A DNA stretch of 29,349 bases from an uncultured Spirochaetales bacterium (lineage in GTDB: Bacteria; Spirochaetota; Spirochaetia; ARS1246): NCBI GenBank assembly GCA_964387575.1, contig CAYLZA010000001.1, positions 1 through 29,349 on the forward strand, given 5' to 3'. Positions 1-29,349 of the stretch are shown piece after piece. Each line of letters opens with the position of its first letter. The first letter of the stretch is position 1. A program made the position numbers and the translations under genes. A model generated the notes under the pieces. That model was not told where the DNA came from and did no database searches. It saw only the letters and a list, made by a program, of their open reading frames with translations.

Positions 1-730
1 CGTCGTAGTAGAGTAATCCGCCGGCGGAATGAACGGCTTCGGCAAGCTCGGCCACCTCCGATTCGAAGAGCCCGAGCGTGTTCGGGTTTGTGAGCATGAT
101 GCCGGCCAGTGAGTCGTTGAGGTACGGTTGTATCGACGCCAGATCGACGATGCCGCGTTTACTCGAAGGCACTTCCTTGACCTCGAATCCGGATATGTTC
201 GCGGATGCCGGATTCGTCCCGTGCGCCGAATCGGGGATAAGGATGACCTTACGTCCGGACTCTTTCCTTTTTCTGAAACACGCCTTGAACAATTTCATAC
301 CGGTGTATTCACCGTGTGCCCCGGCAAACGGCTGAAGGGTTCCCCACGCCATGCCGGTTATCGAGCACAACAACTGCGTAAGCTCATAGAGTAGCCTCAG
401 GGTTCCCTGCGCCGTACTCGTATCCTGAAGCGGATGAACCGACGCAAAGCCATCCAACGAAGCGACTGTGTCGTTTATCTTCGGGTTATACTTCATCGTG
501 CATGACCCGAGAGGATAAAATCCGAGATCAATCGCATGATTGCGATGAGACAACCCGGTGTAGTGTCTGATTATTTCGGGTTCCGAAATCTCCGGTAACT
601 CGGGAACCGAGTCGGCAACAACCGACGAAGGCAGCTCTGCCGAAGGATCTATTTTCTGGGTATCGCACTCGGGAAACCGAAATCCGCTTCTTCCGGACCG
701 GGATTTTTCGAAAATCAGCTCGGCACTCAT
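1..730 (-). CDS. gcvPB: Glycine dehydrogenase (decarboxylating) subunit 2, 5' part; runs off the left edge and is missing from the ORF track
   Basis: Manual translation from ATG at 730 (ATGA overlap with the gcvPA stop, GAGGAGG SD upstream): MSAELIFEKSRSGR...GFYPLGSCTMKYNPKIN...QPFAGAHGEYTG...ILIPDSAHGTNPASA...IMLTNPNTLGLFE...GGLLYYD, which are hallmark GcvPB motifs. Confidence 0.96.
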   Translation of the reverse strand, partial: MSAELIFEKSRSGRSGFRFPECDTQKIDPSAELPSSVVADSVPELPEISEPEIIRHYTGLSHRNHAIDLGFYPLGSCTMKYNPKINDTVASLDGFASVHPLQDTSTAQGTLRLLYELTQLLCSITGMAWGTLQPFAGAHGEYTGMKLFKACFRKRKESGRKVILIPDSAHGTNPASANISGFEVKEVPSSKRGIVDLASIQPYLNDSLAGIMLTNPNTLGLFESEVAELAEAVHSAGGLLYYD

Positions 731-2073
731 CGTATCGCCTCCTCGAGCGCCGAGACATAGGCGTCCATCTCGGCCTTCGTTCGTTTCTCCGTCACCGCAA
801 CGAGAAGCTCATCGGAATCGCCCGTTCCCAGCCGTGAAAGCGGGATACCGGCGTAAATTCCCGATTCTCGCATCTCGGTTGCGACCGCCTCGGCATCGGT
901 TCCGAGCGAAAGCACAAACTCGTTGAAAAACGGCTTATCGTATCTCATGCGTGCTCCGGTTTTTTTCGTAACATCTGATGCAAGATAGTGCGCTTTGGAA
1001 AAACACTGTTCTGCGACCTCTTTGAGCCCCTGAGGGCCGACGGTGGCCAGATATACGCCCATTGCCAGTGCGGCAAGTGCCTGATTTGTACAGATATTCG
1101 ATGTCGCGCGCTCCCGCTTTATGTGCTGTTCCCTCGCCTGAAGGGTCAAAACGAACGCACGCTGATCTTCGGCATCGACGGTTCGTCCGACGATTCTTCC
1201 CGGCATCTTGCGCATCAATCGCTCGGTGGCAACGATATATCCGACACTTGGTCCCCCGGCGTTCATCGGTAATCCACATGGCTGACCATCACCGATGGCT
1301 ATATCTGCACCCCACCCTCCCGGATTTTTGAGAAGACCGAGAGAAATCGGATTTGAGGAAATGATAAGGCTCGCCTTGTTTTCGTGTACCTGATCCGCAA
1401 CTCCTGAAAAGTCCTCGGTGATTCCGAAAATATTCGGCGTCTGAACGAGAACCCCGGCGGTATTCTCATCGATGAGCTCATAAGCTTTCGACCAATCTGT
1501 AGCCCCATCTTCGGAGGGAATCTCTGCGGTTTCCACATCGAGATCCTCGAAGTATGTTTCAATAACCTGTTTTGTATGCGGATGTATCGTAGCCGAATAG
1601 AGGATTTTGTTTGCCCGTCGTCGTGCATTGACCGCCATCGCGCATGCTTCGATCGCAGCCGTATGGCCGTCGTAAAGCGATGCGTTCGGAACGTCGAGGC
1701 CGGTAAGCATACAGACCATCGTCTGGAACTCGAATATCGATTGGAGTATTCCCTGCGATATTTCCGCCTGATACGGCGTATACGCGGTTGCAAATTCCGA
1801 ACGCGACGTTATATGCGTGACCGTTGCCGGAATTATATGATCGTAAATCCCGCCACCAAGAAAACAGACTCCGTCGTTGTTACGAGCGGCGATCTCTTTC
1901 ATAGTGCAAAATATCTCGTATTCCGAAATACCTTTGGGAATGTCGAGCGGTTGTTTCAGCCTGAGCTTATCAGGGATATCCTCAAAAAGCGAATCGATGC
2001 TTTGAGCACCGATTGTCGACAACATCTCATCGATATCGGACTGGGTATGCGGAAGGTAGGCGAAGCGACTCAT
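727..2073 (-). CDS. gcvPA: Glycine dehydrogenase (decarboxylating) subunit 1
   Basis: Motifs YLPHT, FLGGGIYDH, TAYTPYQAEISQG, NASLYDG, REQHIKRERATSNICTNQAL. Start placed at ATG 2073 (MSRFAYLPH), 4 nt after the gcvH stop; the ORF track extends to 2118. Confidence 0.96.
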   Translation of the reverse strand: MSRFAYLPHTQSDIDEMLSTIGAQSIDSLFEDIPDKLRLKQPLDIPKGISEYEIFCTMKEIAARNNDGVCFLGGGIYDHIIPATVTHITSRSEFATAYTPYQAEISQGILQSIFEFQTMVCMLTGLDVPNASLYDGHTAAIEACAMAVNARRRANKILYSATIHPHTKQVIETYFEDLDVETAEIPSEDGATDWSKAYELIDENTAGVLVQTPNIFGITEDFSGVADQVHENKASLIISSNPISLGLLKNPGGWGADIAIGDGQPCGLPMNAGGPSVGYIVATERLMRKMPGRIVGRTVDAEDQRAFVLTLQAREQHIKRERATSNICTNQALAALAMGVYLATVGPQGLKEVAEQCFSKAHYLASDVTKKTGARMRYDKPFFNEFVLSLGTDAEAVATEMRESGIYAGIPLSRLGTGDSDELLVAVTEKRTKAEMDAYVSALEEAIR

Positions 2074-2077
2074 CTGG

Positions 2078-2464
2078 CTAATCACTCTCCTCTTTGACGA
2101 CCCGTTCGTATCCGTCACGATCGAGCAGCGAATCGAGTTGTGTCGGGTCGTCGATTTCCATGGCGAATATATGCATCCCGTACGGATCCTCGTTTATTTG
2201 CTCCGGTGAATCCTGCAGATCCTCATTTACCTCGATGATTCGACCGGTCAACGGGGCGAAAATCGGCTCCGCCGCTTTGACCGATTCGATTGTGGTCAGC
2301 TCGTCGTCTATCGATACATCCTGCTCGGTTTCGGGCAGCTCGATATATACGATATCACCGAGCGATTCCTGCGCAAAATCAGTTATGCCGACAAACGCCG
2401 TGTTACCTTCCACACGAATCCATTCGTGACTCTTTGTGTACTTCAGTTCTTCAGGAATATTCAT
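2078..2464 (-). CDS. gcvH: Glycine cleavage system H protein
   Basis: YTKSHEW, GITDFAQESLGDIVY, lipoyl-lysine motif IESVKAA, INEDPYG; GAGG SD. Confidence 0.97.
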   Translation of the reverse strand: MNIPEELKYTKSHEWIRVEGNTAFVGITDFAQESLGDIVYIELPETEQDVSIDDELTTIESVKAAEPIFAPLTGRIIEVNEDLQDSPEQINEDPYGMHIFAMEIDDPTQLDSLLDRDGYERVVKEESD

Positions 2465-2467
2465 TCA

Positions 2468-3580
2468 TTACCTCCTTGAATAAAACGGCAGCGGGCACTC
2501 GACCGCCGCCTTCCTCGATCCGCGAATATCGATATGGAACTCCGCGTTCCTGTCTACTTGTGATCTCACCAACGCCATTGCATTGAACGTGTCGAGCGTC
2601 GGACACTTCGAGCCGCTGGTTACGAACCCACACGGCTCGCCGTGTTGAAAGACCGGAAACTCCGCCCTCGGAACACCGAGTTCGGTCATTTCCAAACCGA
2701 TCCGTACCCGGTCCGGTCCATTCTCCGAGATTTCGTGCAGCGCGTCACGGCCACAAAAGTCGCCCTTATCGAGCTTGACAAACATATCGAGCCCGGATTC
2801 CAGCGGAGCAATCTCCTCGGTCAGCTCATGGCCATAAAGCGGCAGCGCCGCTTCGAACCGCAACGTATCTCGCGCTCCGAGCCCGCACGGTGTACCGCCG
2901 TACTCCTTGCCGGCGTCCTGAATTTCGTCCCACAATGCGCCGGCAGCATCGGCGTCGCAGTAAAGCTCATATCCATCTTCTCCGGTGTAACCGGTTCGCG
3001 ATATAGTGCAATCAAATCCGGCGATTTTTACATTCTGCCGCGCCCTGAAAAACTTGATTCTCGGGAGCTCATTATCGGCCGGCCCATTCAGCACGTCGTG
3101 CGCGGAGGGCCCTTGAACCGCTATCTGAGCGATGTCATCACTTCTGTCGATAATATCGACACCACCGTCTCCCCGGTGCGGCCACGGACTATCCTTGGTA
3201 AACCATTGAAAAATCTTCTCCCGGTTTCCGGCGTTTACGACGATCATGAATCGGTTTTCGTCGAGTCTGTACACGACCACATCATCGAGACAGCCGCCGT
3301 CCTCACGGCAGATAAACCCGTAGTGAACGTTTCTTTTCGTGACCCCCGGGACTTTGTTCGTAAAGTGATAGTCGACGAACTCAACCGCTCTTGTTCCCGA
3401 TATCTCATATCTTCCCATATGGCATACGTCGAAATACCCCACGTGGTTGCGGACGGCCGTGTGCTCTCCGACGATTCCCGGACTGAATGACACAGGCATC
3501 TTCCAGCCGAAAAAATCTACAAACCGGGCTTTTTCATAGTCCTTATAACGATCGTACAGGACCGTTACCCGCTCAGACAT
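2468..3580 (-). CDS. gcvT: Glycine cleavage system T protein (aminomethyltransferase)
   Basis: FFGWKMP, FDVCHMG, VVNAGNREK, SRTGYTGEDGYE, GLGARDTLRFEAALPLYGHEL; GAGGAGG SD. Confidence 0.97.
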   Translation of the reverse strand: MSERVTVLYDRYKDYEKARFVDFFGWKMPVSFSPGIVGEHTAVRNHVGYFDVCHMGRYEISGTRAVEFVDYHFTNKVPGVTKRNVHYGFICREDGGCLDDVVVYRLDENRFMIVVNAGNREKIFQWFTKDSPWPHRGDGGVDIIDRSDDIAQIAVQGPSAHDVLNGPADNELPRIKFFRARQNVKIAGFDCTISRTGYTGEDGYELYCDADAAGALWDEIQDAGKEYGGTPCGLGARDTLRFEAALPLYGHELTEEIAPLESGLDMFVKLDKGDFCGRDALHEISENGPDRVRIGLEMTELGVPRAEFPVFQHGEPCGFVTSGSKCPTLDTFNAMALVRSQVDRNAEFHIDIRGSRKAAVECPLPFYSRR

Positions 3581-3604
3581 ATATACACTCCTCCTCGCAA
3601 GACT

Positions 3605-4051
3605 CTACAGAACAAAGGGGACCTTCATATTGTATCCCTGATACACTACGAACGTTTCGGCGGAAAGTACTTCGCTGATTATCGAAACCTCATCGTTGAA
3701 AAACTCGAGTAATCCGAAATCGTCGGACAGCAAGACGATGAGCATTACATCGTAACGTCCGGTAACAACCGAAGCCGAAACTACCCCTCGAAGCTTACTG
3801 AACTCCTCTGCCTTTTTGCTGAGATTCATCGTTACGAGCTTGATACCGACGAATATTATTTGAAATCCTTCAGTTCTATGCGGATCTACCAATCCCATGA
3901 TATCGAGGACGTCTTCGCTCTGCATTTTATTCACCCTCGATCGCACGGTATTCTCGGTTATCGAAATCGACTCCGCAATCTCCCGCAACGACTTGCGTCC
4001 GTCCCGCAGGTGCTTAATGATTTTTATATTCGTGGGATCGAGTTTTTCCAT
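3605..4051 (-). CDS. Lrp/AsnC family transcriptional regulator
   Basis: N-terminal HTH LDPTNIKII..L.DGRKSLREIAE...TVRSRV and C-terminal RAM domain with VTGRYD; 148 aa. Confidence 0.93.
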   Translation of the reverse strand: MEKLDPTNIKIIKHLRDGRKSLREIAESISITENTVRSRVNKMQSEDVLDIMGLVDPHRTEGFQIIFVGIKLVTMNLSKKAEEFSKLRGVVSASVVTGRYDVMLIVLLSDDFGLLEFFNDEVSIISEVLSAETFVVYQGYNMKVPFVL

Positions 4052-5135
4052 TCACTTCCTGACCACTTCGCGCAAACCGGCTCATAAACTCGCACAGTTG
4101 CTCGGTCCACTCGGTGGATACCCCGTTGTACAGTGATGCTCTGCATCCGCCGACGCTTCGGTGTCCTTTCAACCCGACCATCCCCTCCTCTTCCGCTTTT
4201 GAGATGAATGCTTTTTCCGACTCTTCATCGGATAATTTGAAGACGACGTTCATCCTCGAGCGAAACGCCGGCTCGACCAGGCACCGATAAAAGCCATCAC
4301 TTTCGTCGATGACCGAATACATCGCTTTTGATTTCTCGATGCTTCGTCGGCGCATCTCTTCCATCCCGCCTTCACTTTTTACCCACCGGAGAACAAGCAT
4401 GAGTGCATAAACGCTGAAAACCGGCGGTGTATTGTAGAGCGAATCCTTTCCCGCGTGGGTCGCATAGCTCAGATACGCCGTAAGCGATTCATCGCTTCGT
4501 TCGAGAAGATCCTCCCGGACAACCACGAGGGTCACTCCCGCGGGACCGAGATTCTTCTGCGCACCTGCATACAACAGAGCACATCGATCGAAATCGATCG
4601 GACGACTCATAATATCGCTCGACATATCGACGACGAGCGGTACATTACCGGTATCGGGAAGCTCGGGCCACTGCACTCCGTTTATGGTTTCGTTAGAGGT
4701 AATGTGGACATACGAACTCCCCTCGGTAGGTGTTACCGATGCTGGAAGCGATGAATACCCGTCGTCTACTCCATCGAAAAGCACATTGACCGAACCGATT
4801 TTTTCGGCATCCGCATGCGCCTTTTTTGCCCAGGAGCCGCTGATGACGAAATCGCACGTTCCGTTTTTCGGCATGAGATTCAACGGCACCATGGAAAATT
4901 GAAGCGTCGCACCACCGCCGAGCAGCAGGATCCGATAGTTCGACGGGACACCGAGTATTTCGCGGATCAAACCGACTGCTTCACTGTGTACCTCTTCGTA
5001 GTGTTTGCTCCGGTGTGATGCCTCGATGATCGACATGCCCGCGGCGTCGTACTCCACAATTGTCTCTTCGATTTTTCGAAGTACCGGAAACGGTAAGGCT
5101 GAAGGACCTGCGAAAAAGTTGGCTTTTCTGTTCAT
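4014..5135 (-). CDS. serC: Phosphoserine aminotransferase
   Basis: NFFAGPSALP, SHRS, GGGATLQF, SNETING, DMSSDI, PLP-lysine motif YAGAQKNLGPAG, LYNTPP, GHRSVGGCRASLYN; 3' end overlaps the lrp start by 38 nt. Confidence 0.95.
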   Translation of the reverse strand: MNRKANFFAGPSALPFPVLRKIEETIVEYDAAGMSIIEASHRSKHYEEVHSEAVGLIREILGVPSNYRILLLGGGATLQFSMVPLNLMPKNGTCDFVISGSWAKKAHADAEKIGSVNVLFDGVDDGYSSLPASVTPTEGSSYVHITSNETINGVQWPELPDTGNVPLVVDMSSDIMSRPIDFDRCALLYAGAQKNLGPAGVTLVVVREDLLERSDESLTAYLSYATHAGKDSLYNTPPVFSVYALMLVLRWVKSEGGMEEMRRRSIEKSKAMYSVIDESDGFYRCLVEPAFRSRMNVVFKLSDEESEKAFISKAEEEGMVGLKGHRSVGGCRASLYNGVSTEWTEQLCEFMSRFARSGQEVNGKTRSHEYKNH

Positions 5136-5153
5136 ACATCACCTGCTTTAAGA

Positions 5154-5181
5154 AATATATACAAATAACGACGACTGTCAA
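5154..5181 (-). promoter_or_regulatory. Sigma70-type promoter of the serC-lrp-gcv operon
   Basis: TTGACA (5181-5176), 16 nt, TATATT (5159-5154), ending 18 nt upstream of the serC ATG. Confidence 0.65.
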
Positions 5182-5293
5182 CCGTCGCATCTGTTCGACT
5201 TATAGATCAATCATTTTTTTCGGTGTATATTGACCATATCACAAAGAAACCGAGCCTTTTTTGATCTTTCTCGCATTCAGCTTGATCGCACCG

Positions 5294-6253
5294 TCATGCG
5301 TACAAAGCGCGGAAAGTTTTTTTCTCCCATTTCTCGAATGACGGAAGCACCTTTTCTATCAACGGCGGCAACACGACAAAATAGATCGCGCCGACGATGA
5401 TTCCTGCAAAAATATCGACCGCATAGTGCGCATAGATGTATACGGTCGAAACGAGCAAAGCCAATGTAATCGGCAACAAGATAAATCCGCGCTTGTGCGA
5501 ATATTTGAAATTTATGAGCAAAGCAAGTACTGATATTGCCGCATGCGATGATGGAAATGCGGCACCGTACAGGTCTATCCCATCAAAGGCGGTTTTCAAG
5601 ATAGCCGTGAACAGGAATCCCTCAAAATGATCGTACCAGAGAGCGTGGAGACTCTCGAAGTAGTACTTCGGTCCTTTAACCGGAAACACGATATAAACGA
5701 GGTAGAGTATGTAGAAGCCGATAGTGACCGCGATCAAAAACCGGTATGCCGCCTTTTCTTTTCCCTGAAAAAACAGAATCCAGATTCCAATCGAAAAGAG
5801 CAGAAAATAGAAGAAATAGGAGAAGAAAAAAAGCTCCGTTATAAAAGGAGATTCGGGCAGAGCTTTGTAGAGCTCGAGCGCGGGTTGGAATCCGAAAATC
5901 GCCGTTTCCAGATCGACAAAAAACCCATCGAATGATTTACCGCCGAATATGACATTCGTAAGATGAATACTCTCAGAGAAAAAGATGAGATAAAAAATCT
6001 GAATATAGAAAATCCGGAGCCATCGAAGGACCCGGTTTTTTGCGTGCGTAAAAAGTCGTGGTACGGCAGGAATCAGTACCGCCGCACCCACGAATCCGAG
6101 ACCGAAAAGAATACCTCTCGGGATGTTCACACCGAGCAGCGCTATGTCCGGCCCCGGAAACATGAACGAGAGCGCCGCGTATAGCAGGCACATGAGCCAA
6201 GTCAATGCGTCGGTCAAAAGCAACCTTCGCGTATCCACCGTGGTTGAAATCAT
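5294..6253 (-). CDS. PAP2-superfamily polytopic membrane protein, Aur1/inositol-phosphorylceramide-synthase-like subtype
   Basis: Many hydrophobic helices; motifs YIVFPVKGP, GAAFPSSH, YAHYAVDIFAG (HxxxD). Confidence 0.8.
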   Translation of the reverse strand: MISTTVDTRRLLLTDALTWLMCLLYAALSFMFPGPDIALLGVNIPRGILFGLGFVGAAVLIPAVPRLFTHAKNRVLRWLRIFYIQIFYLIFFSESIHLTNVIFGGKSFDGFFVDLETAIFGFQPALELYKALPESPFITELFFFSYFFYFLLFSIGIWILFFQGKEKAAYRFLIAVTIGFYILYLVYIVFPVKGPKYYFESLHALWYDHFEGFLFTAILKTAFDGIDLYGAAFPSSHAAISVLALLINFKYSHKRGFILLPITLALLVSTVYIYAHYAVDIFAGIIVGAIYFVVLPPLIEKVLPSFEKWEKKTFRALYA

Positions 6254-6323
6254 GCCGTGTTCTCCGTTGCAGCACCTTGACCTTCGACAGATCTATACGT
6301 TGAAGATCACGGGAGTATTACAT

Positions 6324-6353
6324 AAAAAAAAAGAGGCTGTGTAACAGCCCCTT
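6324..6353 (-). terminator. Intrinsic terminator after rpsU
   Basis: Minus-strand RNA AAGGGGCUGU-UAC-ACAGCCUCUU followed by a U-run (A9 at 6324-6332 on +), 26 nt after the rpsU stop. Confidence 0.85.
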
Positions 6354-6379
6354 TCTCTTATACACGAAGCTTTGGCGGT

Positions 6380-6598
6380 CTAGTATTTGCGCATTGCGCG
6401 AATTTTCCGTTGCTTTTTCAGCAATTTCCGCTCAAACGCTTTTCTTTTTCTATTTCGTATTGTTGAAGGTTTCTCGTAATACTCACGCTTTCGCCATTCC
6501 CGAATGATACCTTCTTTTTCAACCATTCGTTTAAAACGCTTGAGTGCCTTTTCCAAAGGCTCACCTTCGTCAACTCTTATTTCGGCGATGGTCATCAC
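6380..6598 (-). CDS. rpsU: 30S ribosomal protein S21
   Basis: [39 protein letters not shown]; start at GTG 6598 or ATG 6595. Confidence 0.97.
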
Positions 6599-6608
6599 CC
6601 CCTTTTAC

Positions 6609-7622
6609 CTAGCGCTCAATATTACAGTAAACATCCCACTTGTCAAGTAATCCTTTGGTCAAAAACAATTCCGGATTTACCGCCACGCCTGAAACTCTCA
6701 ATTCCCAGTGTAGATGAGGTCCTGTTACCAGTCCGGTTGCCCCTACCCGCCCGATGTAGTCACCGGTTTTTACGATCTGCTTCGGCTCTACGTCGATCGA
6801 GTCGAGGTGATAGTAAAGGCTGTACACGCCGGGAAGATGCTCGATTACAACCGTGTTTCCAGTCATGATCCGTTCGGTAGCAACCGCAATCCTCCCGACT
6901 CCCACCGAATAAACCTCGGTACCCGTTTTCGCACCATAATCGACTCCGTTGTGAATCGATCGTGCAGTCGATCCGTCGCTGTACCGGTACACTCTCCGGT
7001 CACCAAAAAACGAAGTCCTCCGGATCTCCGCGATTGGAAACGTGAACGTACCGCGATGAAACACGGCGTCCCGATTCGTCGAATTCAGGAGCTTCCACAT
7101 CTTCTCCGCCTGCACTCGTATCAGCTCGTCATCGCTGCGCCGCAAATCAGTCATCGCACCGCTGAGCTTGATCTCTTCGGTTAGAAACTCGCGTTTTTCT
7201 ACGGGGAGCCGCTCGGAAAACTCTCCGGCTTTCGAACTGCTCGAATATCTGACACGGACCAGAACCGTCGATTCAACCGTAAACGAAGGTAACGCAACGA
7301 TCGCCGCATAGGCGTTTGTTCTTTCGTTTACCGGGAACCCGATACTTCTGCAGATCCGTACATCGTTGATGCCGAACACCGATACGGAAACGTCGTCGAT
7401 CGGCTCATCACCGACGATGTAGAACGGCGTTGCTTCCCCGAATGCAAGCGTTCCCACCGGAAAGAGAGAAGGCTTTCCATGAACCGAAATAGTCAACACG
7501 AAAAAAATGAAGAGAACGATCACAAAGACAATTTCGCGCTTCCGCCCGTCGAGCATTCGCTTATGCCCGTCGCGAAGCCGTTTCGACGCAACCGGTGGAA
7601 GCACAACTCGAGCGGGAATCAT
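6609..7622 (-). CDS. M23 family metallopeptidase (exported peptidoglycan endopeptidase-like)
   Basis: Hydrophobic N-terminal segment EIVFVIVLFIFFVLTISVHG; zinc motifs HNGVDYG (HxxxD) and GPHLHWE (HxH); ATGA overlap with the recJ stop; true start could be the downstream Met of MLDGRK. Confidence 0.9.
   Translation of the reverse strand: MIPARVVLPPVASKRLRDGHKRMLDGRKREIVFVIVLFIFFVLTISVHGKPSLFPVGTLAFGEATPFYIVGDEPIDDVSVSVFGINDVRICRSIGFPVNERTNAYAAIVALPSFTVESTVLVRVRYSSSSKAGEFSERLPVEKREFLTEEIKLSGAMTDLRRSDDELIRVQAEKMWKLLNSTNRDAVFHRGTFTFPIAEIRRTSFFGDRRVYRYSDGSTARSIHNGVDYGAKTGTEVYSVGVGRIAVATERIMTGNTVVIEHLPGVYSLYYHLDSIDVEPKQIVKTGDYIGRVGATGLVTGPHLHWELRVSGVAVNPELFLTKGLLDKWDVYCNIER
6619..6646 (-). promoter_or_regulatory. 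Sigma70-type rpsU promoter embedded in the 3' end of the M23 gene
   Basis: TTGACA (6646-6641), 16 nt, TAATAT (6624-6619). Confidence 0.6.
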
Positions 7623-9730
7623 CGTTTTATATCGAGAATTGTAAGCTGAATGTTTTCGCGGTTCTGGAAGTAGTTTCGTCCGAGCCTGAACGCGATATCA
7701 ACCGTATCGTTGAGAGCAAAATCCTTATTGACTCTGTCGGCACTGTTCCAGAACACCGCAGGCCATTTGTGCTTCCCCGAATCTATAAGCAGACGCAGGT
7801 GACTGGGATCTTTACGGCCGATGATTTTCATCTCAACGATCTTTGCACGCCGGAGCACGAACACAAGCGGTGGATTCGCCTCTCCGAACGGAGCGAATCG
7901 TTCTACGACATCGATGAGCTTGGGCGTCATGTACTGCTGCGGGAGCTCGGCATCGATCTGTACGAGCAGTTGCTCATCGTCTCCCATCTCGAGGTTTTCG
8001 GCGAGCTCGAATAACCGCTTCTGAAACCGTTCATAATCCTCGAGCTTCATGCTGTAACCGGCGGCATAATCGTGTCCACCGTAGTCAACAAAAATATCGG
8101 AAAACGAATCGAGAAATCGTTTGATATTAATACCTTTTACGCTTCTCGCCGAACCGACGGCCCGTCCCTCCATCAGCGAAACCACCATCGCCGGTGCGTT
8201 GAAGTACTTTGAAAGCCTCGATGCGATTATTCCGGTTATGCCACGATGGATGGTATTCCCTCCCACCTGGATCAAACGTCCATCGGTGTCGCTATAGCTT
8301 TTTTTCGCTTCCGAAAGAACCGACTCCCAGGCATGTTCCCCGAGGCGTTTCCTTTCGTTGTTGAGCCCGAGGATCTCATCAACCAGAGACATTCGTTCCA
8401 CTTCATCCTCGCAGAGGAAAAGCTCCACCGCCTTGTTCGGCACTCCGAGACGACCGGTGGCGTTGATGAGCGGAGATATCTGCCAGCTGATATCGGTGGT
8501 ACTGATCCGCTTTCCGGACAAATTCGTTCTCGTAATCAGATCCCTGATCGCGCCTCGCGGATTGTCGTTGATGCGCTCTAATCCGACATTCACGAGAATT
8601 CTGTTCTCATCCTGCAGCGGCATCAAATCCGCCAGCGTCCCTATCGCGACCAGATCGAGACAGGAGCGAAATCCTTCGGAGATACTCTCCTCGCTTTGTA
8701 CGAGATACGAAACAAACAGCCGTTTGAGTACATCGATCTCGGTCCCGTTCCCGTCGTCATAGCGGGTGATTTTCGGCGTCGTGCTCATCCGATACAGACT
8801 CATCTCACCGAGCGAGGGAAACACCCGCTGGATATCGGGTGCGATATCCGTCACACCGATCTCGGCTTCCGGACCGAAAATCCGTCTGAGAAGCTTCAGC
8901 TGCGTTGCCTCGTCGTATACGAATATCTCTCTGCCCGATAAAAAGTGTCCGAGTCTCGTCTGATCGATTCCTACCATCCCCGGAACGATGTTTTCCGTTA
9001 TTCGATCAACCTCGACGAGATTCGTAAGCAGCACAGCCTCGAGCACGAGCGTTTCATTCCCGGGACGAACATTGAGGAGACACACCGTACGGTTATACAG
9101 GGGTAGTTTCGAAAACTGCAGCGCCCATATCACTTTCGAAGTGACACCACACCCGGCAAGATCCCGAAACGGATATCCCGATTCGGAAACCTTCGGATTG
9201 ATCACCGCATAAGCGTCGGGCAGCACTTCCTGCGGATTGTGATGATCGATAATAATCGTATCGATACCACGTTCGAGGGCGTAGGAGACCTCGTCGTGAT
9301 TCGAAATACCGCAGTCAACGGTAATCATCAACGAACCATCGGCAGCCGCAAGCTCGTCTATCGCCTCGGTCGTAAGCCCGTATGGATCATCGCCTTGCGG
9401 GACGTACCACTGCGTTTCGATTCCGAAATCGCGCAGCGCCTCCACCATGAGAACGGTGGAGGTGATCCCGTCGGCGTCTCTATCCCCGAAAACCGCCGCC
9501 CGTTCCTCTTCGTCTCGAGCTCGTGTGATCCGGTCGATGACGTCTTCCATTTCGATGAATTGAAACGGATTGTGAAGATGGACGATATCCTTTTCGAGAT
9601 AGTATTTGACCTGCGACGGTTCGGTTATTCCCCGCCGGACGAGAATCGATGCCGTCAGCAAACCGACCCCGTACCGTGCTGAAATCGATCGTACTTCATC
9701 GCGGTCGATTTGCTCTTTGTGCCACTCCAT
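7619..9730 (-). CDS. recJ: Single-stranded-DNA-specific exonuclease RecJ with an ~130-aa internal insertion
   Basis: DHH-family motifs FGDRDADG, TVDCG, IDHH, GTLAD, INATGRLG, GSARS, GGHDYAAG, PFGEANP. Start placed at ATG 9730 (MEWHKEQID). Confidence 0.95.
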   Translation of the reverse strand: MEWHKEQIDRDEVRSISARYGVGLLTASILVRRGITEPSQVKYYLEKDIVHLHNPFQFIEMEDVIDRITRARDEEERAAVFGDRDADGITSTVLMVEALRDFGIETQWYVPQGDDPYGLTTEAIDELAAADGSLMITVDCGISNHDEVSYALERGIDTIIIDHHNPQEVLPDAYAVINPKVSESGYPFRDLAGCGVTSKVIWALQFSKLPLYNRTVCLLNVRPGNETLVLEAVLLTNLVEVDRITENIVPGMVGIDQTRLGHFLSGREIFVYDEATQLKLLRRIFGPEAEIGVTDIAPDIQRVFPSLGEMSLYRMSTTPKITRYDDGNGTEIDVLKRLFVSYLVQSEESISEGFRSCLDLVAIGTLADLMPLQDENRILVNVGLERINDNPRGAIRDLITRTNLSGKRISTTDISWQISPLINATGRLGVPNKAVELFLCEDEVERMSLVDEILGLNNERKRLGEHAWESVLSEAKKSYSDTDGRLIQVGGNTIHRGITGIIASRLSKYFNAPAMVVSLMEGRAVGSARSVKGINIKRFLDSFSDIFVDYGGHDYAAGYSMKLEDYERFQKRLFELAENLEMGDDEQLLVQIDAELPQQYMTPKLIDVVERFAPFGEANPPLVFVLRRAKIVEMKIIGRKDPSHLRLLIDSGKHKWPAVFWNSADRVNKDFALNDTVDIAFRLGRNYFQNRENIQLTILDIKR

Positions 9731-9743
9731 TTTGTTGTGCCGT

Positions 9744-9772
9744 AGTGTACATGGGAGTCGACGGCCCGTCAA
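9744..9772 (-). promoter_or_regulatory. Sigma70-type recJ promoter
   Basis: TTGACG (9772-9767), 17 nt, TACACT (9749-9744), 13 nt before the ATG at 9730. Confidence 0.6.
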
Positions 9773-9846
9773 ATCGAATCGTCGGGAAACGGCTTCGAGG
9801 CGTTTATGGGCGCATAGTTATCCAAAATCCGTAACCAGATTTTGAA

Positions 9847-10416
9847 TTACTGGTCCGTCGGGGCGCTATTCGCCGGGAATGACCGTTCAAAGAGACGGTC
9901 GTATATTGCTCCCTGCGGAGTAAGCGTGGAGCGGAAAGCCACGATAGATTCGATGGGAAACGCAATATCGATCTTTACATGCTCGAGCGAATCGTCGAAA
10001 GCACGGGAAATCCGCTTTTTTACCCGCGCGATCGTAACGTGCGGTGTAAACTTGTTGTTTTTCTTCTGCATGTACGGTCTGATTGTTTCTGCGAGCTTCC
10101 GGTGAAGCTCGGTCGTTGCTTCTGCACCATCGTCGAGCGGTGCATACACAACGCGTGGAGGGCCTTTATGCGGAAATTTCCCGAGACCGGTGATACGTGC
10201 TTCGTAACACCCAACGGAAATATCGACTTGTCGTAAAGCCGATGTGAGTTGCTCCACATCCGACTCCCCGGTTTCGCCGAGAAAAAACATCGTAATATGA
10301 TATGCCTCCGGCTTCACCCATTTGAGGTCGGGGTACTCGGATCGAAGGTTCCGTGTTTCGCGATAAAGCTTGTTCCGTGCGGCTTCCGGCAACGGGATAC
10401 CAATAAATGCTCTCAT
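9847..10416 (-). CDS. thpR: RNA 2',3'-cyclic phosphodiesterase (2H phosphoesterase, 2'-5' RNA ligase family)
   Basis: MRAFIGIPLP start, two HxT motifs (YHITM, PHVTIARVK), SxLTPQGAIY; GGAGG SD. Confidence 0.92.
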   Translation of the reverse strand: MRAFIGIPLPEAARNKLYRETRNLRSEYPDLKWVKPEAYHITMFFLGETGESDVEQLTSALRQVDISVGCYEARITGLGKFPHKGPPRVVYAPLDDGAEATTELHRKLAETIRPYMQKKNNKFTPHVTIARVKKRISRAFDDSLEHVKIDIAFPIESIVAFRSTLTPQGAIYDRLFERSFPANSAPTDQ

Positions 10417-10441
10417 ACAACCTCCATGAGGGATAATATAC

Positions 10442-11203
10442 TTACAGCAATCCGCCGGAGCTCCTTACCGTCGACAAGGGTTTCTCGATAATTCCCTGAA
10501 CAATTCTGATAAGCGACGTTTTCGCGCCTTTTCTCGATCGATCATCCAACGATACGGTAAGAGCCTCATTCATTCTCATATGCTCGGTGTGAACAAGGTA
10601 AGCTCGCGCTCCCGCGCTCAGCAACGACGATTCCGGCGACTTGCAGGAGCCGCAGGTTACAACTCCGCCGTTCGAAACATAGAGATGGTCCTTTTGACCG
10701 ACCCGCTTTCCACACATTGAGCAATGAGCCAGCTCGGGCGGGTATCCGATAACCGTCAAAAAACGAAAGAGCGATTGCGTCAAAAGATAGTCGCATTCGG
10801 TATCATCTGCACGCTCGAGAAGCGCAAACGCATTGAGCAGCGTACCGTGAAGCCTTCGATGCTCATCACCGCCCGCGTAGGTTTTGAGTACCACTTCGCA
10901 CAGCAGCGAAGCTGCGTAATAACGTTTTACGTCGTTTCTGATTTCCGTGAAAAACGATATCGGTTCGGCGTCCGTAAGTTTGTAGTTTTTCTTTACCGGT
11001 TCATAGTAGAGGTGAGCCGTGATCCGTCCAAACGGATCACTCACTCCGGACAATTTGCTCCTGGATTTGTAAGCCCCGTACGCCACGGCATCGATAATGC
11101 CGAGCTCAACGGTGAGTAGGGACAAACGTTTGTGATACTCACCGAAACGCGCAACCCGAAGAACAATTGCGTCGGTCGTCATGTAACGTGACACAACGCT
11201 CAT
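10442..11203 (-). CDS. recO: DNA repair protein RecO
   Basis: TDAIVLR...GEYHKRLSLLT..LG...A.GA.KS.SKL; C-terminal Zn finger CSMCG...VTCGSC. Start placed at ATG 11203; the ORF track extends to 11278. Confidence 0.92.
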   Translation of the reverse strand: MSVVSRYMTTDAIVLRVARFGEYHKRLSLLTVELGIIDAVAYGAYKSRSKLSGVSDPFGRITAHLYYEPVKKNYKLTDAEPISFFTEIRNDVKRYYAASLLCEVVLKTYAGGDEHRRLHGTLLNAFALLERADDTECDYLLTQSLFRFLTVIGYPPELAHCSMCGKRVGQKDHLYVSNGGVVTCGSCKSPESSLLSAGARAYLVHTEHMRMNEALTVSLDDRSRKGAKTSLIRIVQGIIEKPLSTVRSSGGLL

Positions 11204-11355
11204 GATATGACGTCGTCGGCAAAAAGAAAACCATATGTCCTTTCCGCCCTCCCACCCAAGTTGAAGATCCGATGGCATTTTAGTACTTTACAGCTACAAC
11301 TCAAATTAGTGAGATAACAATTAATATGGAACACGAAAAGTCAAAAAGGATTATT

Positions 11356-13713
11356 ATGCCCGGGAACCAACTCATTCCTGCAGACCAGATGCTTCCGGGC
11401 AAGCTCCTGATACTCCCGCTGACCGGACGCCCGCTCTTTCCCGGGATTTTTACTCCGCTGGTTGTCGCGGACGAAGCCGGAATGAAGCTGATTGATCAGG
11501 CGATGTCTTCGACCAATATGTTCGGCGTCGTTCTGACAAAAGAAGCGGATATTGAAAATCCGACTGCGGACTCACTCTATCATGTAGGTACCGCGTGCAA
11601 GATTGTCCGAAAAATCAACCTTCCCGACGGCGGAGTCAACATTTTTGTCTCCACTCTCAAGCGGTTCCGGGTGGCGAAATTTATTTCGCAAGAACGGCCG
11701 ATCTCCGCCGCGGTCGAATATCTCGACGACGAAACCGAGGACACCGACGAAGTAAAGGCGCTCACCCGTTCTCTGATTTCGGAGATGAAACAGCTTTCGG
11801 AGAACAACCCGCTTTTTACCGAACAGATGCGTCTTGATATGGTCAACATCGACCAACCGGGCAAAATAGCGGACTTTATTACTTCGATTCTGAATATCGA
11901 CCGTGATCAACAGCAGCACGTGCTCGAAACGACCAATGTGCAAAATCGAATGGAGCAGGTGCTTGTTCATATCAAACGGGAACAGGAACTGCTGAAGATA
12001 CAGCAACGTATTCAAAATCAGATCAATGAGAAAATCGAAAAAAGCCAACGAGAGTACTTTCTCAAAGAACAGCTGAAAGCGATCAAACAAGAGCTCGGAA
12101 TGCCGGTAGACTCGAAGAGCAGCGAGTATCAGCGCTTTAAGGAGGCGATTGAAGAGCTCGGTCTGTCTGGAGAGGTCAAGGAACAGGTAGAGGAAGAGCT
12201 CGAGAAGTTCTCGCTTATGGATCCGAATTCGTCGGAGTTTATCGTAACGAGAAATTACCTCGAGACGATCATCTCTCTTCCGTGGAAAGAGCCTGCGCCG
12301 GAGGAGTTCGAGCTCGAAGAGGCACAGAAGATCCTCGACGCAGATCACTACGGGCTCGAGGATGTAAAAAACAGAATCGTCGAGTTTCTCGCCGTACGAA
12401 AGCTGAAAAAGGATTCAAAAGGATCGATCGTGTGTCTCGTCGGGCCGCCGGGCGTAGGGAAGACTTCGGTCGGGAAATCGATTGCCCGCGCTCTCAACAA
12501 GGAGTTCTTTCGGTTTTCAGTCGGCGGAATACGCGATGAGGCTGAAATCAAGGGACATCGGCGGACCTATGTGGGAGCAATGCCCGGAAAAATCTTACAG
12601 GGTTTGAAGCTGGTAAAAAGCAAAGATCCGGTGTTCATGATCGATGAAATCGACAAGCTCGGGGTATCGTTTCAGGGAGATCCTTCCTCGGCATTGCTCG
12701 AGGTGCTCGATCCCGAGCAGAACGTTGCATTCAGGGATCACTATCTCGATCTCCCGTTTGACATCTCCAATATTCTTTTCGTTGCGACGGCGAATACGCT
12801 CGACACGATACCGCGTCCGCTGATCGATCGAATGGAGATAATCCATCTACCAGGTTATATCGACGAAGAGAAAATCGCGATTGCCACAAAATATCTGGTT
12901 CCGAAATCGCTCGAACGCGCCGGGCTCAAGAAGAGCAAAGTTCGTTATACGAAAGCGGCGCTCCGTGCGATTGCCAACGGGTATGCCCGTGAAGCGGGTA
13001 TGCGGACATTCGAGAAAAACCTCGACAAAATCCACAGAAAACTCGCCAGAAAGCTCGTTCTCGAAGAGAGCACGGAGGCGATTTCCATCAAGCCGGAATC
13101 GCTCGAGGAATACCTGGGACAGCCGATTTTTCGTCATGAAAAACTCGCGGCACCGATAAGACCGGGAATGGCAGTCGGTCTGGCGTGGACCAATTTCGGC
13201 GGCGATGTGCTCGTAATTGAGGCGGTGCACAACACCGGCAAGGAAAGTTTCCGCCTTACCGGGCAGATGGGCGAAGTTATGCAGGAATCGGCGAATATTG
13301 CATATACCTACGTGCGTCATATTGCAGAATCGTACGGCGCGAGTCAGGAATTTTTCGAGGAGAATATTATTCACCTCCACATTCCCGCAGGCGCAACACC
13401 GAAAGATGGTCCATCGGCAGGAATTACCATGGCTACGGCACTCTTATCGCTGGTTACCAACAGCAAGGTGCGCAAAAACGTTGCGATGACCGGAGAGCTT
13501 TCACTGATCGGCTCGGTACTTCCGATCGGAGGGCTCAAAGAAAAAACAATAGCCGCGCGAAGAAACTCGATAAAAACGATTATCATACCGAAACAGAACG
13601 AGAAGGATCTGGAAGACATCCAGGATCATGTTAAAAAAGGTATCGAGTTCAAACCGGTTGAAACGATGGAAGAAGTTATAGAGATTCTCTTTCCCGCATT
13701 GAAGAAAACCTGA
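11356..13713 (+). CDS. lon: ATP-dependent protease La (Lon)
   Basis: Walker A GPPGVGKT, Walker B MIDEIDK, GHRRTYVGAMPG, catalytic Ser PKDGPSAG and Lys GGLKEK. AAGGA SD favours ATG 11356 over 11326. Confidence 0.97.
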   Translation: MPGNQLIPADQMLPGKLLILPLTGRPLFPGIFTPLVVADEAGMKLIDQAMSSTNMFGVVLTKEADIENPTADSLYHVGTACKIVRKINLPDGGVNIFVSTLKRFRVAKFISQERPISAAVEYLDDETEDTDEVKALTRSLISEMKQLSENNPLFTEQMRLDMVNIDQPGKIADFITSILNIDRDQQQHVLETTNVQNRMEQVLVHIKREQELLKIQQRIQNQINEKIEKSQREYFLKEQLKAIKQELGMPVDSKSSEYQRFKEAIEELGLSGEVKEQVEEELEKFSLMDPNSSEFIVTRNYLETIISLPWKEPAPEEFELEEAQKILDADHYGLEDVKNRIVEFLAVRKLKKDSKGSIVCLVGPPGVGKTSVGKSIARALNKEFFRFSVGGIRDEAEIKGHRRTYVGAMPGKILQGLKLVKSKDPVFMIDEIDKLGVSFQGDPSSALLEVLDPEQNVAFRDHYLDLPFDISNILFVATANTLDTIPRPLIDRMEIIHLPGYIDEEKIAIATKYLVPKSLERAGLKKSKVRYTKAALRAIANGYAREAGMRTFEKNLDKIHRKLARKLVLEESTEAISIKPESLEEYLGQPIFRHEKLAAPIRPGMAVGLAWTNFGGDVLVIEAVHNTGKESFRLTGQMGEVMQESANIAYTYVRHIAESYGASQEFFEENIIHLHIPAGATPKDGPSAGITMATALLSLVTNSKVRKNVAMTGELSLIGSVLPIGGLKEKTIAARRNSIKTIIIPKQNEKDLEDIQDHVKKGIEFKPVETMEEVIEILFPALKKT

Positions 13714-13745
13714 AAAAGCTGACTCCCGGAGAGTAGTCTGAAGGT

Positions 13746-14663
13746 ATGAAAAGCGTATGGTGTGACATGGATGAACGGCGTAGCACGATCACGATCAGCA
13801 GCACATGCAAAACCGATGTGCGTTACCCGGTTCTCGTATTCGCGCTGACCCTTGCAGTGCTGGCGACCGTATCCTGTTCTCCGGAGGAGTCCTCAGAAGG
13901 AAACGCGGTGGATCGTATTCACTCATCGTTTACGCTCACGATGGATGATCTCGATTCGGTCATTTCAGAGTTGCCTGCCGGAATCGCCGATTCGATTCGC
14001 ACGAGCCCGTGGTATTTTCTCGAGCTAACCAGACGCATACTCGAGCAACCGCCCGAGCTATATGTGCTCGTCGATAAGGATCATCCGCTCTCGCCCGACC
14101 ACAGACCATCGGATCTCGTCGATCTTACCGAATACGATCTTACGCTCAATCGGAGGGATCTCAGATTGAGTCGATCGATTATGCCCGATGTTCTCTCAAT
14201 GACCGAAGCGGCCCGTATAGACGGAATCGAGCTGGTGTATTCTTCGACATATCGTTCGTACGAGTATCAGAAAGCTGTTTATGATCGTCATGTCCGCACA
14301 TACGGGAAAGAGCAGGCCGATCGCGAGTCCGCTCGGCCCGGGAGGTCTCAACATCAGCTCGGGACTACAATCGACTTCGGTTCGATTACCGATGCATTCG
14401 GTGATACCGATGCGGGTAAATGGCTGGTATCGAACGCGTGGCGATTTGGATTTTCCCTCTCCTACCCCGAAGGCGGTGAAGAGCTTACCGGCTATCGTCA
14501 CGAAATCTGGCACTATCGCTATCTGTCCCGGGTCGGCACACGGATGGAACGCGAGTTTTTTGCCGCGATTCAACAACACATGCTCGAGTTCTTCCACGAA
14601 CATCGAACGTTTTTTGTCTCTAATATGAACGATACAAAAGCCGATTCCGTTATCGACTCGTAG
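13746..14663 (+). CDS. M15B/VanY-type D-Ala-D-Ala carboxypeptidase, probable lipoprotein
   Basis: SxYRSYEYQ, ESARPGRSQHQLGTTIDF, RFGFSLSYP, EIWHYRY; hydrophobic signal ending ATVSC. Start uncertain (GTG 13818 is in frame). Confidence 0.88.
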   Translation: MKSVWCDMDERRSTITISSTCKTDVRYPVLVFALTLAVLATVSCSPEESSEGNAVDRIHSSFTLTMDDLDSVISELPAGIADSIRTSPWYFLELTRRILEQPPELYVLVDKDHPLSPDHRPSDLVDLTEYDLTLNRRDLRLSRSIMPDVLSMTEAARIDGIELVYSSTYRSYEYQKAVYDRHVRTYGKEQADRESARPGRSQHQLGTTIDFGSITDAFGDTDAGKWLVSNAWRFGFSLSYPEGGEELTGYRHEIWHYRYLSRVGTRMEREFFAAIQQHMLEFFHEHRTFFVSNMNDTKADSVIDS

Positions 14664-15837
14664 CCGCCGGCAACTCGGATTCGACGACGCTCCGACTCCA
14701 TCCTTCCCGCACCGCCCGTTCGTACGTTTTCGCTCGTTCGCGATCGTCGATCATTACAACGCCGCGCAGCGTATCCTCCTTATAATAAAAACAGCGGTAC
14801 ACCTCGCCTTTGTCCTCCACCGATCGATATTTCCGGATATCCCACGGGGCGGGTTTGTTGAGAGAAAAAAAGTAGCGATCAAAGACCTCGCATTTCAATC
14901 TGAAATCCGGACAACTGTGCCGGACTTTTTTCCCGAGTATGTTCCAGACCGCAATCCTTCCCTGATACTCGGCAGCGTGCCACAGATGTGTAATGCTGCC
15001 GTTCGGATGCTCGGCGGCGTCGCCGGCCGCATAGATTCCCTCCGCACTGGTGCGAAGCATTTCGTCCACGAGAATCCCACGGCCCGCGGCAATTCCCGAT
15101 CGTACCGCCAGATCAACAGACGGATCGATTCCGGCACACAGAACGATGTGATCTACCGTCCGCGAACCGTCACCGAGGTCGACGGTAAACCGTCCGTTTT
15201 TTTTCCGCCGAACCGAATCCACCCGCACCTCGAGCTGCAGATCAATACCGTGCTTTTTGAAATGCATGGTCATTATTTCCGAAGCGTGCTCGTTGAGCTC
15301 TTCCGACATGATTCGGTTTCCCGCACCGACGGCGATGATCTCGAGTCCCATCCTGGACAACTGCTCGCTCACTTCCACACCTAATACGCCGACGCCGACC
15401 ACGAGCACGCGCTCACCTGCGGAGACCGACGACTGAAGAATCTCTACATCGGCGATTGTTCGAATCACGTGGGCATCATCCGGATTTATCGGACGTCTCG
15501 GATCGGCACCGGGCGCGAGAACTACGTTGTCGAATCCGAATCGTTCCCCCGTTTCAGTAACGATTCGTTTTTTCGATATATCAATTTCGCGTACTCTCGT
15601 ATGCGTTGCAACGTCTATCCCGGACTCACGATACCATTCCGCCGTTTTTGATATGAACTCGTTTCGATCAAACGCACGGGCGATATTCTTTGATATTTTT
15701 GTTCGCTTGTACGGATATCGATCTTCCGCAGTAATAAGAAGAATCGTTTCATCCCCACCGGCTTCGGCAAATTCCTCCGCAGCGGCGATGCCGGCGCTTC
15801 CTCCCCCGACGATAATCGTATTCCAACTTTTCAACAT
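14650..15837 (-). CDS. FAD-dependent NAD(P)H oxidoreductase (rubredoxin/ferredoxin-reductase-like, pyridine nucleotide-disulfide oxidoreductase fold)
   Basis: IVGGGSAG, PYKRTKISK, LAPGA, VGVGVLGVE, VDEMLRTSAEGIYAAGD; GGAGG SD. Confidence 0.88.
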   Translation of the reverse strand: MLKSWNTIIVGGGSAGIAAAEEFAEAGGDETILLITAEDRYPYKRTKISKNIARAFDRNEFISKTAEWYRESGIDVATHTRVREIDISKKRIVTETGERFGFDNVVLAPGADPRRPINPDDAHVIRTIADVEILQSSVSAGERVLVVGVGVLGVEVSEQLSRMGLEIIAVGAGNRIMSEELNEHASEIMTMHFKKHGIDLQLEVRVDSVRRKKNGRFTVDLGDGSRTVDHIVLCAGIDPSVDLAVRSGIAAGRGILVDEMLRTSAEGIYAAGDAAEHPNGSITHLWHAAEYQGRIAVWNILGKKVRHSCPDFRLKCEVFDRYFFSLNKPAPWDIRKYRSVEDKGEVYRCFYYKEDTLRGVVMIDDRERAKTYERAVREGWSRSVVESELPAATSR

Positions 15838-15917
15838 GATCCTCCATGTGTGCGCGTATAGCTGAGACGGCGGCCTCGTGTTACAGTGATATGAGAAACA
15901 GATATCAGGGAGTATAT

Positions 15918-16226
15918 ATGATCGTCCGAATAATCCATGTCTACGTGAGAAAGGATACTGTTGATTCGTTTAAAGCGGCAACTATTCAAAACCATCGGGC
16001 ATCGCTCAAAGAGCCGGGGGTTCTTCGATTCGATGTACTTCAAGATGAATCGGATGAAACACATTTTGTCCTGTATGAGGTGTATCGCTCGGAGGAGGCA
16101 ACCGAGGCACACAAGGATACGCCTCACTATGCCGAGTGGAAGCAGGCCGTCACGCCGATGATGGCGAAGGATCGTGAACGGTCGAGTTTTTCACCGATCG
16201 CCCCGGTCGATGAATCAGGATGGTAA
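15918..16226 (+). CDS. lsrG: ABM-family protein closely resembling LsrG (phospho-AI-2 isomerase)
   Basis: NHRASLKEPGVLRFDVLQD...YEVYRSEEA..AHKDTPHY matches my recollection of the LsrG signature; AGGGAG SD before ATG 15918. The family is secure, the orthology is not. Confidence 0.7.
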   Translation: MIVRIIHVYVRKDTVDSFKAATIQNHRASLKEPGVLRFDVLQDESDETHFVLYEVYRSEEATEAHKDTPHYAEWKQAVTPMMAKDRERSSFSPIAPVDESGW

Positions 16227-16229
16227 CAT

Positions 16230-16874
16230 CTAACTCCTCGACGCTTTTCCGGTCATCGGAACAAATCGCACCGGTGTAAGTCTCGATCGGCTGAATCGAC
16301 CTTCTGTTTTCCGGAGAACAACGAGCTCCTGATACCCGAACGGTTTCCCTTCCGGATACAAGATCAACCCCGAATCCGCAAGTTGGTCGGAAATTTCCTC
16401 CGGTATTTTCTGAGTAGCCGCCGTGAGTATAATCCGATCGAACGGCGCATGCTCCCGATCGCCTGCGCTGCCGTCTCCGAAGACGCAATGAATGTTCGTG
16501 TACCCCAGTGCTTCCAAGGTTCTCTTTGCCCTTCTGAAGAGCACCTCCACGATCTCCACCGTATGAACCTCCTTGCAGATCTCACCGAGAACCGCCGCCT
16601 GGTATCCTGAACCGGTGCCAATTTCCAGCACATTTTCACCGCCGTTAAGCGAAAGTGCCTCGGTCATATATGCAACGATATACGGTTGCGAAATCGTCTG
16701 CCCCTTTCCGATTGGAATCGGGTGGTCCTCATATGTGGTATCCTGCTCGCGTGAAGGCACGAACTCGTGACGCGGAACCCGGCGCATTGCTTCGAGAATC
16801 CGCGGATCCCGTACGCCCCGGGCCGCTATCTGTTCTTCTACCATTCGGTTTCTTTTTTCTCTTTGTGCATCCAT
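16230..16874 (-). CDS. pcm: Protein-L-isoaspartate O-methyltransferase
   Basis: MVEEQIAARG, VPRHEFVP, PIGKGQTISQP, VLEIGTGSGY, APFDRII, VRFVPM. Confidence 0.96.
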   Translation of the reverse strand: MDAQREKRNRMVEEQIAARGVRDPRILEAMRRVPRHEFVPSREQDTTYEDHPIPIGKGQTISQPYIVAYMTEALSLNGGENVLEIGTGSGYQAAVLGEICKEVHTVEIVEVLFRRAKRTLEALGYTNIHCVFGDGSAGDREHAPFDRIILTAATQKIPEEISDQLADSGLILYPEGKPFGYQELVVLRKTEGRFSRSRLTPVRFVPMTGKASRS

Positions 16875-16878
16875 ATCT

Positions 16879-18003
16879 TCACCTGATAATCATCCGTTTG
16901 GAAATTTGCTGCAACCGGGGTCGCAGCATCGAGACCTCTTCATACAGCGGCTCGAGCACTCGGCGTCTCCACAATTCAAACCAGCGTGAGTTAACACCGT
17001 TTTCAAAGCTGCTCTCGAGGCTGTTTATCTCCGACGCAATCTCCTCAACCACCTGCTCCAGCGCCTGAAGCGTTTCACAACCGCCATGAAATGAGGCTTC
17101 CGCTGTCGGGGAATCGTGTATTCCGCGAACGATTTCCTCTCTGCATTTGCCTACCATCCGCCATCCGTTCCGCCGCTGCGAATCTATTCGCTCGATCGAT
17201 CGACGAATCCCGCTCGACCGGGTGTGTTCCGTGCACTCGTCGGTACCGGCTACCGACAGGATCGAATCGAGTGACGCTTCCAACCCTGTCTCGGGATTTT
17301 CGGCCATCACACATCTCGTCCATTCCGGAGTTGCGGCTGATTCGGAAGCTATGTCATCCAACAAAGAAGGAGTCCCAAAGACCCAACGTGTGCCGGCAGG
17401 CGCGTTATCACAGTGGTTCTCGTCCCACGCGCACCTGTATCTCTCCACCGCTTCAGGCATCGAAGTTATCGCCGTTTCAATCCGTGAATCAATCACGAGA
17501 GTAATCCCCATATCAACCGAGGCCCGAATCATCTTTGAGAGGATTTGCCCACTTATATGCGGGTCGAACAACGAACCGTTTTTCCCGGCGGCAATCAAGA
17601 CGCGCGTAGAATCGGGGAAAAGCGAAACCAGATCCTCGATCATATCAATAGCTGCTTTACTCACACCGGCGACGGAAATATCGAGATCAGGTTCGTGAGG
17701 AGAACGAAAATGCTCGAAAGGTTTCAGGTAGCGAGTTCGATCATCATCTGTGAACAACGACATAACAGGAACCGCTTCGCCGTCCAGATCGTCTACCGTT
17801 TTCGCACACGCTTCAATCGCCTGATCGGTGTACGCATACGCGGGAAGATGCGCCTCGCCGAAACTCCAGGGAAACAGCTCTGCAAAATCAAAAAAAAACA
17901 CGCCGATATCGGCATGACCGATCGATCGGACGATACTGATGAGTCGTTCCGGCGTCGGGGGGAAGTACCTGAAATCGAGATATACACCGTTTGGGACGAT
18001 CAT
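16879..18003 (-). CDS. Hypothetical protein resembling a GH20 (HexD/GcnA-like) barrel without the catalytic Asp-Glu
   Basis: GVYLDFR..PP..ERL...FFFDFAELFPW...AYTDQAI...EAVPV...DMIEDLVSLFP...VLIAAGKN parallels the HexD-like HLDLKG.PP / EYEDMFP / IPL / HIGxDE pattern; judged by eye. Start at ATG 18003. Confidence 0.55.
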   Translation of the reverse strand: MIVPNGVYLDFRYFPPTPERLISIVRSIGHADIGVFFFDFAELFPWSFGEAHLPAYAYTDQAIEACAKTVDDLDGEAVPVMSLFTDDDRTRYLKPFEHFRSPHEPDLDISVAGVSKAAIDMIEDLVSLFPDSTRVLIAAGKNGSLFDPHISGQILSKMIRASVDMGITLVIDSRIETAITSMPEAVERYRCAWDENHCDNAPAGTRWVFGTPSLLDDIASESAATPEWTRCVMAENPETGLEASLDSILSVAGTDECTEHTRSSGIRRSIERIDSQRRNGWRMVGKCREEIVRGIHDSPTAEASFHGGCETLQALEQVVEEIASEINSLESSFENGVNSRWFELWRRRVLEPLYEEVSMLRPRLQQISKRMIIR

Positions 18004-18054
18004 CTGCGATTTATTGTACACGCCGCGCTCCGGTGAAAACAATATACTATGACA

Positions 18055-18091
18055 ATCGCAATCTTCATTAATTGCAATCGAAGATTGCGAT
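18055..18091. repeat. Perfect 12-bp inverted repeat with a 13-nt spacer
   Basis: ATCGCAATCTTC (18055-18066) / GAAGATTGCGAT (18080-18091); the spacer contains the palindrome ATTGCAAT. Confidence 0.9.
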
Positions 18092-18121
18092 ATGTAGTAC
18101 GCCGAAGACTATGGAAAGGGT

Positions 18122-18162
18122 AAAAATGGCCGGGGGATTTTTTGGGAACCGTTCCCCCGACC
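18122..18162 (-). terminator. Probable intrinsic terminator after ftsB-tsaC
   Basis: Minus-strand GGUCGGGGGA-(15 nt)-UCCCCCGGCC followed by AUUUUU; the loop is unusually long. Confidence 0.5.
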
Positions 18163-18254
18163 CAAGCAGGAAGTTTAAGCTTGATAAATATAATCATAAT
18201 CGTCGGGAGTTCCAAATGAATTGCGACATTTGTTGTGATTGGGGCAAGCTGTTT

Positions 18255-18824
18255 TTACACTCGACGGACGTCGATCGTTTCGGGAATCGTACACTCCCCG
18301 TCCCGCAGAAGCACGTAAGGATGCTGCGTCACATCGAGAATCGTCGATGGCTTTCTATCAGGGAGCGTGCCCGCGTCGACGATGAGATCCACCGATCGTC
18401 CGAACACGCGTGAGATCTCTTCGACGCTTTTCAATGGAGGCTCACCGCTACGGTTAACGCTGGTGGAATAGATCGGACCGACGGACCTGATGACGTCGAT
18501 TAGAAACGCGTCGTCCGGCACACGAACCGCTCGTGCCCCTGATCCCACCGGGATGATGAGCGTAAGCGGTCCGGGCCACAAGGACAAAAGCTCAATTTCG
18601 ATGTTTTCCGACGACATCTTTTTTACCGATTCAGCTGATTCGACCAGCGTAATAAAGCGTTTTTCCGAAGGTCTGCCCTTTATCCGGGCGATTTTCTCTT
18701 CAGTTCCCGGTGCAATACCGACGAGACCGTAAATCGTATCACACGGAAGGACCGCGACACCGCCCTCTTTGAGGATTCGGGCGATGTGGGAGATGCTATT
18801 TTCACTTTCGACGGGAATTACCAT
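18255..18824 (-). CDS. tsaC: L-threonylcarbamoyladenylate synthase, stand-alone YrdC/TsaC type
   Basis: VLPCDTIYGL, IKGRP, WPGPLTLI, AVRVP, STSVNRSG, PSTILD; start at ATG 18824 or TTG 18833. Confidence 0.92.
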   Translation of the reverse strand: MVIPVESENSISHIARILKEGGVAVLPCDTIYGLVGIAPGTEEKIARIKGRPSEKRFITLVESAESVKKMSSENIEIELLSLWPGPLTLIIPVGSGARAVRVPDDAFLIDVIRSVGPIYSTSVNRSGEPPLKSVEEISRVFGRSVDLIVDAGTLPDRKPSTILDVTQHPYVLLRDGECTIPETIDVRRV

Positions 18825-19239
18825 AACCAACAAATGTCAGCAACACGTACAGCGAAACGGCAACGATACACCCGATTAATCTGAAGAATGCATCCTCGGT
18901 TCCCTTCGCATTATACGATTTGATCATTCTCCCGAGTGTCCGATGAAGTGAAGCATCCGATTGATTCGGCGTGAATATTCGAACTTCATTTGGTTTAAAA
19001 TACCCAATGCTTCGTGCCCGAAGTACGATTTCATCCGCCTCCGACAGGAGCATATTACGTTTTTCGCGGAGCTCTTCGCCGATCGCCTCCAGCTCAGCGA
19101 CATTCCGTTCCAGCTCGCTTTTATGCTGCATTATATCTCTGTATGCAAAAATACCGGCATCTCCCCATAGAAGCAACATACACTCATACACAAAAAAACC
19201 GACATATATGGATAATGCGATACGGAGTCCGGTTTTCAT
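18802..19239 (-). CDS. Septum formation initiator family protein (FtsB/DivIC-like)
   Basis: Single N-terminal TM, WGDAGIFAY, coiled coil, then ARSIGYFKPNE..IF (typical AR.LG...E.E motif); extra C-terminal hydrophobic helix. Confidence 0.8.
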   Translation of the reverse strand: MKTGLRIALSIYVGFFVYECMLLLWGDAGIFAYRDIMQHKSELERNVAELEAIGEELREKRNMLLSEADEIVLRARSIGYFKPNEVRIFTPNQSDASLHRTLGRMIKSYNAKGTEDAFFRLIGCIVAVSLYVLLTFVGYGNSRRK

Positions 19240-19356
19240 ATTTCAAGTTACGGCCTCGGCATCCGATTTCTTTAGGAGGTACGTCGAAGATTATGGAAAG
19301 CATGAACAGTACATTTGATGTATCTTTTTGCTTTTCATAAATTTATCAACGCGGCA

Positions 19357-19385
19357 TTGATTTTTACCGACAATTACAGTACTGT
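19357..19385 (+). promoter_or_regulatory. Possible sigma70 promoter of the acidic-protein operon
   Basis: TTGATT (19357-19362), 17 nt, TACTGT (19380-19385); the -10 overlaps the palindrome ACAGTACTGT. Confidence 0.4.
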
Positions 19386-19409
19386 GAATCATAGACTCGG
19401 GAGTTGCGC

Positions 19410-21962
19410 ATGGCCACTAATCCGGAAACTTTGTCCAGCGAGAAAGATCGGGGGCACCACCTGACATCCGAAAACAATGCTCTTAACAATAACGATGACG
19501 ATCTCGAGCAGTACGGTGTGTGGGTAAAAGTAGGTCCCGAGGATGTAGAGGAAGAACCTCCTGCTGAGGATTTCGAGCTCGAGAGCCTGCAACCCGATAT
19601 GGGTGAAAGCGAGGGCCTCACCGAAGAAGAGGAACAATTGCTTGGAGATCTCGAACAAAACGAAGAGCAGGACTCAGAAGAATCGAGCTCAATCGAAGAT
19701 ATCGATCTTTCTGATGATTTTAGTCTCGATGATACCGAAGATTTGTCGACATCCGCCGACCTCGATCTGGAAAAGGGACAGGAATCGGAGGATCTCGACG
19801 AAATAGATATCGAGGATGCCGGCGAAGAAGATTCGCTCGAAGAGCTCGATATAGAAGAGCCCGACGAAGAGCAGTCTCTCGAAGAGTTCAGCCTCGACGA
19901 TGTTGACGATTCCGAATCTCTTGACGATTTTGGTGACGAAGAAAGCGGGGAGACCGACACATCTACTCAGCTGAACACCGCCGCGGCGGATATTGAAATC
20001 GAAGATCTCGGGGACATCGATCTCGATGAGGATTTCCCCGAGGAAAGCGAAACGGACGAAGAATCTGAAGAGGAAGCTACATCACTCGAGTCACTTGAAG
20101 AAGAGGTATCTCTCGAAAGCGACGACGAGGATATGGCATCGCTCGAGGAGCTGCCGGATCTCGATATGGAAGAAGAGCTTCCTGAGCTCGATGATCTTGA
20201 AGAGCTCGATCTCGAAGAAGAATCATCAGAGCCCGAGGGAGAACCGGACGAACAGTCCGAACCTGAAGAGCTTCAGGGCGAAGAGACAACGGAAGAAGAA
20301 TCATCGGGTGACACAGCCGAGGAAATAGAGAGTCTTGAAATTGAGGAGAATGACTCCTTGCCGGGTGCCGATGAGGATCTCGATGATATCGATCTCGAAG
20401 AGCTCAAACAATCCGATTTTGGCGAAGACCTGGCGGAGCTCGAAATAGAACAGGATGAGATTTCCGATGAAATAGAGAATATCGACTTGGACGATGAACC
20501 GGAAGAGATAGAAGAGCTCGTTGAAGAGTCGGCTTCGTCTTCGGAAGATACGGATACCGAAGACGATTTGGAAGAGCTTACCGCCGACCTGGAGGAAGAG
20601 GAAGTTCCCGAGGCTGAGGAATTATCAGACGATACAGATACGGACGATTCGGATATCGATGATCTCGCCGCGCTGGAAGAAGAAATACTCGCCGACGAAG
20701 CCGAAGACGCGGAGAGCGATATGTCTTTTGCAGCTGATGTCGAATCGGACGAAACGCAGAATCTCGATATAGAGGATACCGATACGTTGAGCAACGAAGA
20801 AGAATTTGCAGACACCGTAACAGAAGAACCCTCGGGTGAAACATCGGAGACGCTCCAGAATATCGAACGCGAGTTACATGCAATACGCAATGAGCTGTCC
20901 TCGCTCAAGTCTGAGCTTGCATCGTTTCGCTCAACGGCTCCGAAAACGACTGAACAAACCGGAGAAGAACCGGAGCAAACCGAATCAGCCGGATTCTTCG
21001 ATGAAGACGAAGATGAAACAATCGCTCTAACCGGCGATGAGCTCGATAATATACTGAATACCGCAGACATCACCGAGGAAACCGAGGGAGAATCCGAGGT
21101 TCCCGAAGAAGATGATCTGCTTGATGATCTTCTCGAAGATATGGATTCCGAGGGCGAAACCGAGGAAGAAACCGCCGAGAGCGAGACCGAAGAGTTTGAT
21201 ACAACCGGATCCGCTCTGACCCTCGAGGAGGAACTTCAGGAGTCCGGCGGCGAAGAGGAACCGGAAACGTCGGAGAGTGACGAAATCGATTTTTCGTTTG
21301 ATCAGGAGCCTGAAACTGCAACGGAAGAAGCGCAGACGTCGGCGGAAGATATCGAAGAACCTGACGAGCTCGAGCTTGACTCAGTTATTGGTGAAGGTGG
21401 AGACGAAGAAGAGCTTCTCGGAAAAGAGAACATCATACCGATGGATGAAACCGAGGAGACAGCAACCGAAGAGGCTTTTGATACGACCGAAGATACCGAG
21501 GAAGCACCCGCCGCCGAATCGGAGGGTGAAGATATCGATCTCGAATCGGAAGCAGTGGATATTCCGGTCGACACCGATATAGAAGAGACTGAAGAAAGCA
21601 GCGAGACCGACACGGAAGAAGAGGAAGAGATCGTTCTCGAGCCGTTTGCCGAAGAAGATGATGAAAGCGAATCGATCGACGAAATCGAGCTCGACATCGA
21701 GCCGACGGAAGAGGAAACCGAGGAAGTCGAATCCTTAGAGGAAGCGGCGGAAGAAATGTCCGACGAGCCCGAACGGCACTCCTCCGACTTGCAGGAAAGA
21801 GAGGATATTCCTGACGACGTACGGGAAGAGCTGAAAACCGTACTGTCATATCTCGACCGGCTTCTCGAATCGCTTCCGGACGAGAAAATCCAGGAGTTTG
21901 CTCGTTCCGAACATTTTGAGGTGTACAAACGGCTTTTCGAGGAACTTGGTCTCGAGACGTAA
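19410..21962 (+). CDS. Large, extremely acidic low-complexity hypothetical protein with ordered N-terminal, central and C-terminal islands
   Basis: Open 851-codon frame; GGGAG SD 6 nt before ATG 19410; roughly 40% D+E by eye, no Cys, one Trp; non-repetitive segments DDLEQYGVWVK, LQNIERELHAIRNELSSLKSEL, FFDEDEDETIALTGDELDNIL and a helical C-terminus. Confidence 0.88.
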   Translation: MATNPETLSSEKDRGHHLTSENNALNNNDDDLEQYGVWVKVGPEDVEEEPPAEDFELESLQPDMGESEGLTEEEEQLLGDLEQNEEQDSEESSSIEDIDLSDDFSLDDTEDLSTSADLDLEKGQESEDLDEIDIEDAGEEDSLEELDIEEPDEEQSLEEFSLDDVDDSESLDDFGDEESGETDTSTQLNTAAADIEIEDLGDIDLDEDFPEESETDEESEEEATSLESLEEEVSLESDDEDMASLEELPDLDMEEELPELDDLEELDLEEESSEPEGEPDEQSEPEELQGEETTEEESSGDTAEEIESLEIEENDSLPGADEDLDDIDLEELKQSDFGEDLAELEIEQDEISDEIENIDLDDEPEEIEELVEESASSSEDTDTEDDLEELTADLEEEEVPEAEELSDDTDTDDSDIDDLAALEEEILADEAEDAESDMSFAADVESDETQNLDIEDTDTLSNEEEFADTVTEEPSGETSETLQNIERELHAIRNELSSLKSELASFRSTAPKTTEQTGEEPEQTESAGFFDEDEDETIALTGDELDNILNTADITEETEGESEVPEEDDLLDDLLEDMDSEGETEEETAESETEEFDTTGSALTLEEELQESGGEEEPETSESDEIDFSFDQEPETATEEAQTSAEDIEEPDELELDSVIGEGGDEEELLGKENIIPMDETEETATEEAFDTTEDTEEAPAAESEGEDIDLESEAVDIPVDTDIEETEESSETDTEEEEEIVLEPFAEEDDESESIDEIELDIEPTEEETEEVESLEEAAEEMSDEPERHSSDLQEREDIPDDVREELKTVLSYLDRLLESLPDEKIQEFARSEHFEVYKRLFEELGLET

Positions 21963-23027
21963 ATGGGGCTTCTGGACAAAGCACGACGGAATACGGGATC
22001 GGAAACCACCGTATCCGAACCAACAAGTGATCCACGCCTAAAAAAAAAGAGCTTCCACGCAAAAGATGAAAGGGACCAATCGGGTATTCTGAAAAAGAAG
22101 TCCGATCAGATTCTCGTCGAACAGCTTGTCAACAATCTCGCGGCCTATCATCGCGATCTCTCTTTTCCGCTTCCGGTTTTTCGGGCGATCGTTGATTCCA
22201 TCGATCTCGACGCGGCCGCGTTTCTTTTCGCAGACGCCCCCGGCGGTTACTACATACCCGTAGCCTCGGTTGGTTTCGATGTAACATCACGGCGACGGAT
22301 GCACATACCGTTGCAGTTGCTCGATCAGAATCATCGCTTGCTCGATGGTTGTTATATGCATGTCGGCCGCGACGGCCTGACATTTCTCGAACAATTTTTT
22401 TCGATTCGGGAATACGGGATGCTCGAGGAAATTGTTTTTGTTCCGTTTAATCACGAGGGGACGCCTTTCGCGGTACTGTTGATCGCCTACCATATCGAAC
22501 ATACCCGGTCGATAGAGCGTGAAGCCGATCTTGCTCAACAGATTGCACAATCGTTGAGCAAAGACCTTTACGAAGCCCGCGTACGTAAGATGCACAATCT
22601 GCCGGTACATGAAGAAGATGAAGCGGATACGGGTATAGCCGATCTTGTTTCGCGTGCGGATCGAGATCAAATGCGATTACTCACGGCCATATTCTCCCTT
22701 GCTGGTCTGATTGAGTCGATTGTTCCGGATCATGAATTTGCGGATACATATCTGTTTCGCACTGATCTCCTCAGAATATTCAAGTCCTTTATTTCATCAA
22801 ACGGCTGTCTGGTATCGCTTGGCGACGATACGTTTGTCCTGTGCATCCTGACACGAAGCGTGTCGGACGAGCATTTTATCCTCTATCATATCGGGTTAAG
22901 CCTCCAGCGTTTCTACTCACGATCCCTCGATTTTCCCTTGGTTGTTGATACGGTTCTCTACTACCCCGACGACGTCTCAAGCGTAGACGAGCTTTTTTCC
23001 AAGCTGGGTGTAGAACGTGAACAATGA
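21963..23027 (+). CDS. Hypothetical protein: basic N-terminal tail, GAF-like domain, possible degenerate GGDEF-like C-terminus
   Basis: Starts directly after the upstream TAA; AAAFLFAD...YYIPVASVGFDVTSRRRMHIP...VFVPF...FAVLLIA reads as GAF-like; C-terminal VSLGDDTFVL only weakly recalls GGDEF. Confidence 0.6.
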   Translation: MGLLDKARRNTGSETTVSEPTSDPRLKKKSFHAKDERDQSGILKKKSDQILVEQLVNNLAAYHRDLSFPLPVFRAIVDSIDLDAAAFLFADAPGGYYIPVASVGFDVTSRRRMHIPLQLLDQNHRLLDGCYMHVGRDGLTFLEQFFSIREYGMLEEIVFVPFNHEGTPFAVLLIAYHIEHTRSIEREADLAQQIAQSLSKDLYEARVRKMHNLPVHEEDEADTGIADLVSRADRDQMRLLTAIFSLAGLIESIVPDHEFADTYLFRTDLLRIFKSFISSNGCLVSLGDDTFVLCILTRSVSDEHFILYHIGLSLQRFYSRSLDFPLVVDTVLYYPDDVSSVDELFSKLGVEREQ

Positions 23028-24571
23028 TCGAAGTTCATTCCACCCGTTCCGGTAAGAAAACGGCCTCCATCCACGGTAAAGCCCTTCACTCAGCCTATGA
23101 TCCGGAAACGCAGGCTCGTCGGTACGTAGAACGCAGCTTAACCGAGGCGCAACCCTCGGTTGTGTTGATCATTGGTGAGTGCATGGGGTACGTATCCAAT
23201 GCCGTCAAGGATGCATTGCCGAGCACGAAGATCATCGCGTTTTATCTCGATTCACAGCTCAGACCTCACACCTGCCAACACGACGGGAGTATGTGGTTTC
23301 CGGATTCCAGGATGTCGCCGTTTGAGTATCTTCGCTCGCTTCTCTACGAGCAGGAGGCGGAAGGGCTTAAAGTTCTCGAATGGGCGCCGGCAATGCGGGT
23401 GTGGACCGATAACGCGTCGCTGGTCGCACAAGCGATCGGCGATATTATTCGAGAGCTCACCGGGAATATTGCTACGACAACGGGATTCGGGCGTATTTGG
23501 CTGTCGAACGCAATAAGAAACAGCCTGGAGCTCCCTGAAACAATGTGTTCGTTAAATCAAGGAGGCACTGTATTGATCGCCGCATCGGGTCCGACTTTGG
23601 GCAAAACGCTTCCCTATATTAAGGAATACCGAAATCGATTCGAGCTTTGGGCACTCCCTTCGTCGCTACGATCGCTTGTCTGCTACGGTATCGAACCCGA
23701 TCTCGTTGTGACCACGGATCCCGGATTTTATGCATCGCTTCATTATCGATATCTCCCGGAGACACCCGTTCCGACGGCGTATCCACTGACGGCGGCGTCA
23801 CGGATTCCGACCAACGGAAGAGACGCGATCCTGCTCAATCAGAACAGTTTTTTCGAAAACAGCATTCTCCGAGTCATCGATACGCACGCCTGCCCCGTGC
23901 CTGCAAACGGAACGGTCGCGGGTACCTGCCTTTTACTGGCTCATGCCTGCGAAAAACGGGTACTATACGCAGGACTGGACTTCGTCGGAGACGATATCAG
24001 AAATCACGTTCAACCGCACACGTTTGACGAGTTGATCCGTGAGACTTCTGAACGAATCCGTCCGCAGACGAGCATCCTGTATGAGCGATTCCACCGGATG
24101 AATCCGATTCAAATCACCGACCGGGCATATACAACGAGGGCTCTTCGAACGTATGCTTCCTGGTTTGATCGATATGTGAACAAACACGACGATCTCGACG
24201 TCTACAGGTTACTCTCCTCCCCGTTCCATCTCGATTCGGTAATTGATATTGACGAAAGCGATATACAATCTTTTTTGTCGAATTTACCTGACTCATCGAC
24301 AGGTATCGGTATACGAAGAGCAACACCGGGTCGTGAGAACGTTCGAAGCGGTCTTTCGGATCTGGTAAACAACTGGATACGCACACTCTCCCGTGAGAAC
24401 ACGGAGTACCGGAACACCCGACAACAGTTGCTCTATCTGCTCGAAACTCGGGCAATACTCGACGCAACCGAGATCCGACGAAGAGGATGTACAGAGGAAG
24501 CCGATAAACGTGAACGCGATGCGGTCGAGTCGGCGGTGGATTTTCTCCAATCGCTCAGTATGATTCTGTAA
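23024..24571 (+). CDS. Maf/DUF115 (MptE-like) family protein, paralog 1, divergent motifs
   Basis: ALHSAYDPETQA, WLSNAIRN, LIAASGPTL, PDLVVTTDPG, GTVAGTCL, YAGLDF; ATGA overlap with the upstream gene. Confidence 0.75.
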   Translation: MIEVHSTRSGKKTASIHGKALHSAYDPETQARRYVERSLTEAQPSVVLIIGECMGYVSNAVKDALPSTKIIAFYLDSQLRPHTCQHDGSMWFPDSRMSPFEYLRSLLYEQEAEGLKVLEWAPAMRVWTDNASLVAQAIGDIIRELTGNIATTTGFGRIWLSNAIRNSLELPETMCSLNQGGTVLIAASGPTLGKTLPYIKEYRNRFELWALPSSLRSLVCYGIEPDLVVTTDPGFYASLHYRYLPETPVPTAYPLTAASRIPTNGRDAILLNQNSFFENSILRVIDTHACPVPANGTVAGTCLLLAHACEKRVLYAGLDFVGDDIRNHVQPHTFDELIRETSERIRPQTSILYERFHRMNPIQITDRAYTTRALRTYASWFDRYVNKHDDLDVYRLLSSPFHLDSVIDIDESDIQSFLSNLPDSSTGIGIRRATPGRENVRSGLSDLVNNWIRTLSRENTEYRNTRQQLLYLLETRAILDATEIRRRGCTEEADKRERDAVESAVDFLQSLSMIL

Positions 24572-26196
24572 TGACGATGGCCAATACCGTTCTTTCGCGA
24601 AACATTGAAGCGCTGAAAAAACGTCATTCCCGACTTGCAAACGAAATCTCCCGTACTCGTCCGTCGGACCGGATTTCGATCCTCCAATCGAGAAGCGAGC
24701 TTACGGTCCCGGCGGTAAAAACCGCGACAGGCGACAAACCGCTCCATTCGAGGGTCGATCCGATTCGCGAAGGAAGACGGATGTTTGATTCGACGTTAAA
24801 GGACGAGTGCCCCGGCTTCGTCGTAGCGCTCGGCGTGGGTGGTGGTTATCAGATGAAGCCGTTGATTGAGTCGGATTGGGTCGTCTCGGTTGTCATCGTT
24901 GAAACGGATCTTCGAGCATTTCGGTCAATACTCGAACATGTCGATTTGAACTGGCTTTTTGATGATTCACGGGTTTCGATCTTTGTCGAGGAGTCGCTGA
25001 GCACGATTTCCGGATTCATCGGCGGCTCCTATCATCCGCTTATTCACGATAGCTACGCTCTTTACCCTCTCAGAAGCCGGATGATCCACGATGACGCCTG
25101 GTTTTCGAGTTGCCTGCACATGCTCGAGGAGACACTTGAACGAATTTCGTGGGATATGTCGACACAATCCCGGTTCGGCCGCATTTGGTTCCGCAATACG
25201 GTGTATAACCTCACATCACTCCCGTTCTCCGAACAGTCTCTTCCCGAAATTCGCAGCGCGGTCGTCGTTGCCGCAGGGCCTTCGCTCGAAGATACGGTGT
25301 CCGACTTACGGAGCGCAAAAGACCGGCGAACGATAATCGCTGTAGACACGGCGGCACCCGCACTTGCCGTCCACGGCATAGTTCCCGATATCGTCGTCAC
25401 AATCGATGCACAACTCGTCTCCTACCACCACGTATTTGCTCCACTACCGGCACAATCGCTCCTGGTTGCCGACTTGTCGGCGTCGAGGGTCGTCGCTCAT
25501 CGTGCCGGCCGTCGGGTATTCGTGAGCGGGGGCTTTCCTCTCGGCCGCTATTTTGCGAAAGAGTGGGAGAGCTCCTGGATACCAACGATCGACACAACCG
25601 GTTCGAACGTGACCTATGCCGCCGTCGATCTGGCGATTCGTCTCGGAGCCACTCAGATTGATCTCGTGGGGGCGGATTTCTCGTATCCACGAGGAAAACC
25701 GTATTCGCGCGGGAGCTATATATATCCGTTTTTTTTGAGTACATCATATCGTACACAACCGGTGGAAACGCTTACGACCAATCTGGTATTCGGCTCCCAA
25801 AACGCTCGCGTCGCAGCTTCGGACGGTACGGTACGCTACATACCGAAAAAAATGGAGCGGTACCGGGAAGCTCTTGAATCACTTCTCGGGCGATTCGAAC
25901 AGTCTCGTCTGGCCGTAACGGATCATATTCGCAATCGACTACCGATACAACCGAAACAGGTCGAACAAACCCTGATCCGATATAATGAAACTCTCACGGC
26001 TTTGCCGCGCCCCGTGGACCCTCTCTACGGATATATACAAAAGTTGAGCGCAGAGGAACGGGCAGTTCTCAATACGCTGTTTCCCACCGCGCTTCATTTA
26101 CACAGACGTGCGCATCAGACCCCGGCTCAAGTCCTGGAGCACTCACGCCGCTGGGCGGTAGATCAAGTGACCGCATCGTTAGACGGATTTTCATAG
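24571..26196 (+). CDS. Maf/DUF115 (motility-associated factor, putative nonulosonic-acid glycosyltransferase) family protein, paralog 2
   Basis: PLHSRVDPIREG, VALGVGGGY, WFRNTVYN, VVVAAGPSLED, IAVDTA, PDIVVTIDAQ, GSNVTYAAVDLAIRLGA..I.LVGADFSY; TAATG overlap. Confidence 0.82.
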   Translation: MTMANTVLSRNIEALKKRHSRLANEISRTRPSDRISILQSRSELTVPAVKTATGDKPLHSRVDPIREGRRMFDSTLKDECPGFVVALGVGGGYQMKPLIESDWVVSVVIVETDLRAFRSILEHVDLNWLFDDSRVSIFVEESLSTISGFIGGSYHPLIHDSYALYPLRSRMIHDDAWFSSCLHMLEETLERISWDMSTQSRFGRIWFRNTVYNLTSLPFSEQSLPEIRSAVVVAAGPSLEDTVSDLRSAKDRRTIIAVDTAAPALAVHGIVPDIVVTIDAQLVSYHHVFAPLPAQSLLVADLSASRVVAHRAGRRVFVSGGFPLGRYFAKEWESSWIPTIDTTGSNVTYAAVDLAIRLGATQIDLVGADFSYPRGKPYSRGSYIYPFFLSTSYRTQPVETLTTNLVFGSQNARVAASDGTVRYIPKKMERYREALESLLGRFEQSRLAVTDHIRNRLPIQPKQVEQTLIRYNETLTALPRPVDPLYGYIQKLSAEERAVLNTLFPTALHLHRRAHQTPAQVLEHSRRWAVDQVTASLDGFS

Positions 26197-27011
26197 AGCA
26201 CGCCCGCATACCCTACAAACGAGTCCGACGGATGAACATCCTTGCTTGTTCGATAGTCGATCAGTTTCCCTCGTCTTACCCCCGCCGCCTCGGAAAACGA
26301 AAGCGCACACACCGCAGCCCCGGTGGAACAGGCGGCCTTGTTTCGTGTACCGTGCTCGAGTGCCGCCTGCGCATCGAGCGCGCATAGTGCATCAACGAAT
26401 TTCGCATCGTTTTCATTGCGGACCCACTCGTATGCGTCGCTCCCCGTGCCTTTGGGGGTGAACCCGTACGCTGGACCATAATGCGTGAGATCGGTCGATC
26501 CGATGACCGCTATCGAGTGACCCGATTTGGTGAGATCATGGAGATAACGGCCTAATTCGACGGCGCGCCTACCCGGAGCAATTCGAACACCAACGACACG
26601 TATTTCAGGGGCGGTGTATTTAACCAGCGGGAGTTGTACTTCCACGGTATTATCCGGTTTAGAGTCGGGCTGTGCTGCGAAACGTTCGATTATCGCATTA
26701 CGCACACTCACATCAGCTGAAAGATTACCGATGGGTGTCTCAAATGCATCCTCCGGATACACGAGAAGCGTGTCGCCCGGCGGCAGATGACCGCCGCACA
26801 CCACACAGGTGGATATTTCCGGTGAAAGCTCGCGAAGTACCGAAAGCGCAGTTCTGCCCGAAAACATCCAGCCCGCGTGCGGCACGATCCCGGCGATACC
26901 GCTCGAACGCGATTCTTCCAGATCGCGATCCCATTCGTCGAGTATTCTTCTGGTTTCCTCGTAAGATTTCGGATACCACCCTGCAGGCAAAATCCTTTTT
27001 CGAATGTTCAT
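26163..27011 (-). CDS. MEMO1 family protein (AmmeMemoRadiSam system protein B-like)
   Basis: AGWYP, IVPHAGWMFSG, FETPIG, TVEVQLP, GSTDLTHYG, AACSTGA, FVGYAG; GAGGG SD. Confidence 0.9.
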   Translation of the reverse strand: MNIRKRILPAGWYPKSYEETRRILDEWDRDLEESRSSGIAGIVPHAGWMFSGRTALSVLRELSPEISTCVVCGGHLPPGDTLLVYPEDAFETPIGNLSADVSVRNAIIERFAAQPDSKPDNTVEVQLPLVKYTAPEIRVVGVRIAPGRRAVELGRYLHDLTKSGHSIAVIGSTDLTHYGPAYGFTPKGTGSDAYEWVRNENDAKFVDALCALDAQAALEHGTRNKAACSTGAAVCALSFSEAAGVRRGKLIDYRTSKDVHPSDSFVGYAGVLYENPSNDAVT

Positions 27012-27102
27012 AAGACCCTCTTGTCGCGTTTACCGGTACCGAAAAAGCGTCGATATCTCGTTTTCAGATAACGAGTTTGCCCGGATTCAAACAAAAATGC
27101 TT

Positions 27103-27130
27103 TTTACAATAGTGCAATTTGCCGTATAAT
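27103..27130 (+). promoter_or_regulatory. Sigma70 promoter predicting a leaderless mRNA
   Basis: TTTACA (27103-27108), 16 nt, TATAAT (27125-27130), 7 nt, then ATG 27138; no SD. Confidence 0.7.
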
Positions 27131-27137
27131 TGGACAT

Positions 27138-28571
27138 ATGGGGAGAAAGATAATCCAGGCGTTTTCGCTTTTCAGCATCGCGGTATTTGTCTTTATCATT
27201 GTATGGTTTGTCTTCAGAGCCATCAATACTCGTTCCGCGAATATCGAGCAGTCGGAGCAAAAAACCGAGCAAATCAAACAATCGATCATATCGTCGGTGT
27301 TGGCGGGAGGCGGATTTGACTCGAAGCAGACATCTCGGACCATTGCGAGCTCGTTTCAACAAAATCCGGATCTGAAGCTGCTTGCAATACACGATGTGGA
27401 AGGAAGATTGGATTATCTGTACGCAGTTTCGAATGCTTACATCCCCAAAGATACCGAGCTCGGCGGAGATCGTCTTCTCCTTCCCGAGCTCCGTCACAGT
27501 GGTATCAGCGAAGAACAACTCGATACGCGGATGGTCTTTCCGGACAATTCGGTTCGGTCGATAACTACGATTCATAGGGTGCTCGACCGGGCGGACGTAT
27601 TTCCGATAATTCGTGAAGTTCTCATCGCGCTTCTTTCGTTCCTTCTGATAACCGCAGTTATGATAGTCGTTTTTCCGTATATCGAAAAAAAACGATCGGG
27701 AGCAGATATTTCGGGTGCCGCCGCCGCAACGGAAGCACCCGACGAGCCGTTCACTCCATCGGATACCGGAATCGGTTCGGAGCACGGGGATATCCCGGAA
27801 GATACAACGCGTTTTCGCGGAGAGCCCGGCGGCGATATCGACGGCACTCTAGATATCGAAGAACAGGCTGCGGTCGAGACGCCGGTCACGAACAGCGCCG
27901 ACCAATCCGGAACGACCGTGGCCGAGAAAGCGTTCGAGACGCCGGTCGAGGCAACAGGCGAACCACCTTCCGACCGACCGATCGAACAGCCGGCGGCGAC
28001 GGCAGCCGATACGGAGACAGGGGAACACACTCAGGAACACTCGCCGGCACTGGAGTCACACGATGAGTCTATTGAGTCTACTCGCGGGCTCTACTCTCCG
28101 AACAGCGAGCTCGGATGGGAAGAGTATCTCGAGGAGAGACTGAATACGGAGCTCAAACGGGCGGCATCGTTTGATCAGGATCTGGTTTTGATGCTGATCT
28201 CGGTTCCCTGGGCGCGTCGAGGAACACAGGAGTACGTTGCGGTAGCCGAAATGGTGCGGGAGTACTTCGCGTTTCGCGATCTCTGCTTCGAATACGGCGA
28301 AATTGCATTTGGCGCGATTGTCCCTAACGTAGAGCTCGATCAGGGAATGGAAAAGGCGCAGGAGTTCAGAGAAATACTGCTCCCGCGTGCGGCTAAGGAC
28401 ACGACTCCTTCAATAGGATTGAGCGCGCGAAATGGTCGTTTGATGAGCGGGATGCGGCTTATCAGAGAAGCAGACCGGGCGCTCGTTCATGCCCGTGACG
28501 ATGATGACGGAATCGTCGCTTTTCGCGTTGACCCCGAAAAATACCGTTCATATATCGCGTCAAAGAGCTGA
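27138..28571 (+). CDS. Two-TM membrane protein with an extracytoplasmic domain, acidic linker and degenerate GGDEF-like domain
   Basis: TM1 FSLFSIAVFVFIIVWFVF, TM2 VLIALLSFLLITAVMIVVF; C-terminus LEERLNTELKRA...LVLMLI...RDLCFEYGEIAF...SIGLS...LIREADRAL..AR follows the GGDEF fold pattern. Confidence 0.75.
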   Translation: MGRKIIQAFSLFSIAVFVFIIVWFVFRAINTRSANIEQSEQKTEQIKQSIISSVLAGGGFDSKQTSRTIASSFQQNPDLKLLAIHDVEGRLDYLYAVSNAYIPKDTELGGDRLLLPELRHSGISEEQLDTRMVFPDNSVRSITTIHRVLDRADVFPIIREVLIALLSFLLITAVMIVVFPYIEKKRSGADISGAAAATEAPDEPFTPSDTGIGSEHGDIPEDTTRFRGEPGGDIDGTLDIEEQAAVETPVTNSADQSGTTVAEKAFETPVEATGEPPSDRPIEQPAATAADTETGEHTQEHSPALESHDESIESTRGLYSPNSELGWEEYLEERLNTELKRAASFDQDLVLMLISVPWARRGTQEYVAVAEMVREYFAFRDLCFEYGEIAFGAIVPNVELDQGMEKAQEFREILLPRAAKDTTPSIGLSARNGRLMSGMRLIREADRALVHARDDDDGIVAFRVDPEKYRSYIASKS

Positions 28572-28574
28572 TTT

Positions 28575-29349
28575 TCAAAGCTCGTCTTCAAAAGGGATAT
28601 CGAGCACCTGACGATCTTTCGTAAGAAAGCTTCCTGAGTGGATCTTTTTCGCCTCACATTCGAGTCGCTTCAATTCGCGCCCGGTGTATCGCGGACTATA
28701 GTGAATAAGCCCTACCCGTTTTACATCACCCGCATCGCAGGCTATACGCGCGGCTTGTGAGGCGGTGAGATGCTTTTTTTCTCGCGCCGATTCCTTCAGA
28801 TCTTCTTCAAACATTGCTTCACAGACCAGAAGATCCGAAGAGCCGACTTCCGGGGCGATGCCGGGAAAATAGAGCGTATCGGTCACATACGAAAACTTAC
28901 GTCCCCGTCGTTGGGGACCGAGCACCTGATCCGAGGTAACCGTACTTCCGTCGGATGCTTCAACCGATCTCCCTTGCTGGAGCGCCGCCCACTTCGGACC
29001 TTCCGGAACTCCGAGCGACCGTGCGCGTTCCGGGTGGAATACGCCGGGGCGGGGATCCTCCTCGAACACATAACCGTAACACGGTTTTGTGTGTATCAGC
29101 GGGAAAGCCCGAACCGTGTATCCGTCTCCGTGAAAAACAACCCCGGGTTCGTTGAACTCCCGTACAACTATATCGTAATTGATATACATATCGAGAACCG
29201 AACGACTCGTTTCGACATAGCGTTTTGTTTTCGGCGGCCCGATTATGTAGAGCGGCTCCACGCGATCCACCTGCGAGGATAGCATCAGCATCCCCGGGAG
29301 CCCGGTAATGTGATCGGCGTGCGTGTGTGAGATAAAAATGACGTTTATC
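28575..29349 (-). CDS. rnz: Ribonuclease Z, 3' part; start lies beyond the right edge
   Basis: The frame stays open past the ORF-track start and gives IFISHTHADHITGLPG (HxHxDH); also LIHTKPCYGY, FSYVTDT, LVCEAMF, KKHLTA, LIHYSPRY. Confidence 0.95.
   Translation of the reverse strand, partial: INVIFISHTHADHITGLPGMLMLSSQVDRVEPLYIIGPPKTKRYVETSRSVLDMYINYDIVVREFNEPGVVFHGDGYTVRAFPLIHTKPCYGYVFEEDPRPGVFHPERARSLGVPEGPKWAALQQGRSVEASDGSTVTSDQVLGPQRRGRKFSYVTDTLYFPGIAPEVGSSDLLVCEAMFEEDLKESAREKKHLTASQAARIACDAGDVKRVGLIHYSPRYTGRELKRLECEAKKIHSGSFLTKDRQVLDIPFEDEL

Follow-up and report, generated by a model that had tools for sequence, protein, structure and literature searches.

The locus considered here raises the question of what a compact operon ending in two Maf-type glycosyltransferase genes does in a region where, by profile search of the ORFs of the window (the whole stretch of 29,349 nucleotides analysed), no flagellin or sugar-synthesis gene is encoded. 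The two Maf-type enzymes probably put sugars on flagellin, which leaves the part played by the two genes that precede them in the operon. Both the promoter of the operon and its gene content bear on this.

Operon layout, gene order and promoter

Four plus-strand ORFs were read from the sequence, namely g1 (19410..21962), g2 (21963..23027), g3 or MafA (23024..24571) and g4 or MafB (24571..26196). The g1/g2 junction is TAA|ATG with zero gap (stop codon 21960-21962, start codon 21963-21965), that of g2/g3 is ATGA (23024-23027) and that of g3/g4 is TAATG (24569-24573). A Shine-Dalgarno sequence, GGGAG (19399..19403, plus strand), lies 7 nt 5' of the ATG at 19410, which is preferred as the start of g1 over the TTG at 19404. 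Across 19 orthologous loci, overlap or abutment occurs at g2-g3 in eighteen, at g3-g4 in sixteen and at g1-g2 in ten, the last being the loosest of the three junctions. As they recur in this manner, the tight junctions are not a matter of chance in one genome.

Of 20 loci sampled across different Spirochaetia families, 18 have the order g1-g2-MafA-MafB, a count that overstates independence as the sampled genomes are related. The same four-gene order is present in a Treponema pallidum-like genome of 1.14 Mb, where the match coordinates agree with those published for TP0179. In other classes of the phylum, a gene of GAF/GGDEF build directly follows g1 in nine to ten of 25 sampled loci, its homology to g2 being weak (hhalign 42%), and the third gene varies among Maf, FapA or MBOAT; FapA ('flagellar assembly protein A') follows the g1-g2 pair in three such loci. 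Mafs are unlinked from g1-g2 in a Leptospira-sized lineage.

Upstream of g1 and always divergent from it in the compared loci is a divIC/ftsB-like gene (18802..19239, minus strand; Pfam DivIC, E 4.2e-8). It is paired with a Sua5/YrdC gene (18255-18833) as conserved upstream neighbours, and this pair adjoins g1 in most of the 20 loci, as it also does in the T. pallidum-like locus. The first-pass annotation had described four genes forming one coupled unit, transcribed divergently from a cell-division gene of ftsB/divIC type, in a window lacking flagellin and sugar-synthesis genes. This description stands on each point, and the gene order is conserved well beyond this genome.

A sigma-28-type motif was identified before g1 (19346..19373, plus strand), consisting of TCAA (19346-19349), a spacer of 16 nt and ACCGACAA (19366-19373). 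When the loci were scanned with the pattern T[CT]AA-N16-[GA]CCGA[TCA]A, its -10 element fell 37-46 nt 5' of the start codon of g1, both in the window and in 16 of the 18 further Spirochaetia loci. A promoter of TAAA/TCAA-N15-16-GCCGATAA type at a conserved place, together with FliA encoded in the genome, is what marks members of the sigma-28 regulon, and both are found here. The same -10 string, CCGACAATTA, also occurs upstream of a flaB gene on contig C307. Within this genome taken by itself, the loose motif is enriched only about 2-fold over shuffled sequence. The pattern scan did not find the motif in the T. pallidum-like locus, in a T. denticola-like locus or in the loci of other classes.

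The Maf pair and its link to flagellin

MafA (515 aa) matches PF01973 (MptE-like/DUF115; E 2.5e-13, 50.6 bits against a cut-off of 34.6). The Maf N-terminal domain PF20157 gave no Pfam match in this protein at E<=1; the region is spanned by its fold match to the Maf structure 5MU5. The AF2 model of MafA (pLDDT 90) has a full-length Maf fold, with 5MU5 as the top PDB match in Foldseek (E 4.3e-14, TM 0.55 over 629 columns). MafB (541 aa) matches both PF01973 (E 1.5e-29, 103 bits against 34.6) and Maf_flag10_N (PF20157; E 5.7e-6, 26.4 bits against 23.5). In a phmmer alignment of MafB with 5MU5 (E 3e-8), E324 and D415 of the latter, residues described as critical in the Magnetospirillum Maf (bioRxiv 10.1101/2020.06.03.131540), align with D279 (25405-25407, plus strand) and D369 (25675-25677, plus strand). 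This putative catalytic pair is kept in 17 MafB orthologues, and its alignment columns are occupied in MafA by D232 (23717-23719, plus strand) and D319 (23978-23980, plus strand), which are putatively catalytic and invariant in 20 orthologues. The two Maf paralogues named at first pass are thus genuine, being full-length, above the PF01973 cut-off and in possession of the critical acids, and both look catalytically competent.

Comparisons with known Maf enzymes (motility accessory factors: 5MU5 and those of Campylobacter, Aeromonas and Shewanella, the last including Maf-1 and Maf-2) show the same three-domain fold, both of the acidic residues that experiments found to be critical, and the conserved Ser/Thr. 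Unlike those enzymes, g3 and g4 lie apart from flagellin and sugar-synthesis genes, which sit elsewhere in the genome. The spirochaete Mafs differ further in that MafA and MafB belong to separate orthologue groups and are conserved as a tandem, which is translationally coupled to a GAF/GGDEF-like protein downstream of a giant acidic one. In MafA, no DT motif follows the GPSL loop, and there is no Maf_flag10_N match.

The genome from which the window derives encodes three FlaB proteins, a NeuB-family synthase and four Maf paralogues, two of them beside cell-envelope genes (PBP, SurA-like). Of the 41 genomes sampled, 34 combine flagellin and Maf with a strong NeuB match. Neither Maf nor a true NeuB is present in the six flagellin-negative genomes, and the one that is flagellin-positive and NeuB-negative lacks Maf, g1 and g2. 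In T. denticola, the FlaBs bear an essential nonulosonic-acid glycan, as stated in PMC13439194, which cites Kurniyati 2017. A link of the operon to flagellin glycosylation had been suggested from the window's sequence, and it gains support from this co-occurrence, from the conserved position of the sigma-28-type promoter and from the presence of FliA.

The acidic protein g1 and the GAF-containing protein g2

The product of g1 is a hyper-acidic protein of 850 aa (43% D+E, 2.4% K+R) of the TP_0179 family (Pfam PF27359), and its 18 orthologues, 526-1054 aa in length, are all likewise acidic (29-44% D+E). Alignment of 19 orthologues revealed four short conserved islands. Two are N-terminal (19500..19655, plus strand), at residues 31-46 (DLEQYGVWVKVGPEDV) and 70-82 (LTEEEEQLLGDLE), and two are central (20853..21080, plus strand), a coiled-coil-like stretch at residues 482-507 and the near-invariant GFF..DETIALTGDELDNIL.TADITEE at residues 528-557. 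The C-terminal TP_0179 domain (residues 801-850; 21810..21959, plus strand) is helical and has ten invariant residues among 21 aligned sequences. The name TP_0179 for PF27359 follows Pfam 38.1 and the Atlas, and g1 was assigned to it through annotated relatives and alignment; PF27359 is present in all 120 g1 relatives among the matches listed. The domain is carried by more than 420 spirochaete loci. The literature mentions its namesake, TP0179 of T. pallidum, solely as a hypothetical gene that is recombinant and in part under positive selection. The gene block that TP0179 heads in the T. pallidum-like genome is the one headed by g1 here.

In composition and layout only, g1 is similar to the acidic polar organisers HubP/FimV and PopZ, with which it has in common a long acidic disordered region and a short conserved C-terminal helical domain. 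Pfam gave no match to LysM, FimV C-terminal or PopZ domains in g1, and its conserved islands are unique to the TP_0179 family. Some g1 relatives bear the label 'FimV' from JGI pipelines. The polar assembly site suggested at first pass stays speculative on these results. One lineage with flagella, NeuB and three Mafs (f52) has no detectable g1, so g1 is not required in every lineage in which Mafs act.

The product of g2 (354 aa) begins with a conserved MGLL.K peptide and a disordered linker. These are followed, according to the AF2 model (pLDDT 84, pTM 0.78) and Foldseek, by a GAF domain (about residues 39-211; 22077-22595, plus strand) and a degenerate GGDEF-like domain (about residues 221-348; 22623-23006, plus strand). 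Foldseek matched the GAF domains 3TRC, 3CI6 and 5W10 (target TM 0.6-0.7), and AFDB matches are labelled 'GGDEF domain-containing protein'; no Pfam GAF model reaches E<=1 for g2 of the window. The earlier description of g2 as GAF-like consequently applies to its N-terminal half, whereas the C-terminal half has a GGDEF-like fold. The family comprises about 560 clusters at 50% identity.

Architecture and fold are shared with PelD (PDB 4ETX), one of the receptors that combine GAF with a degenerate GGDEF domain, and with the GAF-GGDEF cyclase Dcsbis (4ZMU), both of which were also recovered by Foldseek. Neither activity was assigned to g2. As a diguanylate cyclase it was rejected since, despite the GGDEF-like fold, the GG(D/E)EF active-site motif is absent from all 21 homologues (GDDTF in the window, at a position that varies in 20 homologues). 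As a PelD-type c-di-GMP receptor it was rejected since none of the 21 has the inhibitory-site RxxD at a distance of five residues ahead of the degenerate motif; g2 also lacks the membrane anchor of PelD, which uses the RxxD site for c-di-GMP binding.

Role of the operon

The explanation that we hold with moderate confidence is that of a late-flagellar operon of the sigma-28 class that serves to O-glycosylate the FlaB flagellins, with g2 as adaptor or regulator and g1 as scaffold. From what is known of the family, MafA and MafB would be two non-redundant Maf-type transferases, the sugar donor would be a CMP-activated nonulosonic acid made by a NeuB-family pathway whose genes lie elsewhere in the genome, and the pair would modify Ser/Thr of flagellin in the cytoplasm prior to export. 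The structure and context of g2, in particular its tight coupling to MafA, suggest that it most likely serves the Maf pair without being an enzyme itself, either as an adaptor or as a regulator that responds to a ligand. The weakest step concerns g1, whose four islands are of docking type and which most likely would hold the components together, perhaps along with flagellin or chaperones.

Accessory proteins have a precedent among Maf systems. Maf-2 enzymes require a cis-encoded adaptor, and in the tripartite GlfM-Maf-2 system of Shewanella and Kurthia the Maf adjoins a small non-enzymatic factor, GlfM, needed by Maf-2 to engage flagellin (bioRxiv 10.1101/2023.12.03.569772). The part proposed for g2 would resemble that of GlfM, although the folds differ. 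GlfM is a four-helix bundle of 89 residues encoded downstream of maf-2, whereas the candidate partners here are the GAF plus GGDEF-like g2 and the much larger acidic g1, both encoded 5' of the maf genes; a GlfM-like ORF is absent here. A literature search found no paper describing the four-gene module, in agreement with its first-pass listing as undescribed.

A broader proposal is made tentatively, namely that g1 and g2 form a spirochaete-specific scaffold-adaptor pair that recruits differing flagellum-related clients (the Maf pair, FapA or an MBOAT acyltransferase) according to lineage. If true, a polyanionic disordered protein with invariant docking peptides together with a ligand-sensing pseudo-cyclase would be a new kind of such pair, and would tie the modification of flagellin, or the assembly of flagella, to a signal or site in the cell. 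The role of these two uncharacterised partner proteins is now open to testing.

It is rather unlikely, though still to be weighed, that g1-g2 is an older, phylum-wide module, for example one marking or timing flagellar assembly sites with division, whose clients, the Maf pair in Spirochaetia and FapA or MBOAT elsewhere, are merely co-transcribed and which has no part in glycosylation chemistry. The TP_0179 domain occurs in 164 of 201 genomes and in 101 of the 105 genera of the phylum, and the loose g1-g2 junction, the variable third gene behind g1 and its GAF/GGDEF-type neighbour outside the class, and the invariable divergence from divIC would all suit such a module; flagellation is coupled to division in spirochaetes, according to PMC13712777. 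However, the distant GAF/GGDEF genes are only weakly homologous to g2, which is itself tightly coupled to MafA in nearly every locus, and neither g1 nor g2 was found in flagellated Borrelia-like genomes that are negative for NeuB and Maf. Because of this last result, a link to glycosylation fits better than a general one to flagella or division.

Improbable, on balance, is a Maf target other than flagellin, such as the Ser/Thr-containing acidic g1 itself or envelope and periplasmic proteins. The maf genes do adjoin g1 and not flagellin, and two paralogues elsewhere in the genome sit beside the PBP and SurA-like genes, but all Mafs characterised so far act on flagellin, Maf tracks flagellin over the 41 genomes save for the one NeuB-negative exception, and the operon is preceded by a sigma-28-type promoter.

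It is more doubtful still that slow chromosomal rearrangement alone has kept together four genes without a shared function. Unrelated flanking genes (Sua5, PCMT, Memo, MBL) are also conserved in place. Among them, the convergent Memo-family gene (26163..27011, minus strand), which shares 34 nt at its 3' end with g4, is kept in many loci and missing from Treponema-like ones. As DivIC, Sua5, Memo, MBL and the downstream gene hyp477 are conserved too, part of the synteny may indeed be genomic inertia. Against inertia as the whole explanation, start/stop overlaps are kept across families, a single conserved promoter motif precedes g1, the entire block survives in the reduced T. pallidum-like genome, and several other classes show Maf genes associated with g1 once more.

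Least likely of all is that the DUF115 proteins resemble SteA, an actinobacterial cell-division regulator with an MptE-like core, and serve cytokinesis with the adjoining divIC, since a weak NCBIfam SteA match of g4 (E 0.016) and SteA structures among the MafA Foldseek matches are outweighed by the Maf_flag10_N domain of g4, by SteA matches that cover the core only (TM 0.2) when 5MU5 matches over the full length, and by non-flagellated relatives that lack these genes yet divide.

For the glycosylation operon favoured here, a possible fifth member is hyp477 (27138..28571, plus strand), which encodes a protein anchored in the membrane and carrying a degenerate GGDEF domain; among 17 orthologues, ten match PF00990 (best E 2.9e-7). 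It is considered as such because it is a conserved same-strand neighbour, located directly 3' of MafB in Treponema-like loci.

The four-gene operon and its conservation

Four consecutive genes on the forward strand, read and translated from the sequence, encode a hyper-acidic protein of the TP_0179 family (g1, 19404/19410-21962), a protein with a GAF domain and a degenerate GGDEF-like domain (g2, 21963-23027) and the Maf proteins MafA (g3, 23024-24571) and MafB (g4, 24571-26196). The stop codon of g1 (TAA, 21960-21962) abuts the ATG of g2 at 21963, g2 and MafA meet in ATGA (23024-23027) and MafA and MafB in TAATG (24569-24573); these junctions match exactly those on which the first-pass annotation had proposed a single unit. 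The ATG of g1 at 19410 has GGGAG 7 nt on its 5' side. As also described there, the operon is divergent from a DivIC-like gene (ftsB/divIC), beyond which lies Sua5/YrdC, while at its other end the Memo gene is convergent and overlaps the end of MafB by 34 nt. Promoters and terminators internal to the operon were no more frequent than in shuffled sequences (chance level), and a look-up of RNA runs for the operon returned none. The remainder of the window consists of housekeeping genes (glycine cleavage system, RecJ, RecO, Lon, VanY, PCMT), and its annotation agrees with the earlier statement that it holds no flagellin or sugar-synthesis gene. A 387-aa protein without Pfam match, encoded between Sua5 and PCMT (16879-18042, reverse strand), is a conserved neighbour in many loci.

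Forty relatives from 38 families within the class were searched for the g1 C-terminus, g2, MafA and MafB, and matches to them were found side by side. Twenty loci from different families were then fetched and re-annotated, and the gene order g1-g2-MafA-MafB was kept in eighteen, so the neighbourhood survey that had been proposed earlier places the arrangement well beyond this genome. In four of these eighteen loci the gap is occupied by a divergent g2 missed by BLAST, two of the four sharing the start MGLL.K; of the exceptions, one locus has neither g2 nor MafB and the other is cut by a contig edge. Genes overlap or abut at the g2-MafA junction in 18/19 loci, at MafA-MafB in 16/19 and at g1-g2 in 10/19. 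Conservation extends into both flanks, with DivIC and Sua5 next to g1 and with Memo, a 477-aa protein and an MBL-fold protein past MafB; this tempers the argument from synteny on its own.

A single-contig T. pallidum-like genome of 1.14 Mb has its g1 match at 197.8 kb, the published position of TP0179. DivIC and Sua5 are divergent from this gene (627 aa), and it is followed by a g2 homologue (hhalign, 98%), MafA, MafB and the 477-aa protein, with all ends overlapping. Retention of the block in a genome of this size argues for its importance.

The Maf pair and its two partners

An MptE-like/DUF115 domain was identified above the Pfam cut-off in both MafA and MafB, as was Maf_flag10_N in MafB. 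Alignment of MafB with the solved Magnetospirillum Maf structure (PDB accession no. 5MU5; E 3e-8) sets D279 and D369 opposite E324 and D415, residues that are experimentally critical in the Magnetospirillum protein (bioRxiv 10.1101/2020.06.03.131540). MafA has D232 and D319 at these columns, invariant in 20 orthologues; the columns are Asp in all MafA and MafB orthologues, and a Ser/Thr motif is likewise conserved. The MafA model (pLDDT 90) corresponds to 5MU5 from end to end (E 4e-14, TM 0.55), whereas SteA and archaeal HPPK match its core only, and far worse. A pairing of one catalytic with one dead Maf is therefore rejected as far as the known critical residues are concerned, since both paralogues keep them and MafA is modelled with the fold of 5MU5. 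Judged by their sequences, MafA and MafB are distinct, separately conserved orthologue groups, with ALPSSL in MafA at the place of A(T/V)DT in MafB and other paralogues. In one complete genome MafA is split over two overlapping ORFs that differ in frame (L033:9138-10600), possibly through a frameshift or a sequencing error.

No Pfam match was obtained for g2. Its model, built on a 20-sequence alignment, is confident (pLDDT 84, pTM 0.78) and predicts a GAF domain followed by a GGDEF-like domain, so that the earlier label "GAF-like" describes only the first part of the protein. The best structural matches were isolated GAF domains, the GAF-GGDEF cyclase Dcsbis and PelD, together with AFDB clusters annotated as GGDEF. 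Although Dcsbis and PelD share the fold, their motifs are missing: neither the GG(D/E)EF signature nor the RxxD site occurs in any of the 21 g2 homologues examined, and on these motifs g2 is ruled out both as an active diguanylate cyclase and as a PelD-like c-di-GMP receptor. About 560 clusters at 50% identity make up this discrete family.

The hyper-acidic g1 (850 aa) consists of 43% Asp and Glu with only 2.4% Lys and Arg. It had zero matches in a Pfam release without PF27359, the domain (Atlas name TP_0179) carried by all 120 listed g1 relatives. When 19 orthologues are aligned, the acidic body proves variable (526-1054 aa, 29-44% Asp and Glu), and four islands in the protein are conserved: an N-terminal pair (residues 31-46 and 70-82), a stretch resembling a coiled coil (482-507), the nearly invariant GFF..DETIALTGDELDNIL.TADITEE (528-557) and the C-terminal domain (801-850), which holds ten invariant residues. 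The T. pallidum-like TP0179 orthologue (L126:9783-11666) is far less acidic, at 19% Asp and Glu against 29-44% elsewhere, and retains the conserved islands. A relationship of g1 to HubP, FimV or PopZ was rejected on the Pfam search. Prediction of a complex of the g1 C-terminal domain, g2 and MafA, with g2 as partner, scored 0.00 and was counted neither for nor against an interaction. The suggestion that a disordered scaffold and a sensor-like adaptor localise the Maf pair at the cell pole is presented here as a hypothesis.

In the searchable literature, TP0179 is mentioned solely as a hypothetical protein showing signals of recombination and of selection, and the accessible part of a T. pallidum two-hybrid supplement contains nothing on it. 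TP0183, which is named in that two-hybrid paper, was not supported as a member of this block.

Predicted promoter and probable link to flagellin glycosylation

A sigma-28-type motif (pattern T[CT]AA-N16-[GA]CCGA[TCA]A) precedes g1 on the forward strand, with TCAA at 19346-19349 and ACCGACAA at 19366-19373. Both in the window and in 16 of the 18 other Spirochaetia loci, the -10 element lies 37-46 nt 5' of the g1 start codon, within intergenic sequence that is otherwise unalignable between loci; by chance, a given hexamer of this kind would be expected within a 10-nt window in <1% of loci. No such motif was seen in the T. pallidum-like or T. denticola-like loci or in the loci sampled outside the class. 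As the loose pattern is only twice as frequent in this genome as in shuffles, the case for sigma-28 rests on positional conservation, and genome-wide application of the pattern to this MAG gave no clean flagellar regulon. FliA is encoded in the genome (292 bits), and CCGACAATTA also occurs upstream of one flaB; the flaB on contig C26 has no such motif upstream.

In 34 of 41 genomes, flagellin occurred together with a strong NeuB match and with Maf genes. Six lacked both flagellin and Maf and gave no more than a weak NeuB-like match, and the remaining, small genome has flagellin without NeuB, Maf, g1 or g2. On other contigs, the genome to which the window belongs encodes three FlaB proteins, FlgL, a NeuB-family synthase and two more Maf paralogues; the remaining genes of the sugar pathway were not found in the assembly, which is fragmented (642 contigs, 83% complete). 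The synthase gene adjoins that of a GGDEF-EAL protein on a short contig (C257:1924-4210). Of the extra Maf genes (C97:5745-7658, forward; C148:2771-4558, reverse), one directly follows a PBP2/FtsI-type transpeptidase gene and one adjoins a SurA/PpiD-like gene; three or four Maf genes are likewise present in most relatives.

In T. denticola, the FlaB proteins are O-glycosylated at four or five Ser/Thr residues with a nonulosonic acid, and this glycan is essential (PMC13439194). The operon is best read as a sigma-28-class flagellin-glycosylation unit composed of two Maf enzymes and two uncharacterised partners. No description of spirochaete flagellin transferases and their helpers was found in the searchable literature, and the two distinct Maf groups point to likely transferases. 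Searches on Maf in Treponema and spirochaetes, DUF115 and TP0179-TP0183 likewise returned no description of the module, in line with the first-pass annotation, which knew of none. The operon places two conserved "hypothetical" proteins, one of them the T. pallidum TP0179 family, in a functional context for the first time. Maf-2 enzymes require the cis-encoded adaptor GlfM (bioRxiv 10.1101/2023.12.03.569772), and the operon extends this recent idea of dedicated adaptors for Maf enzymes. It may also be a tractable example in which a dead GGDEF protein and a polyanionic, disordered one work together with a pair of enzymes.

Phylum-wide distribution and a possible fifth member

Using the g1 C-terminal alignment as a profile, 201 genomes of 105 genera in the phylum were scanned, and matches were obtained in 164 genomes and 101 genera. 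All 23 genomes of a family with Leptospira-sized genomes matched, none of three in a family with Borrelia-sized genomes did, and family f52 was nearly devoid of matches (2/24). The f52 genomes encode flagellin, NeuB and three unlinked Mafs with g1 not detectable; either these Mafs can work without g1, or g1 would have diverged there beyond recognition.

In other classes, a gene of GAF or GAF/GGDEF-like build follows g1 in 9-10 of 25 loci (Pfam and BLAST matches), with weak profile homology to g2 (42%). The third gene is a Maf or Maf pair in five loci, FapA in three and an MBOAT acyltransferase in two. FapA (PF03961, flagellar assembly protein A) was seen in three lineages outside the class (L128:7425-8294, L129:7238-8119, L150:5259-6146), and the acyltransferase in Leptospira-sized genomes (loci L127 and L136). 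As the first two genes occur together beyond the class with a varying third, g1-g2 appears to be the older core, with the Maf pair as a frequent client.

The conserved 477-aa protein (27138-28571, forward strand; L126:4565-5980; L034:4516-5946) combines a membrane segment with a degenerate GGDEF domain; PF00990 matches 10 of 17 orthologues. In all loci that lack Memo, the Treponema-like ones among them, its gene directly follows MafB on the same strand, and it is a possible fifth member of the operon. With this degenerate domain conserved beside the operon, the neighbourhood contains two dead-GGDEF proteins, the other being g2. A near-consensus sigma-70-type promoter (TTTACA-16-TATAAT, 11/12; 27103-27130, forward) ends only 8 nt ahead of where this gene is annotated to begin, pointing to either a leaderless transcript or a true start further on.

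Follow-up and report, generated by a model that had tools for sequence, protein, structure and literature searches.

A hyperacidic, disordered TP_0179 family protein as a candidate scaffold of the spirochaete flagellar system

In the present work, we analyzed a 29,349-nucleotide stretch of DNA from an uncultured Spirochaetales bacterium (here called the window, in its whole length), in which the first gene of a four-gene operon encodes a hyperacidic protein of 850 amino acids. We put the probability at roughly one half that this protein is a cytoplasmic, disordered and multivalent scaffold of the spirochaete flagellar system, comparable to the polar organizers HubP and PopZ in kind although not homologous to them. 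Judged by its sequence, the protein is a member of Pfam family PF27359 ("TP_0179"), which is catalogued but uncharacterized. A tethering role in the flagellar system is suggested because the promoter, the neighboring genes and three near-invariant motifs all point there. In the mechanism that we propose, the long polyanionic chain would act as a flexible spacer, and short near-invariant modules (the YGVWVK motif near the N terminus, a heptad coiled coil, the pattern FF-acidic-IALTxDELDNIL and a C-terminal three-helix domain) would each hold one partner, with the coiled coil probably serving for dimerization. The scaffold would gather late flagellar factors beside the flagellar machinery, and its candidate clients are a GAF/GGDEF-like regulator in all lineages and, depending on the lineage, Maf flagellin glycosyltransferases or FapA. 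The features on which this reading rests are listed in Table 1.

Table 1. Features of the operon and of its first product (window coordinates)
Feature	Position	Strand	Details
Sigma-28-type promoter	19346..19373	+	-35 TCAA (19346-19349), 16-nt spacer, -10 ACCGACAA (19366-19373); 37 nt 5' of ATG
Shine-Dalgarno sequence	19399..19403	+	GGGAG, 6 nt 5' of ATG
Hyperacidic PF27359/TP_0179 member (CDS)	19410..21962	+	850 aa; stop TAA 21960-21962
N-terminal motif	19497..19547	+	DDLEQYGVWVKVGPEDV, aa 30-46; island DDLEQYGVWVK is aa 30-40 (19497-19529)
Second short motif	19617..19655	+	LTEEEEQLLGDLE, aa 70-82; as L(I)TEEEExLLGELE in many homologues
Heptad coiled-coil helix	20853..20930	+	LQNIERELHAIRNELSSLKSELASFR, aa 482-507; read from sequence
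Central motif	20991..21080	+	GFF-DEDEDE-TIALTGDELDNILNTADITEE, aa 528-557; island FFDEDEDETIALTGDELDNILNTAD is aa 529-553 (20994-21068)
C-terminal three-helix domain	21795..21959	+	55 aa, defines PF27359 (profile, AF2); helical end is aa 800-848
GAF + degenerate GGDEF-like protein	21963..23027	+	354 aa; TAA-ATG, zero gap
A9 homopolymer	22040..22048	+	5' part of the GAF gene; in frame here
Maf/MptE-like paralogue 1	23024..24571	+	515 aa; ATGA overlap with the GAF gene
Maf/MptE-like paralogue 2	24571..26196	+	541 aa, with Maf_flag10_N; TAATG overlap

The reading frame is open from 19404/19410 to 21962, and the ATG at 19410 is the likely start, given the Shine-Dalgarno sequence that precedes it. 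Glutamate makes up 28.5% and aspartate 14.7% of the product (43% D+E), as against 2.4% (20 residues) for lysine and arginine together, and the computed net charge and pI are about -346 and about 4.05. So acidic an ORF is far beyond chance; the frame is validated by the hundreds of homologues that share it, and the acidity does not come from tandem repeats in the DNA, since the gene contains only two short arrays (12 nt, 2 copies). Seventeen of the 20 basic residues lie in the N-terminal 40 amino acids, in the coiled coil (487-512) or in the C-terminal 62 amino acids, and only K122, K333 and K672 interrupt the acidic tracts. Because the highest 19-residue Kyte-Doolittle mean anywhere in the product is 0.23, we assign it neither a transmembrane segment nor a signal peptide. 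A mean absolute charge of 0.41 and a scaled hydropathy of 0.37 (against a boundary of 0.56) place it deep in the disordered region of the Uversky charge-hydropathy plot, and by this prediction the chain is almost wholly disordered. A first-pass annotation of the same DNA had described a hyperacidic protein of about 850 amino acids, with lysine and arginine nearly absent from its acidic tracts, four ordered islands and no signal peptide or transmembrane segment; this description proved accurate throughout, all four islands lie in the product where it had placed them, and the disorder prediction that it had suggested as a check came out far on the disordered side. The stretch itself is present in four DNA runs from one microbial-mat study, with no RNA run among them.

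Membership of PF27359 emerges from the C terminus. All 120 of the precomputed matches listed to the C-terminal 66 amino acids carry this family, and the corresponding Atlas clusters bear the name "TP_0179 domain-containing protein." When we scanned the entire product and its islands one by one against NCBIfam and a copy of Pfam that predates the PF27359 model, no meaningful match emerged: at E ≤ 0.01 the full-length sequence matched no Pfam family, and the C terminus gave HrpJ and DUF7880 only, both at E > 0.06. A profile of the C-terminal domain, built from 32 diverse homologues across which 16 columns are invariant, matches the window at 21798-21956 with an E value of 4.9e-32. The domain was found in 253 of 299 high-quality Spirochaetota genomes and in 2253 representative clusters (50% identity); it sits at or near the C-terminal end in each of the 150 clusters listed, and all 80 named genome loci are from spirochaetes. 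PF27359 is limited to, and widespread in, the Spirochaetota. In a Brachyspira-like family (f24), Maf was present in 34/34 genomes and a detectable C-terminal domain in only 3/34. In families f5 and f6, Maf was not found (0/9) and the C-terminal domain was likewise absent; this co-loss is weak evidence of a connection, as it represents a single event.

The family reaches to the relatives of well-known pathogens. At about 198 kb, a Treponema pallidum-like genome (G088) encodes a 627-amino-acid protein with the N-terminal motif in the form CGVWVK, the coiled coil, the central motif ETIALTNDELNNIL and the C-terminal domain, in the gene order divergent DivIC, then the TP_0179 protein, a GAF-like protein, Maf and Maf. 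The coordinate agrees with the position of TP0179 in PMC8789261, and the motifs together with the gene order point to orthology with T. pallidum TP0179. The G088 protein shares all these modules and the operon with the window protein but differs in acidity (19% versus 43% D+E) and in length. TP0179 is annotated as a hypothetical protein, and papers treat it only as a recombinant or selected locus; neither TP0179 nor TP0178 is mentioned in 200 supplementary files of the T. pallidum two-hybrid interactome paper.

The operon stands behind a sigma-28-type promoter, the promoter class of late flagellar genes like flaB. In about 50 of the 65 upstream regions of orthologues, the consensus TTAA-N16-GCCGATAA lies 20 to 60 nt before the ATG, and CCGA[TC]A is enriched some 25-fold at positions -60 to -21 (49/65 regions), with TTAA 16 nt upstream of it. 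This motif is of the same type as the mapped sigma-28 promoter of T. denticola flaB2, with -35 TTAA and -10 CCGATAA (PMC9481697). The window promoter keeps the consensus register, with mismatches at two positions of the -10 element, and FliA is encoded in the window's genome. The flaB promoter of that same genome (...TCCGACAATTATTACAG) has the extended -10 element (CCGACAATTA) in common with the window promoter, but its TCAA lies 4 nt further upstream, so that the -35 register differs and the support it lends is only partial. A genome-wide scan with the -10 element alone gave 123 matches, mostly within genes, and is too noisy to define a regulon. It is because of this promoter that we place the protein in a flagellar setting and not in general pole organization.

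Downstream of the acidic gene, which comes first, follow the gene for a GAF plus degenerate-GGDEF protein and two maf genes, and the junctions between them (TAA-ATG, ATGA and TAATG) mark the operon as translationally coupled. The AF2 model of the second product (pLDDT 88) resembles in Foldseek, over its full length, both the GAF-GGDEF cyclase Dcsbis (4zmu) and PelD (4etx), and it also retrieves many GAF domains at TM scores of 0.6 to 0.7. We found no Pfam GGDEF match and no conserved GGDEF signature in this protein; the only alignment columns conserved at 90% or above (G104, D106 and S147) all fall in the GAF half, and homologues in deep lineages match Pfam GAF_3 and, below threshold, GGDEF. 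The model thus predicts a GAF fold joined to a GGDEF-like fold that lacks the catalytic signature, as in PelD. A run of at least nine A's occurs at the same place in the GAF gene in 44 of 81 orthologous loci, the mode being exactly A10 (34 loci).

The second gene is the constant companion across the phylum. A GAF-(d)GGDEF homologue lies 0 to 45 nt downstream in 15 of the 24 deep-lineage loci, whereas the third position varies with the lineage (Maf-Maf, FapA or neither). Maf is found downstream in 79 of 84 loci, that of the T. pallidum-like genome included, and in the deep-lineage loci Maf follows in 6/24 and FapA in 5/24. Leptospira-like genomes keep the acidic protein and its GAF partner and have Maf elsewhere, and for this reason Maf cannot be a universal client. 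In one genome (G293), fliM follows the TP_0179/GAF gene pair on the same strand at a distance of about 2.8 kb. Synteny and the promoter motif are evidence of co-regulation, not of binding.

As to the modules themselves, the motif [YF]G[VIL]W[VIL][KR] recurs near the N terminus of nearly all full-length homologues retrieved with the C terminus, and with the exception of the T. pallidum-like protein it was not found in the deep lineages sampled. We considered YGVWVK as a Maf-binding module and rejected it, since five deep-lineage loci with Maf downstream do not have the motif. In the coiled coil, which runs from L482 to R507, the a/d heptad is unbroken (L482, I485, L489, I492, L496, L499, L503 and F506), and most of the homologues listed have an equivalent helix 20 to 60 amino acids N-terminal to the central motif. 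The consensus of the C-terminal domain (about 50 amino acids) is LP..LK.EI..VL.YMDQLLESLPEEKI.EFA.SEHFEVYK.LFEELGL, and its AF2 model (pLDDT 84) is a plain three-helix unit. A Foldseek search of the PDB with this model gave no match at E ≤ 0.001, and VIA-align wide returned generic helical rows only (best Z 4.8); as modeled, the domain appears to have no recognizable fold relative that would suggest a partner. Oligomerization, if any, would more plausibly proceed through the central coiled coil than through the C-terminal domain. A complex prediction for the C-terminal domain and the central motif with the GAF/GGDEF-like protein scored 0.01, which counts neither way. The N-terminal motif, the central motif and the C-terminal domain are near-invariant, and the spacing between them varies from about 130 to 940 amino acids; that islands would be kept and linkers would vary in length had been predicted in advance, and among the homologues this is what we see.

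Several of these features would also suit a polar organizer of the PopZ/HubP type, that is, a protein with a general role in pole organization, whose helical parts would drive self-assembly at the poles (perhaps into a condensate) and whose acidic region would recruit the clients. The layout of the window protein, in which a short motif at the N terminus is followed by an acidic, disordered body and then by helices at the other end, fits this picture, and the conserved coiled coil could drive self-association. Furthermore, a DivIC/FtsB-like division protein is the divergent upstream neighbor not only in the window but also in the loci L002-L004 and in G088. In some sources homologues are even named "FimV"; we do not accept these labels, as the defining FimV features are absent, and they were probably assigned automatically on the strength of composition. 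A general polar organizer is nevertheless an unlikely reading in our view, because the defining domains of HubP/FimV and PopZ are missing and because the sigma-28 promoter and the Maf, FapA and fliM neighbors point specifically to the flagellum. The hub proposed by the first-pass annotation thus stands in its conserved islands and in its being analogous, not homologous, to the known organizers; its setting shifts from the pole in general to the flagellum.

The central motif raises a different possibility. No other linear motif of the family is so widely conserved: most deep lineages have it, and 178 of the 186 homologues of at least 450 amino acids carry a single copy (at positions 134 to 938); in some lineages it is repeated (13 copies in Leptospira-like L086 and in L114, 4 in L098). 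A peptide of the central motif reads DEDETIALTGDELDNILNTAD. The motif resembles the CheY-docking peptide at the N termini of FliM and FliY, LSQDEIDxLL, and the protein might be a docking platform for CheY-P which buffers, sequesters or relocates the chemotaxis output, at as many as 13 sites in some lineages. Tests of the resemblance gave a mixed picture. The best local alignment found by hhalign sets LSQDEIDaLL on ALTgDELdNIL in register (L-[ST]-x-[DE]-E-[IL]-D-x-[IL]-L) over 14 columns, with P about 1e-3 but a probability of only 22%. The expression L[ST].[DE]E[IL]D.[IL]L, written post hoc with both sequences in view, has 3 matches in the six-frame translation of the genome (3.6 million residues), namely, the window protein and the N termini of FliM and FliY. 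Variants from deep lineages (IALSKDELDDIL and ISLSDDELENIL) come nearer still to FliM, and both the variable copy number and the gene pair upstream of fliM in G293 would fit. Reciprocal HMM searches, however, draw no link in either direction: the FliM motif ranks the window protein 801st, and the central motif ranks FliM and FliY about 4900th and 6200th. In a protein with 43% acidic residues, moreover, a motif rich in D, E and L is easily matched. Finally, the FliM/FliY peptide is N-terminal and free whereas the central motif is internal, and the invariant TG and N of the latter stand against SQ and A/Q in the former. We regard CheY docking as unlikely.

A further reading would do away with specific partners altogether and make the protein a nonspecific polyanion, be it a Mg2+/Ca2+ buffer, a solubilizing "entropic bristle" or a basic-protein chaperone. 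Its extreme charge, its strong predicted disorder and its source in a microbial-mat metagenome are in keeping with this, as is the fact that, of 186 sampled members of the family, the window protein has the highest acidity. However, acidity across the family ranges from 19% to 43% D+E, the T. pallidum-like protein marking the lower end, and the three modules are near-invariant all the same; a cation buffer or chaperone leaves these short motifs unexplained, and conservation of both operon and promoter favors a specific pathway. We consider this reading very unlikely.

In known late flagellar substrates, the C-terminal ends are bound by export chaperones (FliS/FlgN/FliT). That the protein is itself such a substrate, exported by flagellar type III secretion to form a polyanion around the periplasmic filament, with its C-terminal helices chaperone-bound as in flagellin, FlgK and FliD, would agree with the promoter, the almost wholly unfolded chain and the conserved amphipathic helices at the extreme C terminus, but it is the least probable of the readings considered here, given that its constant partner is a cytoplasmic-type GAF/GGDEF protein, that Maf enzymes act in the cytoplasm (10.1101/2023.12.03.569772), that 850 amino acids with a charge of -346 make unlikely secretion cargo, and that the components listed for purified T. 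denticola flagella are others (PMC13439194).

If the scaffold reading is right, spirochaetes own a soluble counterpart of the HubP/PopZ class which is dedicated to the periplasmic flagellum. A bolder and distinctly improbable version combines the two main ideas: a spirochaete-specific, sigma-28-controlled, multivalent docking scaffold in which the universal motif IAL[ST]xDELxNIL (1 to 13 copies) would capture CheY-P in the manner of FliM, while the C-terminal domain and the GAF/degenerate-GGDEF partner would tie the chemotaxis signal to second-messenger sensing and to the late flagellar factors Maf and FapA. Were this so, the protein would be a cytoplasmic hub able to shape or spatially bias the switching of motors located at two far-apart poles of the cell, and docking of CheY by the motif would bear on the long-standing problem of how spirochaetes coordinate the motors of their two ends. 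Whichever reading holds, PF27359 occurs in most of the spirochaetes searched, among them relatives of the pathogens that cause syphilis, periodontitis and leptospirosis, and is catalogued as a domain of unknown function; sigma-28-type control, the phylum-wide pairing with a GAF/degenerate-GGDEF gene, the lineage-specific linkage to Maf or FapA and the range of 1 to 13 motif copies give the family a concrete setting. As T. denticola and Leptospira biflexa are genetically tractable, a knockout is feasible.

Among known systems, the flagellin glycosylation helper GlfM, a specificity factor of Maf-2 flagellin glycosyltransferases, is likewise a nonenzymatic protein encoded in cis beside maf and is proposed to bridge Maf and its substrate (10.1101/2023.12.03.569772). 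GlfM is a small four-helix bundle, however, whereas the TP_0179 protein is a large disordered polyanion whose link to Maf is not family-wide. PopZ of Caulobacter, which is likewise soluble and cytoplasmic, has much the same layout as TP_0179, with a short interaction motif at the N terminus, then a disordered acidic linker and finally a helical C-terminal end. The window protein is about five times as long, has a coiled coil and a conserved motif in its interior besides, and shows no Pfam match to the PopZ/DUF2497 signature. HubP/FimV of Vibrio, Shewanella and Pseudomonas appears to share with TP_0179 a large acidic cytoplasmic region with partner-binding modules (putative ones in TP_0179) and a small helical C terminus. 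As the first-pass annotation had anticipated, there is no homology to either organizer: Pfam and NCBIfam scans of amino acids 780-850 gave no FimV/TPR model up to E = 10, neither LysM nor the single transmembrane helix of HubP/FimV was detected by Pfam scan and hydropathy, and sequence similarity is absent. Moreover, TP_0179 is soluble, has a sigma-28-type promoter and is confined to the Spirochaetota. With regard to the D/E-rich repeats that build the acidic region of HubP, the window protein has the acidity (43% D+E) and no tandem repeats, and motif repeats are found in Leptospira-like relatives. It is in the clients that the two systems come closest. The FimV domain of HubP binds an inactive GGDEF domain (PMC9061725), and HubP recruits FapA, according to Park 2019 as cited in PMC8789113; the operons of TP_0179 include a gene for a degenerate-GGDEF protein and, in certain lineages, one for FapA. 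These partners belong to client classes reported for HubP, which lends indirect support, by analogy, to a hub-like reading (the general polar organizer included), and the flagellar scaffold that we favor would then work by the same layout as HubP/FimV or PopZ, yet as a soluble protein unrelated to them in sequence.

We conclude that the ORF encoding the acidic protein is real and that its 850-aa product belongs, as a genuine and ordinary member, to a family that is catalogued, though uncharacterised, and spread over most of the phylum. Local Pfam and NCBIfam scans of the protein gave no match. Searching with the final 66 aa of the chain gave 136 proteins, 467 to 1488 aa long, and all 120 of those listed carry a precomputed Pfam match to PF27359, named TP_0179 in contig look-ups. 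A profile covering the 55 C-terminal residues, built from 32 diverse homologues and containing 16 invariant columns, matched the window at an E value of 4.9e-32 and found a single copy in the source genome (a 3.4-Mb microbial-mat MAG, 83% complete). Searched against 1.84 billion representatives at 50% identity, the same profile matched 2253 clusters; each of the 150 listed has the domain at its C-terminal end or close to it, and the named genomes matched were spirochaetes only (Alkalispirochaeta, Sediminispirochaeta, Spirochaeta, and Treponema). Within the phylum, the C-terminal domain was found in 253 of 299 high-quality genomes; it occurs in just 3 of 34 genomes of one further family (probably Brachyspira) and was not found in two families with small multi-replicon genomes (probably Borreliaceae). 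The Treponema pallidum-like genome (G088; 1.14 Mb, single contig) carries its orthologue at ca. 198 kb, the position reported for TP0179 (PMC8789261), which appears in the literature solely as a "hypothetical protein" affected by recombination or selection.

Features of the window around the acidic-protein gene
Feature	Position	Strand	Remarks
DivIC/FtsB-like septum protein	18802-19239	-	divergent from acidic protein
Acidic-protein ORF	19404/19410..21962	+	ATG 19410 preceded by GGGAG ribosome-binding site
Four-gene operon		+	acidic protein, 354-aa protein, two Maf/MptE-like paralogues; junctions TAA-ATG, ATGA, TAATG
354-aa protein (GAF-like gene)	21963-23027	+	
A9 run	22040-22048	+	77 nt into GAF-like gene; in frame
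Maf paralogues	23024-26196	+	
Memo-like gene	26163-27011	-	after Maf pair
477-aa protein	27138-28571	+	after Maf pair; no Pfam family; one predicted membrane helix, ca. aa 156-187

The protein contains 28.5% Glu and 14.7% Asp and only 20 Lys/Arg residues, 17 of which belong to the first 40 aa, the coiled coil, or the C-terminal 62 aa. Its computed net charge is -346 (pI ca. 4.05), and its charge-hydropathy values lie deep inside the disordered region. The acidic tracts are not made up of DNA tandem repeats, and the long Ser-rich antisense ORFs at this gene arise because its codons are GAN-rich. The first-pass annotation had proposed four ordered islands in a protein devoid of a signal peptide or membrane segment. 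All four are present where it placed them, including a coiled coil (aa 482 to 507) with an unbroken a/d heptad, and the maximum 19-residue hydropathy of 0.23 rules out both a signal peptide and a membrane segment. Its expectation that conserved islands would be separated by length-variable linkers was also borne out across homologues for the N motif, the central module, and the C-terminal domain.

The N motif (L[ED]xYGVWVK.GPED) occurs in nearly all full-length homologues from the 66-aa search; it is absent from deep lineages, which keep the central motif and the C-terminal domain and in some of which the central motif sits at the extreme N terminus. The central module consists of a heptad helix followed, 20 to 60 aa later, by GFF-(D/E)5-ETIALTGDELDNILNTAEFTE. 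Of 186 homologues with 450 aa or more, 178 have a single copy of this motif, placed anywhere between positions 134 and 938; among the deep lineages, L098 has 4 copies, and L114 and the Leptospira-like L086 (41-aa period) have 13 each. Such variable copy number is new here. The L086 homologue (genome G097; 988 aa; 9083-12049, minus strand) has ca. 8 tandem copies of its 41-aa repeat, SFEAEDxNEPIALSxxELGNLLSSENEEPVDSSLGFEPExx, plus extra dispersed motif copies; a 757-aa GAF protein and an MBOAT acyltransferase come next. The C-terminal domain was modeled as three helices (pLDDT 84), and no informative structural relative of this fold was found.

A likeness of the central motif to FliM, also new here, is suggested by an alignment in register with the CheY-docking N terminus of FliM/FliY (starting MNEVLSQDEIDQLL in FliM and MSDGSLSQDEIDALL in FliY of the source genome). 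It is unlikely, in our estimation, that the motif docks CheY as those termini do. The best local hhalign alignment does fall in the FliM/FliY register (14 columns; P of ca. 1e-3; probability, 22%), and a scan of 3.6 million six-frame residues found the pattern L[ST].[DE]E[IL]D.[IL]L in just three proteins: the acidic protein, FliM, and FliY. However, that pattern was composed after the fact, reciprocal HMM searches were negative both ways, and matches come easily to acidic motifs given the composition of the protein. A purely nonspecific polyanion is argued against by the retention of the modules while acidity runs from 19% (the T. pallidum-like protein) to 43% (the window protein, the top of 186 sampled), and thus it is the modules, not the charge, that are conserved.

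The four genes of the operon are translationally coupled. For the 354-aa protein, a confident model (pLDDT 88) shows a GAF domain joined to a GGDEF-like one, and its full-length structural neighbours are Dcsbis, a GAF-GGDEF cyclase, and PelD, a c-di-GMP receptor; the protein has no Pfam GGDEF match and no conserved GGDEF signature. Of 24 loci surveyed, drawn from different families within the phylum, 15 have a homologous GAF-(d)GGDEF gene 0 to 45 nt downstream; Maf follows in 6 and FapA (PF03961) in 5. It is therefore the GAF/GGDEF-like protein that stays constant as a partner. Both this phylum-wide pairing and the FapA-type operons are new here. The third operon gene is lineage specific, yet flagellum related wherever it can be named. 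Of 84 related loci, 79 have Maf genes downstream, as does G088. The families without Maf are precisely the two in which the C-terminal domain was not found either; being a single co-loss event, this counts as weak evidence. The N motif was rejected as a tracker of Maf linkage. The window's Maf paralogues share only distant similarity, and the second alone matches Maf_flag10_N and has the stronger MptE-like score (1.5e-29, versus 2.5e-13 for the first), which agrees with the asymmetric pair described separately in the first-pass annotation.

In G293, an acidic-protein homologue and its GAF/GGDEF partner are encoded on the strand of fliM, ca. 2.8 kb upstream of it and separated from it by one gene. 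In this deep-lineage locus (L114, contig C5, 2706-8924), a 338-aa signal-peptide protein and fliM come directly after the 13-copy homologue and its partner. The same signal-peptide gene precedes fliM in the Leptospira-like G097 (L121), where TP_0179 is located elsewhere, adjoining the ATP synthase operon. The divergent DivIC/FtsB-like arrangement recurs in L002-L004 and G088, so that a cell-division neighbour, too, is conserved in the class. By tblastn, relatives of the 477-aa protein lie downstream in 40 of the 84 related loci and those of Memo in 37, and the conserved block therefore reaches beyond the four-gene operon.

Of 81 orthologous loci, 44 have nine or more consecutive A residues in the same region of the GAF-like gene, and the run lengths peak sharply at exactly A10 (34 loci); the window and L005, its closest relative, have the in-frame A9 form. 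In many of the loci with such a run (among L005-L084), the long ORF begins just 270 to 390 nt past the TP_0179 stop. The run and the late start would fit a conserved frameshift or slippage site.

In 49 of the 65 orthologous upstream regions, CCGA[TC]A falls 20 to 60 nt ahead of the ATG (elsewhere, 1 to 4 per 20-nt bin), with TTAA 16 nt farther upstream. This element is of the same promoter type as the mapped sigma-28 promoter of Treponema denticola flaB2 (-35 TTAA, -10 CCGATAA; PMC9481697). The window keeps this register with TCAA-N16-ACCGACAA, its extended -10 CCGACAATTA is common to one flaB gene of the source genome, and FliA is encoded there. The MAG also carries at least three flagellin-N genes and a FliD-like gene (contigs C26, L091-L093, and C307, L090); a further sigma-28-type site, GTTAAG-N16-ACCGATAAAG, lies upstream of the FliD-like gene.

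The evidence thus comprises co-transcription signals, a promoter of the late-flagellar type, a gene pair that is conserved, and conservation module by module. The acidic protein may act as a flexible multivalent tether, each module holding one partner, with the coiled coil probably forming dimers. By analogy, its nearest functional counterpart would be HubP/FimV, in which an acidic cytoplasmic region and a small C-terminal domain both recruit clients. These clients include an inactive GGDEF domain (PMC9061725) and, according to a reference in PMC8789113, FapA; TP_0179 operons encode both client types, a GGDEF-like protein and, in some lineages, FapA. The PopZ/HubP-like hub of the first-pass annotation is reasonable but unproven as an analogy, and the protein shows none of the defining domains or sequence signatures of HubP/FimV and PopZ that could be looked for. 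We advise narrowing the proposal to the flagellar system: the acidic protein would work like HubP/FimV and PopZ without being one of them.
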